Source: Candidatus Pacearchaeota archaeon (GTDB lineage Archaea; Nanobdellota; Nanobdellia; Pacearchaeales; GW2011-AR1). From it: 64,000 nucleotides of DNA. Within the stretch, counting starts at the first letter, position 1. Each line of letters opens with the position of its first letter. Of the stretch, positions 1-64,000 are shown one piece after another. A program made the translations under genes and the position numbers. The notes below the pieces were generated by a model. The model searched no databases, had not been told where the DNA came from, and saw nothing but the letters and a program-made list of their open reading frames with translations. The stretch is from contig JAFCFX010000001.1 of NCBI GenBank assembly GCA_017608405.1, positions 7,667-71,666 of the forward strand, written 5' to 3'.

Positions 1-358
1 CTTTTCTTACTGCTCTAGAAACTTTTCTTCTTGTTATAAGGAAGGGTTTTATTCTTAATTGTGAATCTTTTGATTTTGTTGAAAAAGAATCTTCAACATA
101 ATTTGTTCCTTTTCTTATCATTCTTCTCAAATAATATGCCATTAATTTTAATTCTCTTGGAATGCTTGTCGCTTTGTCGTCTTTAACTTTTACTATTAAT
201 TGAATTAGCATCCCTTTACCTCTTAAAGATCTTGTTAAGTCATATTTGATTAATTTTGATTCTAGTTCTTTGATTTCATATGCTTGTAGTTGTGTTTGTC
301 TTCTGATTAGTGGCATTTCCACATCAAAAAATCTTTTTTTTCTTTTTGCCAACGCCAT
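1..358 (-). CDS. Ribosomal protein S3Ae (eS1)-like, 5'-partial in window (runs off the left edge)
   Basis: Minus-strand ORF starting at ATG (complement of 356-358) and continuing past position 1. Translation MALAKRKKRFFDVEMPLI... has the basic KRKK-then-aromatic-DV start typical of S3Ae. It lies directly after rpl44e on the same strand, a common pairing. The six-frame track misses it because it is truncated. Confidence 0.45.
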   Translation of the reverse strand, partial: MALAKRKKRFFDVEMPLIRRQTQLQAYEIKELESKLIKYDLTRSLRGKGMLIQLIVKVKDDKATSIPRELKLMAYYLRRMIRKGTNYVEDSFSTKSKDSQLRIKPFLITRRKVSRAVRK

Positions 359-360
359 TT

Positions 361-678
361 TTATTCTTGTAAGACTTTGCTTGCTCGTTTATTTCTTCTT
401 GAACTCCTGTATTTTGATTTTTTACATTCATTGCAAGTATACATTATGTTTGTCTTTTTTGTTGTTTTAGTTTTTCTTTTAAATTTAGATACAGCAGGTT
501 TAGATCCCCATTTCCCTTTGTTTCCTATTCCTGTTCCAAGTCCACGCTTTTTAGCTCTTGAAATACTCCCTCTTGTCAAGGTTCCTCTTTTTCCTCCTGT
601 TGATACTACTTTGATTTTTTGTTGTGTTTTTTTCTTACAATATGGACAATAACGCTTTGTTGTTTTAGGTATTTTCAT
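361..678 (-). CDS. rpl44e: Ribosomal protein L44e (eL42)
   Basis: 105 aa, very basic. N-terminal KRYCPYCKKKT and C-terminal YTCNECKKS form the C4 zinc-ribbon signature of eL42; the size fits. Confidence 0.8.
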   Translation of the reverse strand: MKIPKTTKRYCPYCKKKTQQKIKVVSTGGKRGTLTRGSISRAKKRGLGTGIGNKGKWGSKPAVSKFKRKTKTTKKTNIMYTCNECKKSKYRSSRRNKRASKVLQE

Positions 679-720
679 GGTAGAAACAGATTTTTTTGGT
701 TTTTAAAGCTTTTTAGGTGC

Positions 721-825
721 ATGGTCCTGCCAAGAATCGGGCTCTGAATAAATTCAGGCCTAGCACTCAAATAAATTTAAGCACTAAACTAAAGTTCGAT
801 TTTTATATGGTCCTGCCAAGAATCG
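721..825 (-). repeat. 19-nt direct repeat of the tRNA-Val 3' end (721-739 and 807-825) bracketing a 67-nt two-hairpin module
   Basis: ATGGTCCTGCCAAGAATCG occurs twice (plus-strand coordinates). The second copy is the T-loop 3' part, T-stem 3' strand, acceptor 3' strand and discriminator of tRNA-Val. Between the copies are hairpins CTTAAAT/ATTTGAG and GGCCTGAA..TTCAGAGCC, written in tRNA orientation. The G.U pair exists only on the minus strand, which argues for a minus-strand transcript. Confidence 0.6.
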
Positions 826-919
826 AACTTGGGTTTCATCGAATCTGAAGTTATACTCTAAAGTTTATGATACTCATAACCTAGTCAGCGATGTGTCTTA
901 GCCATTGGACTACAGGACC
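808..919 (-). tRNA. tRNA-Val (anticodon GAC) with an intron of about 40 nt near the canonical 37/38 site
   Basis: Minus strand reads GGTCCTG-TA-GTCC-AATGGCTAA-GAC-A-CATCG-CTGACTA. After a 40-nt insert come CGATG, a T arm (CCAAG-TTCGATT-CTTGG), acceptor 3' strand CAGGACC and discriminator A. Acceptor strands are perfectly complementary and U33 is present. Anticodon identity is moderately sure. Confidence 0.7.
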
Positions 920-980
920 TTTAAAACAATTCTTAGACATCTCCCGAAATATTTAAATATAATGTTTTGTATGGTTTGTT

Positions 981-1175
981 ATGAGAAGAGGAAATACACT
1001 TTGGTTCATAATCTACCTTGTTTTTGGAGTATATTTTATTAATTCTGCTTTGAATTTTTTCCCTATGTCAGAATCTTTTTTGATAGTAGATAAGTGGATA
1101 AGTTTGATTGGGGGGGTTTTAATTCTTGTTGGGGCATTTAATCTTTTAAGGTTAGGCAGAAGATATAGATATTAG
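981..1175 (+). CDS. Hypothetical small membrane protein (two predicted TM helices)
   Basis: 64-aa ORF with two hydrophobic stretches and no recognisable family. Support comes only from intergenic position and hydrophobicity. Confidence 0.25.
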   Translation: MRRGNTLWFIIYLVFGVYFINSALNFFPMSESFLIVDKWISLIGGVLILVGAFNLLRLGRRYRY

Positions 1176-1294
1176 ATCTTTATAAAAAACTTTATATATC
1201 CTTGTTATTTCTATATATTCATAAGATTTAACATATGGTTAGTAAGAGGTTATATCATATTATAACTAATAATAACCAACATAAGAGGGGTCAT

Positions 1295-1486
1295 ATGGAA
1301 TCTCATAATAATAAAAAGAGAATATTGGATTTTTTAAAACAACAGAGAATAATTACTTCTTCAGAACTTGCTGAAAATTTAAAGGTTTCTTGGAATACTG
1401 CAGATAAATATCTTTTAGAATTGACTTTAGATGGAAAGATTGAAAGAATTAAAAAAACCGGGGTAAACTTATGGTTATTAAAATAA
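1295..1486 (+). CDS. Small winged-helix (wHTH) DNA-binding protein, putative regulator of the downstream surface-protein operon
   Basis: Internal ATG at 1295 is preceded by AGAGGGG 5 nt upstream (SD-like); the annotated ORF starts at 1235. KRILDFLKQQRIITSSELAENLKVSWNTADKYLLELTLDGKIERIK is a typical HTH plus wing. It overlaps the next gene by 16 nt. Confidence 0.55.
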   Translation: MESHNNKKRILDFLKQQRIITSSELAENLKVSWNTADKYLLELTLDGKIERIKKTGVNLWLLK

Positions 1487-3303
1487 ATAAACAAGGACAG
1501 GTGACAGTCTTTATTATAATTGCAATTGTAATTGTTGCTGCAATTATTTTATTTTTCACACTTAGTAAACCAATAACTACTGATAAAATTCCTGCAAGCA
1601 TTGATCCTGTTTATACTACACTTTTGTCTTGTTTAGAAGAAGATACTTTGGTTGGAGTAAGTATCTTGCAAACTCAAGCAGGATATATTGATGTGCCTGA
1701 GTTTGAACCAGGTTCTTCATATATGCCTTTTTCATCTCAACTAGATTTTCTAGGAAATCCTGTGCCTTATTGGTATTATGTTTCAGGAAATAATATTCAG
1801 AAAGAACAAATTCCCTCTAAAGCAAATATGGAGCAGGAACTTGCTGATTTTGTCGAATCAGAAATAAATACCTGTATTTTTGATAAATATTATGAAGATG
1901 GTTTTGAAATAAGATTTGGAGAACCAGAAGCAAATGTAAAGATTAAGGATACTGAAATTGAGGTTGGATTGGATATGGATTTTAATGTCAATTTTGCAGA
2001 AGATAGTGCACGCGTTTCACAACACAATGTTGTAGTTGATTCAAGATTAGGTAAGCTTTATGATTCTGCTGTTGAAGTTTATGAAAAAGAACAGGAAGAA
2101 TTATTTTTAGAAGAATATGCTGTTGATACTTTGACACTCTATGCTCCTGTTGATGGTGTTGAGTTGAGTTGTTCTCCTGTGACCTGGGCAACAGAAGAAG
2201 TTTTTGATGAATTAGAAATAGCTATTGAGGCCAATACCCTTGCTTTAAAATCAAAAGGAAGTAATAAAGATTATTTTGTAGTTGATTTGGGGGTAGATGA
2301 AGATGTGAGGTTTATTAATTCAAGAAATTGGCCAAGAGGTTTTGAAGTTTCTCCTAGTGAAGGAAATATTTTGATTTCTTCTCCTGTGGGTAATCAAGCA
2401 GGATTGGGAATAATGGGCTTTTGTTATGTGCCATATCATTTTGTTTATAATGTGAGGTACCCTGTTCTAATTCAGATACAAGAGGGAGACGAGATTTTTC
2501 AATTTCCTGTTGCAATTGTTTTACAGGGTAATCAGCCAAGACAAGCTTTAGATGCGAGTGCTGTTGCTCTCGGAATCCCTGATTTATGTGAATATAAGAA
2601 CAATATTATGGAAATAGAAGTTTATGATACTAATGTCCGTCCTATTGATGCCCAAATTAGTTTTGAGTGTTCTGGAACAAAGTGTGATATTGGTGAAACA
2701 ACTTCTGGTTCTTTATCTGGAGAATTTCCACAGTGTGTTAATGGACAAGTTTTAGCAAGAGCAGAAGGATATGAAGATGGTAGAAAAGTGGTTTCTGAGA
2801 TAAATGGGGGAAGTGTAAGCTTGTTTTTAGAAAGGCTATATGATGTGGAGATTGAGTTAGAATTAGATGGAAGCGCTTATGGAAAAGACGCAATAATTAG
2901 TTTTATTTCTGAAGGCAAAGCAAGAACAATTGTTTATCCAGAGCAAACACAGGTTGAGTTGAGTGAAGGAGATTATGAAGTGCAGGTTCATATTTATGAT
3001 AGTTCTTCACTGAGAATTGATAAATCTGTTTCAAAGCAATGTGTTGAAGTTCCTAGGTCAGGACTTGGAGGCTTATTTGGATTAACAAAAGAAGAATGTT
3101 TTGAAGTAGAAATACCTGCCCAAGTTATTTCAAATGCATTAGCTGGAGGAGGAAAACAAGGTTATTACTTTGTGCAGTCTGAATTAAATTCAAGAGCAAT
3201 TGTAATTAATGCAGAAAGTTTGCCAGCTCCAAATTCTCTTGAACAATTGCAAGATAATTATTTATTATTTGAAGATAAATCTTTGGAGATTTCTTTTAAA
3301 TGA
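1471..3303 (+). CDS. Membrane-anchored extracellular protein (N-terminal TM, 610 aa), unknown function
   Basis: N-terminal hydrophobic helix (VTVFIIIAIVIVAAIILFF) is followed by about 570 aa of hydrophilic, Cys-containing sequence. Its stop overlaps the start of the giant downstream gene (ATGA). Confidence 0.6.
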   Translation: MVIKINKQGQVTVFIIIAIVIVAAIILFFTLSKPITTDKIPASIDPVYTTLLSCLEEDTLVGVSILQTQAGYIDVPEFEPGSSYMPFSSQLDFLGNPVPYWYYVSGNNIQKEQIPSKANMEQELADFVESEINTCIFDKYYEDGFEIRFGEPEANVKIKDTEIEVGLDMDFNVNFAEDSARVSQHNVVVDSRLGKLYDSAVEVYEKEQEELFLEEYAVDTLTLYAPVDGVELSCSPVTWATEEVFDELEIAIEANTLALKSKGSNKDYFVVDLGVDEDVRFINSRNWPRGFEVSPSEGNILISSPVGNQAGLGIMGFCYVPYHFVYNVRYPVLIQIQEGDEIFQFPVAIVLQGNQPRQALDASAVALGIPDLCEYKNNIMEIEVYDTNVRPIDAQISFECSGTKCDIGETTSGSLSGEFPQCVNGQVLARAEGYEDGRKVVSEINGGSVSLFLERLYDVEIELELDGSAYGKDAIISFISEGKARTIVYPEQTQVELSEGDYEVQVHIYDSSSLRIDKSVSKQCVEVPRSGLGGLFGLTKEECFEVEIPAQVISNALAGGGKQGYYFVQSELNSRAIVINAESLPAPNSLEQLQDNYLLFEDKSLEISFK

Positions 3304-6300
3304 AAATGAAAAAACAACTTATATTTGCAATGGTTTTGATAGTGGGGATTTTATTATTATCTTTTGTTTCTGCTTCAGCTTCACGTTCTATTTCTCAATA
3401 TATTTCTCCTGGCTTGTCTTCTGGTTTTTTTGGCCAAGCTTATGCTCCTATTGACAGGTCAATGTGTGAAGCAGGACAAGATTTTATTGTTCAAATTGCT
3501 CCGGGGGGGTGTACTCCTCCTGTGATTAGACAAGATTTATTAGAAGAACGAGATGTACCTATTACTTGTCAATTAGCTGCAACAAAAATTAATCCTTTGA
3601 TAGATGTTGAAGCAATTGATTATATTAGTTTTGGAACAAAATTTCCAAGAGGAGTTAAAGCAATGAATTTTTACCCTGCACAAGCTGCTTTAGGGGAAAT
3701 GAGAACTAGGTTAAATTCTCCTATTTTAAATAATATTGGTTATGTTGTGATAGTTTTAGAAAGACAACAAAATGCTTCTAAATTGCCTAATTGCGGACTT
3801 GATCCTATTACAAAAACAGAAGTATGCTGGGTTGAAGGCAATTTAACAGCAAATATTAGATATGATATTAAAAATGCTTTTGGTATTGGTCCAGTAAATT
3901 TCTATCTTCCTGAAATGAGTGATTCAGATTGGGAAGATCAGCATACGCAGTATAGTTTTTGGAATGGTAAAGGTTATTTAAGGGCAGAAGCAATTCAAGA
4001 GGATAGGGCTACAATTTCTCTTTATGATGGAGTTAGGGAAATTGATAGTGTTAGATTAGAAGAAGGACACACTTCTGAAAAAATCTATTTACCTGGATTT
4101 GATTGTTTGACTGCTTTAGAATTAGAATTAAAAGGTTTAGAAAATCCTGGAACAAGAGCTAGATTAGATATTAATGGCGAAGTTGTTGAGGTGGGAGATG
4201 GAGAGAGATTTTTAGAAAATAGGTGTAAGGTCACAGATCTTGAAGTCTTAGGACTTGTACAGACTGTTGAAGGCTATTGTGAAAGAGATAATGGCAAAAA
4301 AGAAGATTTTGTTTTTCCGATTAGTCCTAAAATTAAATTAAAAATTGGAAGTGGAGAGCCAAAAGAATACAGTGTTGGAGATTGGTTATATTCTTCAGGA
4401 GAGACTGCGGTTTATCTTGGTTATGCTGGGACTAGGGGCGACACAAGCAGAGAAGAAGATTTATATGTTTATCTTTTTTCAATACCAGAACATGAGAAAG
4501 AGGGTTTGGGTCATGATAAGTTAAAAGTTATTTCTGATGTTGTTTATAATATTGAATATAAAGATGTTACTGGTAATGCACTTACAAATTTTGTAGCTAA
4601 TATGGGTAAATTTTATATGGGAGTTACTCAACAATTTATGGCATATGTTACTAAAGGAGATAATTATGCTAGGATTGGTTATGGGCAAGATGAAAAGATT
4701 GGTGGGCAAGATGTGTTGGTTGTTGGTTTGGCTGGAGCAGAAGATAGAAGCTTTAATGAGCAGAATCTAGATTTTAGAGAATACTATACTAAAGCAATGC
4801 AAGATTATGATACTGTAATAAATAGTTTTGGAACAGAAGAATATTCTGAAGAAGAAATCGGTTTTGCAGAAAAAGCTTTGTTTGAGAAAATAGCATTTGC
4901 AAGTTCTACTCAGCAAAAAAGAGTAATGTTAGATTTTTGTGATGAATTTAATGAGCTATATCCTGATTCTAGATATGCAGAAAAAATAAAATCATATTGT
5001 GATAATGCTTTAAAGCTCGCAAGTCCTGAAGAACCAAGTGAAGATTTTTTAATTAATGGGAGAATGAAAACAATTTCTTTTGAAGGGATTTATGAACCTG
5101 ATGAAGAAGAATATAGTGCAGATATTAGAATTCAAGGTCCTAATGGGCAATCCCGGGTTTTTACATTTAGGCATAATGAACAAATTTATCTTGATTTATT
5201 TAGAGATAATGGAACACAGCATACAGGAGAGTTTATTCAGTTAATTGATTTAGATCTTGATTCAGCAGAGGTGCAGACGTCTTTTGTTTCTAATAAAAAT
5301 ACTGCTGGAAAGATTAGTGATTTTTTCTTTGCATCTAGTAAAAAAACATTAGAAAAAGGAGTTGTTCAGAGTATTGGGAGTGATTATGTTTTGACTCTGG
5401 AAAAAGTTAGGTTGAAAAAACAAGCATTTGTAAGGGTAAGGCCTGCAATTGATGATGCAGGCACAGAAGCTGATTTTAGATTTAAAATTGGAATAGAGAC
5501 TCGACTAATAAAATTATCTCCTGAAAAGACTAAAGAAAAAATAGAAAAAATAGAAAAAAGACTTGAAAAATGGGAGAAAATTTCTAGTACTCTTAACAAA
5601 GTTGTGAAGACTCTTAATACTGCTTGTTATGCAACTCAATTAGCTTTGACTTTAAAGAATCTTGTTACAGAAGGGATATTAAAGAGTGGAAAATCAATTG
5701 CAAGGCAAGAAGTTATGAGGTTAGAAGAGGGGTGGAATGATGAGTGTGGAAATTTAACAGGACCAGATAAACAATATAAAACAAACAGTGCCTGTTTACT
5801 CGGCGAGGCAAAAAAGATTAATGGTGATGTTGATGAACGTTTTGATGCTATGAAGAGTACTGAAGAGTATTTTAAGACAATGCAAGATGACCCTGAAATA
5901 AAAATAAAAGATTCTCTTTTTGGAGATACTGTTTATGATTCTGAAAAGCTTAAGAAAAAATTATTAGATAATAAATATGAAGAACAATTAACAGATGAAA
6001 TTAATTTTGATTCTGTTGAGATTAAGGGGGAGCAAATTCTTGTTTCAGATATTTTGAAAGGATTAAATTCTAGTTCAACTTCAATAGAGCAAATGAGGGA
6101 CATGAGGATGAATGCTGATCTTTTAGATTCAGATAGTGATGTTTTAAGAAGAATGAGTAAGGCACAATTAGAAAAAGATCTTGTAGAGATTTATCAAAAT
6201 ACTAATAAAGAAATAGAATATAAGAGTGTGCTTAATGATTTGCGTGGGAAAGAGGGGCTTAGTAATATTGATATTGCAGTGGCGAGAAGTGGAGATGTTG

Positions 6301-9300
6301 AAGAAATAATTTATGAGGGAGGAATTAAAGGTACAGGAGGTTTTGGAGATATGCCTGATGGTTCTCAAATAATGGGTCTTCAATTTGGAGGAACATGGTA
6401 TATTGTAGAGTTACAGACTATTAAAGTAAATGAATATTCTGTACTTAATGTTTACAGTTCTCAGACTGGGAAGAAAGAGGGAGATTCAGAGGATTTAGCT
6501 AAAGAGATGAATAAAAAATTTGCTTTTAGATCTTATGATTCATCTGCATATGAAAATCCTTATCTATCTTCTTCAGGAAAAACTTATCCTGTTGTAAGAT
6601 ATTTTGAAACAGAACCATATAAAGGATATCCTGCAATTGTTCCTTTTGATTTGAAAAAAGGATGGTATGCTCGTCTTACACAGACTATGCCTGTTTTTGG
6701 TAATCTTGCTCCTGTTGATGCATCTGGGAGGCCTACTAGTTTTTCTGTGTGTAATGTTTGGGAAGATGGGAAAGAAAATAATGGGAGGCCTGATGATAAA
6801 TGTACTTTGATTAATACAAATACAGGACAACCCTATGATCAAGTTTCTGGGCTTTCAAAAACCGAAGCAGAGAAATTGGTTCATGATGCTAGTGAAGCGA
6901 TTAAACAAGCTAGGAGCCAATACCCTGCAAAAGGTAGAATTGAAATTAATATTGGAGGAAGAGATAAATTTTATGTAAAAGTGGGTGAGCCTGCTGTTGA
7001 TGTTCCTGATTTGCAGTGTGAGGAGGTTATGTCTCCAAAAGAGTGTAATGTATTGTTTAATGTTTGTGATCCTGTTATTTGTCCTTCCAGTAGATGTAAT
7101 CTTGGAGGCAACTACCATGTTCAAGATGTTATTCAATCTGGAATAGTGGGTAGTGTTGCTTTATGTTTTCCTAATTGGGTTGTGCTTGGAGGAGATGTTT
7201 ATGTGCCTGTTTGTTTATCTGGAATTAATGCTGGAGTCAAAGCATGGATTACTGTTGAAAAATCACATAGAGATTGTTTGCAAGATAGTTTAGCAACAGG
7301 AGAAATGACTGGAATTTGTGATCAGGTTTATAGTATACACACATGTGAGTTTTTTTGGAAGCATGGAATTCCCTTAGCAAATTTGCTTATTCCTAAAGCT
7401 TTAGAATTAGCTACAGGACAAAAAGCTAAGGGAGGAGGAGAATATATGGGGATTTCACATGCTTGGGAAAATGCAGGAAAGTCATTTGATTATTTTACAC
7501 AATATTATGCTAAAAACTCATTTAAAGCATTTAAAGAAAGATCAACAGAAGAAGTGGGAGGAGAGTTTTGTAAGGTTGCTGTTTCAGGTGTTTATCCTTT
7601 TATGGGGGGAGATGCGTTTGATGCTTTGACAGATCCTAATACACCTTATATTTCTTATGCACGATTTGAAGAGATACCCCACACAACAGCCACAGTTCCT
7701 GCAATGTCCCAGTATAAAGTGTTTTATCATATTTATGCAGGTGAAAATTCTAGAGCTTATTATAAGGTTTATTTAAAGGGGGGAGCTGAAACCTCATTTT
7801 ATGAAGATTTAGGCATGGTTGTTGTTGCTGAAGGATATATTGATAAGGGAGATTATGCTACAGGTAGTCGTGATATTCTAGGGATTTCTGGGTATAAACA
7901 ATTATGTACCATGGTAAATGGAGATGAAAAATGTGGGTTTAAACAGGTTTCAACAGATTTTGCAGTTAATTATGTAACAGAATTATATATGAAAGAACAA
8001 ACAAGTAAAACAGATATTAAATCAGCAAAAGAATGTTATGCAGGAACTCCGAGTGCATATAGTTTAGCAAATCCTCTTAATTTGGCAGGTTTTGGAGGCC
8101 AAACAGTGGAGAATGTAAATGAAATAACAAATCCTGCAATTTATGATAGAGGGGTTATTAGGATTTGTTCTTCTGGAAATCCAGGAAAAGGAGATGACAT
8201 TTTTTGGAATGATCCAAATCAATCTAGATGGAAACCAGTTGGGGTTTGTGATGAGACTATGGATTGTTGGTTAGATACAGAAAGTGTTGAAAGAGTAATA
8301 AAAGCTACAGATTTAAAAGAAGATGTTTTGAAAAATCAAAATGAAAATTATCAACAGATTTTAGAAAATAGTGGTAATTATTTGAGTGAAACTGAATTTC
8401 AAGAAAAAATTAGTGAGATTAAAAAACAAGAAGATCCAAGCAATCAATTAAGCATGATAACACAAATTTTTGACAATGTTTTTAAGAATAATGATAAAGC
8501 TTATTTATATTATTTAAGGGGTGTTGCTTATGCTGCTTTGGCTCTTCAAAAATATGTAGTGAGTGTTCCTGAAAAAATTTTAGGAAAAGATAATGCTACA
8601 ACAGATTATTTAGAAGAAGTAAAAGTAATAGGAGAAAGAAATCCAAAATATCCTCTCTTTGAATTTCAAGATGGTAGAACAAAAGAGAATTTTTATTTTC
8701 AATATTCTGGAAGTGAATGGTGGTGGTCTCGTGTTAGAGACCATGAAGAATCTTGGTTTCCTGTGACTCTTGTCGAAGACCCTGGATTTACAGCTTTTTT
8801 AGATGAGAGGGGGATAAAATTACCTCCTAATCATGATCGAGAACAAATAGCAAAATTACAAGGTAAAGATTATGTTGGGGGGTTAAAAGAGTTGATTGCA
8901 CGGACAATTAGAAATGATGAACCAAAAGGGGTAATAGATTATGTTAATGTAGTTGGTATTGGGGGAGGAGCAACACTAGATACAGAAACTGTGAAGATGT
9001 CTTCTACTAAAATGTTTTATCTTGAGCAAGAAGAGATGCAAACCCCAACTGGTAAATATAAAGAGGTTTTAATTGATATTGTTGATTCAAGGTGGGCCTG
9101 GTCATTTGATATGGAAAATTGGGACTGGTCTTCTCCAACAGATACAAATAAAGTAAGTTCTGATATTATCTTATTATTTGAAATTTTAGAAAGAGATAAT
9201 CCTGTTTTTCTTGATGGTGCTAATCTTATATTTAGTATTGATGCTGAAACTCCTGTTATGGGGGAAGTGGAGGTTATTGGTAATGGGCAAGATATAACAG

Positions 9301-9734
9301 GGGATAAAATTTGGGAAAAAGCTAGTAAAATGGTTACTGATAAACATAATTCTCAAAGAGGAGAATATTTTGATAATGTTTGTGCAAGATTTGTTACAGA
9401 AGTTTTAACTGCTGCAAGGATAGGGGGTTTTGAAGCTCCTTCAGATGAAGATTTTTGCCCTTTAGATAGTGTTAATACTCTAGTAAATGAGTTAGAGAAA
9501 AGAGATGATTTTATTGAAATTCAAGATCCAACATCTTTTGAAAAAGGAGATGTTGTGGCATTTAAATGGTCTGTAGGGGGACAGCATATGACTATCTTTA
9601 ATCAATATGATTCAAGTAATATAAAACACTTATATGTTTTTGGAGAAGGTGGTGAAGATGATCCTGCAATTTTACAAGATTATGTATTAGGACCAGAGGC
9701 GAGTATTCTTGGGGCTTATAGATATGTTGGATAA
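3300..9734 (+). CDS. Giant secreted protein (2144 aa) with Cys-rich regions, coiled-coil segments and a C-terminal NlpC/P60-CHAP-like papain-fold hydrolase domain
   Basis: Uninterrupted 6.4-kb ORF. Signal peptide MKMKKQLIFAMVLIVGILLLSFVSASAS. The middle has coiled-coil (KEKIEKIEKRLEKWEK) and Cys-rich blocks (CDPVICPSSRCNLGG...). The last 150 aa or so contain a catalytic-type Cys (FDNVCARFVTEV) followed about 67 aa later by GDVVAFKWSVGGQHMTIF, the G-D-hydrophobic ... H-hydrophobic His motif of NlpC/P60-CHAP amidases and peptidases. Confidence 0.75.
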   Translation: MKMKKQLIFAMVLIVGILLLSFVSASASRSISQYISPGLSSGFFGQAYAPIDRSMCEAGQDFIVQIAPGGCTPPVIRQDLLEERDVPITCQLAATKINPLIDVEAIDYISFGTKFPRGVKAMNFYPAQAALGEMRTRLNSPILNNIGYVVIVLERQQNASKLPNCGLDPITKTEVCWVEGNLTANIRYDIKNAFGIGPVNFYLPEMSDSDWEDQHTQYSFWNGKGYLRAEAIQEDRATISLYDGVREIDSVRLEEGHTSEKIYLPGFDCLTALELELKGLENPGTRARLDINGEVVEVGDGERFLENRCKVTDLEVLGLVQTVEGYCERDNGKKEDFVFPISPKIKLKIGSGEPKEYSVGDWLYSSGETAVYLGYAGTRGDTSREEDLYVYLFSIPEHEKEGLGHDKLKVISDVVYNIEYKDVTGNALTNFVANMGKFYMGVTQQFMAYVTKGDNYARIGYGQDEKIGGQDVLVVGLAGAEDRSFNEQNLDFREYYTKAMQDYDTVINSFGTEEYSEEEIGFAEKALFEKIAFASSTQQKRVMLDFCDEFNELYPDSRYAEKIKSYCDNALKLASPEEPSEDFLINGRMKTISFEGIYEPDEEEYSADIRIQGPNGQSRVFTFRHNEQIYLDLFRDNGTQHTGEFIQLIDLDLDSAEVQTSFVSNKNTAGKISDFFFASSKKTLEKGVVQSIGSDYVLTLEKVRLKKQAFVRVRPAIDDAGTEADFRFKIGIETRLIKLSPEKTKEKIEKIEKRLEKWEKISSTLNKVVKTLNTACYATQLALTLKNLVTEGILKSGKSIARQEVMRLEEGWNDECGNLTGPDKQYKTNSACLLGEAKKINGDVDERFDAMKSTEEYFKTMQDDPEIKIKDSLFGDTVYDSEKLKKKLLDNKYEEQLTDEINFDSVEIKGEQILVSDILKGLNSSSTSIEQMRDMRMNADLLDSDSDVLRRMSKAQLEKDLVEIYQNTNKEIEYKSVLNDLRGKEGLSNIDIAVARSGDVEEIIYEGGIKGTGGFGDMPDGSQIMGLQFGGTWYIVELQTIKVNEYSVLNVYSSQTGKKEGDSEDLAKEMNKKFAFRSYDSSAYENPYLSSSGKTYPVVRYFETEPYKGYPAIVPFDLKKGWYARLTQTMPVFGNLAPVDASGRPTSFSVCNVWEDGKENNGRPDDKCTLINTNTGQPYDQVSGLSKTEAEKLVHDASEAIKQARSQYPAKGRIEINIGGRDKFYVKVGEPAVDVPDLQCEEVMSPKECNVLFNVCDPVICPSSRCNLGGNYHVQDVIQSGIVGSVALCFPNWVVLGGDVYVPVCLSGINAGVKAWITVEKSHRDCLQDSLATGEMTGICDQVYSIHTCEFFWKHGIPLANLLIPKALELATGQKAKGGGEYMGISHAWENAGKSFDYFTQYYAKNSFKAFKERSTEEVGGEFCKVAVSGVYPFMGGDAFDALTDPNTPYISYARFEEIPHTTATVPAMSQYKVFYHIYAGENSRAYYKVYLKGGAETSFYEDLGMVVVAEGYIDKGDYATGSRDILGISGYKQLCTMVNGDEKCGFKQVSTDFAVNYVTELYMKEQTSKTDIKSAKECYAGTPSAYSLANPLNLAGFGGQTVENVNEITNPAIYDRGVIRICSSGNPGKGDDIFWNDPNQSRWKPVGVCDETMDCWLDTESVERVIKATDLKEDVLKNQNENYQQILENSGNYLSETEFQEKISEIKKQEDPSNQLSMITQIFDNVFKNNDKAYLYYLRGVAYAALALQKYVVSVPEKILGKDNATTDYLEEVKVIGERNPKYPLFEFQDGRTKENFYFQYSGSEWWWSRVRDHEESWFPVTLVEDPGFTAFLDERGIKLPPNHDREQIAKLQGKDYVGGLKELIARTIRNDEPKGVIDYVNVVGIGGGATLDTETVKMSSTKMFYLEQEEMQTPTGKYKEVLIDIVDSRWAWSFDMENWDWSSPTDTNKVSSDIILLFEILERDNPVFLDGANLIFSIDAETPVMGEVEVIGNGQDITGDKIWEKASKMVTDKHNSQRGEYFDNVCARFVTEVLTAARIGGFEAPSDEDFCPLDSVNTLVNELEKRDDFIEIQDPTSFEKGDVVAFKWSVGGQHMTIFNQYDSSNIKHLYVFGEGGEDDPAILQDYVLGPEASILGAYRYVG

Positions 9735-9777
9735 GGTTTCTAAAGCTTTTTATATTGTTAATTGATCATAATTTTAA

Positions 9778-9861
9778 GCGGAGGTGCCGGAGTGGTCAAA
9801 CGGGCTGGATTTAGGCTCCAGTGGCTTAGTGCCTGCGAGGGTTCGAATCCTTTCCTCCGCA
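9778..9861 (+). tRNA. tRNA-Leu (anticodon UAG), class II with long variable arm, no intron
   Basis: GCGGAGG acceptor pairs with CCTCCGC; anticodon arm CTGGA-TTTAGGC-TCCAG; long variable arm TGGCTTAGTGCCTGCGAG; T loop GGGTTCGAATCC; discriminator A. Confidence 0.8.
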
Positions 9862-9875
9862 TAATGTTTTTAGAA

Positions 9876-10802
9876 TTAGTCTTTTTTCTTGTGTTCTTTT
9901 TCCTTTTGCTTAATTTTTTCTTCTAAATTAAGTCTTTCAATTAGCTCTTTGTATCTGTTTCTGATTGTGACTTCTGTGATTCCTGCAATGTCTGCAACTT
10001 CTCTTTGAGTCTTTTTTTCATCATTCATTAAAGCAGCAACATATAGGGCTGCTGCAGCAATTCCAGCAGGTCCTCTTCCTGAAGTTAATTCAACTTTTTC
10101 TGCTTGCTTTAATACTTTTAAAGCATCATTTTGAGTTCTTGGAGAGAGTTTTAATACACTTGAAAATCTTGAAATATAATCTTTTGGAGAACTTTGTTTA
10201 ACTTTAATCTGTAATTTTCTAATTATGAATCTATAGGTTCTTCCAATTTCTTTTCTTTCAACATCAGAAGCTGTTGCCATTTCATCTAAGGTTCTTGGGA
10301 TATTATAAGATCTACATGCAGCGTATAAACAAGCAGCAATTACAGATTCCATGCTTCTTCCTCTGACAAGTCCTCTTTGAAGAACAAAATTGTAAATTCT
10401 TGAAGCTTCATCTCTTACGACATTTGGTAGATTAAGATATGAAGAAATAACTCTTAATTCGGCCATTGCGAGTCTAAGGTTTCTTTCAATACTCGTAGAT
10501 ACCCTTTCTTGCCACTTTTTTAATCTTAAGAATTTCCTTGTTTGTCCTGGTTCTAGTTTGTAAATATCTGAGATTTCCCCAACATTTGTGGCAAGTCCCT
10601 TATCAAACTTTTGCATGCTTATTGGAGCTCCACCCCTTCCTTTTTTCTCATCTTTATCAAACTTACCTTGTAAATCTACCCCTGTATCTACCATTTTTTC
10701 TTCAATTACAAGGCCACAGTCATTGCAAATAACTTCTCCTAGGTGAGAATCATAGGTTAGATTAATACTACCGCATTCTGGGCATTTTTTTACAAAACTC
10801 AT
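9876..10802 (-). CDS. tfb: Transcription initiation factor IIB (TFB)
   Basis: N-terminal zinc ribbon (CPECGS...CNDCG) followed by two cyclin-fold repeats; 308 aa. Confidence 0.9.
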   Translation of the reverse strand: MSFVKKCPECGSINLTYDSHLGEVICNDCGLVIEEKMVDTGVDLQGKFDKDEKKGRGGAPISMQKFDKGLATNVGEISDIYKLEPGQTRKFLRLKKWQERVSTSIERNLRLAMAELRVISSYLNLPNVVRDEASRIYNFVLQRGLVRGRSMESVIAACLYAACRSYNIPRTLDEMATASDVERKEIGRTYRFIIRKLQIKVKQSSPKDYISRFSSVLKLSPRTQNDALKVLKQAEKVELTSGRGPAGIAAAALYVAALMNDEKKTQREVADIAGITEVTIRNRYKELIERLNLEEKIKQKEKEHKKKD

Positions 10803-10916
10803 TTTACATTAGAACCTTTGCTAATTTCCTAGTTAATAGTAAGTTTTTTAAAGCTTTCCCTTTTTTAAAGCTTTTGGTTTTTGTGGCTATGTTAGAATGG
10901 TAAAAGTAGAAAGATA

Positions 10917-11285
10917 TTACTTAACTAAAACTCCATTAATAAGGCCTTCTTGGCTTGGTCGATTAGTTATCTTAACTTTTCCTAGTTCTGTTTCAACAAT
11001 GGTGCCTTTTGTTAAGACATTTTGTCTTGCTAAGAATCGATTTGAAGGTGTTTCAAGAACATTTTTGATTTCTAATTTTTTTTGTTTTTTGTCTTTATCT
11101 TCAATATTAACAAATTTTGCTTTGAGTAGGAATGTTTTTTTGCTTCCTCCCCTTATTTTTTTTGATTTTCTTTTTTCTTCTCCTAGCTTCACTACTTTTT
11201 TTTGTCCTGCTCTTTCATGGAACTTCTTTTTTCTTCTTTTAATATACTTCCCACCTGAAATTTTTCTTCCTTTTTTGCTTACCAT
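10917..11285 (-). CDS. rps8e: Ribosomal protein S8e (eS8)
   Basis: Starts MVSKKGRKISGGKYIKRRKKKFHERAG, matching the conserved eS8 start (RK.SGG...RKK). GGAGGT sits 7 nt upstream of the ATG. Confidence 0.8.
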   Translation of the reverse strand: MVSKKGRKISGGKYIKRRKKKFHERAGQKKVVKLGEEKRKSKKIRGGSKKTFLLKAKFVNIEDKDKKQKKLEIKNVLETPSNRFLARQNVLTKGTIVETELGKVKITNRPSQEGLINGVLVK

Positions 11286-11302
11286 TTAAAACCTCCACCG
11301 GG

Positions 11303-11320
11303 TTTTAGATCCCCGGACCT
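11303..11320 (-). promoter_or_regulatory. Putative archaeal TATA box/BRE for rps8e
   Basis: On the minus strand, CTTTTTATATAGG lies about 25-35 nt upstream of the rps8e ribosome-binding site and ATG. Confidence 0.3.
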
Positions 11321-11461
11321 ATATAAAAAGAATAAAAATGCTTTAAATAGGTTTCTGTTTCAGGGAGAGAAACGTTTAAAAACTAATTTTGCAGAGATTA
11401 AATATGGTTAGGCTGAAATCTTTTAGATTTCGCTAAAACCATTTGTAAATTAAAATTTAAA

Positions 11462-11713
11462 ATGGTTAATGGAATAGAAAGACCACTAGATTTGTTGAAC
11501 AACTCTAAAGGAAAAGAAGTTTTAGTACATTTGAAAGGAGACAAACAGTTTGTAGGAACTTTGTTAGCCTTTGACATACACATAAATTTGGTGTTGGACA
11601 ACATTAAAGAAATGCAGAATGGTGAGATAAAGCGGAACCTTGGATTGACTTTTCTAAGAGGGGATACAATTATTTTTATTTCTCCGGCTTCAACAGCCTT
11701 AAAGAAAGAATAA
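11462..11713 (+). CDS. Sm-like archaeal protein (LSm/SmAP)
   Basis: The 83-aa sequence (EVLVHLKGDKQFVGTLLAFDIHINLVLDN...RGDTIIFISP) carries Sm1 and Sm2 motifs. Confidence 0.8.
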   Translation: MVNGIERPLDLLNNSKGKEVLVHLKGDKQFVGTLLAFDIHINLVLDNIKEMQNGEIKRNLGLTFLRGDTIIFISPASTALKKE

Positions 11714-11803
11714 GCGTTTACCTGTTAAATTTTCGCAAGGCCCAGAATTTATTTCTAGTTGGCACTTTGATAGTTTTATAAATTAATTCTTCTTATTTAT
11801 TTT

Positions 11804-12706
11804 ATGGCATCAAAGATAAAAATAACATTTTTAGGCACAGGAGATCAGATTCCAAGTGCGCAGAGGAATCATACAGCTGTGCTTTTAACATATGAAGGAG
11901 AAAATATTTTGATTGATTGCGGAGAAGGAACTCAAAGACAATTTAGAAAAGCAAGATTAAATCCTTGCAAAGTAAATAGAATTTTAATTACTCATTGGCA
12001 TGGAGATCATGTTTTAGGACTTCCTGGTTTTTTTGCTACTTTAGCTCATAGTGGTTATAAAAAAACTCTTTATATTTATGGCCCAAGAGGAACAAAAAGA
12101 TTTGTGTTTGAACTTTTCAAGGTTTTTAATTTTAAAAGAGAATATGAAATTAAAATTAAAGAAGTAGCTGGGAAATTTTTTGAAACAAAAGACTTTTATT
12201 TAGAAGCTGAAAAAATGAAGCATGGAATTCCTTGCAATGCTTATAAATTTGTAAAAAAGGGGTTAATAAGAATTGATAAGGTAAAAATGAAAAAAGCAAA
12301 GCTGCTACAAGGACCTCATCTTCAGAAATTAAAACAAGGTAAAGATATTAAGTACAAAGGTAAAAAATACAAGGCTAAAAATTTAACTTTTGTTGATGGA
12401 GATAAAAAAATAAGTTTTGTTTTTGATACCTTAGATAACAAAAATATTCAAAAATTTGCAACAGATTCTGATGTGTTTGTTTGCGAGGCTCCTTTTAGTA
12501 ATGAAATTAAAAAACAAGCTACAGAGCATTTACATATGACTGCAAAACAAGTAGCAGAAAATGCAAAAAAAGCTAAAGTAAAAAAATTAATTTTAACTCA
12601 CCTGAGTCAGAGGTATGAAAAAAATCCCAAAGTAATTTTAAATGAAGCTAAAAAAGTATTTAAGAAGACTTTTATTGCTAATGATTTAGATGTTTTTGAG
12701 ATATAG
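11804..12706 (+). CDS. rnz: Ribonuclease Z (tRNA 3'-processing endonuclease, short form)
   Basis: Metallo-beta-lactamase fold: FLGTGDQIP, DCGEGTQRQ and the HWHGDH (HxHxDH) motif; 300 aa. Confidence 0.8.
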   Translation: MASKIKITFLGTGDQIPSAQRNHTAVLLTYEGENILIDCGEGTQRQFRKARLNPCKVNRILITHWHGDHVLGLPGFFATLAHSGYKKTLYIYGPRGTKRFVFELFKVFNFKREYEIKIKEVAGKFFETKDFYLEAEKMKHGIPCNAYKFVKKGLIRIDKVKMKKAKLLQGPHLQKLKQGKDIKYKGKKYKAKNLTFVDGDKKISFVFDTLDNKNIQKFATDSDVFVCEAPFSNEIKKQATEHLHMTAKQVAENAKKAKVKKLILTHLSQRYEKNPKVILNEAKKVFKKTFIANDLDVFEI

Positions 12707-13049
12707 AAACTTTTATTAATCTGTTTTTGTTTAAGGTTTTATGGAAGAAAAATTAGAAAAAAGAATACATTTGACTGCAAAAAAACATTTATTTTCTTTA
12801 AATACTAGATTGAAATTCAAGAGAAAAATATGTGCTGTTTTTGGACATAGAAAGGAATCAGTTAGAAAAGCAGTTGGTTTAATAGGGCATACTCAATGTT
12901 ATTGTAGTTATTGTTTTAGAGGGTATAAGAGGTCCCCTAAAAGCGGAGATCTTGAAAAAGATATAAATTATATTTCTCCAGAGGTCTGGAGTATGCAATT
13001 TAATTGGTAATAGAAACATTTTAAATATAACTTTTTCTTGTTTTGATTA

Positions 13050-13106
13050 GGGTCTGTAGTTCAGCCTGGATAAGCTGGAATGTAAAATTCTGCTAAATCC
13101 ATCTGA
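13050..13106 (+). ncRNA. Orphan tRNA 5'-half-like sequence (acceptor 5' strand plus D arm, no matching 3' half nearby)
   Basis: GGGTCTG-TA-GTTC-AGCCTGGATA-AGC resembles a tRNA 5' end, and its D loop is identical to that of the adjacent tRNA-Arg. No canonical 7-nt anticodon loop forms and no CAGACCC acceptor partner is found within reach. It ends 1 nt before tRNA-Arg(UCU). Confidence 0.35.
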
Positions 13107-13107
13107 C

Positions 13108-13199
13108 GCCCCTGTAGCTCAGCCTGGATAGAGCGACTGCCTTCTATCTATTGAGGTGAAGAAAGCAGTAGGTCGCAGGTTCGAATCCTGTCGGGGGCA
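13108..13199 (+). tRNA. tRNA-Arg (anticodon UCU) with an intron of about 17 nt
   Basis: GCCCCTG-TA-GCTC-AGCCTGGATA-GAGC-G-ACTGC-CTTCTA, then an insert (TCTATTGAGGTGAAGAA) of about 17 nt, then GCAGT, AGGTC, GCAGG-TTCGAAT-CCTGT, CGGGGGC and discriminator A. Confidence 0.75.
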
Positions 13200-13261
13200 T
13201 GAAATCTCTAATGAGATTCCACGCCACTAGAACGCCCATGCGTGGTCATCCTAGGGCATTT

Positions 13262-13399
13262 GCGGAGGTGGCACAACGGTACTGCAGTCGGTTGCAGCTG
13301 GGGGGCACCAAGGTTCCCCTTACGATAACCCCTCCTTTTTCGAAAGGAGAAGGAAAGGCAAAACCCGACTTTTCGTGGGTTCGACTCCCACCCTCCGCT
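13262..13399 (+). tRNA. tRNA-Cys (anticodon GCA) with a structured intron of about 68 nt; discriminator U73
   Basis: GCGGAGG-TG-GCAC-AACGGTA-CTGC-A-GTCGG-TTGCAG, then an intron of about 68 nt holding two hairpins, then CCGAC-TTTTC-GTGGG-TTCGACT-CCCAC-CCTCCGC-T. U73 is the expected Cys identity element. Spurious ORFs on both strands cover this RNA in the track. Confidence 0.7.
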
Positions 13400-13412
13400 T
13401 ATTTTTTTAGAA

Positions 13413-14204
13413 TTATTTTTTTGATCTTTTTTTTCTAGATCGTCTTTCAATTGCCAGAAGAATTGTTGCACCGAAAATTACAAACACAAAAACATAAACA
13501 AATTTATTATCTTTAACATAACTAAGGAGTGCCATTTCTGAATCTTCATCTGGACTTATTCCTCCTGTTAAAGGAGTCCTTCCAGCAACATTTTGATCTA
13601 AAGCTCCAATTGCTTGCCCTGTCCCTGTTAATCTTACTCCTCCCTTAGTTAAAGCAGGACTTATTCCATCATCTACTCTTATTTCATAATTTCCCTCTGG
13701 GGCAACTAAATTATATACAATAGATTCTCCTGGACTTAAACTAGGAGATTTTGTTCCAGTAGTTTGACCAATTGTGATTTTAATTGTTCTAGTATATTGG
13801 GTATTTCCCATGTTGGTCACTAATAGTTTGTTTCTATCTAATGAAAATCTTGCTAATTCTTTTCTTCCTATTTCAAAAAAATCTACTTCTTCATGATCTT
13901 GATATTTTACAGTTATTGTACCTTGTCCAGATGTTGCCGTTTCTCCAAGATCAATTATGATTGTATCTTTTGAATTAAATGTTTGTTCTATTTTAGATTT
14001 TTTTTCTGAGTCTTCTAAAATAATAAGAACTTCATCATAGACTAAATTGCTTTGATCATCATAGAGATTTATTTTAAAAGTAATTTTTTCTCCTGGTGCA
14101 AAATTATTGTTGTCTTCTGGAAATTCTATTTGAATTGATTGAGCAAGAACTAATGGAGATAATAAGATGGCACAGAATAAGAAAACTAAAACTTTTTCTT
14201 TCAT
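13413..14204 (-). CDS. Secreted protein with signal peptide and C-terminal TM anchor plus basic tail
   Basis: N-terminal MKEKVLVFLFCAILLSPLVLAQS; C-terminal hydrophobic stretch then RRSRKKRSKK. No family recognised. Confidence 0.55.
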   Translation of the reverse strand: MKEKVLVFLFCAILLSPLVLAQSIQIEFPEDNNNFAPGEKITFKINLYDDQSNLVYDEVLIILEDSEKKSKIEQTFNSKDTIIIDLGETATSGQGTITVKYQDHEEVDFFEIGRKELARFSLDRNKLLVTNMGNTQYTRTIKITIGQTTGTKSPSLSPGESIVYNLVAPEGNYEIRVDDGISPALTKGGVRLTGTGQAIGALDQNVAGRTPLTGGISPDEDSEMALLSYVKDNKFVYVFVFVIFGATILLAIERRSRKKRSKK

Positions 14205-14285
14205 ATTTTTTTTAGTTATTTTATATATTTAAATATTGTGGAATTTCATAAGAAAGTATTTAAAATAAAGTTTCTATAGGTATAT

Positions 14286-17174
14286 ATGAGAAAGAGGGAG
14301 AGGATTGTTACTTATTTATTTATTGTAGTTTTACTTGGTTTTGCAATTGGTTTTTTATATGTAGCAGAGGTAAGACTTACTGGATTTGCTGTTTTTGGGG
14401 ATTCTGGAGTGGAAGTTGAAAAAGGAGCTTATTGGGATAAGTATGAAGATGCACAAGGGATTCAAAGACTAAAAATTCATAACACTCCTATTAATTATTA
14501 TGATGGAAATGATTATGTTAGTATTACTTATGGTTCTTGTGGGAGCAATTGTTTCAGAGATTGGAATGGATTAATCTATAGAGTAAGTACAGATCCTCAA
14601 AAAGCGTACATAAATTTATATGATTCTGAAGATAATTATATTTCTAGTTTTGGTTTTGGCATTACTGGACAGATTGGAGCAAATACTTATAAATATACTA
14701 CTTTGAATTTTACATGGACTTGGACCCAAGAAACTGTTGGAGAGGAATATATTTTTACAGGATCGAATAATCAAGCTAATTTTAATTGGACTCAAGAATT
14801 TCATTTTTATCCAAATCAATCAATGAAGATTAAAAATACAATTACAAATAATTTGGGAGTGAGTGTTGATAATACTGAATTTTGGTTTATTCAGACTATT
14901 GGATCAAATCAAGGTGTTTGGTTTAATGGAACTAAATATGATCAAGATGTATATAGGTCAGGAAATTTTGATGCGTTAATGTCAAATATTCAGTTTGAAG
15001 ATAATTATGTTTTTGATTATAGTGATTTGCTTGTTAATGGGTTTAATATTACTTCATTTTATTTAGGGGATGGAGAGGTTGTGGGGGTTGGAGGAACAAG
15101 ATTACTAGCAATTGGAATAACAAGGGGAAGCAGTGTATTTTCAGATGGAGTTGCTGTGGTTGTTGATCCTAGTGTAAAAGTAAGTGAGGGAGGGGATGAT
15201 GCATATGTGGCTTCTGGGAGTCCAAATCAAAATTTTGGAACAAATACAGGATTAGAAGTAAGAAGACAAAGTCCAACAAGAAGATCATATCTTATGTTTA
15301 ATATTTCTGAGATCCCTGTTAATCAAGTGATAGATGATGCAGAATTATGTTTGTATCTTTATGATGACGTGATTTCTGGGGCCACTACAATTTCAATAAA
15401 TCATGTTCACAATATTTCTTGGTGCGAGGGAAATGGAGGGAGTGATGGAAGCCCTGTTTGTGAAATAACTTGGAACAATCAACCTTGCGGAACAAATTTT
15501 GATAATTCTTCTTTATGTAATTTGACTTCAGAATCAAATATTACTAATGATGGAAATCAAGATAATACTTGGCAATGTTGGAATATTACTGCTTTGGTTT
15601 CTAAATCTTACTTGGATGGTAGCAATAAAACTGCAATGGTTTTGACTACAAATGATTCAGGGAGTGCAGATAAATTTAGATCAAAAGAATATAGTGATTC
15701 TGCTTTGTGGCCTTATATTAATGTTACTTATCATACTGCAAATATTGCCCCCTCTATAAGTCTTGTAGAGCCCCAGAACCTTGTGTATGGTTATAATGAA
15801 TCTTTATCTTTGAATTTTTCTGCTTTTGATATTGATGATAATTTAGATACTTGTTGGTATACAATTAATGCAGGGAGTGGGATTATTCTTGCAAATTGCA
15901 CTAATACTACTTTTGATGTTTCTGAAGAGGGAGTTTATAATTTGACAATTTATGTAAATGATACTTTTGGGGAGCAGGCAAGTGATAGTGTTAATTTTAA
16001 TATAGATTTAACAGGAGTAAGTATTTCTGTTTCAGAGCCTCAAGGAGACAAGACTTCTAGAACAGAAATTCCTTTGCAATATTCTGTGGTTGGGAATAAT
16101 TTAACTTGTTGGTATGAGGTAAGAACTTCAATTGGGGGAAGTGTCATTGATAATTTAACCCTTGTAAATTGTTCTGAGTCAAGTTTTGATGTTTCTTCAG
16201 ATGGAGATTATGTTTTGAGTTTATATGCAAATAATAGTTTTGGAACTTTTAATTTAACAAGTTCTAGTTTTAGTGTTTCAACTTCTTCAACTCCACCAGA
16301 TAATGGTGGGGGTAGCGGGGGGGGGAGTAGTAGTGGATCTTATACTTTAGCAACAGGACTCTTTATAGGCCCAGTACAGGATTTAATTATAGAGGCTGGA
16401 AAAACAAAGAAAATAAATGTAAATGTTAAAAATGAAAAGTTGGTTTTTTTACAAGACTGTAGGGTCGTAGGTGATGGAGATTATCCTGATTGGATTTCTC
16501 AAAGTGAAATTAAGGGCTTAGCTGCAGGAGAGTCTTATGATTTTATTTCTGATTTAACTATTCCTGAAGGTTTTGATTCAGGAATATATGGTTTGGGACT
16601 AAAGGTTGTTTGTGAAGGTGAAGAAAAAAATATTAGTTTTAATGTAGAGATTCTTGAAAAGAAATTTGATTTTCATTTAATTGATGTTGAGAGGTTTAGT
16701 GAAGATAAAATGAAAATAGTTTATTCTCTAGAAGAACTTGCAGGATTAGATCAGGAAATAGGAGTGGAATTTTTATTTTTTGATTTAGATGATGAGAAGC
16801 AAGCAGAGGTTAAAGAAAATAAGACAATCACCCCCAATTCAAATCAAGAATTCGAAGCCTTTGTTTCTATTGATCCTGATTTAAAAGGCGATTTAACTAT
16901 GTTAATTAATTTAAATTCAGAAGTTTATTCTTATTTTGTTCAAGAAAATATTGTTTTGGGCCCTTCAATTAGTGGTCTTGCTGTTTTAGCAGACAATGTT
17001 AATCTTAATAATATTTTTAGTATTGTCTTTGTTCTTCTTTTCTTGGTATTTGCTTTTTTTGTGATTAGAAAAATTAGGAGAGGCAAGGTAGGAGTTAAGA
17101 AAAAAAAATCAAGAAGAAAAAAATATGATTATGTAGTGCCTAAATATGTACTAATGGTCTTGTGTGGTGCCTAA
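14286..17174 (+). CDS. Large cell-surface protein (962 aa), N-glycosylation sequon-rich, tandem Ig-like repeats, C-terminal TM anchor with basic tail; S-layer-like
   Basis: N-terminal TM; more than 30 NxS/T sequons (e.g. NSSLCNLTSESNITNDG, NKTAMVLTTNDSG); two repeats of about 90 aa (CWYTINAG...FDVSEEGVYNLTIYVNDTFG / CWYEVRTS...FDVSSDGDYVLSLYANNSFG); GGGSGGGSSSGS linker; C-terminal hydrophobic segment plus IRKIRRGKVGVKKKKSRRKK. Confidence 0.65.
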   Translation: MRKRERIVTYLFIVVLLGFAIGFLYVAEVRLTGFAVFGDSGVEVEKGAYWDKYEDAQGIQRLKIHNTPINYYDGNDYVSITYGSCGSNCFRDWNGLIYRVSTDPQKAYINLYDSEDNYISSFGFGITGQIGANTYKYTTLNFTWTWTQETVGEEYIFTGSNNQANFNWTQEFHFYPNQSMKIKNTITNNLGVSVDNTEFWFIQTIGSNQGVWFNGTKYDQDVYRSGNFDALMSNIQFEDNYVFDYSDLLVNGFNITSFYLGDGEVVGVGGTRLLAIGITRGSSVFSDGVAVVVDPSVKVSEGGDDAYVASGSPNQNFGTNTGLEVRRQSPTRRSYLMFNISEIPVNQVIDDAELCLYLYDDVISGATTISINHVHNISWCEGNGGSDGSPVCEITWNNQPCGTNFDNSSLCNLTSESNITNDGNQDNTWQCWNITALVSKSYLDGSNKTAMVLTTNDSGSADKFRSKEYSDSALWPYINVTYHTANIAPSISLVEPQNLVYGYNESLSLNFSAFDIDDNLDTCWYTINAGSGIILANCTNTTFDVSEEGVYNLTIYVNDTFGEQASDSVNFNIDLTGVSISVSEPQGDKTSRTEIPLQYSVVGNNLTCWYEVRTSIGGSVIDNLTLVNCSESSFDVSSDGDYVLSLYANNSFGTFNLTSSSFSVSTSSTPPDNGGGSGGGSSSGSYTLATGLFIGPVQDLIIEAGKTKKINVNVKNEKLVFLQDCRVVGDGDYPDWISQSEIKGLAAGESYDFISDLTIPEGFDSGIYGLGLKVVCEGEEKNISFNVEILEKKFDFHLIDVERFSEDKMKIVYSLEELAGLDQEIGVEFLFFDLDDEKQAEVKENKTITPNSNQEFEAFVSIDPDLKGDLTMLINLNSEVYSYFVQENIVLGPSISGLAVLADNVNLNNIFSIVFVLLFLVFAFFVIRKIRRGKVGVKKKKSRRKKYDYVVPKYVLMVLCGA

Positions 17175-17210
17175 AGAAAAGTTTATATAGTTTTGTAGTG
17201 CCTAAGTATA

Positions 17211-18860
17211 ATGGCATTTGTTGTTAAGAAAGTGATTTATGGGAAAGAATATTATTATCTTAATGAAAATAAGAGGGTTGATGGAAAAGTAAAGACAAAG
17301 ACACTTGCTTATCTTGGTAAGACAAGAAAAGATGCAGAAAAAAAAGCTAAGCAGATCTTAGAGCAGAATGTGGGTGAGAAAAAAAAGAAAAAACCACCTG
17401 TTCAGTTGATAAAATCTGAGATTTCTATTGAAGATATGGCTGTTTTTTGTAAAAGAAAGGGTTTTGTTTATCAATCAGGCGATATTTACGGGGGATTGGC
17501 AGGATTTTGGGATTTTGGATATTTGGGTGTTGAATTGAAAAGTAATCTTGAGCATGAATGGTGGAAATCCCATGTAAGTCAAAGAGAGGACATAGTGGGG
17601 ATTGACGGCTCAATAATCACCAATCCTAAGGTTTGGGAAGCTTCTGGTCATGTTGAGAATTTTAATGATATTGCTGTGGTTTGTAAAAAATGCAAAAAAG
17701 CAACAAAGTTAGATAAGTCTGAATTAGGAAAAGTTAAATGTGAGTGTGGAGGAGAATATGAAAATAAAGGCGAGTTTAATCAATTGTTTGAAAGTAATGT
17801 TGGACCTTTAAATTCACAAAAAATTTATTTAAGACCAGAGACTGCGCAACTGATGTTTACTAATTTTAAATTTGTTTATGATAATGCAAGAATGAAATTG
17901 CCTTTTGGAATTGCTCAGGTTGGAAAAGCTTTTAGAAATGAAATTGCTCCAAGAGATTTTTTATTTAGGTGTAGAGAATTTAATCAAATGGAAGTTGAGT
18001 ATTTTATTAATTCTAATGAAGATTGTTCATATAAGATCCCAGAAGTAGTTATTTTGATTTATTCTGCAGAAGCACAAGAAAAAAATAAAGAACCTTTAAA
18101 GATGAAGATTTCAGAAGCATTAAAGAAAAAGATTATTAAAAAAGATTGGCATGCATATTGGCTTGCAATAGAATTTTTATGGTTTAAAAATTTGGGGGCA
18201 GATCCTGATAAGTTTAGAATACGGCAGCACACCAAAGAAGAACTTGCACATTATTCAAGTGATTGTTGGGATTTAGAATATAATTTTCCTTTTGGTTGGA
18301 AAGAGCTGGAAGGGATTGCAGATAGAGGAGATTATGATTTAAGTCAGCATGAAAAAGTTTCAAAAAAAGATTTAAAGATTTTTGATGAGAAAAGTAAAAG
18401 TAAGATTTTGCCGTTTGTTGTTGCTGAACCCTCTCTTGGTCTTGAAAGATCTTTCTTAGTTTTTTTGTTTGATGCTTTTTATAAAAATAAAGAAGCAGGC
18501 AATGTTGTTTTGAGGTTGCACCCCAAACTTTCTCCGATCAAAGCTGCGATTTTTCCAATTGTTAAGCAACCAAAGTTTGAAAAGATTGCAGAAGAAATTG
18601 TAAATGATTTGAAAAAGGAATTTGTGATTGTTTACGATAAATCCGGGAGTATTGGAAGAAGGTATGCAAGGAATGATGAAGTTGGAACCCCTTTTTGCAT
18701 AACTGTCGATGGCGATTCTATAAAAAATAAGGATGTGACAATTAGGGACCGGGATACAACAAAACAGATTCGAGTAAAAAATTCCGATTTAAAAGAAGTT
18801 TTGAGAAAATTAATTAATAAAGAGATTGAATTTGAAAGAGCAGGTAAGTTGATTAGTTAA
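17211..18860 (+). CDS. glyS: Glycyl-tRNA synthetase (archaeal/eukaryotic-type class II) with a Lys-rich N-terminal extension of about 75 aa
   Basis: Core starts about aa 76 (alternative ATG at 17436): RKGFVYQSGDIYGGLAGFWDFGYLG, motif-2/3-like FRNEIAPRDFLFRCREFNQMEVEYF, and a C-terminal anticodon-binding domain. Confidence 0.8.
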   Translation: MAFVVKKVIYGKEYYYLNENKRVDGKVKTKTLAYLGKTRKDAEKKAKQILEQNVGEKKKKKPPVQLIKSEISIEDMAVFCKRKGFVYQSGDIYGGLAGFWDFGYLGVELKSNLEHEWWKSHVSQREDIVGIDGSIITNPKVWEASGHVENFNDIAVVCKKCKKATKLDKSELGKVKCECGGEYENKGEFNQLFESNVGPLNSQKIYLRPETAQLMFTNFKFVYDNARMKLPFGIAQVGKAFRNEIAPRDFLFRCREFNQMEVEYFINSNEDCSYKIPEVVILIYSAEAQEKNKEPLKMKISEALKKKIIKKDWHAYWLAIEFLWFKNLGADPDKFRIRQHTKEELAHYSSDCWDLEYNFPFGWKELEGIADRGDYDLSQHEKVSKKDLKIFDEKSKSKILPFVVAEPSLGLERSFLVFLFDAFYKNKEAGNVVLRLHPKLSPIKAAIFPIVKQPKFEKIAEEIVNDLKKEFVIVYDKSGSIGRRYARNDEVGTPFCITVDGDSIKNKDVTIRDRDTTKQIRVKNSDLKEVLRKLINKEIEFERAGKLIS

Positions 18861-18950
18861 TTTTTTATTTTTTGGGCCAGAGATTTTTTCTACCAAAACT
18901 TTTTAAACAAGCGATTCGTTTTTATTTTAATTAAAAAGAGAGGTGCAAAG

Positions 18951-19136
18951 ATGGTAAGACTTAAGACACCAAAACAAATTACAGCGAAGATAAAGAGTTT
19001 GAGTAAGCAGGTTAAGGTGCTTGAAAAGAGGAAGAAAAAAATGGCTGACGCTGCAAAGAAAAAGAAAAAAAAGAAACCTGTGAAGAAGAAAAAAGCTGCA
19101 AAGAAAAAAGCCAAGAAAAGGAAGAAGAGAAGATAA
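18951..19136 (+). CDS. Small lysine-rich basic protein (61 aa), possible nucleic-acid-binding/H1-like
   Basis: AGAGGTG lies 6 nt upstream of the ATG. More than half the residues are K/R (KKKKKKKPVKKKKAAKKKAKKRKKRR). Composition resembles the TFE tail at 30.9-31.2 kb. Confidence 0.35.
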   Translation: MVRLKTPKQITAKIKSLSKQVKVLEKRKKKMADAAKKKKKKKPVKKKKAAKKKAKKRKKRR

Positions 19137-19216
19137 GCAAAATATTTTTTATTTTTGAATTTTTTTAGTTAGGGCTTTGTGATAATGTTTTTAAACTATT
19201 TCTTTTTATTATTACT

Positions 19217-19585
19217 ATGCCTGATGATTGTATTTTTTGTAAGATAGCAAGTGGAGAAACCCCTACAGAAAAAATTATTGATGAAGATAATTTTTTTTCT
19301 ATTTTGAATAAGGATCCCCAATTAGAGGGGCATTCACTAATTATTTCAAAAAAACATTTTGAGACTGTTTTAGATATGCCTAATAGTTTAGGTCCTGAAT
19401 TTTTAGATTGTGCTAAAAAGACCGCCTCGAAGTTAATGGAAAAATATAATGCAGAAGGATTTAATTTAGCAAATAATATTTTTGAAGTAGCAGGTCAAAG
19501 TATTAAACATTTTCATTTTCATATTTTACCAAGAAAGAAAGGTGATGGGTATTCTTTAGCTTTGGGTGGAAAAGGTTCTCTTTAG
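19217..19585 (+). CDS. HIT-family (histidine triad) nucleotide hydrolase
   Basis: CIFCKI N-terminus and HFHFHILPR (HxHxHxx) triad; 122 aa. Confidence 0.8.
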   Translation: MPDDCIFCKIASGETPTEKIIDEDNFFSILNKDPQLEGHSLIISKKHFETVLDMPNSLGPEFLDCAKKTASKLMEKYNAEGFNLANNIFEVAGQSIKHFHFHILPRKKGDGYSLALGGKGSL

Positions 19586-19653
19586 AAAATGTTGTTACTT
19601 TTATGTTAATACAACACCCCAATATTTAAAAAGGATTCTTTCTAGGAGGGATT

Positions 19654-19989
19654 ATGTTAGGGCAAAATAAAGGTAATCCAACTAAAAAGATTATCCAAAC
19701 AGGGGCTTATTGTTTAGTTAGTGGTGTTTGTTTATATTTTGCTAACGAGATGAGTTCTACAGTAAAAGATATCTTAGTCCAGAATAACATGACAATAAAG
19801 GATGTTTTTTTTAATCCTGAAGCCCCTATTACTGCTCCAATGTTGAAGGGTGCGGGTAGTTTTTGTGCAGGAATTATTCCAACAATAAGGTCAGGAATAA
19901 GTTTAGTAGATATTGCTCGTGGGGAATTTAGAACTAGACAAATGGAAACCTATTGGGATGATAGTATTGATTGGGCATTAAAAGATTGA
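19654..19989 (+). CDS. Hypothetical protein
   Basis: 111-aa ORF with no recognisable motif. Confidence 0.3.
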   Translation: MLGQNKGNPTKKIIQTGAYCLVSGVCLYFANEMSSTVKDILVQNNMTIKDVFFNPEAPITAPMLKGAGSFCAGIIPTIRSGISLVDIARGEFRTRQMETYWDDSIDWALKD

Positions 19990-20045
19990 TTATTTGATAT
20001 ACTTTTTCTTAATAAGATCCCTTGCAATATTATCTATTTATTATT

Positions 20046-20147
20046 ATGTCTCTGAGGGGATTTTGGCTCAGAACAAGTTCTGGCCTGCGTTTTGATAAAT
20101 CAAAACACAAACCAAGGTTAAAATCATAATGTCTCTGAGGGGATTTT
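20046..20147 (-). repeat. 19-nt direct repeat of the tRNA-CAU 3' end (20046-20064 and 20129-20147) bracketing a 64-nt two-hairpin module
   Basis: ATGTCTCTGAGGGGATTTT occurs twice. Between the copies (tRNA orientation) are hairpins GTTTTGA/TCAAAAC and GGCCAGAA..TTCTGAGCC, the same architecture as the module downstream of tRNA-Val. Confidence 0.6.
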
Positions 20148-20259
20148 AACCCCCGACCTCTGCCTTTCTCAGTCAACACTGGAATCAAAGATTCCGTGAA
20201 TGTGTTTGAATAAATTCAAACCCATGAGAGCAGCGCTCTAAACCCTGAGCTACAGAGAC
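20130..20259 (-). tRNA. tRNA-Met or tRNA-Ile2 (anticodon CAU) with an intron of about 56 nt
   Basis: Minus strand reads GTCTCTG-TA-GCTC-AGGGTTTA-GAGC-G-CTGCT-CTCATG, then an intron of about 56 nt with two hairpins (GTTTGAAT/ATTCAAAC and GGAATC/GATTCC), then GGCAG-AGGTC-GGGGG-TTAAAAT-CCCCT-CAGAGAC-A. The anticodon stem lacks the GGG/CCC initiator signature, so this is an elongator Met or agmatidine-type Ile2. Confidence 0.7.
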
Positions 20260-20311
20260 CTATTTACAAGAATTAATTCATTTAAAAGTTTTAAGGTATA
20301 TAGAAAACTGT

Positions 20312-20521
20312 TTATTTTGCTAAGGGAATCTTGGGTTGACTTTCTTTTTCTTGTTTTTTTAATCTGGATAAAAAGCCAGCTAATTGATTTCTGATTTTTT
20401 TACTTGGCATTGTTTTCCCAAGTGTTTTTTTATTTTTTTCAAAATCTTCACTAAACTTAACATCTTTTTCTAAGAGTTTGCTTGCTGATTTTTTTACTGT
20501 CTTTGATTTTATTTTTCCCAT
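20312..20521 (-). CDS. rps17e: Ribosomal protein S17e (eS17)
   Basis: MGKIKSKTVKKSASKLLEKDVKFSEDFEKNKK...SKKIRNQLAGF matches the eS17 pattern (MG.IR...K..A..L...Y...F..DF..NK...SKK.RN.IAGY). Confidence 0.75.
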   Translation of the reverse strand: MGKIKSKTVKKSASKLLEKDVKFSEDFEKNKKTLGKTMPSKKIRNQLAGFLSRLKKQEKESQPKIPLAK

Positions 20522-20555
20522 GATAGAAAGGGGAGTTGGGGATTTTTAAAGGTTT

Positions 20556-21431
20556 TTATTTAATTTTTTCAAGTCCAGAAAGATCTTTTATTGCATGAAT
20601 GAAATTTTGTATTTTTTTTGTTGGTTCTCCTAGACTTAAGATTGTATAGGGAAGATTTATCTCAGATGCTCTTTTATGGGCTTTGATTATATCTGCCTCA
20701 GTTATTCTTTTTTTATTATATGCTACAAGAAGTTCTTCCCTTTGATTTTGTCTAACTTTTAATATTAATTCATTTTTACTAAATCCTTCAATACCTGCTA
20801 TTTCAATTGACTTTTCTTCTAAAAAATCTTTTACTTTATTAAAGAATTTTTCATTTGTTTTTTGTGTTGGTGTTTTTCTTTTAAGTGGCTTTTTTTTAGA
20901 CGCGTCGAAGATATCTAATTTTTTTTCAAATACTTTGCTCTTTTGGTCTTTTTCAATTTTTAACTTAGTTGCCATTGGTACTTCTAATTTTTGAGAAAAA
21001 GTTTGTTTTATTTTAAGTTCTGATTCTGGGACTGTTAAATATCTCCAATAAATTTCTTGATTTTTTTTAAAAGGGATTGCAAAGTCTTTAAGTGATCTCA
21101 AGGCCACTCTTATTGCAGGTTGTTGTTTTGTATCTTTTAGAAATTTTTTTTCTTTTAACAATACAAATGCTTCTTTTTCCTTAGTCTTAAGATGCTGTGC
21201 AAAATTTGCGATTAAAGGTTCTTGTCCTGGAATAAAATAAATTGGAGAGTTCCCCACTTTCATATGACTTATTTTAATCTTTTGATCTGAAATTAATTCT
21301 GATAAAAATGCCCCTGCAAAGAGCATACTTAATCCTATTCTTTGTGCAACATGAACTGGTAAGCTTGGGCCTCTTTGTCTAAGGATAATTAATATTTTTT
21401 CTTTTATTTCAGACGGATCTTGAACAGGCAT
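20556..21431 (-). CDS. Hypothetical protein with N-terminal winged-helix domain (291 aa)
   Basis: EIKEKILIILRQRGPSLPVHVAQRIGLSMLFAGAFLSELISDQKIK looks like a wHTH. There is no zinc ribbon or ATPase motif, and the family is not recognised. Confidence 0.5.
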   Translation of the reverse strand: MPVQDPSEIKEKILIILRQRGPSLPVHVAQRIGLSMLFAGAFLSELISDQKIKISHMKVGNSPIYFIPGQEPLIANFAQHLKTKEKEAFVLLKEKKFLKDTKQQPAIRVALRSLKDFAIPFKKNQEIYWRYLTVPESELKIKQTFSQKLEVPMATKLKIEKDQKSKVFEKKLDIFDASKKKPLKRKTPTQKTNEKFFNKVKDFLEEKSIEIAGIEGFSKNELILKVRQNQREELLVAYNKKRITEADIIKAHKRASEINLPYTILSLGEPTKKIQNFIHAIKDLSGLEKIK

Positions 21432-21478
21432 AAATCGATTAAAGAATTAAGGATTATAAATATTTTTATGGCTTTGAG

Positions 21479-21793
21479 TTAGAATAAAGAAGAAGATATT
21501 AGGGCTATTATGTTTAGAATTATTAATGAGTTTAGAATTTTAAGTGTTTTTACTCTTTTTTTTATGCTTTCATTTATGTTGTATTTGTTTGAAAAAGTTG
21601 TTTTAAATATGGGATTTGCAGCAAATAATGTTAGATTGGTTATTTTATGAGTGAACTTGGTAGGGTTTAATTCATGGTATAAGCTTGGAGATTTATTTTT
21701 GATATCGCTCATTATGCTATTCAAATATAGGTATCTAATTATTGCTAGAACCATTAAGGTAACTGCTAGTATTATTGTAAGGTAGAGATTCAT
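21479..21793 (-). CDS. Hypothetical membrane protein
   Basis: 104 aa, hydrophobic N- and C-terminal segments; 4-nt overlap with endA. Confidence 0.35.
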   Translation of the reverse strand: MNLYLTIILAVTLMVLAIIRYLYLNSIMSDIKNKSPSLYHELNPTKFTHKITNLTLFAANPIFKTTFSNKYNINESIKKRVKTLKILNSLIILNIIALISSSLF

Positions 21794-22329
21794 GGCCTAA
21801 CCCAACCTACCTCATAATAACTAACATCTCCTTCTTCATCAAGAATTGCTAGTAAAAGTTTCTTTTTTGTGGAATGTGCAACACGATTTTTTGCACTGAA
21901 TTCGTGCCAGGTCAATCTTTTTGATTCGTGATCTGCAAATACAATCCATTTTGCATGTATTTTTCCTGGTTTTTTTCCTTTGTCATAGACTCTGAAATCT
22001 GCTCCAAATTTTAAGGCTGTTTTTACAATATATCCTTTTTCTCTTAAATTTTTAAACACAGGATATTTTAATTGGATTCTTTTATCTATTCTTTTGAATT
22101 TGTTTAATAGTTCTTTTTTTTCAATTTTTTTGTTTCTCGAGTAGATTTCTATTTTGTTTTTTTCAACTAAGAATAAAGCTTCTGATAAGGTATATTGAAT
22201 TTTTTCCCCAATACGTTCCCCAAAGCAAGATTTTTTGCACAAATTATGAGCTTCACTAGTATTGCTGGATACAATCTGTCCAATAATGTGTGCTTGTATT
22301 TTTTCCATGTTTTGAATACGAGAGGACAA
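21790..22329 (-). CDS. endA: tRNA-splicing endonuclease (EndA), short homotetramer-type
   Basis: 179 aa. The C-terminal catalytic domain KTALKFGADFRVYDKGKKPGKIHAKWIVF carries the conserved G.DFRVY ... H.K motif. This is consistent with the four intron-bearing tRNAs in this window. Confidence 0.8.
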   Translation of the reverse strand: MSSRIQNMEKIQAHIIGQIVSSNTSEAHNLCKKSCFGERIGEKIQYTLSEALFLVEKNKIEIYSRNKKIEKKELLNKFKRIDKRIQLKYPVFKNLREKGYIVKTALKFGADFRVYDKGKKPGKIHAKWIVFADHESKRLTWHEFSAKNRVAHSTKKKLLLAILDEEGDVSYYEVGWVRP

Positions 22330-22360
22330 TATTTAAAAGTTCCTAAGTGATTGTTTTTAT

Positions 22361-24808
22361 ATGAAACATAATTTTAAAAGCATAGAGAAAAAATACCAAA
22401 AGAAGTGGGAATCTAAAAAAATATTTGTAGCTAGACAAGGTAAAGCTAAAGGTAAGAAGTTTTATGTTCTTGAAATGTATCCCTACCCCTCAGGAAGTGG
22501 GCTTCATATGGGACATGCTTTTAATTACATTGTTAGTGATGTTCTTGCAAGAATGAAAAGAATGCAGGGATTTAATGTACTCTATCCTGTTGGTTATGAT
22601 TCTTTAGGATTGCCTGCTGAAAATGCTGCAATAAAGAAAGGAATTCATCCTAAAAAACATACTGAAAAAGCGATTATTAATTTTATGAAACAACAAAAAG
22701 AATTGGGTTTGAGTTATGATTGGACTCGGCTTTTAGCAACTCATGATTCTGGTTATTATAAATGGGATCAATGGATTTTTCTTAAGATGTTTGAAAAAGG
22801 TTTAGCTTATAGAAAAAAATCAAGTGTTAATTATTGTAAAAAATGTAAAACTGTTTTAGCAAATGAACAAGTTCATAATGGAAAGTGTTGGAGACATCCA
22901 GATACTAGTGTTGAAATAAAACAATTAGAACAATGGTTTTTCAAGACTACAAAATATGCTGATGAGCTTTATCAAGGAATTGATAAACTAAGGAATTGGC
23001 CTGAGAGAATAAAATCTATGCAAAAAAACTGGATTGGTAAAAGCCATGGAACTGAAATTAATTTTAAGATAAATAATGAAGATTGGAAAATTTTTACAAC
23101 ACGTCCAGATACTGTTTTTGGTGTGACTTTTATGGTTGTTAGTGCACAACATCCAAAGCTTTTTGATTTAGTTACTGAGAAGCAAAAAAAACAAGTTGAG
23201 AAATTTTTAAAGAAAATAAAGTCAACATCTCAAGAAGATGCTGATAAACTAGATAAAGAAGGGGTATTTACAGGAGCATATGCTACTAATCCCCTAACTA
23301 AAGAAAAAATTCCTGTTTGGGTCGGAAATTTTGTTGTTGCTGATTATGGTAGTGGTATGGTTATGGCTGTTCCAGGTCATGACCAGAGAGATTATGAATT
23401 TGCTAAAAAATATAAATTAAAAATTAAACAAGTTGTTGAAAGTAAAGTTAAAGATTTTGCTTATGAGGGTGATGGAAAGCTGGTCAATTCTCCTGGTTTT
23501 AATGGATTAGATAATATTAAGGCAAAAGAAAAAATAACTAAATTTTTATTAAAGAAAAAGCTTGGAAAAAAAGCAGTTAAGTTTAAACTTAGAGATTGGT
23601 TAGTGAGTAGACAGAGATATTGGGGGACTCCAATTCCCATTGTTTATTGTGATAAATGCGGGATTGTGGCTGTGGATGAAAAAGATTTGCCTGTAAAACT
23701 TCCTGAAAAAGTTAAGTTTGGAAAAGGAAATCCTTTGGAAACTGCAAAATCTTGGGTAAATACAAAATGTCCAAAATGTAATTCAAAAGCTAGGCGTGAA
23801 ACAGACACAATGGATACTTTTGTTAATTCTTCATGGTATTTTTTAAGATATCTTGATGTTAAAAATAAGTCAAAGATTTTTGATGTGAAAAAAGCAAAAT
23901 ACTGGATGCCTATTGACCAATATATTGGGGGCGCAGAACACGCTTGTATGCATTTAATTTATTTTAGATTTTATACAAAATTTTTAAGGGATTTGGGTTT
24001 ACTAAAAATAGATGAACCAACTTATAATTTATTTAATCAAGGAATGCTCCATGGAAAAGATGGTTATGTTATGAGTAAGTCAAGGGGAAATGTTGTATTG
24101 CCAGAAAAAATATCAAAAAAATATGGTATTGATACTGCCAGGTTGTTTTTAATGAGTATAGCGACCCCAGATAAAGATATTGCCTGGAGCGACAAGGGAA
24201 TTGAAGGAAGTTTTAGATTTATTAATAAAGTAATGGATTATTTTCAAGAAGTTAAAATAGTAAAAAATCCCGATGCTAGGACAGAGAGCAAGTTGAATAA
24301 AACAATTATTGAAGTTACAGATTATATTTCTGAGTTTAAATATAATTTAGCTATAATTAAAATCAGGGAATTATTTAATTCACTTCCAAAGTCAATTAGC
24401 AAGGATGTTTTAGAAAACAGTTTAAAATTACTTAGTGTTTTTTGTCCACATATTACTGAAGAACTTTGGGGAAAAATTAGATCTAAAGGTTTTATTTCTT
24501 TGAGTAATTGGCCTAAGTTTGATAAAAAGAAAATAAATCTTAAATTTGAAAAACAAGATCAAGCAGTTGAAAAGATAGTTTCAGATATTATGAATATTTT
24601 AAAGATAATTAAAGCTAGAAAAGAAAAAAGAGATAAGGTTTTTGTTTATGTGATCCCAAATGAAAAAGAGCTTTATGATGAATCTGAGATAAGTAATAGA
24701 GTTAAAAAATTAGTTAGGATATTTGCAGTTAATGATAAGAATAAATATGATCCAACAAATAAATCTAAGAATACAAAGCCCTATCGTCCTAGCATTTATT
24801 TGGAGTAG
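22361..24808 (+). CDS. leuS: Leucyl-tRNA synthetase (archaeal/eukaryotic type)
   Basis: YPYPSGSGLHMGHAFNY (HIGH region) and KMSKSRGNVV (KMSKS); 815 aa. Confidence 0.85.
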   Translation: MKHNFKSIEKKYQKKWESKKIFVARQGKAKGKKFYVLEMYPYPSGSGLHMGHAFNYIVSDVLARMKRMQGFNVLYPVGYDSLGLPAENAAIKKGIHPKKHTEKAIINFMKQQKELGLSYDWTRLLATHDSGYYKWDQWIFLKMFEKGLAYRKKSSVNYCKKCKTVLANEQVHNGKCWRHPDTSVEIKQLEQWFFKTTKYADELYQGIDKLRNWPERIKSMQKNWIGKSHGTEINFKINNEDWKIFTTRPDTVFGVTFMVVSAQHPKLFDLVTEKQKKQVEKFLKKIKSTSQEDADKLDKEGVFTGAYATNPLTKEKIPVWVGNFVVADYGSGMVMAVPGHDQRDYEFAKKYKLKIKQVVESKVKDFAYEGDGKLVNSPGFNGLDNIKAKEKITKFLLKKKLGKKAVKFKLRDWLVSRQRYWGTPIPIVYCDKCGIVAVDEKDLPVKLPEKVKFGKGNPLETAKSWVNTKCPKCNSKARRETDTMDTFVNSSWYFLRYLDVKNKSKIFDVKKAKYWMPIDQYIGGAEHACMHLIYFRFYTKFLRDLGLLKIDEPTYNLFNQGMLHGKDGYVMSKSRGNVVLPEKISKKYGIDTARLFLMSIATPDKDIAWSDKGIEGSFRFINKVMDYFQEVKIVKNPDARTESKLNKTIIEVTDYISEFKYNLAIIKIRELFNSLPKSISKDVLENSLKLLSVFCPHITEELWGKIRSKGFISLSNWPKFDKKKINLKFEKQDQAVEKIVSDIMNILKIIKARKEKRDKVFVYVIPNEKELYDESEISNRVKKLVRIFAVNDKNKYDPTNKSKNTKPYRPSIYLE

Positions 24809-24873
24809 GATTAATTGTGTATTCACTTGAAAAAAGTAGTAAGGCTTATATATTTTGGAGGTTTTGGATTAAC

Positions 24874-26445
24874 ATGGTTAAGAAGAATTTATTTTTATTT
24901 TTGGCAGTGTTTTTTTTAATAGCAAATTTGCAATTTGCCTTTGCAATTGAAGGTAAGAGGGCGATTTTGAAAGAAGATAGATTGACTATTGATGAAATAA
25001 ATCAATTAATTAAGGAAAAAGGGGCTAGTTGGATTGCTAGGGAAAACCCTGTTTATAATCTTCCTGATGAAGAAAGAAAGAAAATGTATGGTTTAGAAAT
25101 TACTGCAGAAGATTTTATGAAAATCTTTGGAGATGAAGAAAGATTAATTGAAAGTAGTGGAGATCTTCCTGAATATTTTGATTGGACAGACTATCATGGA
25201 CAAAATTATATGACTCTTGTAAGAAATCAAGCTGCTTGCGGGGGGTGTTGGGCTTTTAGCACAATTGCAGCTTTAGAAGGAAATGCAAATGTTTTCTATA
25301 ATGATCCTAGTTTAGATTTAGATATGTCTGAACAAGATTTAATTTCTTGTTATATGGGGGACGGTTGTGATGGAGCTAATGAGGAAGAGATTGAATATGG
25401 ATTTAGTAATTATCTTAGAAATACAGGGGTTGCAACAGAATCTTGTTTTAGATTTACTGCTACTAACGATTTTTGCTCAAACAAGTGTGTTGATTGGCAA
25501 GATGATGCTTGGAAAATTTTAGGATATCGAGATGTAACCTTGAGTATGGATGCTATAAAACAAGCAATTATGGATTATGGTCCTGTTGCAGTTGGAATGA
25601 TTGTTTATGAGGATTTTCCTGCATATTCTGAAGGAATATATTCACATACAACAGAAGAAATTGAAGGATATCATTCTGTTGCTCTTGTTGGTTTTGGTGA
25701 GGAAAATGGAGTAAAATATTGGATTGCTAAAAATAGTTGGGCATATTGGTGGGGAGAGAGTGGATATTTTAGAATAAAAATGGGAGATTCAGAAATTGAT
25801 TCTTGGTTTGCTTTTGCAGTAACTCAACCAGATCCTCCTGAACCCCAAACTGTTCTTTGTACAGATGCAGATGCAGATGGTTATTGTTATTGGGGGATAG
25901 GAGATAAGCCTGGGACAGGTTGTCCTGCTTGTAATGATACTGTATTTGATTGTGATGATTCTGATCCTATGATGTTTGAAGGTTGTGGATTTTATCCTGC
26001 AGGACCAGGACTCTTAAATATAAGTTCAGATCCAACAAGTGCTAGGATTTATATTAAGAATTTATTGACTGGAGAATGGAATTATGTGAGCCAAACACCT
26101 TTTTTGTATTTATTAGATTCTGGTGAAAGAGAAATAAACCTTACTAAGTGGGGATATTATGATTATCTCACTACTATTTTAATTGAAGAAGATCTTACAA
26201 CTGATTTATTTGTTGTTTTAGAAAGAGAACCTTGTGGAGATGTTAATAATGATACTAAAATTAATATTTTAGATATTGTTTATTTGATTAATTATATTTA
26301 TAAGGAAGGGCCCGATCCAATTTGTTCTCCTATTGAAATGTGCGCAGATATAAATAATTATGGGGGGATAGATATCTTGGATGTTGTTTATTTGATAAAT
26401 TATGTTTATAAGGGGGGAGGTCCTCCTTGCGGTATCCCTGAATAA
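24874..26445 (+). CDS. Secreted papain-family (C1) cysteine peptidase with C-terminal dockerin-like module
   Basis: Start is supported by GGAGGT upstream of ATG 24874 and a signal peptide (MVKKNLFLFLAVFFLIANLQFAFA). Catalytic QAACGGCWAFS (QxxCGSCWAF), HSVALVGF and NSW are present. The C-terminus has two dockerin-type Ca-binding segments: GDVNNDTKINILDIVYLINYIYK and ADINNYGGIDILDVVYLINYVYK. Confidence 0.8.
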   Translation: MVKKNLFLFLAVFFLIANLQFAFAIEGKRAILKEDRLTIDEINQLIKEKGASWIARENPVYNLPDEERKKMYGLEITAEDFMKIFGDEERLIESSGDLPEYFDWTDYHGQNYMTLVRNQAACGGCWAFSTIAALEGNANVFYNDPSLDLDMSEQDLISCYMGDGCDGANEEEIEYGFSNYLRNTGVATESCFRFTATNDFCSNKCVDWQDDAWKILGYRDVTLSMDAIKQAIMDYGPVAVGMIVYEDFPAYSEGIYSHTTEEIEGYHSVALVGFGEENGVKYWIAKNSWAYWWGESGYFRIKMGDSEIDSWFAFAVTQPDPPEPQTVLCTDADADGYCYWGIGDKPGTGCPACNDTVFDCDDSDPMMFEGCGFYPAGPGLLNISSDPTSARIYIKNLLTGEWNYVSQTPFLYLLDSGEREINLTKWGYYDYLTTILIEEDLTTDLFVVLEREPCGDVNNDTKINILDIVYLINYIYKEGPDPICSPIEMCADINNYGGIDILDVVYLINYVYKGGGPPCGIPE

Positions 26446-26474
26446 TTGGATACTTTTTTATAATTGTTTTAGTT

Positions 26475-27494
26475 TTGTTATCTATGGAAAAGTGGGTGAT
26501 AGTTTCAGCAGTGAGTATTCTTTTGTTCCTTGTTGTGGGGGGCATTTGGATGTTTCAACCTTTTTGGAAACTTTTTACTTGTGGAGATGGAACACTTTAT
26601 GGAACCTGCTCTTCAAGACAACCTTATTTTTGCGGTCAGGGGTTTCTTGTAGAAAATGCCTCTTTTTGTGGATGTCCTGAAATCTTAACTTTAGAAGAAA
26701 ATTCTTGTATTTCTGATTATCAAACAAAACCAAGGAAAACTCTTTTGAAATATATTTTAAGAGGCAAAGAAAATTATATTGATTTTACTGCTTATGGGGG
26801 CCTAGTTGATTATTTATTAGATCTTTCTCCAAATGTTGTTTTTGATGAGCAAGGAGAAGTTTCTTTTAGAGATTTGAAAATTAGAAATATTAATCTCGTG
26901 GAACAAGAATATTTGATTTTACCTTTAGTCACACAAATACAAAATCTTGTTCATGATAAAACAGATCAGATGAGGATTGCTATTAGTTTGGTTCAACATA
27001 TTCCCTATAATGAGTCTGAGAAGATTGTTAGGGTAAGGAATCAAAATTTTAATTATTCTAGATATGCTTATGAGGTTCTTTATGAATCACAAGCTGCTTG
27101 TGGAGGCAAGTCAGAGCTTTTGGCTTTTTTATTAAAAGAAATTGGTTATGGTGTTGTTTTGTTTTATTATCCTGTTGAAGATCATATTGCTGTTGGAGTG
27201 AAATGTCCTCTGGAATATAGTTTAGATAATAGTGGATATTGTTTTATTGAAACTACAGGACCAGCAATAATTACAAATAATCAAAATTACTATATTGGTT
27301 GGGGTAAGCTTAGTCCTAATCCTGAAATAATTTCAATTTCTGAAGGATATTCTTTAGATGATGATTTATATGAATATGATGATGCTGACAAAAGAATTAA
27401 GATTTCTGCAGTCATTGAAGAAAAAGGAGAGATTAATTGGTTTCAGAGTAAAGAATTGAGTAAATTAAAACAAAAATATGGTTTAGAGTTTTAG
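26475..27494 (+). CDS. Membrane-anchored transglutaminase-like (Cys-His-Asp papain-fold) protein
   Basis: N-terminal TM then Cys-rich CGDGTLYGTCSS. Core YESQAACGGKSELLAFLLKEIGYGVVLFYYPVEDHIAVGV matches the transglutaminase-like C...H arrangement. Confidence 0.55.
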   Translation: MLSMEKWVIVSAVSILLFLVVGGIWMFQPFWKLFTCGDGTLYGTCSSRQPYFCGQGFLVENASFCGCPEILTLEENSCISDYQTKPRKTLLKYILRGKENYIDFTAYGGLVDYLLDLSPNVVFDEQGEVSFRDLKIRNINLVEQEYLILPLVTQIQNLVHDKTDQMRIAISLVQHIPYNESEKIVRVRNQNFNYSRYAYEVLYESQAACGGKSELLAFLLKEIGYGVVLFYYPVEDHIAVGVKCPLEYSLDNSGYCFIETTGPAIITNNQNYYIGWGKLSPNPEIISISEGYSLDDDLYEYDDADKRIKISAVIEEKGEINWFQSKELSKLKQKYGLEF

Positions 27495-27495
27495 A

Positions 27496-29181
27496 TTATT
27501 CTAAAACAGCTTTTATTCTTCGAACACCTGCACTAGAAGAAGTTTGTTTTTGTATTTTAAATCTCTTTAGTTCGCTTGTGTTTCTAACGTGTGGGCCTGC
27601 ACAAATCTCTTTTGAAAAATTTCCAATACAATAAACAGAGATTTTATTTCCATATTTTTCGTCAAAAGAACCAAGAGCTCCTTTTTTCTTTGCTTCTTCA
27701 GGAGACATTATTTTCCTTGTAATTTCACAGCATTTTTCAATTTGTTTGTTGACTGTGTCTTCTACTTTTTTTATTTCTTGTTGTGTTAGTTTTCTTGGAA
27801 AAGAAAAATCTAATCTTAATCTCTCTGCAGTTATGTTGCTCCCTCTCTGCACAATGTTTTCATCTTTTAGCACTTTTCTTAATGCTGTTAATAATAAGTG
27901 AGCTGCAGTATGGAGTTTAGTAGTTGCTTGGGAATCGTCTGCCAATCCCGATTTGAATTTGCCTGCCGTAGCTGTTCTCGACAATTTTTGATGTTTTTGC
28001 AATTCTTTTTCGTAATATTTTTCATTTATTTTAATTTTATTTTCTTTAGCAAGTTCTTTTGTCATTTCTAGTGGAAAACCGTAACTTTGGTATAATAAGA
28101 AAGTTTGTTTTCCCGAAAGGATTTTTTTATTTGAAGTGAATTTTTTAAATTTGTTTAAACCTTTTTCAATTGTTCTACTGAATTTTTCTTCTTCTTTTTT
28201 AAGTTCTTCTAAAATGTTTTTTTTATTTTTTAGTTCAGGATAATCATCATAAATATGGAAAATAGGTTCAGCTATTTTTGTGAGTGATTCTTTTATGTTT
28301 AATTTTCTTTTATATCTTACAGCTCTCCTAATCAACCTCCTTAATACATATCCTTGTTCTAGATTACTGGGGGTGATTTTGTTTGCAATCATAAATACAG
28401 AGGCTTTGACATGGTCTGCTATTATTCTCATTTCTTTTTTATGTTGTGTATATTTCTTTTTTGATAAATTTTCTATTTCATTAATTATTGGTTTAAATAT
28501 GTCTGTTAGGTAATTATCTTTTAGATTGTTTAAAATTGCGATTGTTCTTTCAACCCCCATCCCAGTGTCTATGTTTTTTTGTTTTGCTTGCTTATAGTTT
28601 CCTTTTGAGTCTTTGTTATATTCCATAAAAACATTATTCCATATTTCAAATCCATTCACAAACATTTCTGTGTCAGGCCCACAAGGTCCTGTTTTTCCTG
28701 CAGGCCCCCACCAATTATCTTTCTTTCCTAAAAATTTTATTTTTTTTATTGCATGATCTCCCCATATTTGTGCAGATTCTGTATCTTTTTTAGCATTTTT
28801 ATCTCCCTTAAAACATGTTACTAATATTTGGCTTTTTTTGATTTTCAATATTTTGGTTAAGAATTCAACACTATATTCAATAGCTTCTTGCTTCCAATAA
28901 TCTCCTAAACTCCAATTACCTAGCATTTCAAAAAAAGTGTGGTGGTGGGGGTCTCCGACTTCTCCTATGTCTCGTGTTCTTATGCATTTTTGCACATTTA
29001 CAAGACGTTTGCCCTGGGCATGAGATTGTCCTAATAAATAAGGAACTATTGGGTGCATTCCTGCTGTTGTGAATAAGACTGTTGGATCATTTTCAGGAAT
29101 AAGTGGAGCATTCGGAATCTCTTTATGATTTTTAGATTTAAAAAATTCAATATATTCCTTGATTAATTGTTTCCGATTCAT
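27496..29181 (-). CDS. alaS: Alanyl-tRNA synthetase, compact (561 aa), bacterial-like N-terminus, editing-domain motifs present, no C-Ala domain
   Basis: FKSKNHKEIPNAPLIPENDPTVLFTTAGMHP...QKCIRT...HHHTFFEMLGNWSLGDYWK has class II AlaRS motifs. The editing region shows HTAAHLL and CAGPHV. Confidence 0.75.
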   Translation of the reverse strand: MNRKQLIKEYIEFFKSKNHKEIPNAPLIPENDPTVLFTTAGMHPIVPYLLGQSHAQGKRLVNVQKCIRTRDIGEVGDPHHHTFFEMLGNWSLGDYWKQEAIEYSVEFLTKILKIKKSQILVTCFKGDKNAKKDTESAQIWGDHAIKKIKFLGKKDNWWGPAGKTGPCGPDTEMFVNGFEIWNNVFMEYNKDSKGNYKQAKQKNIDTGMGVERTIAILNNLKDNYLTDIFKPIINEIENLSKKKYTQHKKEMRIIADHVKASVFMIANKITPSNLEQGYVLRRLIRRAVRYKRKLNIKESLTKIAEPIFHIYDDYPELKNKKNILEELKKEEEKFSRTIEKGLNKFKKFTSNKKILSGKQTFLLYQSYGFPLEMTKELAKENKIKINEKYYEKELQKHQKLSRTATAGKFKSGLADDSQATTKLHTAAHLLLTALRKVLKDENIVQRGSNITAERLRLDFSFPRKLTQQEIKKVEDTVNKQIEKCCEITRKIMSPEEAKKKGALGSFDEKYGNKISVYCIGNFSKEICAGPHVRNTSELKRFKIQKQTSSSAGVRRIKAVLE

Positions 29182-29221
29182 TGTAGTTTAAAGAAGAAGA
29201 GATATTTTAAAAATTGTGTGG

Positions 29222-29579
29222 TTAATGTAATTTTCTTAGTTTGTTTTGAATATTTTGAAGTTCGAGTTCTATGCTTTCATCGTAAGGCTCATCTCTTTTT
29301 TTTGGTTTTGGTTTTTTTTCAACTTCTTCGTCATCTTTTAGGATCTCTGGAATTTGCATTTTTGGGAGTATTTTTTGTAGTTTACTCATGTTTGTTTTTG
29401 TTTCTGCTAACTTTCTATGGAGTTTAATCTTAGTTTGTAGTTCTTCACCCCTAAAGGAATGATATCTCTTTAAGATCTTTATCATTTTCAATAAATCCAT
29501 TTCTGATTTAAGAACATCTCTTTTTGATTGGATTGCTTCGCTTCTTTCGAGTTTAATATGGATTAGGTTTTTTGCCATT
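29222..29579 (-). CDS. Coiled-coil protein (119 aa from MAKNL), translationally coupled to the upstream gene
   Basis: ATG at 29579 follows the stop of the upstream ORF by 1 nt (TAAAATG). Predicted alpha-helical coiled coil; no family assignment. Confidence 0.45.
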
Positions 29580-30152
29580 TTATTCAACCTTAGAAAAAAT
29601 GTCTTGGTCCACTTTCTCAATTTGTGCCTTGATTGCTTGGATTTCTGCTTCCCATGCTGATAATTCTTTTTCCTCTTCTTCTTTCAACTTCTTTATGTCA
29701 TGCAACATTTTTTCGATTTCGTGGACTTTCTTTTTTGTTTTTTCAAAAACATGCAACCCCTCTTCGAATTTATCTATTCTGATGAAGATTGGTTCATTTT
29801 TTCTCACAATTTTAGCAACTTCTTCAAATTCTTTTGGAATTCTTCCTCCTGAAAGTTCTTTTGTTCTAGGAATTTTAAGAGGTTTTTGCATCCTTTGCAA
29901 CTCATCTTCTGCAAACTCATCTGCATCAAAAACCTCTTCACCTTCTTTTTTCCCAGTTATAGCTTCTTTTATAGTATTTTGTGAGAATTTTTCTCCAAGA
30001 GAAGTATTTGGAAAGCTGGGTAGTTGAGGAATTGACGGCTGCGAATTATTTTCTCCTATTTTTGGCAATTCTGGCAATCTTGGTAATTCTGGCAAGGATT
30101 GGCCTGGCCCCTTTTTCTCTTCTTTTTTTTCGTTTTTACTAAACCACCCCAT
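29580..30152 (-). CDS. Coiled-coil protein with N-terminal LPxLP repeats (190 aa)
   Basis: LPELPRLPELPKI repeats, then a long heptad-like region (EKELSAWEAEIQAIKAQIEK); no family recognised. Confidence 0.45.
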   Translation of the reverse strand: MGWFSKNEKKEEKKGPGQSLPELPRLPELPKIGENNSQPSIPQLPSFPNTSLGEKFSQNTIKEAITGKKEGEEVFDADEFAEDELQRMQKPLKIPRTKELSGGRIPKEFEEVAKIVRKNEPIFIRIDKFEEGLHVFEKTKKKVHEIEKMLHDIKKLKEEEEKELSAWEAEIQAIKAQIEKVDQDIFSKVE

Positions 30153-30286
30153 TTGATATATCCTTTTTTATATAGTCTTTATAATATATATAAAATAGAA
30201 TACAGGTTTAAAAACTTTTATTTTTTTAAAAATTGTTAAAATTACTAACCGAAAGTTATTTAATTGAATTTTTTTTAATATTTAGA

Positions 30287-31192
30287 ATGCTAAATAAGTT
30301 TCTAAAGGATGTTATAATTATTGTTGTTGGTAAACAAGTAGAAGACATTGCTGATCTGCTTAATGCAAAGAAACATGTAAATGAGTTTATAATTGCAAAG
30401 AAATTGGACCTAACAATAAATCAAACCAGAAATATTCTTTATAAAATTTCAGATCATGGGTTAGTTTCCTCAATTAGGAAAAAAGATAAGCGAAAAGGAT
30501 GGTATACTTACTTTTGGAAAATTGAAATTTTGAAGGCTTTAGAATTTTTAAAAGAAATTTTGATTAAGAAGAAATTACAGATCTTAAACCAAATTAAAAG
30601 CCGAGAAACAAAGCAATTTTATGTTTGTGAAAGATGCAATATTGAGTTTAATGAAGAAAATGCATTACTTCATAACTTTACTTGTGATGAGTGTGGGGGA
30701 ATTTTCTCTTTAAAAGATAATTCTAAAGTTTTAAAAGAATTTAAGAGACATTTAGAGAAAATTAATAGAGAATTATCTTTAGTTAACTCAGAAATTGAAA
30801 AAGAATTATTAAAAATAGAAAAACAAAGACAAAAGCAACTGGCAAAACAGAAAAGAGAAAAAGCAAAGAAAACCAAGGCCAGCATTGCTAAGAGGAGGAA
30901 AACTGCCGCACTAAAGGCAAAGGCGAAGGGCAAGGGGGTTAAGAAGAAAGTTAAGAAACCCATAAAAAAGACTAAGAAAAAGAAATTTGTTAAAAAGAAA
31001 TCAAGGGTTGTGAAGAAAAAAAAGCTAGTAAAAAAGATTAAGAAAAAGAAAATTGTAAAGAAGAAGTTAAAGAAGAAACTTAAAAAGAAACCAGGAAAAA
31101 AGAAAAAAATTATGAAGGAGAAGTTTGCTAAAAAGAAGCTAAAGGTTGTGAAGAAACCATTTAAGAAAATTAAAAAAGCTAGAAAAAAGTAA
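30287..31192 (+). CDS. tfe: Transcription factor E (TFE/TFIIE-alpha) with a Lys-rich C-terminal tail of about 120 aa
   Basis: Winged helix (ADLLNAKKHVNEFIIAKKLDLTINQTRNILYKISDHGLVSSIRKKDKRKGWYTYFWKI) plus zinc ribbon (CERCNIEF...FTCDECGG). The last 120 aa or so are about 60% K/R (KKKVKKPIKKTKKKKFVKKKSRVVKKKK...). Confidence 0.75.
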   Translation: MLNKFLKDVIIIVVGKQVEDIADLLNAKKHVNEFIIAKKLDLTINQTRNILYKISDHGLVSSIRKKDKRKGWYTYFWKIEILKALEFLKEILIKKKLQILNQIKSRETKQFYVCERCNIEFNEENALLHNFTCDECGGIFSLKDNSKVLKEFKRHLEKINRELSLVNSEIEKELLKIEKQRQKQLAKQKREKAKKTKASIAKRRKTAALKAKAKGKGVKKKVKKPIKKTKKKKFVKKKSRVVKKKKLVKKIKKKKIVKKKLKKKLKKKPGKKKKIMKEKFAKKKLKVVKKPFKKIKKARKK

Positions 31193-31199
31193 TTCTAAA

Positions 31200-31889
31200 A
31201 TGCCAGGCATTTATCAAATTTACCATAAAAAGAAAAAAAATTTATGGGAAAAATTTACTATTAATACAAATATAATAATATTAAATATTGTGTGTTATTT
31301 TATTTTTTATGTTTTGCTTTTATCTGGGGTTCTTTCTATTGATTCTATAGCAATTAAGCCAGCAAATATTCTTCAAGGAAAATATATTTGGACTTTTTTA
31401 ACAAGTATGTTTATGCATGGGGGAATTTGGCATTTATTTGTAAATATGTTGTCTTTGTTTTTTGTTGGGTCTTTATTGCAAAAGATTTTAGGAGCAAAAA
31501 GATATTTGAAATTTTATTTACTTTCTGGCTTATTTGCAGGTTTGCTCTTTGTTTTGATGAGTCTGGTTTGGATGTCTGATTTTAATGCTTATGCTGTCGG
31601 TGCTTCTGGGGCTTTATTTGGATTAATTGGACTCTTGGTTTTGCTGACCCCCAATCTTCCTGTATATTTGATGTTTATTCCGATTCCAATAAAGATGAAG
31701 TATGCGGGCCCAGGAATGTTGATTGTATTATGGTTAATTTCTCAAGCACCTCTTCTTTTCGGGGGAGAGCAAATTTCTATTGGGCATACTGCTCATTTAG
31801 GGGGTTTTGTTGCTGGACTTGCCTATGGAATCTATTTGAGAAACAAATATAAAAACAAGACTCGTATGATAAGCAAGCATTTTAGGTAA
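31200..31889 (+). CDS. Rhomboid-family intramembrane serine protease
   Basis: Multi-TM; catalytic GASGALFGLIG (GxSG) and downstream HTAHLGG histidine. Confidence 0.75.
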   Translation: MPGIYQIYHKKKKNLWEKFTINTNIIILNIVCYFIFYVLLLSGVLSIDSIAIKPANILQGKYIWTFLTSMFMHGGIWHLFVNMLSLFFVGSLLQKILGAKRYLKFYLLSGLFAGLLFVLMSLVWMSDFNAYAVGASGALFGLIGLLVLLTPNLPVYLMFIPIPIKMKYAGPGMLIVLWLISQAPLLFGGEQISIGHTAHLGGFVAGLAYGIYLRNKYKNKTRMISKHFR

Positions 31890-31893
31890 AAAG

Positions 31894-32493
31894 ATGGTGA
31901 AAAAGAAAGAAAAGCCTTTTAGTTTGAAAAAGCAATATAGAAAAAGTTGGGATTATATTAAGGAATCGAAGAATTTTATTTACATAATTGTGGGGTTTTT
32001 TTTAATCTTTGCTTTAATTGGTTTTTTTGTTCCTGCACCAGAAGCCCTTTCTGAGCAAATTATGAAGTTGATTCAACAACTTTTAGAACAAACAAAAGGA
32101 ATGTCTAATGGAGAATTAATAAAATTTATTTTCTTTAATAATTTGAAAAGTAGTTTTTTTGGATTTTTATTTGGCCTTGTCCTTGGAATTTTTCCTGTAA
32201 TCGGAGCTATTACTAATGGATATTTATTGGGTTTTGTTGCTACCATGGCTACTCAAACAGAAAGCATTTGGGTTTTAGCTAGAATTTTACCTCATGGGAT
32301 TTTTGAATTGCCTGCTGTTTTTATTTCTTTTGGATTGGGACTGAGGTTTGGCATGTTTATTTTTAAGAAAAATAAAATAAAAACATTAAAAGAAACTTTT
32401 TGGAACTCTTTAAGGGTTTTTTTGTTGGTAGTTCTTCCGCTTCTAATTATCGCAGCCATCATAGAAGCAACCCTTATTTCTATTTCAGGATAA
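31894..32493 (+). CDS. Integral membrane protein (SpoIIM/DUF95-like)
   Basis: 199 aa, 5-6 predicted TM segments; weak resemblance to stage II sporulation protein M family topology. Confidence 0.4.
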   Translation: MVKKKEKPFSLKKQYRKSWDYIKESKNFIYIIVGFFLIFALIGFFVPAPEALSEQIMKLIQQLLEQTKGMSNGELIKFIFFNNLKSSFFGFLFGLVLGIFPVIGAITNGYLLGFVATMATQTESIWVLARILPHGIFELPAVFISFGLGLRFGMFIFKKNKIKTLKETFWNSLRVFLLVVLPLLIIAAIIEATLISISG

Positions 32494-32709
32494 TTAATCT
32501 CTTAAATCACTAATTCCAAGCATTAGTAAAAGAAAACCAATCATAACTACAAACCAGAAAATTCCTCCCTTGAGAAATATCCACGCAGCACTTAAAAAAT
32601 TAAGACTTTTTCCGAATAATGTCCAAGAATATATTGATGAACACCAAGCAATCAAAATTATCCCCACTAAGAGAACAAGCCCCAATAAGATTTCTACCCA
32701 TTTATTCAT
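32494..32709 (-). CDS. Small hypothetical membrane protein
   Basis: 71 aa, two hydrophobic helices. Confidence 0.3.
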   Translation of the reverse strand: MNKWVEILLGLVLLVGIILIAWCSSIYSWTLFGKSLNFLSAAWIFLKGGIFWFVVMIGFLLLMLGISDLRD

Positions 32710-32888
32710 TGTATTATTTTTTGTTGTTCTTCATTTAAAAAGATTTTTGTGATTAAATATATGTTACAAAACTCTTAAAAACCCGGTTATAATCAATAAG
32801 ATATGGAAACTGAGATGATTTGTAAGTCATTAGCAATTCCAATTTTGTAATTCTAGCTAGAACTTTAATTAAAATACCTTATTATTTT

Positions 32889-33839
32889 ATGGCACAAGTT
32901 AAAGATTTTTTATGGAAACCTGGATTGTCTGTGGAAGAATTAGTTGAAAATATGGGAAATATTGGTTTTCAGAGTGTTGAGTTGAAAAAAGCAGCAGATG
33001 TTATTGTTAAGATGAAGAAAAATAATTCAGATATTTTTTTAACTTTTACTTCAAACATGGTTAGTTCTGGTTTAAGAGGCTTTTTTGCTCAGGTTATTAG
33101 GTTGGGTCTTTGCAATGTGATTGTTACAACTGCAGGAGCTATTGAAGAAGATATTATGAAAGCAACAGGCGAGAAATTTTTAATTGGAAAATTTGATAGT
33201 GATGATGTTGAATTGCATGAACGAGGAGTTAATAGGATTGGAAATTTGCTTTTAAAAAATGAAAGTTATATGAATTTTGAGACTTGGATTTATTCTGCTC
33301 TTGATAAATTTTATGCAAAAAAGAAAAAATGGAGTGTGTCTAGCCTTTTAAGGGAAATTGGGCTGATGATTGATGATAAAGATTCAATTTTATATCAGGC
33401 AGCTAAAAATAATATTCCTATTTTTTGTCCTGCAATAACAGATGGAGCAATTGGATTTCATCTTTATTTATTTCAACAAAAACATAAAGATTTTGAAATA
33501 GATGTTGTCAATGATTTTGGGAATATTTTACTTTCAACTAGTTTTGATGCAAAGAAAGCGGTTATTGCTCTTGGGGGGGGCATTTCAAAACACCACGCTA
33601 TTTTATGCACTTTGTTAAATGGAGGAGCTGAATATGCAGTCTATATGACCACCGCACATAAAACTTCAGGAAGTATGTCTGGAGCCACGACTAGCGAAGC
33701 AAAGTCTTGGGGGAAGATTAAGGATGATAGTGATGTAGCAACTGTGATAGGAGATGTTACTGTTATGTTTCCCTTGGTGATGATTAAAGCCCTAGAAGAA
33801 TTAAATAGAGAAGGCTTTTTGAAAAATGCAACCTCCTAA
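32889..33839 (+). CDS. dys: Deoxyhypusine synthase
   Basis: FTSNMVSSGLRG...VIVTTAGAIEEDI...GVNRIGNLL match conserved DHS blocks; 316 aa. Confidence 0.8.
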   Translation: MAQVKDFLWKPGLSVEELVENMGNIGFQSVELKKAADVIVKMKKNNSDIFLTFTSNMVSSGLRGFFAQVIRLGLCNVIVTTAGAIEEDIMKATGEKFLIGKFDSDDVELHERGVNRIGNLLLKNESYMNFETWIYSALDKFYAKKKKWSVSSLLREIGLMIDDKDSILYQAAKNNIPIFCPAITDGAIGFHLYLFQQKHKDFEIDVVNDFGNILLSTSFDAKKAVIALGGGISKHHAILCTLLNGGAEYAVYMTTAHKTSGSMSGATTSEAKSWGKIKDDSDVATVIGDVTVMFPLVMIKALEELNREGFLKNATS

Positions 33840-34878
33840 ATTTATTATTTCTAAGAAGAAAGTTCTAGAACAATATCATAAGGTTGAGGAAATTTGTGAT
33901 TTTGTTTCATATAGCTCTAAGACAAATCAAATTGTTACAAAAATATTAGAAGAAAACACAAATAGCTTGTTTAGTGTGCATTTTATGAATGAACTTAAAC
34001 ATATTAAAGATAATTCAAGAGTTTTATTTATTGCCCAGGCATGGACTCAATCTCAAATACAACATTTAGTAAATAAGGGAATAAATTCTTTTATTATAGA
34101 TAATGAAGTTGATTTAAACAAATTAGTTTTGTTTTTAGAAGGCACTGAGGTAAAGATTAATCTTTTTTTGAGAATTAAATTTAAAGAAAATACTATTAGG
34201 ACAGAAAGGTATTTTGTTTTTGGAATGAATTCTGAAATTGTAAATAAAAGAATAAGGGAATTGAGAAGTAATGAAGAAATAAAATCTAAAATAATGAGTT
34301 TAGGGATTCATTTTCATAGAAAGTCTCAAAATATTAGTGAGTGGAATCTAGAATCTGAAGTTGAAAGTATAATTGATAAAGATGTTTTTGATTTAATCGA
34401 TGTTGTGAATATTGGAGGAGGATTACCTTCAGAATATGCAAATACAAATGGAAATGTTGTTGGAGGAGCAATTAAAGGGATAAAAAATTTTAGACTTTGG
34501 CTAAACCAGAGAAAAATTAAGATGATTGTAGAACCTGGAAGATTCTTAGCTGCTTCTAGTACAAAACTGGTAACAGAAATTATTGGAATACATGGAAATA
34601 ATATTATTGTTAATGCATCTGTTTACGGGGGGAATATGGATGCTTTGATTATCCCTGTAAAATTGCTTGTTGAAGGAGAATTGACTGATCAAGACGACTT
34701 AGCAAAGCCATATGTTGTTAAGGGCATTACTCCTTGTTCCTTAGATTTATTTAGATATAAGGTTTATTTAAGAGAACCAAAACTTGGAGACAAAATTACT
34801 TTTCTCAATGCTGGAGCGTATAATTTCTCAACTGATTTTTGCGATTTAGATAAAATAGATTATGAGATTGTTGATTAG
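33826..34878 (+). CDS. PLP-dependent Orn/DAP/Arg decarboxylase-family (alanine-racemase fold) protein
   Basis: VSYSSKTN (PLP-Lys block), GGG(LP) and MIVEPGRFLAASSTKLVTEIIG (EPGR motif). Overlaps dys by 14 nt, so probably an operon. Confidence 0.6.
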   Translation: MQPPKFIISKKKVLEQYHKVEEICDFVSYSSKTNQIVTKILEENTNSLFSVHFMNELKHIKDNSRVLFIAQAWTQSQIQHLVNKGINSFIIDNEVDLNKLVLFLEGTEVKINLFLRIKFKENTIRTERYFVFGMNSEIVNKRIRELRSNEEIKSKIMSLGIHFHRKSQNISEWNLESEVESIIDKDVFDLIDVVNIGGGLPSEYANTNGNVVGGAIKGIKNFRLWLNQRKIKMIVEPGRFLAASSTKLVTEIIGIHGNNIIVNASVYGGNMDALIIPVKLLVEGELTDQDDLAKPYVVKGITPCSLDLFRYKVYLREPKLGDKITFLNAGAYNFSTDFCDLDKIDYEIVD

Positions 34879-34920
34879 TTTTACATAAAAATTTATATAA
34901 TTCTGTGCTTTTTTTATTGT

Positions 34921-36003
34921 ATGGATATTAAAGTTAATCCTGAAAAAGACTTGGGGAAAAAAAAGAAAAATGCAGATGAAACAACTTTTATTGATGTCTT
35001 GAAGATTTTTTCACCAGGAACTGTTATGAGGACAGCATTTGATGATATTTTGCGTGCAAGAATGGGTGCCTTGGTTGTAGTGGATAAAGAAGGATTTTCT
35101 TCTATTTGTGAGGGAGGATTTAAAGTTAATTGTAAATTTAGTTCTCAAAGATTGGTAGAGCTTGCTAAAATGGATGGGGCAATTATTCTTTCTTCTGATA
35201 GAAAGAAAATACTTTCTGCTAATACCCTTTTAGTACCAAATATTAATTTACATACGAGTGAAACAGGCACAAGACACAGGGCAGCTGAAAGAACTTCTAA
35301 GCAATTTAAAACAATAGTGGTGGCTGTTTCTGAAAGAAGAAACAAGATTACTTTGTATTGGGGAGATGAAAAACATGTTTTGGAAAAAAGCTCTGAAATT
35401 TTAAGAAGAGCTACAGAGACACTACAAATATTAGAAAAACAAAAAGATATTTTTGAAGATGCTTTATTGCATTTGAATATTTTAGAAATAACTAATCTTG
35501 CAACTACAAGTGATGTTTGTAATGTTTTGCAAAGAATGGAGATTATTAGAAGAATTTCAGAAAGTGTAAAAAGATATTTAGTGGAGTTAGGAAAAGAAGG
35601 GATTATTGTTAGTATGAGATTAAAAGAATTAACAAGGAATTTGAGTTCAGAAAGAGAAATGATATTAATAGATTATTTTAAATCGCGTGCACCCAAAATT
35701 AAGACGCTTCTCAATAATATGAATTTTGATTTTTTATTGGAAACTTCTAATATTGTGAGGCTAATTTTTGAAAAACTCCATGACGAGTCTGTTTCTGGTA
35801 AAGGCGAAAGGATTTTAAGTAAGATAAATCTTCTTGAAAAAGAGAGAAGACTTTTAATGACTCATTTTAAAACCTTGGATAAGGTTTTTGATGCAGATAA
35901 AGAATCTCTCTTGGAAATTGTTCAGAGACAAGCAATTGTGGACTCATTAAAAGAAAAATTAGAAAATTTAAGAGAAAAAATTTTGAATGGGAAACGAATT
36001 TAA
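34921..36003 (+). CDS. Diadenylate cyclase (DAC domain, DisA-like) c-di-AMP synthase
   Basis: N-terminal DAC motifs: DGAIILS, TGTRHRAAERTS, VSERRNKITLY; 360 aa with a helical C-terminal region. Confidence 0.75.
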   Translation: MDIKVNPEKDLGKKKKNADETTFIDVLKIFSPGTVMRTAFDDILRARMGALVVVDKEGFSSICEGGFKVNCKFSSQRLVELAKMDGAIILSSDRKKILSANTLLVPNINLHTSETGTRHRAAERTSKQFKTIVVAVSERRNKITLYWGDEKHVLEKSSEILRRATETLQILEKQKDIFEDALLHLNILEITNLATTSDVCNVLQRMEIIRRISESVKRYLVELGKEGIIVSMRLKELTRNLSSEREMILIDYFKSRAPKIKTLLNNMNFDFLLETSNIVRLIFEKLHDESVSGKGERILSKINLLEKERRLLMTHFKTLDKVFDADKESLLEIVQRQAIVDSLKEKLENLREKILNGKRI

Positions 36004-37044
36004 ATGTTAACTGAAAAACAAGTGATGGAGATTAAATCTCATCTTGAAAAGGCACAGAATCCTTTGTTTTTTTTTGATAATGATGCAGATGGATTATGTA
36101 GTTTTCTTTTACTGCAAAGATGGATTGGGAGAGGAAAAGGATTTCCTGTTAAATCTTTTCCTGATTTAACTGTTGATTATTTTAGGAAAGTTAATGAATT
36201 AAATGCAGATTATATTTTCATTTTAGATAAACCAGTTGTTTCTGAGGATTTTTTTAAAGAAGTAAAACAAGTCAATATTCCTGTTGTTTGGATTGATCAT
36301 CATGGAGCGCAAAGCAATATACCGGATTTTGTTAATTATTATGACCCCACATTAAATAAGCCTCCTTCTAATGAACCTGTGACTGCTTTGTGTTATCAAA
36401 TAACAAATAAAAAAGATGATTTGTGGATTGCAGTAATGGGGTGTGTAGCAGATGGGTATGTTCCTGATTTTTATGAAGATTTTAAAAAGGATTTTCCTGA
36501 TTTGACAGTAGATTCAAAAGATGCTTTCCATGTTCTTTATAGTTCCCAGATAGGGCAAATTGCCCAAACCCTTGGAAATGGATTAAAAGACAGGACAACT
36601 AATGTTATCAGTATGTTGAAGTTTTTAATGCGAGCAGCAGGCCCTTATGATGTTTTAGAAGAGACAAATAAAAATCATACAATGCATGAACGTTCTAAAC
36701 AAATTCAGAAAAAATTTAATGAATTAATAGATAGGGCAAAAATTCTTGCTAAATCTTCTGATAAGATTTTATTTTTTAAATATGGCGGGGATTTGAGTAT
36801 TAGTGCTGAATTGGCAAATAAATTATGCTATCTGTTTCCAGAAAAGGTTGTTGTTGTGGCTTATATGAGTGGGATTAAGGCGAACGTTTCCATAAGGGGG
36901 AAAAACGTAAAAAAGCTTGTTGAACAGGCAATTAAAGGATTGGAGAATGCTACAGGGGGAGGCCACGAGATGGCTGTTGGTGCCCAGGTGAGGATAGAAG
37001 ATGTTGATAAATTTAAAGAAAATTTAAATAGAATTTTAGTATAG
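36004..37044 (+). CDS. DHH-family phosphoesterase (NrnA/GdpP-like)
   Basis: FDNDADGLCSF (DxD) and WIDHHG (DHH) motifs. Start codon abuts the stop of the DAC gene. Confidence 0.7.
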   Translation: MLTEKQVMEIKSHLEKAQNPLFFFDNDADGLCSFLLLQRWIGRGKGFPVKSFPDLTVDYFRKVNELNADYIFILDKPVVSEDFFKEVKQVNIPVVWIDHHGAQSNIPDFVNYYDPTLNKPPSNEPVTALCYQITNKKDDLWIAVMGCVADGYVPDFYEDFKKDFPDLTVDSKDAFHVLYSSQIGQIAQTLGNGLKDRTTNVISMLKFLMRAAGPYDVLEETNKNHTMHERSKQIQKKFNELIDRAKILAKSSDKILFFKYGGDLSISAELANKLCYLFPEKVVVVAYMSGIKANVSIRGKNVKKLVEQAIKGLENATGGGHEMAVGAQVRIEDVDKFKENLNRILV

Positions 37045-37404
37045 AAAATTATAAAAGTATGGTTTTTCTGTGTAGGTTATGATAAAGCAACTAAGTTACC
37101 AGATATGTATGATTAACTTAGTTTGCATTATAACAAAAACAAAAAAATACTCTTCAAATTAATTCAGTCTTTTGATCTGGGTTGAATGGAGAGAGATTTC
37201 TTATTTTATCTGGATTTTAAAGGATTTTGTTTTAATTTGAAAAAATTAAAATGAAAATACAGGAGAAAATGGAAAAGGAATTTGTAGAAAAAGAGTTAAA
37301 TTTGTTAATTGAATTTACTCTAGAATTGGAAAAGGAATTAGATTCTATTGTTCAAAATAAAAGATGATTTATTTAATTAAGAATTTCTCTTATTTGTAAT
37401 TATG

Positions 37405-38853
37405 TTAATATGATTTGCCCACATAAACAACAACATCTGCTTTTTTGTTGCAGATTATGCATTTTCCTGTGGCTTTTTCATTTTTGCTTGCCAAAGTTCC
37501 CCGCACTTCTGCATTTATTTGCTTTTCAATTATTTCTGCGCATTTTTCCCCTTGAACATCTGTTGAACAGAAATTCACCCTCGCTATTTTCCCAGAATTG
37601 ATTGTCTTTTTTAATTCCTGTTTTGTTTTGCAATTTGTTATTTTTCCTTTTGTAAAATTATCTGCTTTTTTAAGAAGCCTTTTGTCATAGTCTTGACCTA
37701 GTTTTGTTAATTTTGATAATTGGGTTATATTTATTTTTTCTTTTTTTCCAGAATCTCTTGTGAAAAGAGTTAAAGATTTATTTTTTAGCTCTTGTTCCCC
37801 AATTTCTAACCTAAATGGAACCCCCTTTAATTCATATTCATTGTATTTTTCTCCAGGACGTTTTTCACTTGCGTCTATTTCTGTTTTTATTTTTAGAGTT
37901 TCTAGTGCTGATTTTATTTTTTCTGATTCTTTAAGTATTTTATTCTTGTTTTTGGTTGAATAAATTGGGATGATTATTACTTGAATAGGCGAAATGCAAA
38001 AAGGAAGGATGAGTCCTTTATTGTCTCCATGTTGGGAGATTATTGAAACAAGGATTCTTGACATTGCTGGTCCATAAGCTGTTGTGTAAAGATATTCTTC
38101 AGATCCAGATTCAGTTTTAAATTTAGCTTCAAAAGCTCTTGAGAATTTCTGCCCCATCATGTGTGTGGAAGGTTGTTGAATTAATTTATTATCTGGCATT
38201 AAAACATCTGAGCCAACAGTATATTCTGCTCCTGCAAATTTATCCCATGATGGTCTTTTCATGGCAAAGAACGGAATTCCAAGATTTTGATGCATTATTT
38301 TTTCTGTTGTGTCTATGTCTTCTTGAACTTGTGCTTCTGCTTGCTTTTTTGTTGCAAATGCATCATGACACTCTACCCATAATATTTCTCTAGTTCTTAT
38401 TAAGGGTCTTGTGGCTTTAGTGTCTAATCTAAATACAGAACCTCTTTGATATAATTTCATTGGCAAGTCTCTATGACTTCTTATCCAGAGTTTAAACATT
38501 GGGGTGTATAGAGTTTCGCTTGTGGGTCTTAGTGCAAGTTTTCCTTCTCCTTTTATTTTTTCTAGCCAAAAAACTTCCGGAGTAAATCCCTTTATGTGGG
38601 AAGATTCTTTTGTTAGGTTTTTTTCTGGAATGACTGTGGGCATAAAAGTTGGTTTGTGGCCCTTGGATTGAATTTCTTTTTCATAGAGTTTATACATGTT
38701 TTCAATAATCATTGCTCCCCAGGGTCTTACAACCATGAATCCTTTTACTTTATTTCTAATGTCTACTATTTCTGCTTTTTCAAGAACTTGAGTGTACCAC
38801 TCACCAAAGTTTTCTTTTTTCACTGTTAATCCTTCTTGCGACTTTTTTGCCAT
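37405..38853 (-). CDS. proS: Prolyl-tRNA synthetase (archaeal-type class II)
   Basis: 482 aa. Class II core with anticodon-binding and C-terminal Zn-binding domain ending ...VVYVGKSY, characteristic of archaeal/eukaryotic ProRS. Confidence 0.8.
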   Translation of the reverse strand: MAKKSQEGLTVKKENFGEWYTQVLEKAEIVDIRNKVKGFMVVRPWGAMIIENMYKLYEKEIQSKGHKPTFMPTVIPEKNLTKESSHIKGFTPEVFWLEKIKGEGKLALRPTSETLYTPMFKLWIRSHRDLPMKLYQRGSVFRLDTKATRPLIRTREILWVECHDAFATKKQAEAQVQEDIDTTEKIMHQNLGIPFFAMKRPSWDKFAGAEYTVGSDVLMPDNKLIQQPSTHMMGQKFSRAFEAKFKTESGSEEYLYTTAYGPAMSRILVSIISQHGDNKGLILPFCISPIQVIIIPIYSTKNKNKILKESEKIKSALETLKIKTEIDASEKRPGEKYNEYELKGVPFRLEIGEQELKNKSLTLFTRDSGKKEKINITQLSKLTKLGQDYDKRLLKKADNFTKGKITNCKTKQELKKTINSGKIARVNFCSTDVQGEKCAEIIEKQINAEVRGTLASKNEKATGKCIICNKKADVVVYVGKSY

Positions 38854-38935
38854 TATAGATAAAAGAAAGTTTGGTATTTAAGATTAACTTTTAGATCATA
38901 GCAATATTTAAAAATATTAAAAGAGATTTTATTTT

Positions 38936-39268
38936 ATGACAGAAATGATTAGGCTTGAGGAGGTTATGGGGGTTAAGAAAGCTTTGGAAGATGGGCAATT
39001 CGTTATTTCTGATAGATATGTTTATGATAAATATATTATGGAAAAGCTTCCTCAATTAAAACAAAATAATTATCCAAAATCTCTGTATGATAATAAAGCT
39101 CCTGGTGAAAATAAATTAGATCATATATTGCCTTGTGCTTATTTATGGGGAAATACTTTTTCTGGAGTTTGTTGGTTAGAGTTTCTACATGATGATAATT
39201 GGTTTGTTCAGAGTTCTCATTTGAAGATAAAAAAATTCTTAAAAATGGAATCTTGTGAAGAATTTTAA
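38936..39268 (+). CDS. Hypothetical protein
   Basis: 110-aa ORF, no motif recognised. Confidence 0.3.
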   Translation: MTEMIRLEEVMGVKKALEDGQFVISDRYVYDKYIMEKLPQLKQNNYPKSLYDNKAPGENKLDHILPCAYLWGNTFSGVCWLEFLHDDNWFVQSSHLKIKKFLKMESCEEF

Positions 39269-40125
39269 ATTAGTGTTTCTCCTAAAAATTCTTCAGATAT
39301 ACTATTTGTAGTGTCTTTTATATAATTTGATTCTAATGCAAATCCTAGGCTTTCTCCCCCACCTATTTTAAAATTGTTTATGCCTATGACTTCTCCTTGT
39401 TTATTTATTAGAGGACCCCCTGAATTTCCGGGATTTAATGCTGCATCTGTTTGAACATATGCTTCTATTTGACTTGGTCCTTGTCTGTGAACTCCAGAAA
39501 CAATTCCTTCTGAGACAGAAAATTGTAATCCAAGGGGATTTCCAATTGCAATTACTTTTTCCCCTATTTGAATATCATTTGAATTACCTAGGCTTAGTTT
39601 TTCGTATCTCCCAGGTATTTTTAATAAAGCTATATCAAATTGTTTATTATATCCAATAAATTCTGCTTCTATGGCTTCTTGATTGTAGGTTAGGGCATAG
39701 ACTTCAGAGCTTCCTGCTAGAACATGAGAATTAGTAACAATGTACCCTTCTGAAGCAATGATGAATCCTGTGCCTTGACCAACATTTGTTCTGATTGTGA
39801 CAACTGATTTTATTGATTCTTCTATTATGCCTGAGAAATCTTCACTTGCTGACGTTTTTAGTAAGTCTACTTCTTGATTAATTGAGCCGAGTTCAACATC
39901 TAGGCTAGATAAACTTTCTTTTGTTTGTATTAGGTTTTTTGTTAGTGAGTTAAATTTGCTTTGTGTGTCTGCTTGAAGTCCTATTATGTCTTTTTCTAGA
40001 CTATTGTAGCTTAGTTGAAGTTGTCCATATAGCACATAAATTAATAAGCTGTTTGCTATTATTGTGAGAATTAAGAATCCACTCACCCCCCCTATCATCC
40101 ATTTATGGTGTCTTTTTAATGGCAT
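39265..40125 (-). CDS. Trypsin-like serine protease (HtrA/DegP family, membrane-anchored, no obvious PDZ)
   Basis: N-terminal TM. Catalytic triad context: TNSHV (His), DIALLKI (Asp), GNSGGPLIN (Ser). Confidence 0.75.
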   Translation of the reverse strand: MPLKRHHKWMIGGVSGFLILTIIANSLLIYVLYGQLQLSYNSLEKDIIGLQADTQSKFNSLTKNLIQTKESLSSLDVELGSINQEVDLLKTSASEDFSGIIEESIKSVVTIRTNVGQGTGFIIASEGYIVTNSHVLAGSSEVYALTYNQEAIEAEFIGYNKQFDIALLKIPGRYEKLSLGNSNDIQIGEKVIAIGNPLGLQFSVSEGIVSGVHRQGPSQIEAYVQTDAALNPGNSGGPLINKQGEVIGINNFKIGGGESLGFALESNYIKDTTNSISEEFLGETLI

Positions 40126-40182
40126 TTTACATTATATACTAAGAAATAACATATAAAAACCTTAAGTTTTTATTTAGATTAA

Positions 40183-40254
40183 GGGCGCATAGTTTAATGG
40201 ATAGAATTTCCGGTTTCGGCCCGGTTGGTGGAGGTTCGATCCCTCCTGCGCCCG
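40183..40254 (+). tRNA. tRNA-Arg (anticodon UCG), no intron
   Basis: GGGCGCA-TA-GTTT-AATGGATA-GAAT ... TCCGG-TTTCGGC-CCGGT ... GGAGG-TTCGATC-CCTCC-TGCGCCC-G. Anticodon assignment is moderately confident; position 27.43 is mismatched. Confidence 0.6.
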
Positions 40255-40262
40255 TTTTTAAA

Positions 40263-41528
40263 ATGAAAAAATCAAAAGCAGTTCCAGGAGATTATGTAGA
40301 AGTGCATTTGACTAGATTAATTTATGAAGGAGTTCTTTTGGAAGTTCCTGAGTCTGAGAAATCTATGATCTTGTTGAAGTTGGATAATGGATACAATATT
40401 GGATTGTCTAAAAAAGATATTTTAGAGATTAAGCTTATTAAAAGAGCTAAAGAAGAAAAAAGTAAAATTGAAATAAAAAAAGATCCAGGTAAGCCAAATA
40501 TTGCCATGATTATTACCGGGGGAACAATTGCCGCAAGACTAAATCCAAGAAAAGGGGGGGTGGATTGGTTGACAAGTTCTGAGGATTTGTTTAAATTTTA
40601 TCCTGAATTATTTGAAAAGGTTAATGTTTCTAGGGTTGAAATTCCTTTTATGAAAGCTTCTGAAGATATGGATTTTAAAGATTGGCAAAAGCTTGCGCGA
40701 GTTGTTCAAAAGTTATTGAATGATCAACAGATTAAAGGAGTCGTAATTACCCATGGAACTGATTTTTTACATTATACTGCTGAAGCTTTGTCTTTCTTTT
40801 TGAGGGATTTGAATAAGCCAGTTGTTTTAACTTATAGCCAGAGATCTATTGATAGGGCTTCAAGTGATGCTAATTTAAATTTGCAGTGTTCTGCTTTGGC
40901 TGCGATTTCAAATATTGCTGAGGTTATGCTTGTTGGCCATGCTAATTCTAATGATGATTTTTGTTATGCAATGCCTGGAACGAAAGTAAGAAAACTTCAT
41001 TCTTCTAGGAGAGATGCTTTTAGAGTTGTTAATTCTAAGGTTTTTGCTAAGATTTTTAGTAGTAAAATGGAAATTTTAAGTGAGCATAAAATTAGAAATA
41101 AAGGGAAAGTTAAACTAGATTTGGATTTTGAAGACAAAGTCGCGTTAGTTAAATTTTATCCAGGGCAAGATCCAGACATACTGGATTATTATGTTAAAAA
41201 AAAGTATAAAGGAATAGTCTTAGAGATGGGGGGATTGGGGCATGTTGCGACTAAAAGGGCTAGAAATTCTTGGACAAAGAAGTTAACAGAAGTTCAGAAA
41301 AAGGGTTTGATTGTTTGTGCTACTGCCCAGACAATTAATGGAAGATTAGATCCTTTGGTTTATTCTAATGGTAGGGAATTGTTAGAGACAGGAATTATCT
41401 ATCTAGAAGATATGTTGAGTGAGACAGCCTTAATTAAGTTAAGTTGGGTTTTAGGACATAAAGATTGGAATGTTAAAGAAAAAATGTTAGAAAATGTTTC
41501 TAAAGAATTTGGGGATAGATTGGGGTGA
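40263..41528 (+). CDS. gatD: Glu-tRNA(Gln) amidotransferase subunit D (GatD)
   Basis: Asparaginase-like domain with IITGGTIA and THGTDFL motifs after a GatD-specific N-terminal domain. The track ORF begins inside the tRNA; the internal ATG at 40263 (MKKSKAV...) is the plausible start. Confidence 0.75.
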   Translation: MKKSKAVPGDYVEVHLTRLIYEGVLLEVPESEKSMILLKLDNGYNIGLSKKDILEIKLIKRAKEEKSKIEIKKDPGKPNIAMIITGGTIAARLNPRKGGVDWLTSSEDLFKFYPELFEKVNVSRVEIPFMKASEDMDFKDWQKLARVVQKLLNDQQIKGVVITHGTDFLHYTAEALSFFLRDLNKPVVLTYSQRSIDRASSDANLNLQCSALAAISNIAEVMLVGHANSNDDFCYAMPGTKVRKLHSSRRDAFRVVNSKVFAKIFSSKMEILSEHKIRNKGKVKLDLDFEDKVALVKFYPGQDPDILDYYVKKKYKGIVLEMGGLGHVATKRARNSWTKKLTEVQKKGLIVCATAQTINGRLDPLVYSNGRELLETGIIYLEDMLSETALIKLSWVLGHKDWNVKEKMLENVSKEFGDRLG

Positions 41529-41960
41529 TTATTTTTTATATTTTCTTCTTAATATTAGATTCTTAATTTCCCGAATTTCTTTTTCTGCTTTTTTATTTAT
41601 TTTATAATCAAATTCTGCTTTTGCTCTATCTCTCTGGGTTTGTCTGTTCTGGCTCATTAATATGATTGGTGCTTGGATAGCTGCAAGGCAAGATAATGCT
41701 AGATTTAATAAGATAAATGGGTATGGATCAAAAGCTCCTGTTTGTTTGTATTGGATTAGATAATATCCATTGATAAACATCCATGCACCAATAAAAATGA
41801 AGAAAATTATTATAAATGTCCAGCTTCCTGCCCAATTTGTGATCTTATCTGATGCTTTTTGTCCAAAGGTTCTTGGCCCCCTAAAAATTGGATGTTTTAA
41901 TTTAAAGAAGAGTTTTTCTCTTAATTCTTTTTTTGCTTTCTTTTCTTCATCCTTTTTCAT
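41529..41960 (-). CDS. Membrane protein, DUF1003-like
   Basis: Two TM helices (WTFIIIFFIFIGAWMFINGYY, FILLNLALSCLAAIQAPIILMSQNR) flanked by charged helical regions. Confidence 0.45.
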   Translation of the reverse strand: MKKDEEKKAKKELREKLFFKLKHPIFRGPRTFGQKASDKITNWAGSWTFIIIFFIFIGAWMFINGYYLIQYKQTGAFDPYPFILLNLALSCLAAIQAPIILMSQNRQTQRDRAKAEFDYKINKKAEKEIREIKNLILRRKYKK

Positions 41961-42031
41961 ATTTATACAGGGAAAAGGTTTTTTATAAACTTTACCAAAA
42001 AAGTAATAAACTCTTTTGTTTTGTTAGCTTA

Positions 42032-43471
42032 ATGCAGTTAGATTATGAAAAACTTGGATTTAAGTCAGGATTAGAAATTCACCAGCAGCTTGATACCAAT
42101 AAACTATTTTGTAATTGTCCTTTTTTGTTAAGAAAAGATGAACCTGATTTTGAAATTAAAAGAAGACTTCATGCAGTAGCAGGAGAGAGCGGAAAAGTTG
42201 ATATAGCTGCCAAACACGAAGCTAGTTTAGACAAGGATTTTATTTATCAAGGATATGATACTACTTGTTTAGTTGAGTTAGATGAAGAACCGCCTCACGA
42301 AATTAATTCAGAAGCTTTGGAAATAGCTTTACATATTTCTTTATTATTAAATTGTGAGATTCAGCCAATTACCCAGGTAATGCGAAAAACAGTTATTGAT
42401 GGTTCTAATACTTCTGGTTTTCAGAGAACCGTTATGATAGCAAGGGATGGTTATATTGAAACAAGTAAAGGTAAGGTGGGTATCTGGTATATTTATTTAG
42501 AAGAAGATGCTGCTAGAACAATTAGTGAGGACGAGAATTCTAAAACTTATAGGTTAGATAGATTGGGGGGTCCGATGGTTGAAGTTGTGACAGCTCCAGA
42601 TATAAAAGATGCAGAACATGTAAAAGAAGTTGCTTTGAAAATAGGAGATATTTTAAGGAGTTGTAAAGTTAAAAGAGGTATTGGAACAATTAGACAAGAT
42701 ATTAATGTTTCAATAAGAGGGCACCCAAGAGCTGAAATTAAGGGTTTTCAGGATCCAAAGGTATTTCTTGAAGTTGTGAATAAAGAGATTGAAAGGCAAT
42801 TAGGAAATGTAGGAAAAAAAATAAAAACAAAGCCAGAGGTAAGAGGAGCAAATGAAGACAATACAACTAAATTTCTAAGACCAATGCCAGGAGCAGCTAG
42901 GATGTATCCTGAGACAGATCTTCCTATTTTAAAGATTTCTCAACAAGTGATTAATCAGGCTAAGAAATCTCTTCCTATGTTAAGAAGTGACTTACAATCT
43001 GAATTAAGAAAAGAAGGGCTTAGTGAAGAGTATATTAGGATGTTGTTTAAGCAAAACAAGATCGAAGAATATAAGGAACTTTTAGAAGTAATTAATAAGC
43101 CCCAGTTAATTGCAAAGACTCTTTTGGTTTTTCCAAAAGATATTGCTAAAAGAAAAAATAAATCTTTAGCAGAAGTTGAAAAGATTTTAGAAGATAATTA
43201 TAATGGTGTTTTTTATTTAGTCAAAAGAAGACAAATTTCTGAGTCTCATGTTAAAGATGTTTTAAGTGCTATTGTTGATGGAAAGGGCTTAGATGATGCA
43301 ATTAAACTTGAGAAAGTAGATATTGGTGATGTTGAGGAAAAAATCCATAAGATTATTAAGGAAAAACCAGGACTTTCTGAAAAAGCTTATATGGGGTTAG
43401 TTATGAAGGAATTTAAGGGTCAGATTGATGGTAAACAAGTTATGGAGATAATTAAGAAATTTGTAAAATAA
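42032..43471 (+). CDS. gatE: Glu-tRNA(Gln) amidotransferase subunit E (GatE)
   Basis: Start at internal ATG 42032. GLEIHQQLDTNKLFCNCP is the GatB/GatE N-terminal signature; 480 aa with the GatE-type insertion and C-terminal YqeY-like tail. Confidence 0.7.
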   Translation: MQLDYEKLGFKSGLEIHQQLDTNKLFCNCPFLLRKDEPDFEIKRRLHAVAGESGKVDIAAKHEASLDKDFIYQGYDTTCLVELDEEPPHEINSEALEIALHISLLLNCEIQPITQVMRKTVIDGSNTSGFQRTVMIARDGYIETSKGKVGIWYIYLEEDAARTISEDENSKTYRLDRLGGPMVEVVTAPDIKDAEHVKEVALKIGDILRSCKVKRGIGTIRQDINVSIRGHPRAEIKGFQDPKVFLEVVNKEIERQLGNVGKKIKTKPEVRGANEDNTTKFLRPMPGAARMYPETDLPILKISQQVINQAKKSLPMLRSDLQSELRKEGLSEEYIRMLFKQNKIEEYKELLEVINKPQLIAKTLLVFPKDIAKRKNKSLAEVEKILEDNYNGVFYLVKRRQISESHVKDVLSAIVDGKGLDDAIKLEKVDIGDVEEKIHKIIKEKPGLSEKAYMGLVMKEFKGQIDGKQVMEIIKKFVK

Positions 43472-43483
43472 GTTTATTTGATA

Positions 43484-44839
43484 TTATTTTAATTTTTTTT
43501 CTAAGATTTCTTTGGCTATTTTAAAGTCAGCTCTTTTGTTTGTCAATCTCATAATTTGTCCGACTAAAAAATTAATTGCCCAAGATTTTCCATTTTTGTA
43601 ATCTTCTACTGCTTTTTTGTTTTCTTTTATAACTTTTATAGCTAATTTTTCTATTTCTTGTTTTCCTGAAATTGTTGAATGTTTTTTAAGATCTTTTTTT
43701 GGTGAAAAAGATTTTGGAATAAATTTTCTTAAAATTTCTTGTGCTTTGAGTTCTGTTATTTCTTTTTTCTCTATTAAGTTTAACAGTTCTATGAAATGTT
43801 CTGGTTGTATGTTGACTTCATCTAGTTCTTTTTTATTGTAGTTTAAAATGTTGAGCAGTTCCACAATTACCCAGCGTATTGCTAGGCTTGGATCTGATTT
43901 TTCTATTATTTTTTCAAAAAATTCAACAATTTCTATTTTCTTAGTTAGAATTTGAGCATATTTTTTTCCTACTTTGTATTTTTTAATTAATTTTTCTAGT
44001 TTTGTTTTTGGTGTTTCTGGTAAAGATGCTTTTAGACTTTGTATTCTTTTTTTATTTATTTTTATTGTTGGAAGATCGGGGTCAGAAATAAATCTATAAT
44101 CTTGAGCTTCTTCTTTCGATCTCATTTTGGCTGTTGTTTTTCTTGATTCATCATATCTTCTTGTTTCTTGTTTTCTTGGTAAATCTTTATGTTGCCTTTT
44201 GATTTCATATTCGATTGCATTTTTTATGTTGTTTAGGCTGTTGATGTTTTTTACTTCTACTCTTTCTCCACCTTTAATTGATATATTTACATCTGCTTTT
44301 AATCCTGCAAATTTATCAATTGTTTTTATATAACTTAAAACAGAAATTAGTTCTTTTAACCATTCTATTACTTGTGTTGAATTTTTAAAATCTGGTTCTG
44401 TTACAATTTCTATTAAAGGGGATCCTGAACGATTATAGTCAATTCCTCCTGTTTTTGGGTTCCATGCTGCAGGGTCTTCTTCTAAATGAACTTCTGTTAT
44501 TTTTATTCCTAAAAATTTTCCTTTTTCTCCATTTGGAATTGCATGGGGGCCAGACATTGTATTTTGATATCCTTTTGGCAGATCTGGCCAATCATAATGT
44601 TTCCTTTGCCAAGTTATTTTTTCATTGATTTTGCACCCTAAAATTAGGGCTATTTTAATTGCCTTATCTAGTGCTTCTTTATTTGGGAGTAGGGGTTTGG
44701 CTCCTGGTTGTCCTGTACAAATTGGACAAATATTTATATTTGGTTTTGAATGTTTGATTCCGTGTTCAGCTTTGCATGTACAAAATAATTTTTCTTTTGT
44801 TGCAATATAACCATGAATTTCTAAACCTATTTTTGCCAT
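43484..44839 (-). CDS. gatB: Asp/Glu-tRNA amidotransferase subunit B (GatB)
   Basis: IGLEIHGYIATKEKLFCTC...ICPICTGQPGAKP...RKHYDWPDLPKGYQ are conserved GatB blocks; 451 aa. Confidence 0.8.
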   Translation of the reverse strand: MAKIGLEIHGYIATKEKLFCTCKAEHGIKHSKPNINICPICTGQPGAKPLLPNKEALDKAIKIALILGCKINEKITWQRKHYDWPDLPKGYQNTMSGPHAIPNGEKGKFLGIKITEVHLEEDPAAWNPKTGGIDYNRSGSPLIEIVTEPDFKNSTQVIEWLKELISVLSYIKTIDKFAGLKADVNISIKGGERVEVKNINSLNNIKNAIEYEIKRQHKDLPRKQETRRYDESRKTTAKMRSKEEAQDYRFISDPDLPTIKINKKRIQSLKASLPETPKTKLEKLIKKYKVGKKYAQILTKKIEIVEFFEKIIEKSDPSLAIRWVIVELLNILNYNKKELDEVNIQPEHFIELLNLIEKKEITELKAQEILRKFIPKSFSPKKDLKKHSTISGKQEIEKLAIKVIKENKKAVEDYKNGKSWAINFLVGQIMRLTNKRADFKIAKEILEKKLK

Positions 44840-44925
44840 AATTGTTTGACGGGCTAGTTATTTAATAAACTTTTTATTCTGTGCTTTTAGCAAAGATTTA
44901 TAAATTATTTCTCTAGATTATCTTT

Positions 44926-45990
44926 ATGGTAAAATCAAGAATTTTGTTAATAAAAACAGGCGGAACAATAGCGCAAAAACCAGATGTAAATGGAGTTCTA
45001 AATGTTTCTTCTGCTGATTATCTTATAAAAGTGGGGGGTTTGAGAGATCTAGCGAATGTAGATGTAAAAGATGTGGGATCTATCGATAGTACAGATATGG
45101 AAACAAATTTACGATTTGAAAATTCTGGAGATAAAGGGAAAGATAGGGCAGCAATTGCAGGGGAAATTTATAAAAATGCTTCAAAATATGATGGTTTTGT
45201 TGTTGTTCATGGCACAGACACAATGGTTGAAACAGCTGCCGCATTAACTTATATGCTTCCTAATTTTAGAAAGCCGATTGTATTGACTGGCTCTCAAAGA
45301 TCTGCTTGGGTTCCTAGGAGTGATGGCCCTAATAATGTTTTTACTGCAGTGCAAACAGCTACAAAAGATTTGGGAGAGGTTGCGGTTGTCTTTGGAAATT
45401 ATGTTTTAAGAGGAACACGTGCTAAAAAAATTGATGAAGAAGGTTTTGATGCTTTTCATAGTCCAGGTGTTGAACCTATTGGAAAAGTAATTGCCTTAGA
45501 AGAGGGGGTAAGACTCGCTCCACACGCAATCAAAAGAAAGAAGTTTAGACCCAAATTATTTACAGATTTTGATACAAGAGTTTTTAATTATGATCATGTT
45601 TCTGGAGCTACTATAGATGGCGTTTTAAATGATATTGCTAAAGGTAATGAAGTACAAGGCATTTTAATGGGGGGTTTTGGTGCAGGGAATATTCCAAGCA
45701 GATTACTTGGATTTATTAAAACTGCTAAGGAAAACTATAAACCTGTTTATGTTTATACAAAATGTGATATTGGTGCTGCAGACATGGGACTTTATGCTGT
45801 GGGGGCTGCACCTTTGCAAGCAGGAGCTATTCCTGCAGGAGACATGACCCCAGAAGCTTTAGGTCAGAAACTGATGTGTGCTTTGGGGATAGGGAGAAAA
45901 TTCAAAGGCCAGAAAAGGTTAGATTTTATAGAGTCGCTTATAAGAACTCCCTTTAATGGGGATATTACTGTTACAGAAGCAAGGAAATAA
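44926..45990 (+). CDS. L-asparaginase (type I-like; GatD-related)
   Basis: IKTGGTIA and VVHGTDTM motifs; 354 aa without the GatD N-terminal domain. Confidence 0.7.
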   Translation: MVKSRILLIKTGGTIAQKPDVNGVLNVSSADYLIKVGGLRDLANVDVKDVGSIDSTDMETNLRFENSGDKGKDRAAIAGEIYKNASKYDGFVVVHGTDTMVETAAALTYMLPNFRKPIVLTGSQRSAWVPRSDGPNNVFTAVQTATKDLGEVAVVFGNYVLRGTRAKKIDEEGFDAFHSPGVEPIGKVIALEEGVRLAPHAIKRKKFRPKLFTDFDTRVFNYDHVSGATIDGVLNDIAKGNEVQGILMGGFGAGNIPSRLLGFIKTAKENYKPVYVYTKCDIGAADMGLYAVGAAPLQAGAIPAGDMTPEALGQKLMCALGIGRKFKGQKRLDFIESLIRTPFNGDITVTEARK

Positions 45991-46042
45991 TTTTAATTCT
46001 TCTTATAGAAATTATTAAAAACTATTAAACACACTTTTTAAT

Positions 46043-47359
46043 ATGGGGGATTTAAATTTAGACAAGTTTGATAAAAAGAGAAATCTAATAAGAAGTGTTT
46101 TTAGTAATAAGAAAAAAGAAGTGGAAATTGCTGGCTGGGTGTCTAATACCCGTGCATTGGGGAAAATAAGGTTTATTCTTTTAAAGGATTTTTCTGGAGA
46201 AATTCAGATTACTGCAATAAAAGGCAAAACAGATAAAAAAGTTTTTGAGGTAATGGATAAAGTTACAAGAGAATCTGTTGTTTATGTTAGAGGTTCTGTA
46301 AAAGATTCAAAACAAGCGCCAGGAGGGAAAGAAGTTATTCCAAATGAGATAAAAGTTATTGCGGGGGCAGAAAAATTGCCTATTGATGTTTCTGATTTTT
46401 CTAAGACAGATATTTCCAAGAGGCTTGATTATCGGTTTTTAGATTTACATAGAAAAAAGATTCAAGCAATTTTTAAAATACAATCAACAGTTTCAATGGC
46501 TTTTAGAGAATATTTTGTTGATCAAGATTTTATTGAGATGCAGCCTCCTTTGGTTATTGGCTCAAGTAGTGAGGGGGGAACAGAATTATTTGAAGCAAAA
46601 TATTTTGAGAAAAAAGCATATCTTGCACAAAGCCCTCAATTGTATAAGCAAATGGTTGCTTGCTCTATGGAAAAAGCCATGACTATTGCTCCTGTTTGGA
46701 GAGCAGAAAAACATAATACTGTCAGACATTTAAATGAATGTAGGCAAATGGATATTGAGGTGGCCTTTGCAAATACCATGATTGTTATGAAAAAATTAGA
46801 AGAAGTTGTGAAGTATGTTGTTAAAAAAGTTTTAGAAAAAAATAAACCCGAATTAGATTTTTTAGAAATTAAGTTGAAAATTCCTAAAGCAAAATATATG
46901 ACTTTTGCAGAAGCATCTTCTTTGATGAAGAAGAAGAAGGTTCATGTTGGAGAAGACGATTTAACAGGAGAAGCTGAGAAAAAATTAGACGAGTTATTCC
47001 CAGATACAATTGTGTTTGTTTATGATTGGCCTCTTTCTGGTAAACCATTTTATATTATGCCTAAAGATGAAAAGGTTAATGCAAAGTTAAGTGAGGGTTT
47101 TGATGCAGTCTATAAAGGAATGGAGATTTCTTCAGGAGGTCAACGGATTCATCTGCCTGATTTATTAATTTCCAGATTAAAAGCAAAGAAACTCAATATT
47201 AAGAATTTTAAGGCATACATTGATAGTTTTAGATTTGGAGCTCCTCCTCATGCAGGATGGTCAATTGGTCTTGAAAGATTTACTCAAGTTCTTTTAAGTT
47301 TGAAAAATGTTAGGGAGGCTTGCATGTTTCCTAGGGATAGGGACAGGTTGGTTCCTTGA
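46043..47359 (+). CDS. aspS: Aspartyl-tRNA synthetase (archaeal type, class IIb)
   Basis: N-terminal OB anticodon-binding domain, class II motifs (FREYFVDQDFIEMQPP; GGTELF; GAPPHAGWSIGLERF); 438 aa. Confidence 0.7.
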   Translation: MGDLNLDKFDKKRNLIRSVFSNKKKEVEIAGWVSNTRALGKIRFILLKDFSGEIQITAIKGKTDKKVFEVMDKVTRESVVYVRGSVKDSKQAPGGKEVIPNEIKVIAGAEKLPIDVSDFSKTDISKRLDYRFLDLHRKKIQAIFKIQSTVSMAFREYFVDQDFIEMQPPLVIGSSSEGGTELFEAKYFEKKAYLAQSPQLYKQMVACSMEKAMTIAPVWRAEKHNTVRHLNECRQMDIEVAFANTMIVMKKLEEVVKYVVKKVLEKNKPELDFLEIKLKIPKAKYMTFAEASSLMKKKKVHVGEDDLTGEAEKKLDELFPDTIVFVYDWPLSGKPFYIMPKDEKVNAKLSEGFDAVYKGMEISSGGQRIHLPDLLISRLKAKKLNIKNFKAYIDSFRFGAPPHAGWSIGLERFTQVLLSLKNVREACMFPRDRDRLVP

Positions 47360-47360
47360 A

Positions 47361-48692
47361 ATGAAAAAAGAGTATATTAAAGATATTTTAAAGAGAAAAA
47401 ACAAGGATGTTGTTCTTTATGGTTGGATAAAGTCTAAAAGAGTTTCTAAAGAGATTGTTTTTTTGGATGTTGTAGATTCTTCTGGCCAGATGCAAGCTGT
47501 TGTAGATAAAAAGAATGTTTCTTCTTGGAATTTGGCTAATCAAATAGCTCCTGAATCTTCTGTCCTAATTAAAGGAGTTTTGAAGCGGGGAAAAAATAAT
47601 CTTGAAGTAGGAGTAAAAACTATTCAATTGGTGGGAGATGCAAAATTAAATTTATCTCCCCGTCCGAGGCAAGATTTTGATATTTTTGGTTCATCCTATG
47701 CAGATTATGTTTTGAAAAATAGACATTTGTTTTTGAGGAATCCGAAGTTGCAGGCAGTATTAAAATTTAAGCATAAATTTCTTATTAATCTTCATAAGTG
47801 GTTTACTGAAAGAGAATTTTTGTTTTTGGATGCTCCGGTATTAACTGAGCTTTTATTGTATGATGATGATAGTGCCTTTAAATTAGACTATTCTGACAAA
47901 ATTAGTGGCAAGCAGGAAGTGTTTTTGTCTCAATGCAATACTTTTCAATTGGAGGCCGCAATACACTCTTTTGAAAAAGTATACAACATGACTCCTTCTT
48001 TTAGGGCAGAGCACAGCAAATCTAGCAGACATTTAAGAGAATACTGGCATTTGAAGGTTGAAATTGCTTGGGCAAATCTGGATGATTTGATTAAAATAGC
48101 AGGGGAAATGTTATATGCGGTGGCTAAGAATACTGTTGAGGAGTGTGGAAATGAGTTGGAGGTTTTAGGGGTTAAGGTAGATTTGGATAAACTGAAGCCC
48201 CCATATAAGCAAATAACTTATGATGAAGCATTGAAAATTATTCATTCAAAAGGCAACAAGATGAAATGGGGGAAGAGTTTTGGTGTTGAGGAAGAGATGA
48301 TTTTAACCAAAGAATTTGGGGAGAATTTTTTGTTTATTCGAGGAATCCCCTGTAGTGCAGAAGGCTTTCCTTTTTCTAGAGATAAATCAAATATTAAAAT
48401 TACTCGAACTTGTGATTTAATTGCCCCTGAAGGATTTGGAGAACTCTTGGGTACAGCAGAAAAAATTACTGACAAAAAAGAATTATTAGAAAGGATGAAG
48501 GAAAAAGGAAAAACCACTCCTGAGCAAATGAAAAGATATCAATGGTATGTTGATTTGAGAGATTATGGAATTATTCCTCATGGAGGTATAGGAATGGGCA
48601 TAGAAAGGGTTGTAAGGTATTTACTAAAAATCCCCCATGTTAGGGATACTATTTCATTTCCGAGGCTTTATGGAAGGTACCCCAACCCTTAA
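47361..48692 (+). CDS. Class IIb aaRS paralog (AsnRS-like, or a second AspRS)
   Basis: Starts 2 nt after the aspS stop. OB domain plus class II core (PSFRAEHSKSSRHLREYWHLKVEIAW; GIIPHGGIGMGIERV). Asn versus Asp specificity cannot be told from sequence by eye. Confidence 0.6.
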   Translation: MKKEYIKDILKRKNKDVVLYGWIKSKRVSKEIVFLDVVDSSGQMQAVVDKKNVSSWNLANQIAPESSVLIKGVLKRGKNNLEVGVKTIQLVGDAKLNLSPRPRQDFDIFGSSYADYVLKNRHLFLRNPKLQAVLKFKHKFLINLHKWFTEREFLFLDAPVLTELLLYDDDSAFKLDYSDKISGKQEVFLSQCNTFQLEAAIHSFEKVYNMTPSFRAEHSKSSRHLREYWHLKVEIAWANLDDLIKIAGEMLYAVAKNTVEECGNELEVLGVKVDLDKLKPPYKQITYDEALKIIHSKGNKMKWGKSFGVEEEMILTKEFGENFLFIRGIPCSAEGFPFSRDKSNIKITRTCDLIAPEGFGELLGTAEKITDKKELLERMKEKGKTTPEQMKRYQWYVDLRDYGIIPHGGIGMGIERVVRYLLKIPHVRDTISFPRLYGRYPNP

Positions 48693-48693
48693 A

Positions 48694-49671
48694 ATGACTT
48701 TTGAAAAGAAGGGAATAGATTACATGTATGACTTATATCTGGCAACTTCTAAAAAAAAATTTACCAAAGTAGTTGTCTGTCCTGAATTGTATCCTTACGC
48801 GAAATTAATTTATGAAGCTTATGACAATCCTATTAGTTTAATAGATAATTCTGGAAAATTGTTATTTTCTAGGAAAAAGAGGAAAAAACCTTTTTTTGTT
48901 TTTTTAGTGAGTAGTGGAAAAGATTCTTTAGCTACTTTTTTTAAACACAGAAAAAAACAAAAAAAACAAAATAAGTTGGTGCATGTTCTTAATATAAATC
49001 CCCTGTATCCTTTTGAAAAGAAATTGGCTAAAAGAATTTTTAAACTTTTAAGGTTAAATGTAGATTTTTTTAATTTTAAACTGAGAAAAACGGGATTATG
49101 GCTCCCTGAATCAGTTATAAAAAATCAAATGATTTATGCTTTTGTTTTAGAGAAATTAGATTTTCTCCCTTTGGCTATTGGATTTGGGGGGACTAGATAT
49201 GTTGGACCGCAATCTATGGCTTTTTTTCATGATAATTTTTTGGCTTTCAAACTTTTCCATGAGTTTGCAAACAAAGCCTGGGGAACCCATAAATTACTTC
49301 CTTTTTTAGATGACGAAATAATGGCTTATCAAATTTTGTTTAAAAAAGCTCCTACTTCAGTTTTAAATATTTTGGGGAGTTGTATGGCAGATTATAAGGA
49401 GAAAGGTAAAATAAAAAGATCGGTAGAAACGAAGTTTAACTTTTCTATCTCTAACAAATATGAATGTGGGAAGTGCTATAAGTGTGCAGAAAAAGCGATC
49501 ATTGAAGATAAATTTTTAAACAAAAAATATCCAAAAAAATATCTTTCTTTTTGTAAAAAGATAATTTCTGATAAAATAAAAGAAACTTTGAAATTAAATG
49601 GATATCCTGCTAGTTGTTTAAAACAGAGGTTTCCAAAACACTATTTGGAACGAATGGGTTTCCGCAATTAA
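48694..49671 (+). CDS. PP-loop ATP pyrophosphatase family protein (QueC/ExsB-like) with C-terminal Cys cluster
   Basis: SSGKDSL (SGGxDS PP-loop) and C-terminal CGKCYKC. Starts 2 nt after the preceding stop. Confidence 0.5.
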   Translation: MTFEKKGIDYMYDLYLATSKKKFTKVVVCPELYPYAKLIYEAYDNPISLIDNSGKLLFSRKKRKKPFFVFLVSSGKDSLATFFKHRKKQKKQNKLVHVLNINPLYPFEKKLAKRIFKLLRLNVDFFNFKLRKTGLWLPESVIKNQMIYAFVLEKLDFLPLAIGFGGTRYVGPQSMAFFHDNFLAFKLFHEFANKAWGTHKLLPFLDDEIMAYQILFKKAPTSVLNILGSCMADYKEKGKIKRSVETKFNFSISNKYECGKCYKCAEKAIIEDKFLNKKYPKKYLSFCKKIISDKIKETLKLNGYPASCLKQRFPKHYLERMGFRN

Positions 49672-49701
49672 TCTTATAAATACCTAGTTCTTTTTTAATT
49701 A

Positions 49702-49956
49702 ATGGCAGATTTCCTATTTCATAAGGTTTCAGAAGCAGAAAAAAAACAAATTCAAAAGCAGGCAAAGGTTCTTATGGATAAATTTTCCCAGAGGCTTTCT
49801 AAGATTGGGAAGCAAATAGATGACCCTCTAATTGAGAGGGGAGAAGGAGAAAGAAGAGAGGGAGGAGAAAAAATAGATTTTTCTAGGAAAATTATGTTTG
49901 AGAATGCTCCCAATAAAAATAAAGATTTTTTTGTTGTAGAGAGAAAATCATGGTAG
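49702..49956 (+). CDS. gatC: Putative GatC (amidotransferase subunit C)
   Basis: 84-aa helical protein immediately upstream of gatA and overlapping it by 7 nt, giving the classical gatC-gatA arrangement. Sequence similarity to GatC is weak, so the call rests mainly on context. Confidence 0.35.
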   Translation: MADFLFHKVSEAEKKQIQKQAKVLMDKFSQRLSKIGKQIDDPLIERGEGERREGGEKIDFSRKIMFENAPNKNKDFFVVERKSW

Positions 49957-51266
49957 TTGTTGAAAAGTTAAAAATTTATTTAGAAGAAATAAAGAAAAAT
50001 GATAAACAAGGAAATAAAATAAATTCCTTTTTACAATTAAATCCTGATGTTCTAGAACAAGCCAAGGCCATTGATTCTAAAAAAAATAAAGGAAAACTTT
50101 TTGGAAAGGTTATTGGGGTTAAGGCTAATATTAATGTTGAGGGTATGAATATAAGTTGTGCTTCTAAAACTTTGGAAAAATATAAGGCTCCTTATGATGC
50201 TACTGTGATTAAGAAAATTAAGCAAGAAGAGGGTTTGATTTTGGGTTTAACAAATATGGATGAATTTGCTTCAGGAGGAAGTGGGGAAACTTCTGCATTT
50301 GGGGCTGTTAAAAATCCCAAGGTCTTAGGCTTGATTCCTGGGGGATCTAGTGCTGGAAGTGCTGCTTCTGTTGCTGCGGGTTTTTGTGATGTGGCTTTGG
50401 GCAGTGATACAGGTGGGAGCATAAGAAATCCAGCAAGTCATTGCGGGGTTGTTGGATTAAAACCGACTTACTCAAGTGTTTCAAGATATGGTTTAATTGA
50501 TTTGAGTATGGGTTTAGATCAAATTGGTGTTTTGGCTAGGAGTGTAGGTGATGTGGCATTGTTTTTTTCAATTATCCAGGGCAAAGATGAAAAAGATGCA
50601 ATAAGTCAGGCTAGTGAGAAAATAAATTTGAAAGCCATTGAAAAAATTCCCAAGGCAATAACAGTGGGAGTTTTGGATTTTAAAATACAAGATAAGAGAA
50701 TTCAGAAATTGATTGATGAAAAAGTTAAACAGGTAGCAAAAACTAATTCTTGGAAAATAAAAAAAATTAAAATTAATAATATTGATCTTGCTGTTGAGAC
50801 TTATTATCCTTTAGTATATGTTGAGTTTTTTTCTGGAACAAGGCGTTTTGATGCTAGAAGATACGGTCAGAAAATTGAAGATGTTGCGGGGTCAGAGGTA
50901 TTAAGAAGGATTTTGGGGGGGAGTGAGATTTCAAAAGCAGAATATCGTGGAAGATATTATCATTTGGCATTGAAAGCAAAAAAACTAATTAAAGAAGAAT
51001 TTGAACAGGCATTTAAAAAAGTAGATTGTATTATTTCTCCTACTGTTCCCAAACTTCCCCATAAGATTGGTGAAAAGATTTCTGTTGAAGACATGTATGA
51101 GTATGATGCTTTAACTGCACCTGCAAATCTTGCTGGAAATTGTGCTATTTCTATTCCTTGTGGAACTGTGGACAATATTCCTGTAGGGATGCAGATAATG
51201 TGTGATAAGTTTAAAGAACAAAAACTCTTGCAAATAGCAAGAAGTTTTGAAAAGATTTTTCTTTGA
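49950..51266 (+). CDS. gatA: Glutamyl-tRNA(Gln)/Asp-tRNA(Asn) amidotransferase subunit A (amidase signature family)
   Basis: Amidase signature GGSSAGSAASVAAGFCDVALGSDTGGSIRNPAS with catalytic Ser/Ser/Lys context; 438 aa. Confidence 0.75.
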   Translation: MVVVEKLKIYLEEIKKNDKQGNKINSFLQLNPDVLEQAKAIDSKKNKGKLFGKVIGVKANINVEGMNISCASKTLEKYKAPYDATVIKKIKQEEGLILGLTNMDEFASGGSGETSAFGAVKNPKVLGLIPGGSSAGSAASVAAGFCDVALGSDTGGSIRNPASHCGVVGLKPTYSSVSRYGLIDLSMGLDQIGVLARSVGDVALFFSIIQGKDEKDAISQASEKINLKAIEKIPKAITVGVLDFKIQDKRIQKLIDEKVKQVAKTNSWKIKKIKINNIDLAVETYYPLVYVEFFSGTRRFDARRYGQKIEDVAGSEVLRRILGGSEISKAEYRGRYYHLALKAKKLIKEEFEQAFKKVDCIISPTVPKLPHKIGEKISVEDMYEYDALTAPANLAGNCAISIPCGTVDNIPVGMQIMCDKFKEQKLLQIARSFEKIFL

Positions 51267-51347
51267 CTTTTTGTCCCTAGAAAGGGGAAAGGTAGTTTTA
51301 AAAACTAGAAAGTCAGATAGATTTATTTAAAATTGGAGGGATTTTAA

Positions 51348-51404
51348 ATGCCTGAAGACGAATATGAAGATGATGAAGATGATGAAGATGAAGAGGATGA
51401 TTGA
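51348..51404 (+). CDS. Possible 18-aa acidic micro-ORF (MPEDEYEDDEDDEDEEDD)
   Basis: ATG is preceded by GGAGGG 7 nt upstream. Entirely D/E after the first four residues. Could be a spacer artefact. Confidence 0.2.
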   Translation: MPEDEYEDDEDDEDEEDD

Positions 51405-51446
51405 TCTTAATTAACCTTTTAAACTTTATTTTTTTATTAATTTCCT

Positions 51447-52553
51447 ATGTTAAAGAATCTTTATACTGTTATAAGAAAAACAGGGGGTTATATTCCTACT
51501 GTGAGAGTTTCAAATAGTGATTTTCTTAAGGGTGAATTTTATGGGTCTGATGGCAAAAAAGTAAAATATACTAGTGGTCCTAAAGAAGGACAAGAAAAAC
51601 CAATTGAAGAAATTGTCCAGACTTTTGAAAAAATAACTGGAATAAAAGAGAGGAGATATGTTACAGATGATCTTAATGCATCTGATATTGGAACTTTAGC
51701 TGTAAAGGAATTTTTTAATGGTTCTGACATAGAAAATCTAAAATATATTATATTTGCACATAATTTTGGGGATATAAGTGCAGAGAATAAAAGATCTGAA
51801 TTTGTTCCTAGTTTGGGTGCAAGAGTTAAACTTAATCTTGGAATTGAAGATCCAAATGTAATTGCTTATGATTTGCCTTTTGGCTGTCCTGGTTGATTAG
51901 AGGCTTTTATTCAAGCAGATGAAAGATTAAAAAAAGGTGAAAAAGCATGGGCTATTGGTGCAGAAACACTATCAAGGGTTTCTCCTAGTGAGGATATGGA
52001 TGGTATGCTTTATTCTGATGGATCAGGAGCTGCAGAACTTGAAAAAATTGAAAGTGATAAACCTGTTGGGGTCTTATCTCATGTGACTCATTCTGATAGT
52101 TCTTATCTCTTGAAAATGGGAAGATCATATAATCCAAATCATAAAGGAAATGAATTATTTTTAAAAATGAATGGGCATGCTCTTTATGAATATGCTTTAA
52201 GGAATGTTCCAAAGGTTGTTAAAAAAAGCCTGGATAAAGCAGGGTTAAAACTAAAAGATGTGAAAAAGATTTTAATTCATCAAGCTAATGAGAAAATGGA
52301 TGAAGCAATAGTAAAGCGCCTGTTTAAGTTATATGGTGAAAAACCTAGTGCAGAGGAAATTAGGAATATTATACCAATGATAATTTCCTGGTTAGGAAAT
52401 AGTTCTGTTGCCACTTTGCCAACATTGCTTGATTTAGTACTTAAGGGAAAAGTAAATAATCATGGTTTAAATCCCAGAGATATTGTTGTTTTTGCTTCTG
52501 TTGGAGGGGGAATGAATATTAACTCTCTTGTTTATAAGATGCCTTGGGCTTAG
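51447..52553 (+). pseudogene. FabH-like 3-oxoacyl synthase III / thiolase-fold condensing enzyme interrupted by an in-frame TGA (51894-51896)
   Basis: Two track ORFs (51447-51896 and 51996-52553) are in the same frame and together form one thiolase-fold protein. The active-site context YDLPFGCPG-[TGA]-LEAF corresponds to FabH ...CAG-F/W..., and the downstream HQAN motif is present. TGA is used as a true stop by neighbouring genes. Confidence 0.55.
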
Positions 52554-52587
52554 AAATACTTTTAAACTGGAACTTGTTTTTGATAAT

Positions 52588-53253
52588 ATGAAAATAGATG
52601 ATATAGAGATAAAATGGCTTGGACATGCAGGGTTTTTAATTAAAAACTCAAAAGTAATTTATGTTGACCCGTATAATATTAAAGAAGATTGCGAAAAAGC
52701 AGATTTGATCTTAATTACACATAGTCATTATGATCATTGCAGTGTGGCTGATTTAAATAAAATTGTAAAAGAAGGAACAAGGATTGTGGTGACAGCAGAT
52801 TGTCAAAGTAAATTAATGCATTTTGATGTGCCAATTAAAATAGAAATTATTGAGGCTTTGCAAGAATTGGTTTTTGGGGATGTTAAAGTATCTGCTTTTC
52901 CAGCATATAATACAGATAAACCTTTTCATCCAAATGATGAAGCCTGGATTGGTTATTTAATAAAAATGAATAATCTTCTTATTTATCATGCAGGAGATAC
53001 AGATGTGATTCCTGAGATGCAAAAACTTACTGGTTTTAAACAAGCAGATAAGAAGTTTATTGCTTTGCTTCCTATAGGAGGAAGATTTACAATGAGTGTT
53101 GAAGAAGCTGTTGATGCAGCTAAAATAATTAAGCCAACTTTAGCAATTCCAATGCATTATGGAAGTATTGTTGGAAGTGAAGAAGATGCTAAGGAATTTG
53201 TAGAACTTTGTAAAGAGGAAGGAGTAGAAGCTGAGATTTTGGAGAAAGAATGA
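52588..53253 (+). CDS. Metallo-beta-lactamase-fold metal-dependent hydrolase (UPF0173-like)
   Basis: LITHSHYDHC (HxHxDH) and downstream His/Asp ligands (YHAGDTD, PMHYG); start at internal ATG 52588. Confidence 0.6.
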   Translation: MKIDDIEIKWLGHAGFLIKNSKVIYVDPYNIKEDCEKADLILITHSHYDHCSVADLNKIVKEGTRIVVTADCQSKLMHFDVPIKIEIIEALQELVFGDVKVSAFPAYNTDKPFHPNDEAWIGYLIKMNNLLIYHAGDTDVIPEMQKLTGFKQADKKFIALLPIGGRFTMSVEEAVDAAKIIKPTLAIPMHYGSIVGSEEDAKEFVELCKEEGVEAEILEKE

Positions 53254-53801
53254 ATCCTGATTTTCTTAAAAGAAAAAAAGATATTTTATCTAAGCAAGAT
53301 AAATCTTCTAAGCAAGGTTATGATGAGAAAATTAAAGATCTTTGTGAAAAGATAAATCAAAAACAAAATTATTATACAACTTCATCTTGTTCTGGGAGAG
53401 TTGTGGTTGTGAAAGATATTTCTAAGAGTCCGGGGGTTTTTTTATTTGCTAGTCATGATTTAATTGATTTTGAGAATCTAAAAAAAGAGTTAGAAGGGAT
53501 TAAGGATAATGGTATTTTTAAGCAGGAGCCCTGTATACTTCATGTTGCATGTAGAGAATTTAAAGATGCTGAGAAATTATTGAAAAAGGCCCAGCTTGGG
53601 GGATGGAAAAGAAGTGGCATTATTTCAAGTAAAGATAAATTTATTTGTGAATTGCTTAGTACTGAAAAACTTGAATTCCCAATTGCTGATAAGGGAAAAT
53701 TATTAGTTGATGATGATTTTTTGAAAGTAGTTGTTGAGAAGAGCAATGAGAATCTTGAGAAGAGCTGGGAGAAGATTGGAAGATTGAAGAGTTTGTTGTG
53801 A
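53250..53801 (+). CDS. taw3: tRNA wyosine-derivative methyltransferase Taw3 (TYW3 family)
   Basis: YYTTSSCSGRVVVV contains the family-defining TSSCSGR motif; 183 aa. Confidence 0.65.
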   Translation: MNPDFLKRKKDILSKQDKSSKQGYDEKIKDLCEKINQKQNYYTTSSCSGRVVVVKDISKSPGVFLFASHDLIDFENLKKELEGIKDNGIFKQEPCILHVACREFKDAEKLLKKAQLGGWKRSGIISSKDKFICELLSTEKLEFPIADKGKLLVDDDFLKVVVEKSNENLEKSWEKIGRLKSLL

Positions 53802-54184
53802 TTTAGTATCTAAATATTTATAATATTTTTCTTATTTGTTTCTTTATGGCAGGTTATTAAGGGAGTTTAAGGGTTGTGTTTGTCCTACCTATCTTACTAA
53901 GACTGGAGATAGTTATTCTGAGTCAACAGTTCTCTGTTGTGAAGCAGCAGGTAAAAGACATACTTTTAATGTTGAATGGGTGAAGATAAATTAGATTGGC
54001 TTGCTAAAGTCTATAGTGAAGATTTAATGCAGGCTCGTGCAGATGGGATTAAATGTTTTGTTAAGGAGATACAAAAGAAACAAAAAAGTATCGAGGATTT
54101 TATTGGGGGATGGGGAACGAATTTAAATCATTGTTAAATGAAGATAAAAGTTAATTTAATAAATCATTTTACATTATCTAATTC

Positions 54185-54652
54185 ATGTATCCGCAGACAC
54201 ATTTATTGTTTTCATATTTTGTTGCATTGATATTTGTAAAGTTTACAGTCTTTGACCATAACACAGCTATTTTTGTTGCACTTGTTGCACTGCTTATTGA
54301 TGTTGACCATTACTTAACTTTTATTTTCAAATACAAAGAAATGGATTTTAAGCATGCTTGGAATAAGGCAGTTAAAGGAGTCTATAAGGGTAGAAGTTTT
54401 ATTCACCATAAGATCGGTTTTGCTGTAATTACTGCTATTGTTGTGGTTTTGTATTTTATAGATAGGAATTTATTTTGGATTATTGGACTTGGGTATTATT
54501 CCCATATGTTTTTAGATTATGCGCATCTTAATTTCTTAAAGATTAGAGGAAAGATGACTTTCAAAGAGTTTGGGATTGTAGAAAGAATAGGTAAGTTTGA
54601 GGTTTTACTTGATGTTTTTTTAATTATTGGCATTATTCTGCTGTTTCTGTGA
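54185..54652 (+). CDS. Membrane-bound metal-dependent hydrolase-like protein (DUF457-like)
   Basis: 155 aa, 4 predicted TM helices with His/Asp-rich loops (DVDHY, HHK). Confidence 0.4.
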   Translation: MYPQTHLLFSYFVALIFVKFTVFDHNTAIFVALVALLIDVDHYLTFIFKYKEMDFKHAWNKAVKGVYKGRSFIHHKIGFAVITAIVVVLYFIDRNLFWIIGLGYYSHMFLDYAHLNFLKIRGKMTFKEFGIVERIGKFEVLLDVFLIIGIILLFL

Positions 54653-54728
54653 TATGTGTTAAAACAGCAAAATCTTTAAATACAATTACCTATTTTCCAG
54701 GTTATATAGTTACAAGGAGGTATAAAAT

Positions 54729-55808
54729 ATGGTTTTAGATTTTGCAAAAGAGGCAATAGAAAAAACAGATTCCCATAGTATTAACTTTGATGAATTAAGA
54801 GCTGGTAAGGCTAATATTAAAGTTGTTGGTGTTGGGGGAATGGGAGGAAACGGAGTTACCTGGCTTTTTAATAAAGGGATCAATGGAGCTACAATTTATG
54901 CAGTAAATACAGATGCACTTCATCTTAGTGTTACAAAAGCAGATGAAAAAGTTCTCATTGGTAAAGAATTGACTAGAGGTTTGGGTGCTGGTGGAAAACC
55001 CAAGATAGGTAGAGAAGCTGCTAAAGAGGCTGTTGTCGATTTAAAGAAAACAGTTGGTGGAGCAGACATGGTTTTTGTTATTGCCGGATTAGGCGGTGGA
55101 ACCGGAACAGGTGCAGCCCCAGTAATTGCACAGATGGCTAAGGAAACTGGTGCAGTTGTTATTGGAGTTGTTACAATGCCGTTTGAATCAGAAAGAGCAA
55201 GAATTGATAAAGCAGAATTTGGTTTGCAAGAATTAAGAGAAGTGACTGATACTTGTATTGTTCTAGACAATAATAGACTTGTTGATATTGCTGGACAATT
55301 ACCTATTGAGCAAGCTTTTGCTGTTGCTAATGAATTAGTAAGTACTATGGTAAAAGGAATTGTTGAAACTATTACTTTGCCAAGTTTAATTAATTTGGAT
55401 TATGCAGATGTTTCCTCAATTATGAAGAATGGTGGTGTTGCTGTCATTGGTATTGGAGAAGCAGATACCCAAGATCGTGTTAATGAAGCTGTAAAGCAAG
55501 CCCTAACTCATCCTCTACTTGATGTGGATTATGCAGGTGCTGGCGGAGCTTTAATACATATTACTTGTGGTCCTGACTTAAAGCTAGAAGAGTTTGATTT
55601 GATAGGAAGAATTGTTTCTGAAAACCTGAGCCCAGATGCACAGGTAATTATTGGAGCGAGAATTAGCAAGGACTTTGTTGGTAAGGTTAGAGTGATTACA
55701 ATTATGACAGGAGTTAAGTCTCCATATGTCTTAGGAAGCGAGGTTGAACAGGAATCAATTCCTGTTTCTAAGGAAATGTCTGATTTAGGTATTGAAGTTT
55801 TAAGATAA
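54729..55808 (+). CDS. ftsZ: Cell division GTPase FtsZ
   Basis: Tubulin signature GGGTGTGAAPVIA, T4 loop, and GVGGMGGNGV nucleotide-binding N-terminus; 359 aa. Confidence 0.9.
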   Translation: MVLDFAKEAIEKTDSHSINFDELRAGKANIKVVGVGGMGGNGVTWLFNKGINGATIYAVNTDALHLSVTKADEKVLIGKELTRGLGAGGKPKIGREAAKEAVVDLKKTVGGADMVFVIAGLGGGTGTGAAPVIAQMAKETGAVVIGVVTMPFESERARIDKAEFGLQELREVTDTCIVLDNNRLVDIAGQLPIEQAFAVANELVSTMVKGIVETITLPSLINLDYADVSSIMKNGGVAVIGIGEADTQDRVNEAVKQALTHPLLDVDYAGAGGALIHITCGPDLKLEEFDLIGRIVSENLSPDAQVIIGARISKDFVGKVRVITIMTGVKSPYVLGSEVEQESIPVSKEMSDLGIEVLR

Positions 55809-55860
55809 ATTTATTCTAGCCTGCATTTGCGGGCTTTTTTTCTTTTTTGGAGTTTTTTTT

Positions 55861-56415
55861 CTAAATATTAATTAAAATAGAAGTAAGAGAAAGAGCTATA
55901 ATAATTCCAAGACAAACCCAAGGACCTATTCTTTTTTCATATTCTTTGTTTTCCATTATTCTATTTATTTCGTATTGTAGATAAAAGATGTTGAAGATAA
56001 GTGTGAAAAACCATGAAATTTTTTTTGTAACTCCTTTTTTAGTAAGGGTTTCATTTATTATTGTTCTTATACAGAAGGACATAAATAAAACTAAAATAAG
56101 GATGAAGAGGGCTATAATTGAATAAATTATTGCTATAATTGTAAAAATTGAAGCATAATCCAGGTTTGGTTTTGTAATGGCTAAAGTGCTAAAGACAAAT
56201 AATAAGATTAAGATAGGGATAGCGACAATTGTAATAATTAAATAAATAACTGTGAGTGTTTCTTTTAATTTTTTTTGGGTTCCCAAAGTGTTTAATTCTC
56301 TTGATTTTTTAATAAACCATATTGCAGAATAAATATTAAGAGTTATGGTAGATAAGATCCATAATAATGCCACGTTCTTTTTTTGGGGTGGGGTTTGTTG
56401 TTCTTGATCTTTCAT
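55861..56415 (-). CDS. Hypothetical integral membrane protein
   Basis: 184 aa, 5-6 hydrophobic helices; abuts the nitroreductase gene. Confidence 0.4.
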   Translation of the reverse strand: MKDQEQQTPPQKKNVALLWILSTITLNIYSAIWFIKKSRELNTLGTQKKLKETLTVIYLIITIVAIPILILLFVFSTLAITKPNLDYASIFTIIAIIYSIIALFILILVLFMSFCIRTIINETLTKKGVTKKISWFFTLIFNIFYLQYEINRIMENKEYEKRIGPWVCLGIIIALSLTSILINI

Positions 56416-56973
56416 TTAAACATCTAGCTTTTTAGCAGGTTTTAGTTTTGTATTGCTATAAGCATTAAAATAAAGAATATTGTCTAGGTCTATTTTTATT
56501 TTTTTTGTAGGTTTTTTCTCAAACTCATATCCAATAGGAAAGAGAGCTTCTACATTGACTTCTTTTGGTATTGATAATGCTCTTTTTACTTGACTTTCTA
56601 CAAAATGGCCTACCCAACAGCTTGAGAGTTTTGCTTCTTGAATTTTTAATAAGAAATTTTGAATTGCTGCGCCTGCTTGTTGCCTTGTGTAGGTTTTTCC
56701 TTTTTCTCCATAACTATTTATTGTTCTTGAAGGGTTTGAACAGGCCACCACAACATAATGTGCTTGCGCAATAAAATTTTGTTGTGCTGCTTTTGCTAAT
56801 TTTTTTATTTTTTCTTTATCATCGACTATAATAAATTTTACAGTGTAATTATTTCCTGCCATTGGAGCATAGCGCGCAGCGTTTATGCATTCAATTATCT
56901 TTCTCCAGTCTGGTTTTTTATTGCTGAATTTTCTTACACTTTTTCTAGATTGTATTGCTTTGTCTAATTCCAT
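56416..56973 (-). CDS. Nitroreductase-family flavoprotein
   Basis: QSRKSVRKFSNKKP...CINAARYAPMAGNNYTVKFIIV is the nitroreductase N-terminal FMN-binding signature. Confidence 0.7.
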   Translation of the reverse strand: MELDKAIQSRKSVRKFSNKKPDWRKIIECINAARYAPMAGNNYTVKFIIVDDKEKIKKLAKAAQQNFIAQAHYVVVACSNPSRTINSYGEKGKTYTRQQAGAAIQNFLLKIQEAKLSSCWVGHFVESQVKRALSIPKEVNVEALFPIGYEFEKKPTKKIKIDLDNILYFNAYSNTKLKPAKKLDV

Positions 56974-57052
56974 GAAAAAATTAAGAAATATGGTTATAAA
57001 AATGTTTTTGAATTCGTAACCTTTAAAAGTAAATAGAATTTATCATTATCAT

Positions 57053-57126
57053 GTCCCCGTGGCTCAGTTGGTTAGAGCGATCGGCTGTTAACCGATAGGT
57101 CGGAGGTTCGAGTCCTCCCGGGGACG
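57053..57126 (+). tRNA. tRNA-Asn (anticodon GUU), no intron
   Basis: GTCCCCG-TG-GCTC-AGTTGGTTA-GAGC-G-ATCGG-CTGTTAA-CCGAT-AGGTC-GGAGG-TTCGAGT-CCTCC-CGGGGAC-G; clean cloverleaf. Confidence 0.85.
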
Positions 57127-57127
57127 T

Positions 57128-57628
57128 TTACCTCTTCAACCCTAAATCAATTACTGGTTTGACTTGGTGTTTTTCAAGATGAGCATATACATTTGAATGT
57201 TTTGATCCTTTGATAATTAAGATGATTGCTTCTTGAGCATTTTCAATATTTTCTGCATCTCCAACTATGCCTATTTTATTATCTTTTAATTCAAAATAAC
57301 ATTTTGTTAACTGACTTAGAGTTTGGAGTGCTTTTCCTTTTTTCCCTATTATTCTGGCTCTGATTCTTTCCAAGTCTTTTCGTGTTGTATGGTCTTTTAT
57401 GTGTATTGTTTCAAAAACAAAGTCTTCTTCTTTAATTAAAATTGCAACAGAAAAAGGAAACCCGAGATTTAAGGCATCAATGACTTTTTCTGCAATAAAT
57501 TCATCTTCTGGTTTGCCAGAAATATTTACTTCCTTGCCCCTATTAGTGATTTTAACCTTTAGAATTTTTTCTAATCTCTTCTTATTTTTTGTTATTCTTG
57601 GAACTTTGTCGATTAAGAGAGTTTTCAT
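57128..57628 (-). CDS. KH-domain RNA-binding protein (Dim2/Pno1-like)
   Basis: Two KH-type segments including RIIGKKGKALQTL (GxxG loop); 166 aa. Confidence 0.55.
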   Translation of the reverse strand: MKTLLIDKVPRITKNKKRLEKILKVKITNRGKEVNISGKPEDEFIAEKVIDALNLGFPFSVAILIKEEDFVFETIHIKDHTTRKDLERIRARIIGKKGKALQTLSQLTKCYFELKDNKIGIVGDAENIENAQEAIILIIKGSKHSNVYAHLEKHQVKPVIDLGLKR

Positions 57629-57678
57629 ATTAAGAATAATTTAGGTAATTATTTAAATGTTTATTAACTATTCAATAT

Positions 57679-57936
57679 ATGAAGAGTAAATTAGCTATTT
57701 GGAGCTTTATTTCAGTAATTGTTATAATAATTTTGGGATTTTTACTAGGAGATTTACTATATGTGTCTGGGATAATTTGGATTTTTTGGATATTATATGC
57801 TGTCCCTTTGGTTTTAGGTATATTGGGCTTAGTTGATATTCGTAAAAATAAACTAGAAGGTAAAAGCTTAGCAATAATAGGAATTATTTTGGCTGCTTTG
57901 TTGTATCTTGTTAATTTGGTAGCCCCCTTTTTTTAA
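57679..57936 (+). CDS. Small hypothetical membrane protein
   Basis: 85 aa, three hydrophobic helices. Confidence 0.3.
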   Translation: MKSKLAIWSFISVIVIIILGFLLGDLLYVSGIIWIFWILYAVPLVLGILGLVDIRKNKLEGKSLAIIGIILAALLYLVNLVAPFF

Positions 57937-57941
57937 TATAA

Positions 57942-58292
57942 TTAAAATTCTTGTTTTTCTGTTTTAAGATAACCATTTCTTTTTAACCAAGCTACTTGAT
58001 TTGGCCTGTGTTTAAATATAATATCTGCCTTTTCATCATCTAGTTCCCAAGGCTCTACAGTAACAATATCTCCTGGCCTAAGCCATAATCTTCTTCTTAA
58101 TCTTCCTGGGACTCTGCAGTTCCGTGTTTTTCCATCTGTGCAAACAATTAACATTTTATTTCCTCCAAGTCTTTGTTCCATTATTCCTAGTATTTCTCTT
58201 CCTCTTGGAAGTTTAGCTCTGACTATTTTTTGTTCTTCTTGTCCTGGTTTTTCTGGTTCTGGTTTTACAGTCTTGTCTTCAAATTCTTCCAT
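57942..58292 (-). CDS. eif1a: Translation initiation factor 1A (aIF1A)
   Basis: LGGNKMLIVCTDGKTRNCRVPGRLRRRLWLRPGDIVTVEPW matches the S1-like OB core of a/eIF1A. Confidence 0.8.
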   Translation of the reverse strand: MEEFEDKTVKPEPEKPGQEEQKIVRAKLPRGREILGIMEQRLGGNKMLIVCTDGKTRNCRVPGRLRRRLWLRPGDIVTVEPWELDDEKADIIFKHRPNQVAWLKRNGYLKTEKQEF

Positions 58293-58370
58293 GTTTATTT
58301 TAGAAAGCAGGTGTTTATAAAACTAATCACATCAATACAAAAGCGAATCAAAGATTCTTATTAGTCCTTA

Positions 58371-58667
58371 TTACATAAGAACTAGTGCGAAAGGTATTCT
58401 TTGGATCTTTTTTATTCCTTCCTCTGAGATGATTCCTGCTTTAAGGGCTGTTGCAGTTGATTTTTCTCCCACGATATTAAATGTTGCATCTTCTGCTATC
58501 ATGTCTTTCATGATTTCCATTGCTTTTTCTTGGGAAGTTTGTTCTCCTTTAAAGAATTCTCCTGTTAAATCTAATTGAAAATTATCTTCTTCAAATTTTT
58601 GCCCTAAGAGTTCTTTATCACAAATAGCAACAATATCTCTATAGGATTTAATAATTCTTAATAACAT
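58371..58667 (-). CDS. Hypothetical protein (98 aa)
   Basis: Intact ORF between aIF1A and a Zn-ribbon gene; no motif recognised. Confidence 0.35.
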   Translation of the reverse strand: MLLRIIKSYRDIVAICDKELLGQKFEEDNFQLDLTGEFFKGEQTSQEKAMEIMKDMIAEDATFNIVGEKSTATALKAGIISEEGIKKIQRIPFALVLM

Positions 58668-58715
58668 TTTAAATAGTTCCCATACAAATAAAATTAAAAA
58701 TAAAAAATAAAAAAA

Positions 58716-58910
58716 TTAAAAAGCCTTTTTAGCTTCGCCAGCTTGGATTGCTTTTTCTGCATTGTCTTTTGACATCATAGCACACATCTTTGTACCGCAC
58801 GCAGTACATGTTCCTTTAGCCATAAATCCCCCTTTAACAGTTTGATTTATTGCTACTTCTTTCATTTCTTGTCCTTTTTTCTTACATTTGACGCAATATC
58901 CTTTTACCAT
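58716..58910 (-). CDS. Small zinc-ribbon protein (64 aa)
   Basis: CVKCKKKG ... CTACGTKMC gives two CxxC pairs. Confidence 0.4.
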   Translation of the reverse strand: MVKGYCVKCKKKGQEMKEVAINQTVKGGFMAKGTCTACGTKMCAMMSKDNAEKAIQAGEAKKAF

Positions 58911-59013
58911 GTTTTTATCTCCTTTTTATTTAATTATTTGGTGGATTATTAAGGAGATTTTGTTTTATAAAGATATCTGAGAAGGATTTTATATAGAAAT
59001 CTTTTAATACCTG

Positions 59014-59442
59014 TTGCATTTGGTGTGGGTTATGGGGTTAAAAAATTTTCTTCGTAAACTTTTTGAAGAGGAAGAAGACAATACTGTTTCTCTTCTTATG
59101 GCTATGGCTGATTTTACTATTAAGATGAAAAATGCTAAATATGAAAGAAATAGTAGTGTTTGTTTTGATCCAAGATCTTTGGCTACTAATTTTGGAAGTG
59201 TTAATGTTGGTCTCTGTGATGATGTTATGTTAGAAAAAAAGGCATTAAATTATCTGAGTATTTTATCTAGAAATAAATTATATGATGAGTATAACCGGGC
59301 TTATCTTCTTGCAGAAATAACAGATAATAGTTTTTTTGATCTTAAATTTCCTGATCCAGACCATCCTAGAATAAAATATTTTATAAAACCTACACAATAC
59401 ATGTTTTTAACCCAAAAGCAGATGGGTGTAAAAACCAGTTAA
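59014..59442 (+). CDS. Hypothetical protein (142 aa)
   Basis: ORF only. Confidence 0.3.
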   Translation: MHLVWVMGLKNFLRKLFEEEEDNTVSLLMAMADFTIKMKNAKYERNSSVCFDPRSLATNFGSVNVGLCDDVMLEKKALNYLSILSRNKLYDEYNRAYLLAEITDNSFFDLKFPDPDHPRIKYFIKPTQYMFLTQKQMGVKTS

Positions 59443-59445
59443 TAA

Positions 59446-59853
59446 TTATATCTTCCCCCTAACACTATGTTTAGCCCCACATGCGAGGCATTGCAAAAAC
59501 ATTAATCTGTCTTGTTTTTTGAGTTCTGTGTCTGGTTTTCCACATTCTTTACAAAGAACAAACTCTTTTACATATTGTTCTATTTTTTGATTCATTATTG
59601 AACTTGAGACTCTTTTGTTTAGAACTAACCTATCTCCTTCTTTTTGACCTGAAGCTGCAACTTCTTTTAATAGAAATTTTTGAAAGTGTTCTGGCCTTCT
59701 TCTTATATGGGAAGCGACTTGGAAAAAGTTAGTCAAGATTGTTTTTTTACCTTGGAAATGCCCTGATATTTTTGGAATTTCAAATCTATCGCTAGTAGAA
59801 TCAACTTGTTTTACTTTTTCATATGCTTTGTCTAATAATTTTTCGTATTCCAT
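59446..59853 (-). CDS. eif2b: Translation initiation factor 2 beta subunit (aIF2-beta)
   Basis: C-terminal C4 zinc ribbon CKECGKPDTEL...CLACGA and conserved central helix-turn; 135 aa. Confidence 0.8.
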   Translation of the reverse strand: MEYEKLLDKAYEKVKQVDSTSDRFEIPKISGHFQGKKTILTNFFQVASHIRRRPEHFQKFLLKEVAASGQKEGDRLVLNKRVSSSIMNQKIEQYVKEFVLCKECGKPDTELKKQDRLMFLQCLACGAKHSVRGKI

Positions 59854-59883
59854 ATTTTAGGGGTGTAGAAAGAGTTTATAAAA

Positions 59884-60513
59884 CTAACCCAGGTATCTTA
59901 TTTTTCCTGGTCTCGGTTCAAAAGTAATGCCTTCTTCTAGAAATTTTTGCACTTCTTGATTAATTATTTCTGGTGAAATATCTCTTAAATCCATTATTAG
60001 TTGATCCATTTCAATTCCTCCATTTTCTTCTGCATTCTTTATTGCCCCCAAGATCCTATCTTTTACTGCGACTATTTGTTCTCTCCCCAGACTTTCTGTA
60101 TTTTTGCTTTTTTCTTTTTCAAGCTCAAGTTTTCTTACAACAAGGTATCTTGGATCTTGTTCTTTTATTATTTCAGGAGCAATATAGGTTTCATTATTCC
60201 AATGTCTTAGGAGCCCTATGATGAGCACTGTTTGGCCTTGATTTAGGTTTTTTAACTTTTCTACATCATCTCCAAACGATTTTAATTTTATTTGTCCAGA
60301 ACCGTCATCTAGTGTTACAAAAGAATATTGTTTTTCTCCTTCACTATCATATTTTTCAACAATATTGCCTAAGATATTGACTCTCACTATATTTTTTTCT
60401 CCTAATTCTAAAAATGAAAATCTTTCTCCATCGATTATTGGCTTTCCAATTAAAATATCTCCAATTCTTAACTTAAATGCAATATTTCTTTTAAATTGTT
60501 GTTCTTCTGGCAT
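59884..60513 (-). CDS. OB-fold / winged-helix protein adjacent to mcm (RPA32-like?)
   Basis: 209 aa. Beta-rich N-terminal region then a helical C-terminal domain; sits immediately downstream of mcm. Family uncertain. Confidence 0.35.
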   Translation of the reverse strand: MPEEQQFKRNIAFKLRIGDILIGKPIIDGERFSFLELGEKNIVRVNILGNIVEKYDSEGEKQYSFVTLDDGSGQIKLKSFGDDVEKLKNLNQGQTVLIIGLLRHWNNETYIAPEIIKEQDPRYLVVRKLELEKEKSKNTESLGREQIVAVKDRILGAIKNAEENGGIEMDQLIMDLRDISPEIINQEVQKFLEEGITFEPRPGKIRYLG

Positions 60514-60551
60514 TTTGATAGTGAAGAAAATCTCTATTTATTTTTAAAGAT

Positions 60552-62591
60552 TTATGTTCTTCCAACATAACCTCTTCTTGGTTTAAAGATTTCTCCTTGA
60601 GTATTTAGCTTATTTATTGCTTCATCTATCTCTTCTTTACTTAATTTGCCTTCTAATTCTTTTTCAATTTCTTCAATAGGAATCATTTTTCCTAAACGAT
60701 TTTCTAATTCAATAATTATGTCTCTTACTGTAAAGATTTTTCCCCTCTGAGAAGAAGTCATCCCTGTTGTCGCTTTATCAATATCAAATGTTTTTGATTC
60801 ATAATCATATCCTACTTGTATTAAATAATATTTCATTAATTCGATTGCTTCTTTAGCATCTTTAGATTCTACTGTTTTGTTTAATCTTAATCTTGCAGAT
60901 GCTTCTGCCATTCTAATTAATGCTTGTAATTGCCTTGCAGAAATTGGAATCGGTCTCATCGCGCTTTCTGATGTTACTGGTTTATTTCTTAAATCAACAT
61001 AGAATTTTCTTATTTCTGCAACTGCATCATCACTTAGTTTTGGACTTATCTTTTGTTTTGCATATGCTACATATTTTCTAAAGATTTCTCTTGGGATTAG
61101 CATATCTTCACCTGTTTTTTGATGTTCATATAAAACATGCGTAGCAATTTTTTCATCTTTGCTTCTATCTGGAATATCTCTTAAGGTGAAAATAACATCA
61201 AAACGATTAATTAGGGTTGGGGGAAGGTCAATTTGTTGCGCAATTGTTTGATAGGGATCAAATCTTCCAAATTTGGGATTGGCTGCTGCTAAAACCGAGG
61301 TTTCTGCCCTTAAAGTTGCTTGAACATTGGCTTTTGTCACGGTAATTGTTTGCTGTTCCATTGCCTCGTGCATTGCACTCCTATCTTGAGGATCCATTTT
61401 TTCTAATTCATCAATGCAAACAAGTCCTTTGTTTGCTAATACCATTGCTCCTGCTTCTAGGCTCCAGCCTCTTAGATATTCGTCTCTGACTACTGTGGCT
61501 GTTAATCCTGCCCCCGATGCAGATTTTCCTACAACATATCTTCCTTTTGGAGAAATACTAGCCATAAAGTTTAACATAACAGATTTAGCTACTCCTGGAT
61601 CTCCAATTAATAAAATATGCATATCCCCCCTGCTTCTTTGTCCGTCTGCCATTATTTTTTTCACCCCTCCAAATAATTGTAAAATAAGGGCTTTTTTTAT
61701 TTCTTCATAACCCCATACACTTGGTGCAATGCTTCTTGACAATTTATCAAAGATTTTTGGATCTTGTGCAAGTTCTTGAATATGTTGTTCGTCTTCATCA
61801 TTTATATCTAATTCTTCAAATGTTTCTTCTAAGGGAATAATGTTGTTTGCTTCTATTGCTAATTCAAATCTTGTTGAAAGTCCGCCTGTTCTTAGTGGAA
61901 CTGGGACTTCTTTTAATATTCCAATGATTTTTACTCTACTTCCAGGAGTTGTTTTTTCCTCCATTTTTGGTTCAACTAAATCTTCTTTTACAAATACATT
62001 GATTCTCTTTGGCTGCTCTCCCCCTGATAAAGATTCTGGAGCTTCTTCTATTACTAATCTTTGAGTATCGACCATTTCTTTGCTAATTAATTTAAAACCT
62101 CCTCTTCTACCACATGAACACCTCATCGGTTCTTGAAACTTTTTTTCTATTTGCAATACTGCAATGACTGTTCCGCAGCTTGGACATTCAAATTTTGCGT
62201 TTACTACCTGGGGCCTAACATCTGAGGCTTGTCTTATTATTCCTTCAACTACAATGAGTTCATTTAAATTTTTTGAACGAATATTTCTTACTTTTAGTTC
62301 TTGGGTTTTTGGAAGATTTTGGAGTCTTATTCTTACGTTTTGGACTAAACCAGATTCTTCAATTGCTAATTCTATTATTCTTAATATCTCTTCTGGGTCT
62401 GCGAGTATTTCGTCTGATAATATATTGGAAAATTCTGTTAGTTGCATAAAATCAAGATATATTACTTTGTCCCCTTTTCTTAAAGATTCACCTAATTCCT
62501 TTTTATGGAAATCAAAAAACTTCTTTGCTTCAATAATTAGGTCTTCTTTTTTAGGCCTTGCTTCGCTCTCTTTTTTTACTTCTTCTTCCAT
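60552..62591 (-). CDS. mcm: MCM replicative helicase
   Basis: Zn finger CPSCG...CSCG, Walker A IGDPGVAKS, Walker B CIDELEKM, arginine finger SARQ; 679 aa. Confidence 0.9.
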   Translation of the reverse strand: MEEEVKKESEARPKKEDLIIEAKKFFDFHKKELGESLRKGDKVIYLDFMQLTEFSNILSDEILADPEEILRIIELAIEESGLVQNVRIRLQNLPKTQELKVRNIRSKNLNELIVVEGIIRQASDVRPQVVNAKFECPSCGTVIAVLQIEKKFQEPMRCSCGRRGGFKLISKEMVDTQRLVIEEAPESLSGGEQPKRINVFVKEDLVEPKMEEKTTPGSRVKIIGILKEVPVPLRTGGLSTRFELAIEANNIIPLEETFEELDINDEDEQHIQELAQDPKIFDKLSRSIAPSVWGYEEIKKALILQLFGGVKKIMADGQRSRGDMHILLIGDPGVAKSVMLNFMASISPKGRYVVGKSASGAGLTATVVRDEYLRGWSLEAGAMVLANKGLVCIDELEKMDPQDRSAMHEAMEQQTITVTKANVQATLRAETSVLAAANPKFGRFDPYQTIAQQIDLPPTLINRFDVIFTLRDIPDRSKDEKIATHVLYEHQKTGEDMLIPREIFRKYVAYAKQKISPKLSDDAVAEIRKFYVDLRNKPVTSESAMRPIPISARQLQALIRMAEASARLRLNKTVESKDAKEAIELMKYYLIQVGYDYESKTFDIDKATTGMTSSQRGKIFTVRDIIIELENRLGKMIPIEEIEKELEGKLSKEEIDEAINKLNTQGEIFKPRRGYVGRT

Positions 62592-62676
62592 GATTATGGA
62601 ATAAGCTTGTAGTTTTTATAGATTTATATAGATTCTATAGTAGTTTTAGAAATAAATGATTATTCTTGGGGGGTGA

Positions 62677-63237
62677 TTATTTCTTATAGTTTTTTAATGC
62701 AGCCTTTACATTTTTTAAAAGCTGAATCATGCTGAATTCAAGCTGTTGTTTGTTTTTTGTTCCTGTGCAAACAAGTTTTCCATTGCTAAAGAGTAAGAAG
62801 GTGGCATTTGGCTCTATTAATTTATATACTAAACCAGGAAATTGTTCTGGTTCATATTCTGTATTTTGCATTTCTAATGCTAAAAAGTTTAGATTAAGTT
62901 TTAAGTTGATTGAGCCTGAAGCAACAATATTTTGAACTGTTATTTTTGGTTTTGTTGTTATTTTAACATTGATTTTTTTGAGTTGTTTTATTACTGCTTG
63001 TATTACTTGCTTTACTTGTGCAACTGATTTTGTTCCTGTACACACAAGATTTCCTGAAGAAAATACAAGAACAGCTGATTTTGGCTCTTTTATTCTTAAA
63101 ACTAAACCTGGAAAAGTTTCAGGATTATACTCTGTATTTGGTTGGGTTCTTGCTAACTTTGTCAATGGCACAGGTTTTTCTAGAGAAGTTGTTGCTACAA
63201 TGTTTTGTATTTTGTAATTTGACTTAGATTTTACCAT
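62677..63237 (-). CDS. tbp: TATA-box binding protein
   Basis: Two direct repeats (QNIVATTSL...FPGLVLRIKEP...LVFSSGNLVCTGTK / QNIVASGSI...FPGLVYKLIEP...LLFSNGKLVCTGTK). Confidence 0.9.
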   Translation of the reverse strand: MVKSKSNYKIQNIVATTSLEKPVPLTKLARTQPNTEYNPETFPGLVLRIKEPKSAVLVFSSGNLVCTGTKSVAQVKQVIQAVIKQLKKINVKITTKPKITVQNIVASGSINLKLNLNFLALEMQNTEYEPEQFPGLVYKLIEPNATFLLFSNGKLVCTGTKNKQQLEFSMIQLLKNVKAALKNYKK

Positions 63238-63318
63238 TTTAAACTAGTAAAACTATGGAAAAATCCATTTATAAAGGTATCGAGGAGGGTTTTTAAAGAA
63301 TTTATTACTGATTTTTAC

Positions 63319-63879
63319 ATGAAAAATAGATGTCCCTGGCCTGGAAAAAATGAATTAATGATTGACTACCATGATAAAGAATGGGGGGTTCCATTACATG
63401 ATGATAGAAAATTGTTTGAGTTTTTAGTACTTGATGCTTTTCAAGCAGGGCTTTCGTGGCAGATTGTCTTGAATAAGCGTGAGGGATTTAGAAAGGCATT
63501 TGATAATTTTAATTATAAAAAAATAGCTAAATATTCTGAAAAAGATTTTGATAGGCTTGTTAATGATGCTGGAATAATTAGAAATAGATTAAAGATAAGG
63601 GCAACTATTAATAATGCTCAGAAGTTTTTAGAAATTCAAAAAGAGTTTGGAAGTTTTGATAAATATATATGGCAGTTTGTAAATAATAGGCCTATTGACA
63701 ACAAGTGTAAGACCCTAAAAGACATTCCTGTGAAGACAAAAGAGTCAGATGCAATGAGTGAGGATCTTAGGAAAAGAGGATTTAAGTTTGTGGGCTCAAC
63801 AATATGCTACGCTTTTATGCAAGCAGCAGGAATGGTTAATGATCATGTGATTGATTGTTTTAGATGTAGTGAGGTATAA
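63319..63879 (+). CDS. tag: DNA-3-methyladenine glycosylase I (Tag)
   Basis: CPW...YHDKEWGVPLHDDRKLFEFLVLDAFQAGLSWQIVLNKRE and C-terminal Cys/His zinc ligands. Confidence 0.75.
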   Translation: MKNRCPWPGKNELMIDYHDKEWGVPLHDDRKLFEFLVLDAFQAGLSWQIVLNKREGFRKAFDNFNYKKIAKYSEKDFDRLVNDAGIIRNRLKIRATINNAQKFLEIQKEFGSFDKYIWQFVNNRPIDNKCKTLKDIPVKTKESDAMSEDLRKRGFKFVGSTICYAFMQAAGMVNDHVIDCFRCSEV

Positions 63880-64000
63880 TAGGGATTAGGAGTCATTGAT
63901 TCTAATAATTTGAGATAATTAGTCTGTAAATGGTTCTAGTAACTTAAGATAATCAACCCTATTTTCCTAATTATGTTTTATATTCTTTATCCTAAGCTCT

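Follow-up and report, generated by a model that had tools for sequence, protein, structure and literature searches.

The stretch that follows the tRNA-Val(GAC) gene in a 64,000-nt segment of a Candidatus Pacearchaeota genome (the window) is best explained as the scar of a selfish palindromic mini-element comparable to the Rickettsia palindromic elements (RPEs), a reading to which we assign a probability of about 0.6, and the two hairpins that it contains are probably not a new functional RNA. The module is ordered as an intact tRNA, 0-5 nt, a 9-11-nt reverse-complement copy of the T-loop (segment (a)), a two-hairpin element (E) and a displaced tRNA 3' end. It is present at tRNA-Val (M1) and at tRNA-CAU (M2), with the following parts:

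808..919, minus strand: tRNA-Val(GAC), intact gene (Rfam tRNA model, 51.8 bits; also found by ARAGORN -i on the same contig)
843-882, minus strand: canonical BHB intron of tRNA-Val, 40 nt (strict BHB scan, h=5, h'=7)
807..825, minus strand: copy 1 of the 19-mer, tRNA-Val positions 56-73 plus one base, the working 3' end (exact repeat)
802..806, minus strand: linker 'n', ATAAA, between the tRNA-Val end and the inverted copy
792..801, minus strand: segment (a), AATCGAACTT, reverse-complementary without mismatch to tRNA-Val positions 51-60
787..791, minus strand: T plus AGTT, T-arm positions 52-55 repeated in direct orientation, directly 5' of E (read from the sequence)
761..786, minus strand: hairpin 1 of E, TTTA loop on a stem of 11 bp that includes three G.U pairs (fold and covariation)
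740..760, minus strand: hairpin 2 of E, GGCCTGAATTTATTCAGAGCC, 8 bp with a bulged A (fold)
721..739, minus strand: displaced 'relic' copy of tRNA-Val positions 56-74 (exact repeat)
20130..20259, minus strand: tRNA-CAU, intact gene with the unusual T-loop TTAAAAT (Rfam tRNA model, 52.2 bits)
20166-20222, minus strand: canonical intron of tRNA-CAU, 57 nt (strict BHB scan, h=5, h'=3)
20046..20128, minus strand: M2, the whole second module (layout as in M1)
3' of tRNA-CAU, minus strand: linker TAT of M2
20116-20125, minus strand: segment (a) of M2, GATTTTAACC, exact reverse complement of its own tRNA
20110-20115, minus strand: TTGGTT of M2
20086-20109, minus strand: hairpin 1 of M2
20065-20085, minus strand: hairpin 2 of M2
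20046-20064, minus strand: relic 19-mer of M2

Both tRNA genes, whose introns lie at 37/38, were missed by ARAGORN run without the intron option and were recovered by the Rfam tRNA model. The initial annotation had described a spacer of 67 nt with two hairpins between tRNA-Val and an exact 19-nt copy of its tail, as well as the same layout at tRNA-CAU (20046-20259), and both were found as described. The 19-mer CGATTCTTGGCAGGACCAT has two exact occurrences (807-825 and 721-739), with a chance expectation of 0 in 100 shuffles even when three mismatches were permitted, and AAAATCCCCTCAGAGACAT likewise occurs exactly at 20129-20147 and 20046-20064; both pairs cover the tRNA from position 56 to one base beyond the discriminator. 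Hairpin 1, whose stem in M1 is TAGTGCTTAAA/TTTGAGTGCTA, had been recognized with a shorter stem than the one found here. Segment (a) had been overlooked: it matches, as a perfect reverse complement, positions 51-60 (M1) or 52-61 (M2) of its own tRNA, and in M1 it comprises the end of the T-stem and the T-loop, crossing the 55/56 insertion point. The AGTT within 787..791 forms the left side of the interrupted T-loop of the relic. Directly 3' of the M1 relic lies the ordinary rpl44e promoter region (CTTTAAAAAC), followed by rpl44e (361-678), and the relic is considered to occupy the ancestral position because in relatives this promoter directly abuts the tRNA end.

E consists of two unlike adjacent hairpins, is 45-48 nt long and non-coding. 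Hairpin 2 (GGCCNGAANNNNTTCNGAGCC) adjoins the second 19-mer copy in both modules and was not detected elsewhere in the 64-kb window, even with three mismatches; by fuzzy pattern search the window holds two copies of E, which is multicopy across metagenome contigs. On the tRNA strand the M1 spacer folds with -17.7 kcal/mol (z -3.2 versus shuffles, compared with z -1.2 on the opposite strand), and the M2 spacer reaches z -4.2 versus shuffles on both strands. Among 22 copies compared, 8 of the 9 pairs of hairpin 1 showed changes on both sides, in an alignment that was anchored on the stem halves (MAFFT misaligned hairpin 1) and leans towards that structure. Pairing is biased to one strand (26 G.T versus 4 A.C pairs), and the folding strand is the tRNA-sense strand, even where it is antisense to an mRNA. 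The hairpins of E are real and strand-specific, and the earlier view of a recurrent, non-random unit with conserved structure and strand-specific pairing is upheld. At least 22 metagenomic copies of the 21-mer family of hairpin 2 were found, with a near-invariance that is partly imposed by the search pattern. E moves between tRNAs: the copies of L147 and L196 (L-numbers denote loci or contigs of relatives and metagenomes), which sit at different tRNAs in separate samples, were identical (49/49), the subfamilies of E differ between orthologous tRNAs and one subfamily is found at different tRNAs. The strong conservation of E, set against the decay of the relic, could also mean that E is under selection for some function.

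With Rfam 15, tRNA matches alone reached the gathering threshold in the whole window, and a search of 700-830 with E-values up to 10 gave only weak chance matches. A box C/D or K-turn in hairpin 2 was discarded upon reading the sequence: its CUGA is not a conserved box, because it switches strand between M1 and M2. A pseudo-tRNA on the opposite strand was likewise discarded, as it has no acceptor pairing. The 57 ORFs of the window are housekeeping genes in appearance, judged by eye, no transposase, integrase or reverse transcriptase was seen among them, and a full-text literature search did not retrieve a published description of E.

The further copies anticipated beyond the window were found. 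A metagenome scan evidenced at least 12 additional tRNA modules of identical layout, at eight or more tRNA identities that include Arg, Ile (GAT and TAT types), Asn, Leu and Trp, with introns present or absent; the supposed pairing of every copy with an intron-containing tRNA does not hold, since the host tRNAs of L129, L147, L191 and L232 are intronless. In the tallies that follow, modules were counted among the matches listed. In 11/12 modules segment (a) matches the local T-loop exactly in reverse complement, and it follows rare T-loop variants as well (CGATT, AAAAT, CAAAT, CAATT), and the junction of GTT with the element is common to all tRNA-type modules. The linker of related modules measures 0-5 nt and is negative in L232, where the tRNA and segment (a) overlap by 2 nt. 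The relic carries one to three uncompensated mismatches in 5/12 related modules (L152, L196, L210, L232, L237) and is diverged in L047, and decay of segment (a) and the tail copy was seen in L196, L210 and L232. Serial modules, with older relics pushed outward, are present in L095, L142 and L234; in L142 the older inverted copy retains a standard T-loop sequence since lost by the tRNA. Judging from these matches, the tRNA-specific parts of the module agree with the local tRNA, and segment (a) is copied from it.

Comparison of protein genes indicates that E inserts independently of any tRNA. E forms an exact 45-nt in-frame insertion in the LeuRS of L236 relative to the LeuRS of the window, and in the DHH phosphoesterase of L182 it corresponds to a 15-aa gap in the window homolog (36004-37044); other E-bearing protein genes include those of ribosomal P0, L22 and Kae1. 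Among the matches listed, 9/9 protein-gene copies lie on the antisense strand in a single frame and are read through as GSEQVQA..., a uniformity of orientation and frame that may reflect selection for a benign peptide. No target-site duplication was found at these insertions in the LeuRS and DHH alignments; the inserted 45 nt equal the 24 and 21 nt of the two hairpins, which therefore leaves no room for one. Two outcomes must consequently be assumed for one element, and a casposon- or transposon-like fixed target duplication was rejected, being absent from the protein-gene copies. In the preferred reading, the copies of E belong to a mobile family in some Pacearchaeota-like archaea.

Empty sites, a comparison proposed in the initial annotation, were found at orthologous loci of both tRNAs. 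The majority of tRNA-Val loci adjoining rpl44e in 80 Pacearchaeales genomes are without any module, including L049, although its tRNA-Val 3' end is identical to that of the window; the module is also absent from the tRNA-CAU of L245, L247 and L249, and a fuzzy pattern search of 80 other Pacearchaeales loci did not detect it. Terminal duplication is found more widely in these genomes: 20/147 tRNAs in the loci are accompanied by a copy of 11 nt or more of their own 3' tail, and tail repeats of 11-24 nt were found at 18 other tRNAs. In a long-range scan, for which the available downstream sequence had a median length of 1.85 kb, all tail copies (18/18) lay 46-207 nt downstream, with 0 upstream and 0 farther away.

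According to the mini-element model, E would have landed between T55 and C56 of the tRNA T-loop, in the copy now borne by the displaced 3' fragment of M1 and M2, and the tRNA gene would have been remade upstream of E by a second copy of positions 56-74. The remade end would then be followed by the 0-5 linker bases and by 9-11 nt that repeat the T-loop region, without the interruption, in inverted orientation. E would be mobilised in trans by a putative enzyme via a single-stranded intermediate, and a survivorship filter would operate at tRNA loops, where insertions may persist only if the same event recreates the gene end, because each tRNA gene in these small genomes is presumably essential and present once. 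Copy 1 would serve the working tRNA, and the module would be devoid of host function. The inverted T-loop copy fits no known transposition chemistry; hairpin-capped ends, snap-back cDNA and single-strand circle integration were considered, and none accounts for every feature of it. Template switching or snap-back repair synthesis is a possible, tentative source of the direct and inverted target copies. It is quite unlikely that E is a guided mini-element, in which the 9-13-nt inverted target copy would be a guide pairing with the flanks of E, carried or written at insertion, and the folded strand would offer a host or other recombinase a duplex mimic of the tRNA loop; if true, this would represent a mobile element on the 45-nt scale with target recognition by base pairing and a regenerating duplication of 19 bp. 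tRNA introns may also be gained from hairpins of the E type: an insertion at 37/38 that forms a BHB can survive as an intron, and one in the T- or D-loop survives only with duplication. Hairpin 2 and a hairpin in the tRNA-CAU intron of the window (20206-20219) have a common 12-nt core (TGAATTTATTCA) with compensating flanks.

Among the three readings offered by the initial annotation, that of tiny tRNA-targeting elements leaving a repeat of the tRNA end comes closest, though not as classical attL/attR sites, given the 64-67-bp spacing and the movement of E without a tRNA repeat. Formulated as a miniature integrative element, the module would be a non-autonomous unit of 83-86 bp (tRNA 56-74, linker, inverted T-loop copy and E) inserted by a site-specific recombinase acting at the T-loop, with the 19-mers as attL/attR cores. 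Integration into a tRNA gene is classically recognised by a direct repeat that spans T-loop to tRNA end, the serial modules (L095, L142, L234) resemble successive integrations, a core-type site could be represented by the inverted copy close to the attL side, and one crossover within 56-74, joining the gene with a circle of 86 nt, would give the exact observed order. The strand-specific hairpins with their bulged base are also like folded single-strand recombination sites, and in a variant of this proposal segment (a) and the E flanks of a folded single strand would mimic a duplex target (cf. integron attC sites and CTX phage). It is nevertheless unlikely: the 64-67 nt between the repeats of M1 and M2 have no coding capacity, the inverted arms lie 16-18 bp apart, exceeding a tyrosine-recombinase core, E stands alone in protein genes, and each of the eight or more tRNAs would require its own tRNA-specific lineage of the same E subfamily. 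Furthermore, no full-size parent element is seen, because tail copies never lie more than 207 nt away, and a scan of IMG/VR with the hairpin 2 pattern gave 41 matches, all attributable to chance, on unrelated and mostly GC-rich contigs, none followed by a tRNA tail. The end of a kb-scale integrated element was rejected on the same distance limit, which holds in every locus, and on the position of rpl44e directly after the relic. A small HTH ORF found beside rpl44e in relatives without tRNA-Val there is, by eye, not an integrase.

That the stretch is a functional structured RNA co-transcribed with the tRNA, as a signal for 3' trailer processing or for termination, as a decoy, or as an sRNA with a tRNA 3'-end mimic, would agree with the strand-specific pairing on the tRNA strand, the strong covariation of hairpin 1 and near-invariance of hairpin 2, and the capacity of segment (a) to pair with the T-loop of the pre-tRNA. 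This suggestion of the initial annotation becomes highly unlikely when the same hairpins are antisense and in frame in unrelated coding sequences, where such a role is impossible, when the orthologous loci of most relatives are without the module, when tail copy and segment (a) decay, and when no Rfam family matches. Its other suggestion, a trans-acting or alternative 3' segment, finds no support, given the uncompensated relic mismatches and the absence of a BHB motif that could splice it in. An ordinary tandem duplication, with a randomly eroded second tRNA and incidental AT-rich palindromes, has very little probability: L071 (82-nt repeat) and L118 (42 nt) do look like plain duplications past the tRNA end, and L105 contains a second tRNA-Val as a 3' two-thirds copy, but random erosion would not reproduce 12 or more independent modules with identical breakpoints (55/56 and 74), E and an inverted segment, and E in protein genes is left unexplained. 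It is scarcely credible that copy 1 and the spacer are spliced out as a non-canonical intron upstream of an alternative 3' exon, or that the distal copy is the 3' piece of a split tRNA. Excision of 86 nt at any register within the repeat would yield the same mature sequence, and these genomes are rich in tRNA introns, with a splicing endonuclease gene at 21790-22308; yet the strict BHB scan gave only background 86-nt candidates (h=2, h'=2), and the endonuclease is of the short single-chain form (172-179 aa, both endonuclease domains). Enzymes of this form are not known to accept other than canonical BHB motifs. The tRNA gene is, moreover, complete without splicing, and a partner 5' half was not found, the window matches to tRNA 5' ends (11-13 nt, ~27262 and ~35420) ending after the acceptor strand.

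As to known systems, RPEs are short non-coding hairpin-forming repeats that reside in frame in many unrelated housekeeping genes and are tolerated as extra peptide (PMC10969869). E shares with them this working principle, the in-frame palindromic insertion in unrelated conserved genes, but measures ~45 nt instead of ~100-150 bp, has an archaeal (DPANN) and not a rickettsial host, consists of two different tandem hairpins, and occurs in tRNA genes with a direct and an inverted target copy, which is not described for RPEs in that work. Tycheposons are flanked by partial tRNAs (bioRxiv 10.1101/2020.12.28.424599), and in these and archaeal integrative elements, as in the module, a 3' direct repeat is formed, the gene is regenerated with the fragment placed distally, and successive events displace older relics outward; the module differs in the 64-67 bp between repeats, in having neither integrase nor kb-scale parent, in its inverted target copy and in the insertion of E without a repeat. 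MITEs, REP sequences and palindromic derivatives of IS200/IS605 are, like E, small, multicopy and non-autonomous, with strand-specific hairpins and a biased insertion orientation. Unlike MITEs, E has no inverted repeats at its ends (TAGTG... and ...GAGCC), the sole inverted pair being target sequence, and no fixed short target duplication (19 nt at the tRNAs of M1 and M2, none in protein genes). The ends of IS200/IS605 bear near-identical hairpins, whereas hairpins 1 and 2 of E are unlike each other; the strand-specific hairpins and the protein-gene copies without duplication would be consistent with a derivative of that family. Archaeal BHB introns and the split tRNAs of Nanoarchaeum also represent extra sequence interrupting tRNA loops. 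E differs from the former in that no BHB motif flanks it and its removal is not needed, the tRNA being complete with copy 1, and the module differs from the latter in that the adjacent tRNA is intact and a separate 5' half was not found in the window.

If the mini-element reading is true, some DPANN archaea with tiny genomes carry a mobile hairpin element of extremely small size (~45 nt) that enters essential genes by two routes, tolerated in proteins as an in-frame peptide and accompanied in tRNA genes by a self-healing duplication. The relic tails and inverted T-loop copies would be fossils in a datable record of tRNA gene breakage and repair, with a bearing on why archaeal tRNA genes gather introns and fragments and whether mobile DNA drives this. 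Such scars can mislead tRNA annotation as well as predictors of att sites and genomic islands, and the 15-residue GSEQVQA... inserts would appear as unexplained indels in conserved phylogeny marker proteins.

A mirror 'head' module was detected in the window upstream of tRNA-Arg(TCT) (13108-13199), with these parts:

13050..13107, plus strand: whole head module (short-direct-repeat scan, family D13)
13050-13072, plus strand: diverged copy of tRNA-Arg positions 1-23
13093-13106, plus strand: imperfect inverted copy of the D-loop region

It also holds a short hairpin-like stretch. Apart from three tRNA-linked cases, the short direct repeats found in the window are repeats within coding sequence or resemble promoter motifs. 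The head-module architecture is also present in L055, L082, L108, L147 and L232, and the module architecture was found as well at the 3' end of a gene encoding a YbjQ-like protein (L049).

Seven tRNA genes were detected with Rfam in the window, which is contained in the 152-kb JGI metagenome contig Ga0366824_1000030, has a G+C content of 31.6% and whose ribosomal proteins have their closest matches in Pacearchaeota/Nanoarchaeota metagenome-assembled genomes; three of these tRNAs were missed by ARAGORN in default mode because they bear introns. Two tRNA genes are followed by a module (M1 after tRNA-Val, M2 after tRNA-CAU), both with the same order of parts:

808-919, minus strand: tRNA-Val(GAC), with a canonical 40-nt intron at 843-882
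20130-20259, minus strand: tRNA-CAU, with an intron at 20166-20222
Proximal part of the module: intact tRNA (positions 1-74), linker, segment (a), 2-4 bases
Distal part of the module: GTT (positions 53-55), hairpin 1, hairpin 2, positions 56-74

The exact 19-nt copy of the tRNA 3' end that the initial annotation placed 67 nt beyond tRNA-Val was confirmed as a second CGATTCTTGGCAGGACCAT at 721-739 (minus strand), and so was the same layout at tRNA-CAU, where a 64-nt spacer precedes a second AAAATCCCCTCAGAGACAT at 20046-20064 (minus strand). Both 19-mers run from tRNA position 56 to one base beyond the discriminator, and no chance occurrence of either is expected, even at three mismatches. Hairpin 2 (GGCCNGAANNNNTTCNGAGCC) adjoins the distal 19-mer in both modules and has no further occurrence within the window, and both spacers fold significantly better than shuffles, in M1 on the tRNA strand only. 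The hairpins and tail copy described earlier are thus present, but segment (a) had been overlooked. Starting 3-5 bases past the tRNA end, it reads AATCGAACTT in M1 and GATTTTAACC in M2 and is the exact reverse complement of positions 51-60 or 52-61 of its own tRNA, that is, of the T-loop across position 55/56. Based on this order, the distal part reads as a T-loop split between T55 and C56 by a two-hairpin element of 45-48 nt, here called E.

Relatives with empty sites, a check that had been proposed, were found for both tRNAs. Among 80 rpl44e loci of other Pacearchaeales, most have tRNA-Val immediately before the rpl44e promoter (…CTTTAAAAAC…) and no module, whereas in the window this promoter comes after the distal 19-mer and not after the tRNA; one module-free tRNA-Val locus (L049) has a tRNA 3' end identical to that of the window. 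Orthologous tRNA-CAU genes in three relatives (L245, L247, L249) have neither intron nor module and share the same unusual T-loop, TTAAAAT, a conserved variant with A at position 56, where C is near-universal. On this comparison, the module is best read as an insertion and the distal copy as the former gene end. At a further locus (L142) an older inverted copy downstream corresponds to a standard T-loop, TTCAAAT, as though an earlier T-loop state had been retained there. Searched as hairpin 2 at ≤3 mismatches, E was absent from 391 kb of other Pacearchaeales loci and is therefore lineage-restricted.

A metagenome scan with GGCCNGAANTTNTTCNGAGCC returned at least 120 loci, of which contigs below 40% G+C were then examined. 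Among the matches listed, at least 12 further tRNA modules with identical layout were recovered, the tRNAs reading Arg, Ile (two isoacceptors), Asn, Leu, Trp and others; as 4 of these 12 tRNAs are intronless, a tie to intron-containing tRNAs does not hold. In 11/12 of the modules listed, segment (a) matches the reverse complement of the local T-loop exactly over 8-11 nt, following the tRNA-specific variants CGATT, AAAAT, CAAAT, CGAAT and CAATT, and the distal tail is identical in 7/12 and has 1-3 mismatches in 5/12. As both agree in sequence with the local tRNA, copying from the target explains them best, rather than transport by E; locus L196, where (a) and the relic tail each deviate from the tRNA, is a partial exception. 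Copies of E at two distinct tRNAs in two samples (L147, L196) agree at 49/49 positions, orthologous tRNAs bear different hairpin-1 subfamilies (L196 vs L239; L147 vs L234), and older relics lie beyond newer ones in L142, L234 and L095.

Hairpins 1 and 2 also occur inside protein-coding genes, with at least nine copies among the matches listed, in hosts including ribosomal P0, ribosomal L22, a DHH-family protein, Kae1 and LeuRS. All nine listed (9/9) lie on the antisense strand and are read through in frame as GSEQVQA(S/L)S…. Alignment of the LeuRS and DHH copies with their window orthologues evidenced clean insertions of exactly 45 nt (a 15-aa gap in the DHH protein), indicating that E inserts independently, without a tRNA repeat.

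Comparison of 22 copies of E, covering nine base-of-stem positions of hairpin 1 plus hairpin 2, the invariance of which is partly forced by the search pattern, gave 94.7% pairing cells vs 76% in shuffles, with 8/9 hairpin-1 pairs altered on both sides. In a hairpin-1 alignment anchored on structure, the covariation score was 0.498 vs 0.132 in shuffles and ≤0.113 in slid controls. In a fixed register G.T pairs exceed A.C pairs by 26 to 4, and therefore the stems fold on the tRNA-sense strand. Protein-gene copies have the same folding strand, there antisense to the mRNA, which argues against a role of E as part of the host transcript; this constancy fits an active form consisting of one particular single strand.

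Altogether, E can be regarded as a selfish palindromic mini-element whose insertions in tRNA genes survive only with the gene end recreated (probability about 0.6). In proteins it would persist where 15 hydrophilic residues are tolerated, while insertion into the T-loop or D-loop of a presumably single-copy, essential tRNA gene would be lethal unless the same event recreated the gene end; given survival of gene-restoring events only, only "healed" products are seen. The healed tract, in which a few untemplated bases link the tRNA end to an inverted copy of the unbroken target, resembles the product of template-switch or snap-back repair synthesis, a tentative and rather doubtful source; alternatively, a small folded single-stranded circle may integrate through a single crossover in the 56-74 interval. 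A YbjQ-like gene (L049, 4840-4925) shows the arrangement of the tRNA modules at its 3' end: beyond the intact end (…GASEMLAYGTAVKL*) come a 6-nt inverted copy, a CTGAACAAGTTCAG hairpin and a last-codon relic, so the process is not tRNA-specific. In L123 (3560-3720) a YbjQ-like gene likewise has a duplicated 3' end with a short hairpin-bearing insert between intact end and relic.

Among the identities previously considered, a tiny tRNA-targeting element comes closest, with the difference that only the hairpin pair of 45-48 nt would be mobile, the tRNA-derived parts being a by-product. A new functional tRNA-associated RNA is unsupported, as the folding strand is antisense to the mRNA in protein-gene copies, most relatives lack the module at orthologous loci and no Rfam family matches it. 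A strict scan for the bulge-helix-bulge (BHB) motif of archaeal tRNA introns found the canonical introns, with the module not above background; no viral contig in IMG/VR had the hairpin beside a tRNA tail, and the space between the repeats is too small for a gene. Membership tests placed E outside MITEs, BHB introns, split tRNAs and att-flanked integrative elements. Rickettsia palindromic elements colonize housekeeping genes in frame (PMC10969869), as E does, and integrase-mediated insertion in tRNA genes leaves partial tRNA repeats and serial events (bioRxiv 10.1101/2020.12.28.424599), a footprint similar to that of the E modules; E is a member of neither group, and literature searches found no published description of it. 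Its appeal lies in its size and the reproducible direct-plus-inverted target copies, and it may bear on the way in which archaeal tRNA genes gain insertions.

Duplicated tRNA ends are frequent in these genomes and not confined to E. Among 147 tRNAs detected in Pacearchaeales loci (ARAGORN, introns allowed), 20 are followed by a copy of their own 3' tail (≥11 nt) at a distance of up to 250 nt, and no upstream copy was found for any of them; in a whole-locus search (median 1.85 kb downstream) 18/18 tail copies lay at 46-207 nt. These duplications comprise several distinct short inserts, among them the hairpin-2 family. A second family, with ends (T)CGAGCRAYTTCG…GCGAGCAAG, breaks the T-arm of displaced tRNA-Thr tails at one orthologous locus shared by several species (L048, L047, L095, L100, L103, L118); the relic tail in L047 has an acceptor sequence unlike that of the working tRNA. 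In L105 (2300-2480) a complete tRNA-Val directly precedes the 3' two-thirds of another tRNA-Val, which contains an intron and differs in its acceptor stem. Mirror-image head modules, with the tRNA 5' end copied upstream, were found in L055, L082, L108, L147, L232 and the window:

13050-13107, plus strand: head module upstream of tRNA-Arg(TCT) at 13108-13199

It contains a diverged copy of the first 23 nt of this tRNA (GGGTCTGTAGTTCAGCCTGGATA vs GCCCCTGTAGCTCAGCCTGGATA), then a short stretch resembling a hairpin and an inverted but imperfect copy of the D-loop region. The acceptor strand of the relic would not pair with the present tRNA-Arg 3' strand, suggesting either an old relic or replacement of the entire gene.

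In several Pacearchaeales a conserved near-palindrome, AAAGAAAACCTTGGTTGTCTTT, a candidate leader hairpin or protein-binding site, lies directly 5' of mature tRNA starts, as upstream of tRNA-Val in L049 and L050 (2200-2500 in each, as tandem arrays of 47-65-nt units), L053, L055 and L047. In L071, L097 and L108 this motif lies directly before displaced tRNA tail copies.

The first hairpin of the tRNA-CAU intron (GTTTGAATTTATTCAAAC, 20206-20219, minus strand) has a 12-nt core, TGAATTTATTCA, also present in M1 hairpin 2, with flanks compensating relative to the latter. A similar core occurs in a tRNA-Thr intron (L060), and enrichment of the motif in introns is weak (2/13 motif matches); this may hint at a relation between introns and E-type elements. 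A GC-rich tRNA at 13262-13399 (plus strand; anticodon region GCA, insert of ~64 nt), missed by default ARAGORN and scoring 44.4 bits with Rfam, showed no canonical BHB motif with h ≥4 in the strict scan. Two matches to tRNA 5' ends in coding regions, one of 13 nt to tRNA-CAU (35408-35420, minus strand; followed by a hairpin and T-run) and one of 11 nt to tRNA-Val (~27252-27262, minus strand), are probably due to chance. At 17123-17209 (plus strand) GT(A/G)GTGCCTAA(A/G) occurs three times in the short gap before a gene starting at 17211, and is a promoter-like motif unrelated to the tRNA modules.

Follow-up and report, generated by a model that had tools for sequence, protein, structure and literature searches.

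The locus described here probably encodes the Pacearchaeales form of a surface cassette of two genes that is found lineage-wide and inherited vertically, a reading to which, taken as a whole, we assign a probability of about 0.6. The cassette pairs a 610-aa protein (the partner) with a 2144-aa protein (the giant) whose large conserved scaffold ends in exchangeable enzyme modules, and it most likely serves to breach or bind murein in a bacterial host or prey cell. The window, a stretch of 64,000 nucleotides, is part of a 152-kb metagenome contig, has a G+C content of ~31%, and carries an archaeal gene context (TFB, S8e, LSm, MCM, and TFE). Giant proteins of this kind, if they cut walls, bear on whether any archaeon lives on bacteria, for which the published clue is an SLT domain found on some of them. 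For none of the Pacearchaeales has a bacterial host been established in the literature and, to our knowledge, no member of the group has been cultivated.

In the ORF list, the winged-helix (wHTH), partner, and giant genes form a plus-strand unit (see the table). The first two overlap by 16 nt (1471-1486) and the last two by 4 nt (ATGA, 3300-3303), coordinates that bear out the three coupled, overlapping genes of the preliminary description. That description also treated the three as one operon of regulator, membrane protein, and giant. The arrangement is real in this genome, but the conserved pair consists of the partner and giant only, as the wHTH gene was found in just 2 of 85 related loci (the present genome and one relative). 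A short RHH-like gene often takes its place. The wHTH reading frame could start at 1235 or 1295, the latter being used in the public gene call, and GAGGGG precedes the ATG at 1295; its product scores above the Pfam cut-offs for HTH_11 (27.8 bits; cut-off 25), HTH_24 (25.9; 21.9), and HTH_DeoR (24.1; 21). This gene is a local, replaceable regulator slot outside the conserved machine. A 64-aa protein encoded further upstream is a possible extra component of the pair: it was recovered by tblastn in 37 of 85 loci, and by an iterated search in 49 of the 58 loci with 1.3 kb or more of upstream sequence, and it matched nothing in Pfam or PHROG.

Table. Features of the cassette and its flanks, in window coordinates.
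Feature	Position	Strand	Remarks
64-aa protein, two hydrophobic segments	981..1175	+	conserved upstream neighbor of the partner/giant pair
63-aa winged-helix DNA-binding protein (wHTH)	1295..1486	+	HTH_11 and HTH_24 above gathering
610-aa partner	1471..3303	+	N-terminal prepilin-like signal and hydrophobic helix, then Cys-containing body
Partner N-terminus, MVIKINKQG/QVTVFIIIAIVIVAAIILFFT	1471..1560	+	class III (prepilin-like) signal motif and sole hydrophobic helix
Giant, predicted exported protein, 2144 aa	3300..9734	+	424 homologs
Giant Sec-type signal peptide, aa 1-27	3300..3380	+	sequence and ...VSA.Y.RS pattern kept in homologs
Conserved scaffold, aa 28-1750	3381..8549	+	30 conserved cysteines
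Tail module A, aa 1785-1985	8652..9254	+	duplicated ~100-aa unit, FEF.DG...Y.Y...W.WS motifs
Tail module B, aa 2000-2144, papain-like cysteine peptidase domain of the NlpC/P60 superfamily	9297..9731	+	
tRNA-Leu(TAG)	9778..9861	+	3' boundary of unit; ARAGORN and Rfam
Transcription factor B (TFB)	9876..10802	-	convergent conserved downstream neighbor; TFIIB and Zn_Ribbon_TF domains

Relatives of the giant occur in 495 GTDB species genomes; each of the best 80 bears a Pace-, Woese- or Nanoarchaeota label or just the word "archaeon". The partner gene lies directly upstream of the giant at every locus with enough sequence: it is the immediate 5' neighbor in 76 of 85 loci, and the other nine have no sequence there because the contig or locus ends. 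The wider neighborhood is also fixed, with eL42 and, further along, TFB, S8e, LSm, and RNase Z; this housekeeping synteny was seen in all five contigs with called genes and in the great majority of the 80 GTDB loci. In 66 of the 85 loci, the giant is followed by TFB itself (~92% identity), which marks the locus as housekeeping context. The preliminary description had proposed following conservation and synteny across DPANN genomes; wherever the loci have enough sequence, the partner and giant stay together, and their neighborhood is fixed, so the pair is not mobile.

The family combines a conserved scaffold of ~1750 aa and 30 cysteines with a swappable C-terminal tail, and the best 120 of the 424 giant homologs range from 1876 to 3120 aa in length. 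By inspection, the N-terminus of the window giant (MKMKKQLIFAMVLIVGILLLSFVSASA/S) is a Sec-type signal conserved in homologs, with cleavage probably after VSA or ASA. The signal is strongly hydrophobic, and only one other segment, a borderline one at aa 1277-1295, passes the hydropathy cut-off. Thirty of the 34 cysteines are kept in at least 90% of 60 homologs; the signal peptide and the cysteine-rich character noted at the outset are both upheld. These conserved cysteines, together with 10 invariant ones in the partner family, are consistent with extracellular disulfides. Conservation is greatest at aa 51-150, 700-800, 1100-1170, 1250-1550, and 1600-1650, and prediction places long helices at roughly aa 740-990. 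Our searches gave no recognizable fold for the scaffold, which makes up ~80% of the protein.

Beyond the scaffold, homologs differ. In place of the peptidase found here, their tails may carry SLT, glucosaminidase, DUF1615, DUF2272 or trypsin modules. Among the 120 top homologs, papain-like modules occur in 44-50 tails, Pfam SLT (PF01464) in 26, and at least one murein-hydrolase-type module in 96, a count from iterated local searches that may include profile drift; the same searches recognized no hydrolase module in the other 24. Module A is present in 53 of the 120 tails at varying positions and copy numbers and has no match in Pfam or PDB, and a binding role for it is a guess. Scaffolds sharing 86-89% identity can bear tails of different classes. 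A ~1750-aa conserved N-terminal region with rapidly swapped C-terminal enzymes is also the layout expected of a polymorphic-toxin-like effector, in which a conserved delivery region carries variable toxins for competition between microbes, and the structural neighbors of the tail include the T6SS amidase effectors Tae2, Tae3, Tae4, Tse1, and Ssp1. That reading, raised in the preliminary description along with a lysin-like effector, is weakened by the vertically inherited, syntenic core position of the locus. There is one copy per locus, no secretion-system genes lie nearby, and no immunity-like gene follows, the giant being succeeded by tRNA-Leu and convergent TFB here and by TFB at most loci. 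The missing immunity gene is a weak test, since an archaeon with no murein of its own could do without immunity, but we regard a toxin of this kind as highly improbable.

Module B, the tail tip, has a predicted papain-like alpha+beta fold, with an N-terminal helix followed by an antiparallel beta-sheet, and fold matches of the predicted C-terminal structure are almost exclusively NlpC/P60 and CHAP peptidoglycan hydrolases. The motif FDNVCARFV holds Cys2028 (nt 9381-9383) and GGQHMTIF holds His2096 (nt 9585-9587); in the model's own numbering, the cysteine sits at the start of helix 58-69 and the histidine at the start of strand 126-135. Both residues are nearly invariant, and degenerate copies lose the two at once: of 58 domain copies, 44 have both and 11 have neither. 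Glu2116 (9645-9647) is a candidate third residue: an acid is conserved there in the closest subfamily, and the column varies in the wider set. Per-sequence Pfam matches are weak and fall on NLPC_P60, CHAP, Amidase_6, Amidase_5, and DUF1287, which we take to form one clan. Across 11 module B relatives, the best E-values were 0.021 for NLPC_P60 (four members) and 0.0012 for CHAP (two members); no module B sequence reached the gathering score of NLPC_P60 (PF00877) or CHAP (PF05257), and the window sequence gave no such match. The assignment therefore rests on the predicted fold and the conserved dyad, and module B is best regarded as a superfamily-level relative that belongs to neither Pfam family. 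The C-terminus had originally been called NlpC/P60-CHAP-like, a claim vulnerable to the failure of profile searches and to loss of the Cys and His in homologs; it survived on the fold matches and on the conservation of both residues.

Module B shares with known NlpC/P60 and CHAP peptidoglycan peptidases and amidases (LytE, CwlO, SagA, MepS, RipA/B, the CHAP endolysins LysGH15 and LysIME-EF1, and the T6SS effectors Tae and Tse1) the predicted papain-like alpha+beta fold, a cysteine at a helix start, a histidine on the following beta-sheet, and a GD[ILV]V motif before the histidine strand. Unlike them, it scores below all curated thresholds and terminates a 2000-aa archaeal scaffold, rather than being fused to SH3, LysM or CBD domains. 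The NlpC/P60 fold is also found in acyltransferases and in peptidases that do not act on murein. The tip might act on another target, such as the pseudomurein or surface proteins of an archaeal host, the cell's own envelope, or the giant itself during maturation or autoprocessing; we consider this improbable. Archaea of this group are not known to make murein, and sister giants carry SLT or glucosaminidase modules at the same position, so a neighbor's bacterial peptidoglycan is the most likely target.

Other structural neighbors of module B are the diffocin hub-hydrolase (8v3w), the phage phi812 baseplate (9euf), and the phage Andhra tail-tip lysin (8ej5), in which, as predicted for the giant, a large structure outside the cell carries a murein peptidase at its far tip and has to get through a bacterial wall. 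Such neighbors, together with the large size, long helices, and terminal lysin domain, recall phage tape-measure proteins and tail-tip lysins, as though the giant were the remnant of a virus or mobile element. The likeness ends at the catalytic domain: the giant has no homology to these systems beyond it, and neither giant nor partner has a PHROG match. No other viral genes were seen among the window ORFs scanned, and the chromosomal site, flanked by ribosomal-protein and TFB genes, hardly varies among the 85 loci analyzed. Synteny effectively refutes a viral origin. Surface giants reported from other ultra-small symbionts, such as the SPEARE proteins of Nanohaloarchaeum antarcticus and the giant proteins proposed to degrade cell walls in Omnitrophota, are likewise very large, exported, multi-domain proteins with degradative domains in contact-dependent organisms of reduced genome. 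We detected no sequence relationship between these and the window giant, and the domain sets and lineages differ.

The partner is the better conserved member of the pair (~60% identity, against ~43% for the giant scaffold). It has more than 2300 homologs of 605-640 aa, and 5322 cluster representatives were retrieved at E<=1e-3; a Pfam search found no domain. It has a single hydrophobic helix, at the N-terminus; the "membrane protein" first proposed carries a prepilin-like (class III) signal motif and is not polytopic, and the remainder is consistent with an extracellular, cysteine-containing body. The family consensus at the N-terminus is K[RK][GAS]QVTIFIIIAI, with Q10, T12, and F14 invariant. 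The FlaFind rule of Szabo et al. 2007 is said to call for a [KRDE][GA][ALIFQMVED][ILMVTAS]x3 motif followed by a hydrophobic stretch. A pattern of this type occurs in 89 of 120 partner homologs, and all 120 carry [GAS]-Q-x-T-x-F-I-I-I-A. The window partner reads KQG/QVTVF, with Q rather than K or R at -2, and so fails the strict rule. Neither a prepilin peptidase (A24) nor pilus genes were found among the window ORFs scanned.

From these features we infer a mechanism. The giant would be exported through the Sec pathway as a disulfide-rich scaffold of ~1750 aa bearing interchangeable C-terminal enzyme modules, and the translationally coupled partner, which alone of the two has a stable hydrophobic anchor, most likely tethers it to the cell surface or displays it there. 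In the present genome, the tail consists of module A, possibly for binding, and behind it a cysteine peptidase of the NlpC/P60 superfamily in which the Cys2028-His2096 pair is intact. Most likely, this tip cleaves peptide stems in the bacterial peptidoglycan of a neighboring cell, and local opening of the sacculus could then serve attachment, contact or nutrient uptake. Bacterial wall binding or degradation is also the published proposal for SLT-bearing giants (PMC8204110). Agreement with it, and the SLT, glucosaminidase, and other murein-lytic domains that homologous giants carry at the same tail position, lend support to the host-envelope role first suggested for this locus.

The enzymatic evidence would be identical if the giant were an antibacterial or scavenging exoenzyme, free or only loosely attached, that lyses bacteria or digests the murein of dead cells for amino acids and sugars, with no specific host attachment and a scaffold serving only for stability or matrix binding. 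Published papers have suggested that amino acids come from the peptidoglycan of dead bacteria, or that the lifestyle is predatory and "vampiristic", and the window encodes further secreted hydrolases, namely a trypsin-like protease and a papain protease that carries PEGA and dockerin domains. However, a conserved 1750-aa scaffold with a strictly co-inherited, anchor-bearing partner is costly for so reduced a genome, and small lysins of ~150 aa would be enough. We therefore judge a free exoenzyme unlikely, while giving it some weight. A bolder extension of the surface-cassette reading, which we advance as distinctly doubtful, is that the scaffold and prepilin-like partner build a so-far undescribed archaeal surface organelle for archaeon-bacterium contact. 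The swappable murein-lytic tip would open the sacculus, the best-conserved part of the scaffold (a helical block at aa ~1250-1440 that is hydrophobic and rich in Cys) would then engage or insert into the bacterial membrane, and tail type would track host wall chemistry. Were this true, host range could be read from the genome.

The giant family was described through its SLT domain by Castelle et al. 2021 (fam00969, PMC8204110) and appears also in PMC9723730 and PMC10936187. The window giant is 38-47% identical to SLT-bearing DPANN giants over the ~1750-aa scaffold (P0002, P0004, and P0021 among them), reaching 47% over 82% of the length with the PF01464-positive P0002 and P0004. It shares with fam00969 the lineage restriction, given for that family as Pace- and Woesearchaeota, the size class of ~2000-3000 aa, and the predicted extracellular location. 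Unlike those giants, it lacks SLT (GH23), the naming feature of the family, and ends in module A and an NlpC/P60-like peptidase; SLT is absent from the protein by Pfam and from the entire window by tblastn. On sequence grounds, it is an SLT-less, peptidase-tipped variant of an already described family. The published accounts consulted recognize the family through SLT/GH23 only and say nothing of the swappable tail, the frequency of papain-like tips, the obligate nature of the 610-aa partner or the fixed synteny.

Our comparisons indicate that the near-universal scaffold-plus-partner cassette takes several interchangeable murein-lytic tips, of which SLT is only one, so that surveys based on GH23 alone would under-count the trait. 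For chimney Pacearchaeota, a survey of that kind reported the trait as absent, and the present window would likewise be negative in SLT-based screens. The diversity of tail types provides a genomic handle on host range, and an expressible domain of ~150 aa with a predicted Cys/His pair opens the proposal that these archaea cut bacterial walls to direct testing. Both the 1750-aa scaffold and the 610-aa partner, being large, highly conserved structural orphans, merit structural work.

Searches with the 2144-aa giant protein detected 424 homologs, the best 120 of which are all 1876-3120 aa long; the MAGs that encode them carry the labels Pacearchaeota, Nanoarchaeota or "archaeon". Relatives were traced to 495 GTDB species-representative genomes, one of them the single-cell genome SCGC AAA011-D5. 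Among the best 120 homologs, 116-120 cover each 50-residue block of aa 1 to ~1750 (105 in the signal-peptide region), and this conserved part has 30 cysteines that are present in 90% or more of the sequences. Beyond aa ~1750, coverage collapses to 9-48 sequences. We refer to the conserved aa 28-1750 as the scaffold and to everything C-terminal of it as the tail. Scanned directly against Pfam and NCBIfam, the giant protein gave no match, sequence and profile searches against PDB sequences yielded nothing significant, and the window contains no paralogous copies.

Pfam domains in the tails of different homologs include SLT, glucosaminidase, DUF1615, DUF2272, Trypsin_2, TPM, LRR and ankyrin. Single-linkage clustering chained all tail segments into one cluster and was dropped; tail counts therefore derive from seeded, iterated local searches. 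These identified papain-like Cys/His modules in 44-50 of the 120 tails, module A (a duplicated ~100-aa unit) in 53, and at least one murein-hydrolase-type module in ~96. SLT was found in at least 26 of 120 tails by Pfam, in 21 by a strict motif count and in 48-52 by iterated searches; the last range may include profile drift, and we take the first two figures as conservative. Module A showed no significant similarity to PDB sequences in sequence or profile searches. Tail modules vary in order and copy number among homologs. For 87 of the 120 homologs, the nearest relative by scaffold has the same tail class (chance expectation, 35%), yet switches between scaffolds that are 86%-89% identical indicate that tails are exchanged on short evolutionary time scales. 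That the giant protein is a polymorphic-toxin-like effector is, in our estimation, quite unlikely. The window also encodes a 286-aa trypsin-like protease of the Trypsin_2 type, a domain type that recurs in the tail of one giant homolog (P0089).

The window protein ends in module B, for which the preliminary description had proposed an NlpC/P60-CHAP relationship. Searches of PDB sequences with this module, by sequence and by profile, gave nothing significant (CwlO appeared only at E=1.5), and a profile search of a 5.8-billion-protein index returned one match. We aligned 11 relatives sharing the last ~150 residues of the giant protein and scanned each against Pfam. Only sub-threshold matches emerged, to NLPC_P60 (four members), CHAP (two), Amidase_6 (two), Amidase_5 and DUF1287, families that we take to constitute one clan. 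The AlphaFold2 (AF2) model built from this alignment is confident (pLDDT 84.5, pTM 0.78) and places the Cys at the beginning of a helix and the His at the beginning of a later β-sheet. An iterated search of the 120 homolog tails recovered 58 copies of the domain in 44 proteins; Cys and His are both kept in 44 copies and both gone in 11, and mixed states are almost absent. Such joint retention or loss is what one would expect if the two residues form a catalytic pair and an occasional copy is a pseudo-enzyme. Together with the sub-threshold clan matches and the modeled fold, this pattern upholds the proposed relationship: module B is a divergent member of the NlpC/P60 superfamily that falls outside Pfam NLPC_P60 and CHAP at the sequence level. 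Some tails (e.g., those of P0098 and P0097) hold two papain-like modules, one lacking both residues; such copies are probably pseudo-enzymes with a binding role.

Two observations point to murein as the target of module B: its structural neighbors, and the presence of SLT or glucosaminidase in its place in sister proteins. The earlier interpretation of the giant protein as carrying a cell-wall-hydrolase tip is supported. Action of the peptidase on something other than murein, whether pseudomurein, protein or the giant protein itself in self-processing, seems improbable. As the best-supported reading (probability roughly 0.6), we propose that the giant protein, which has one signal peptide and, apart from it, just a borderline hydrophobic segment (aa 1277-1295), would be exported by Sec and stabilized by many disulfides. 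It would be displayed at the cell surface through its co-translated partner, the sole supplier of a membrane or fiber anchor, and its distal peptidase would cleave the peptide stems of murein in a neighboring bacterial cell. A distinctly less probable alternative is a soluble exoenzyme with a scavenging or lytic role.

The partner is a 610-aa protein encoded directly upstream. Its close homologs number more than 2300 and vary little in length (605-640 aa), and it is better conserved (~60% identity) than the scaffold (~43%). Profile searching of 1.84 billion representatives gave 5322 matches, including a more distant tier of 640-680 aa that is likewise archaeal; no Pfam, NCBIfam, PDB-sequence or PHROG match was obtained. 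Ten of its cysteines are invariant, and it has only one hydrophobic helix. The N-terminal family consensus is K-[RK]-[GAS]-Q-V-T-I-F-I-I-I-A-I, with the Gln, Thr and Phe invariant, and 89 of 120 homologs satisfy the archaeal class III (prepilin-like) signal rule. The window partner, with KQG|QVTVF, departs from the strict rule at position -2.

We compared 85 related loci. In 76 of them the giant gene is immediately preceded by the partner gene; in the other nine the contig or locus ends, leaving no sequence upstream of the giant gene. A TFB gene follows the giant gene in 66 loci and an S8e gene in 56, and a ribosomal protein gene lies upstream in 54. Five gene-called long contigs share the order S3Ae, eL42-like, small ORFs, partner, giant, TFB, S8e, LSm and RNase Z. 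This constancy of gene order identifies the pair as a vertically inherited core locus and not a mobile one. It also argues against the giant protein being a viral remnant of prophage or tape-measure origin, as does the lack of any match when PHROGs were searched with the giant protein and the partner; we consider that origin effectively excluded.

AF2 modeling of scaffold aa 690-1750 with 42 homologs gave moderate confidence (pLDDT 67.6, pTM 0.43), with long helices at aa ~740-990 and β-rich domains at aa ~990-1230 and ~1450-1550. Long helices are also modeled at aa ~1250-1440, with the lowest confidence; this is the giant protein's most conserved block, Cys-rich and relatively hydrophobic. 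Weak confidence in so conserved a region may mean that it requires a partner protein, an oligomer or a membrane.

The open reading frames agree exactly with the earlier account of three genes. All are on the plus strand; the gene for a winged-helix (wHTH) protein overlaps the partner gene by 16 nt, and the partner gene overlaps the giant gene by 4 nt (ATGA). GAGGGG lies just before the wHTH start codon. The same start appears in the public gene annotation of the source contig, a JGI metagenome contig of 152 kb on which window base 1 corresponds to base 1251.

Features of the window and of the compared loci
Feature	Position	Strand	Remark
Ribosomal protein gene	361-678	-	
tRNA gene, 112 nt	808-919	-	Rfam tRNA model, 51.8 bits
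64-aa protein	981-1175	+	two hydrophobic segments
wHTH gene, 63 aa	1295-1486	+	ORF reading; alternative 83-aa version from 1235 possible
Partner gene, 610 aa	1471-3303	+	ORF reading
Giant gene, 2144 aa	3300-9734	+	ORF reading
Module A	aa 1785-1985		in tail
Module B	aa 2000-2144		Cys2028/His2096
Conserved scaffold block	~7047-7619		aa ~1250-1440
tRNA gene, 138 nt	13262-13399	+	Rfam tRNA model, 44.4 bits
962-aa protein	14286-17174	+	CBM96/disaggregatase-repeat domain
542-aa protein	24817-26445	+	Peptidase_C1 (papain), PEGA, dockerin type I
DisA-type and DHH/DHHA1 genes	34921-37044	+	adjoining
286-aa protease	39265-40125	-	Trypsin_2
Amidotransferase genes	40197-45990; 49950-51266		GatD/GatE-like plus GatB/GatA (amidase)-like
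Two class II tRNA synthetase paralogs	46043-48692		Asp/Asn type
43-46-aa protein, example	L003 4021-4152		
43-46-aa protein, example	L004 4051-4185		
43-46-aa protein, example	L013 4921-5058		

The three-gene operon is thus correct for this genome. Pfam confirms the 63-aa product as a bona fide winged-helix protein, but it occupies this position in only two of the 85 loci, so the regulator is a replaceable accessory. Upstream sequence was long enough in 58 loci; in 23 of these, the slot is taken by a 43-46-aa protein (MKKYLLLIEDEKLWEKFK..DINTEIIELIKKK) whose gene overlaps the partner start by 4-11 nt. By its sequence pattern this protein looks ribbon-helix-helix-like, with no Pfam support; two loci carry a CopG-type protein with a weak RHH_1 match (E=0.0018). 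The 43-46-aa protein at the wHTH position thus looks like a non-orthologous substitute, one small putative regulator standing in for another. In 49 of the 58 loci a 64-aa small membrane protein, which matched no family, is encoded farther upstream; it is a better candidate than the wHTH protein for a third conserved component of the cassette.

The giant family itself, and the general idea of its role, are already published. Castelle et al. (2021; PMC8204110) described the family through its SLT domain and proposed bacterial-wall attachment or degradation; the family is also noted in PMC9723730 and PMC10936187. Later surveys repeat the proposal and score the trait through GH23/SLT. The window protein has the same scaffold but no SLT. 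Relative to these accounts, the variant with a peptidase tip, the modularity of the tail, the fixed synteny and the obligate partner with its prepilin-like signal appear to be new. The finding, including the predicted function, offers a concrete way into the question of whether these archaea have bacterial hosts.

Around the operon lie archaeal housekeeping genes (G+C ~31% across the window): TFB, S8e, LSm, RNase Z, several aminoacyl-tRNA synthetases, GatDE/GatAB-type amidotransferase subunits, FtsZ, MCM, TFE, DisA and deoxyhypusine synthase. A sigma-70 promoter/terminator scan, a model not applicable to archaea, gave results no different from shuffled sequence. Two tRNA genes missed by ARAGORN probably contain introns. 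The 542-aa protein is probably another exported hydrolase in this small genome, and the 962-aa protein is likely surface-associated or carbohydrate-binding. The DisA-type diadenylate cyclase gene and the neighboring DHH/DHHA1 phosphoesterase gene possibly form a bacterial-type pair for c-di-AMP synthesis and degradation in an archaeon. Finally, the two tRNA synthetase paralogs cluster with the amidotransferase genes.

Follow-up and report, generated by a model that had tools for sequence, protein, structure and literature searches.

The window (the whole 64-kb stretch of DNA analysed here) has a G+C content of about 31% and comes from a DPANN archaeon of the Pacearchaeota/Woesearchaeota type. 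Relatives of its RNase Z (nt 11804–12706) are found in Pacearchaeota, Woesearchaeota and 'Nanoarchaeota' MAGs, the closest being 77% identical. The gene is part of a widely conserved gene order (TFB, S8e, LSm, RNase Z, tRNA-Arg(UCU), tRNA-Cys), the tRNA end of which carries the following features in the window:

13012–13029, plus strand: BRE/TATA promoter (agaaaca TTTTAAATATA), homologous to the tRNA-Arg promoters of relatives
13050–13075, plus strand: fragment R5, an apparent degenerate copy of tRNA nt 1–25 (acceptor 5' strand, U8-A9, D arm) matching tRNA-Arg
13076–13107, plus strand: linker of 32 nt, forming with the 3' part of R5 an imperfect 12-bp hairpin (13068–13100)
13108–13199, plus strand: intact tRNA-Arg(UCU) with a canonical intron of 17 nt (13147–13163); found by ARAGORN, Rfam tRNA score 58.7 bits
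13200–13261, plus strand: Arg–Cys spacer with hairpins, G+C-rich by eye, partly common to loci L086 and L085
13262–13399, plus strand: tRNA-Cys(GCA) with an intron of 66–69 nt; Rfam 44.4 bits, found by ARAGORN in intron mode

A first, sequence-only reading of this DNA had described an orphan tRNA 5'-half-like element adjoining an intron-containing tRNA-Arg(UCU), and both parts of that description hold. The gene is recognised by ARAGORN and Rfam, and its intron forms a canonical bulge-helix-bulge with a central helix CTTC/GAAG and two 3-nt bulges. The fragment is a 26-mer, GGGTCTGTAGTTCAGCCTGGATAAGC (13050–13075, plus strand), that occurs once in the window. It consists of an acceptor-like 5' strand of 7 nt, followed by T8 A9 and a D arm (GTTC/AGCCTGGAT/AAGC); the adjacent tRNA-Arg has the same 12 nt, TCAGCCTGGATA, over its D loop and flanks, and the D stem of the fragment is weakened by a U11-G24 pair and a C13-A22 mismatch. 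As had been reported, there is no 7-nt anticodon loop, because the stem following the D arm (GGAAT/ATTCT) closes a loop of 5 nt. The sequence CAGACCC, said to be missing nearby, is absent from the plus strand of the entire window. The hairpin formed by the fragment and linker (13068–13100; MFE -15.3 kcal/mol, z = -2.1 against shuffles) is retained in the fold of a longer precursor (212 nt), in which the acceptor stem of tRNA-Arg stays intact.

A complete tRNA with a non-canonical intron was looked for over 13050–13107 and is rejected, since ARAGORN, run without introns or with introns of up to 200 nt (-i0,200), and an Rfam tRNA search at E-values up to 10 both came back empty. Among curated RNA families the sole match over the fragment was snoZ185, at 15.5 bits (E = 6.4, gathering score 50), and a C/D-box sRNA or Cm56 guide was also rejected, as the sequence contains no C box and lacks C and D boxes spaced as such an RNA requires. 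The first 20 nt of the fragment, GGGTCTGTAGTTCAGCCTGG, have no exact match in viral contigs, and an exact 20-mer search of a metagenome collection (one that does not include the source contig) gave no match. The occurrence of ATCCTAGGGCA in L140, inside a coding region, is a chance match.

The similarity of the fragment to the 5' part of a tRNA is not due to chance. Compared with the first 26 nt of tRNA-Arg it gave a local alignment score of 16.5, a value reached by none of 5000 shuffles (maximum 12.5), and elsewhere in the window no 200-nt block scored above 10.5 against the same 26 nt. Its best alignment (CTGTAG.TCAGCCTGGATA) extends over 19 nt with one mismatch, in direct orientation, to the adjacent tRNA-Arg. 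Over the whole fragment 22 of 27 aligned columns agree, the differences being at positions 2–4, position 11 and a single deletion in the D arm; when the 26-mer was compared with 139 predicted tRNAs of the clade, the top matches were all tRNA-Arg(TCT). The sequence alone does not fix the parent, because 16 nt of the fragment (CTGTAGTTCAGCCTGG) are shared with another tRNA of the same contig (L170, 14589–14707; 9 kb outside the window), which is called Ala(GGC) by ARAGORN but is probably Ile-GAU. It is position that assigns the fragment to tRNA-Arg. The tRNA-Arg(CCT) paralogue was rejected as a source, its 5' end (GCCCTTG) showing no match.

Position is particularly informative here. Archaeal tRNA genes have upstream TATA/BRE promoters, and a promoter homologous to that of the window is present upstream of tRNA-Arg in L082, L085, L124, L002 and L087 (alignment A2). 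In the last four of these, tRNA-Arg follows the promoter directly (…AGAAA.ATTTTAAATA…TTTCTT…), and the start of the fragment falls in the same alignment column as the tRNA-Arg starts of the relatives, while the intact tRNA-Arg of the window lies 58 nt beyond this ancestral start column. In about 28 of 40 non-redundant orthologous tRNA-Arg genes the TATA box starts 29–33 nt before +1, and in most relatives the gene begins some 23–24 nt past the conserved box. The TATA box of the window occupies -33 to -22 relative to 13050, a spacing typical of other tRNA genes of this genome and seen at the Leu, Arg(UCG), Asn, probable Ile and CAT-anticodon tRNA genes as well as at the fragment. By homology, then, the promoter at 13012–13029 is the ancestral tRNA-Arg promoter, which would now be aimed at the fragment. 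The only TATA-like motif that could serve the intact tRNA-Arg(UCU) directly is GTAAAAT in the linker; it sits at about -26 to -19, where -33 to -24 would be expected, and an internal linker promoter was rejected. The suggestion that the fragment is a pseudo-tRNA promoter element also finds no support as stated, given the archaeal upstream TATA/BRE and a linker motif that is 5–7 nt too close.

Leaders in front of tRNA-Arg are not confined to the window, those of 25–100 nt also occurring in the survey of orthologous loci. In L082/L083 a different leader of 56 nt, beginning GGCCTC...TCAGC, occupies the same site; its start resembles a degraded form of GCCTCGGTAGCTCAGC in the same tRNA. The window and L082 leaders have almost no sequence in common, and the L082/L083 leader is an independent parallel to that of the window. 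Downstream, no TATA box for tRNA-Cys was found in the Arg–Cys spacer, and the gene is presumably co-transcribed with tRNA-Arg. The first 24 nt of the spacer are identical in L086, and its first 12 nt, together with CACTAGAAC.CCCA and TCATCCTAGGGCATTT, are also present in L085; its 3' end, GGTCATCCTAGGGCA (13244–13258), looks like the 3' end of tRNA-Arg in shortened form. In L087, tRNA-Cys lies 3 nt after tRNA-Arg and has no promoter, from which it follows that a 5'-processing activity must exist in the clade.

The earlier reading had connected the fragment with 3'-end copies at two other loci. This connection is real, the same pattern (a copy of a gene's own end at a short distance from it) being found on the other strand at two further tRNA genes:

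808–919, minus strand: tRNA-Val(GAC), with an insert of 68 nt and a copy of its last 18 nt at 722–739
20130–20259, minus strand: CAT-anticodon tRNA, with an insert of 65 nt and a copy of its last 18 nt at 20047–20064

Related loci were surveyed for such copies using 117 non-redundant tRNAs, a score of at least 10 and masking of neighbouring tRNAs. A copy of the 5' end was found upstream of 4 genes and a copy of the 3' end downstream of 11, against 1 (score 10.5) and 0 in the corresponding wrong-side controls; a bacterial control set gave none among 26. Examples from related loci are:

L087/L088: tRNA-Leu, the 5' copy being at -53, in the transcription-start position, and the 3' copy at +74
L024: tRNA-Leu with two 5' copies and one 3' copy
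L032/L123: tRNA-Met followed by two extra tandem units, each made up of 47 nt and the final 22 nt of the tRNA
L008/L103, L090, L096, L107 and L121: further loci with end copies

The outer 5' copies of L087 and L097 line up with the start of the uninterrupted tRNA-Leu of the window. The strict polarity of the copies, and the location of the outer ones at ancestral gene boundaries, point to insertions that duplicate a gene end rather than to random decay of tandem copies. No description of own-end copies at such short distances in DPANN was found in the literature, and the bracketing of tRNA genes by copies of their own ends is seemingly a recurrent but undescribed habit in these tiny archaea.

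The sequences lying between the copies are also of interest. The inserts between a tRNA and its 3'-end copy (termed Y) are homologous at the window tRNA-Val, the window CAT-anticodon tRNA and the tRNA-Arg of L090, and have two hairpins in common that show compensatory changes. Within Y, AGGCCWGAAYTTRTTCWGAGCC lies immediately 5' of a copy starting at T-loop position 56. An HMM of the Y family recovered only its three source sequences, and its hairpin pattern had no match in viral contigs. A 12-mer common to the intron of the CAT-anticodon tRNA (20130–20259) and the tRNA-Val insert, TGAATTTATTCA, is not significant. An inverted copy of the local T arm is often found between the tRNA and its 3' copy: inverted runs of at least 8 nt occur at 6 of the 11 loci with a 3' copy compared to 2 of 100 without one, and the T loops that they match, TTAAAAT and TTCAAAT among them, are non-palindromic. 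A second motif family, Z (GGGAAAGTTTGATAAAGAAAACCGTTAGGTTGTCTTTAT), abuts either tRNA position +1 or the 3' copy in L087, L091, L096 and L097, and a promoter-like motif stands before some 3' copies in relatives. At the Leu locus the outer 5' copies of L087 and L097 carry the same C10-to-T change and track the A5/G5 difference of the tRNA, while the 39–40-nt linker has diverged to about 40–45% identity. This co-variation would imply selective constraint or gene conversion, and since the copy is conserved and co-varies with its tRNA, outer copies are not always neutral relics; those that change together with the tRNA may act in precursor processing or as small RNAs. The Y family, the inverted T arm, the Z family and the Leu co-variation fit no mechanism that we can name.

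The fragment is probably a partial copy of tRNA-Arg(UCU), covering its 5' end (nt 1–25), that was left behind at the original start of the gene and has since decayed. Of the origins proposed by the sequence-only reading, a recombination scar or partial tRNA piece is the one that fits the ancestral-start position, the likeness to tRNA-Arg and the clade-wide occurrence of end copies. An insertion of about 32 nt would have entered the 5' part of the tRNA-Arg gene and duplicated the stretch from the gene start to the insertion point. The intact copy would have stayed joined to the remainder of the tRNA, and the outer copy would have stayed with the promoter and then gathered changes. From TATA spacing only, we infer that transcription starts at or near 13050, which would give a primary transcript consisting of the fragment, the hairpin linker, tRNA-Arg, the spacer and tRNA-Cys. 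Fragment and linker (58 nt) would then form a self-folding 5' leader, removed by a putative RNase P cut at 13107/13108. That an archaeal tRNA gene of a normally leaderless kind has come to carry 58 nt of leader implies that 5' processing is functional; the ribonucleoprotein form of RNase P is reported from nearly all Archaea, and HARP is reported to be missing from DPANN (PMC6380272). What counts against a decayed copy is the distribution of differences in the acceptor strand (GGGTCTG in the fragment, GCCCCTG in tRNA-Arg), where three adjacent changes (GGT for CCC, positions 2–4) are more clustered than random decay predicts. With the closest RNase Z relatives at 77% identity, there is none nearer that could display an intermediate state.

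It is unlikely, though better supported than the other alternatives, that the fragment and its hairpin have been kept for a role in the precursor, whether as an initially transcribed sequence required by the promoter, for the protection or timing of 5' maturation, by pairing with tRNA strands, or as a source of a small RNA resembling a 5'-tRNA fragment. Such a role would agree with the Leu locus, where the outer copy tracks the tRNA while the linker has diverged, although gene conversion could also explain this. The leader hairpin is also somewhat more stable than shuffled sequences are (z = -2.1), and GGGT of the fragment can pair, with wobble, to GCCC of tRNA-Arg (positions 1–4 in both). Pairing with the 3' strand of tRNA-Arg is not available to the fragment, because its acceptor strand no longer matches that of its tRNA. 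Most orthologous tRNA-Arg genes are leaderless, and the near absence of similarity between the window and L082 leaders also speaks against such a role.

Somewhat less likely again is a remnant of a whole tandem tRNA copy, of Arg or of an Ile-like paralogue, from which the 3' two-thirds were later deleted. Tandem tRNA-Arg paralogues do occur in the clade (Arg-TCT, Cys and Arg-CCT in L124), the fragment matches tRNA-Arg no more closely than it does the 5' part of the other tRNA on the contig (probably Ile(GAU), called Ala(GGC) by ARAGORN), and GTAAAAT in the linker could be a decayed duplicate promoter. In relatives, a promoter-like motif precedes some 3' copies. However, random decay of tandem copies would be expected to leave 3' ends on the upstream side of tRNA genes and 5' ends on the downstream side as well, and none was seen apart from the one borderline score in the controls. 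The location of outer copies at ancestral gene boundaries and the inverted T-arm copies beside 3' copies would both remain unexplained.

A split-tRNA interpretation is very unlikely, and that the fragment is the genuine 5' piece of a split or tri-split tRNA, with its partner elsewhere in the genome, is the least probable of the readings: for all its correctly spaced promoter, acceptor strand, U8 and D arm, that promoter is the orthologous tRNA-Arg promoter, the fragment resembles the gene beside it, its D stem is weakened and it has no anticodon loop, its 3' flank is self-paired where a split half should have it free, and none of the relatives carries a half of this sort here. The tri-split tRNA-Gly of Caldivirga does provide an example of 5' pieces that end after position 25. 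Partners were sought in the window and a further 9.9 kb of the contig (73.9 kb in total), where the only T arms followed by a strand that pairs with GGGTCTG (G-U allowed) are those of intact tRNAs and no complement of at least 12 nt to the linker (13076–13107) exists, only chance 10–11-mers. The linker, expected to be free in a split half, folds back onto the fragment. A Nanoarchaeum-type trans-spliced half, as had been proposed, is therefore unsupported, with neither an anticodon loop nor a partner or complementary leader in the 73.9 kb, and with an ordinary tRNA-Arg rather than a half gene at this position in orthologous loci. The case against it rests on context, because endonuclease type does not exclude split genes in DPANN, the L3-loop splicing endonucleases of which are suspected of broad specificity (PMC5829648); incomplete tRNA sets have also been reported for DPANN and Pacearchaeales (PMC5829648; bioRxiv 10.64898/2026.05.13.725050).

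Other unconventional arrangements fared no better. A permuted tRNA was rejected, there being no T arm or 3' strand upstream, and so was a bulge-helix-bulge joining GGGTCT to the body of tRNA-Arg, which would leave two mismatches in the acceptor stem. The bulge-helix-bulge scanner recovered the known Arg intron as a control; at the required period it gave an unproductive motif in the window leader and a weak, G-U-rich one at tRNA-Val, with nothing relevant for the CAT-anticodon tRNA and none in L097. The one match in L087, with an outer helix of 2 bp and no inner helix, falls within the body of the tRNA and was judged irrelevant. Separately, it can be observed that GGGT at fragment positions 1–4 is the wobble complement of GCCC at the same positions of tRNA-Arg, and that a bulge-helix-bulge-like motif results.

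Several known systems bear comparison with the locus. Split tRNAs of Nanoarchaeum equitans, Caldivirga and Desulfurococcales share with it a promoter-driven 5' segment lacking a contiguous 3' part, and this DPANN archaeon also has many intron-containing tRNAs, but the fragment has no partner, complementary flank or anticodon arm, and it stands 58 nt upstream of a complete gene that it resembles, at the ancestral start of that gene. In N. equitans, Randau et al. reportedly described leaderless tRNA transcription in 2008. The fixed TATA distance is similar here, where transcription would begin at or next to +1, but the present clade differs in having promoterless downstream tRNAs and leaders of 25–100 nt, so that a 5'-processing activity must exist in it. 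Leaderless transcription in N. equitans is also described in a further account (PMC10100707).

Partial tRNA copies are a known by-product of the integration of mobile elements, as att duplications, in which 9–23 kb and 1.8 kb of element DNA with an integrase lie between the copies in the cited cases (PMC9897764, PMC3293823, PMC3218864). As in those duplications, a direct partial copy of one end of a tRNA gene is found here beside an intact copy of that gene, the displaced 5' part is upstream and the displaced 3' part downstream, and events recur at the same tRNA. Several 3' copies, moreover, start in the T loop. That loop is said to have been described by Williams in 2002 as the classic crossover sublocation. 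The differences are equally clear: the copies are separated by 32–130 nt without any gene (32 nt at the fragment), and the insert families are conserved as short units with an inverted local T arm. No mobile element is recognisable within the 32 nt between the window copies, and the neighbouring ORFs gave no Pfam or PHROGs matches.

A further lead comes from casposon and CRISPR spacer integration (Cas1-type), which generates target-site duplications of 14–37 bp. Long duplications (12–26 nt here) likewise flank a short insert, and repeated insertion at one site would produce repeat-insert-repeat arrays such as those of L024, L032 and L096. Here, however, there are no terminal inverted repeats and no nearby Cas1, the duplication length is variable, and the inserts are homologous between loci. 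Candidates for the agent that duplicates the ends are an integrase-like or transposon-like mini-insertion, or templated repair. More speculatively, an undescribed target-templated process or miniature element may place structured inserts of 30–130 nt in the ends of tRNA genes in Pacearchaeales/Woesearchaeales, and the same process may both duplicate the gene end (the 5' copy at the old transcription start, the 3' copy from T-loop position 56 or 61/62 onward) and write the inverted T arm on the 3' side; this is put forward tentatively, and is considered rather doubtful.

Taken singly the element is ordinary, a decayed gene fragment serving as a leader, while the recurrent, polar and structured duplication of ends is moderately interesting, and the structured insert families together with the inverted T-arm copy make the duplicating agent the interesting part. 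About one-eighth of the tRNA genes in the sampled relatives have copies of their own ends beside them, set off by structured inserts of very short length. Should these copies be the work of a specific agent, they offer a tractable view of tRNA-gene disruption, an open question (PMC3293823), and if the insertion process is true the loci would be living intermediates toward disrupted tRNA genes (those with leaders, introns or split genes). Fragments of this kind also matter for annotation, as they can pass for split-tRNA halves at a time when the incomplete tRNA sets of DPANN are under debate. The long-intron Val, Cys and CAT-anticodon tRNAs of the window were missed by ARAGORN at default settings, and were found by Rfam and by ARAGORN in intron mode.

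Default ARAGORN did not call the tRNA-Val(GAC) gene of the window, which was recovered by Rfam and by ARAGORN in intron mode. Here, as at the tRNA with a CAT anticodon, the intact gene is followed by an insert and then by a direct copy of its own 3' end:

808-919, minus strand: tRNA-Val(GAC), interrupted by an intron of 40 nt
740-807, minus strand: two-hairpin insert of 68 nt after tRNA-Val
722-739, minus strand: exact copy of the last 18 nt of tRNA-Val, 3' of the insert
20130-20259, minus strand: tRNA with a CAT anticodon and an intron of about 57 nt
20065-20129, minus strand: 65-nt insert after this tRNA, homologous to the tRNA-Val insert
20047-20064, minus strand: exact 18-nt copy of the 3' end of the CAT-anticodon tRNA, beyond the insert

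At the start of the tRNA-Val insert stands AATCGAACTT, which is reverse-complementary to the T arm (nt 51-60) of the same tRNA. Within the 65-nt insert, GATTTTAACC complements the unusual T loop (TTAAAAT) of the CAT-anticodon tRNA.

Copies of tRNA gene ends are also found in related archaea. At tRNA-Met of one relative (L032 11372-11583; L123 is the same) a unit made up of the tRNA's final 22 nt and a 47-nt spacer is repeated as a perfect tandem array, closed by a third 22-nt copy. The repeat-spacer layout resembles that of a CRISPR, but here the two spacers are identical to each other. An outer 5' copy beside tRNA-Leu(TAG) is common to two lineages (L087 277-343 versus L097 6193-6260, minus strand) and carries the identical C10-to-T change in both. 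The A5/G5 difference between the two tRNA genes is mirrored in their outer copies while the linker has diverged, a pattern of substitutions which indicates that the copy is under concerted evolution or selection. A motif of about 40 nt with a TATA-like core, GGGAAAGTTTGATAAAGAAAACCGTTAGGTTGTCTTTAT, was found at L087 277-500, L097 6068-6292, L091 2461-2497 and 5273-5309, and L096 3292-3645. It terminates exactly at tRNA position +1 or at a 3'-end copy, or lies inverted at a tRNA 3' end. One possibility is that the motif serves as a portable promoter, another that it is a miniature element tied to tRNA gene ends.

The 5'-half-like element (13050-13075, plus strand), most likely a degenerate copy of the 5' end of the adjacent tRNA-Arg(UCU), shares 16 consecutive nt with the first 20 nt of another tRNA on the same contig, 9 kb past the window:

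L170 14589-14707, minus strand: intron-containing tRNA, called Ala(GGC) by ARAGORN

This gene reads better as Ile(GAU); the loop is CTGATAC, and an intron of 43 nt sits at 37/38. Nucleotides 1-4 of the element (GGGT, 13050-13056 region) pair with nucleotides 1-4 of tRNA-Arg (GCCC, 13108-13114 region), and CTG follows both, giving a bulge-helix-bulge-like motif with a period of 58 nt. The motif is probably accidental, since its use would produce a mismatched acceptor stem. The same pairing could explain why the changes in the element cluster at positions 2-4, for example by a 4-nt inversion.

The spacer 3' of tRNA-Arg (window 13200-13261; L085 3685-3745; L086 4016-4085) shows patchy conservation between genomes whose RNase Z identity is only 74-77%. 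The window and L086 are identical over TGAAATCTCTAATGAGATTCCAC, and the window and L085 have CACTAGAAC.CCCA and TCATCCTAGGGCATTT in common. A stem, CCACGC/GCGTGG, is preserved via wobble-compatible changes. Possible readings of the spacer are a structured RNA and an old copy of the tRNA-Arg 3' end that has since diverged. The following tRNA-Cys(GCA) (13262-13399) has a 66-69-nt intron, present also in L002 (3505-3644) and absent from the orthologous tRNA-Cys genes of the remaining relatives examined. The tRNA with an intron at L008 3310-3449 is Leu(TAA) rather than Cys.

The following tRNA promoter regions of the window were examined:

9733-9777
13005-13049
40138-40182
57008-57052
20260-20304, minus strand

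The TATA box has a fixed position, -33..-24 relative to tRNA position +1, and this spacing suggests that, as in Nanoarchaeum equitans, tRNAs are transcribed with no leader or almost none. The tRNA-Val leader is about 9 nt, and tRNA-Cys is without a promoter.

Two genes for tRNA-processing enzymes lie close to the tRNA cluster of the window:

11804-12706, plus strand: RNase Z
21790-22308, minus strand: tRNA-splicing endonuclease, 172 aa

The size of the endonuclease is consistent with the alpha4 type or with an alpha subunit.
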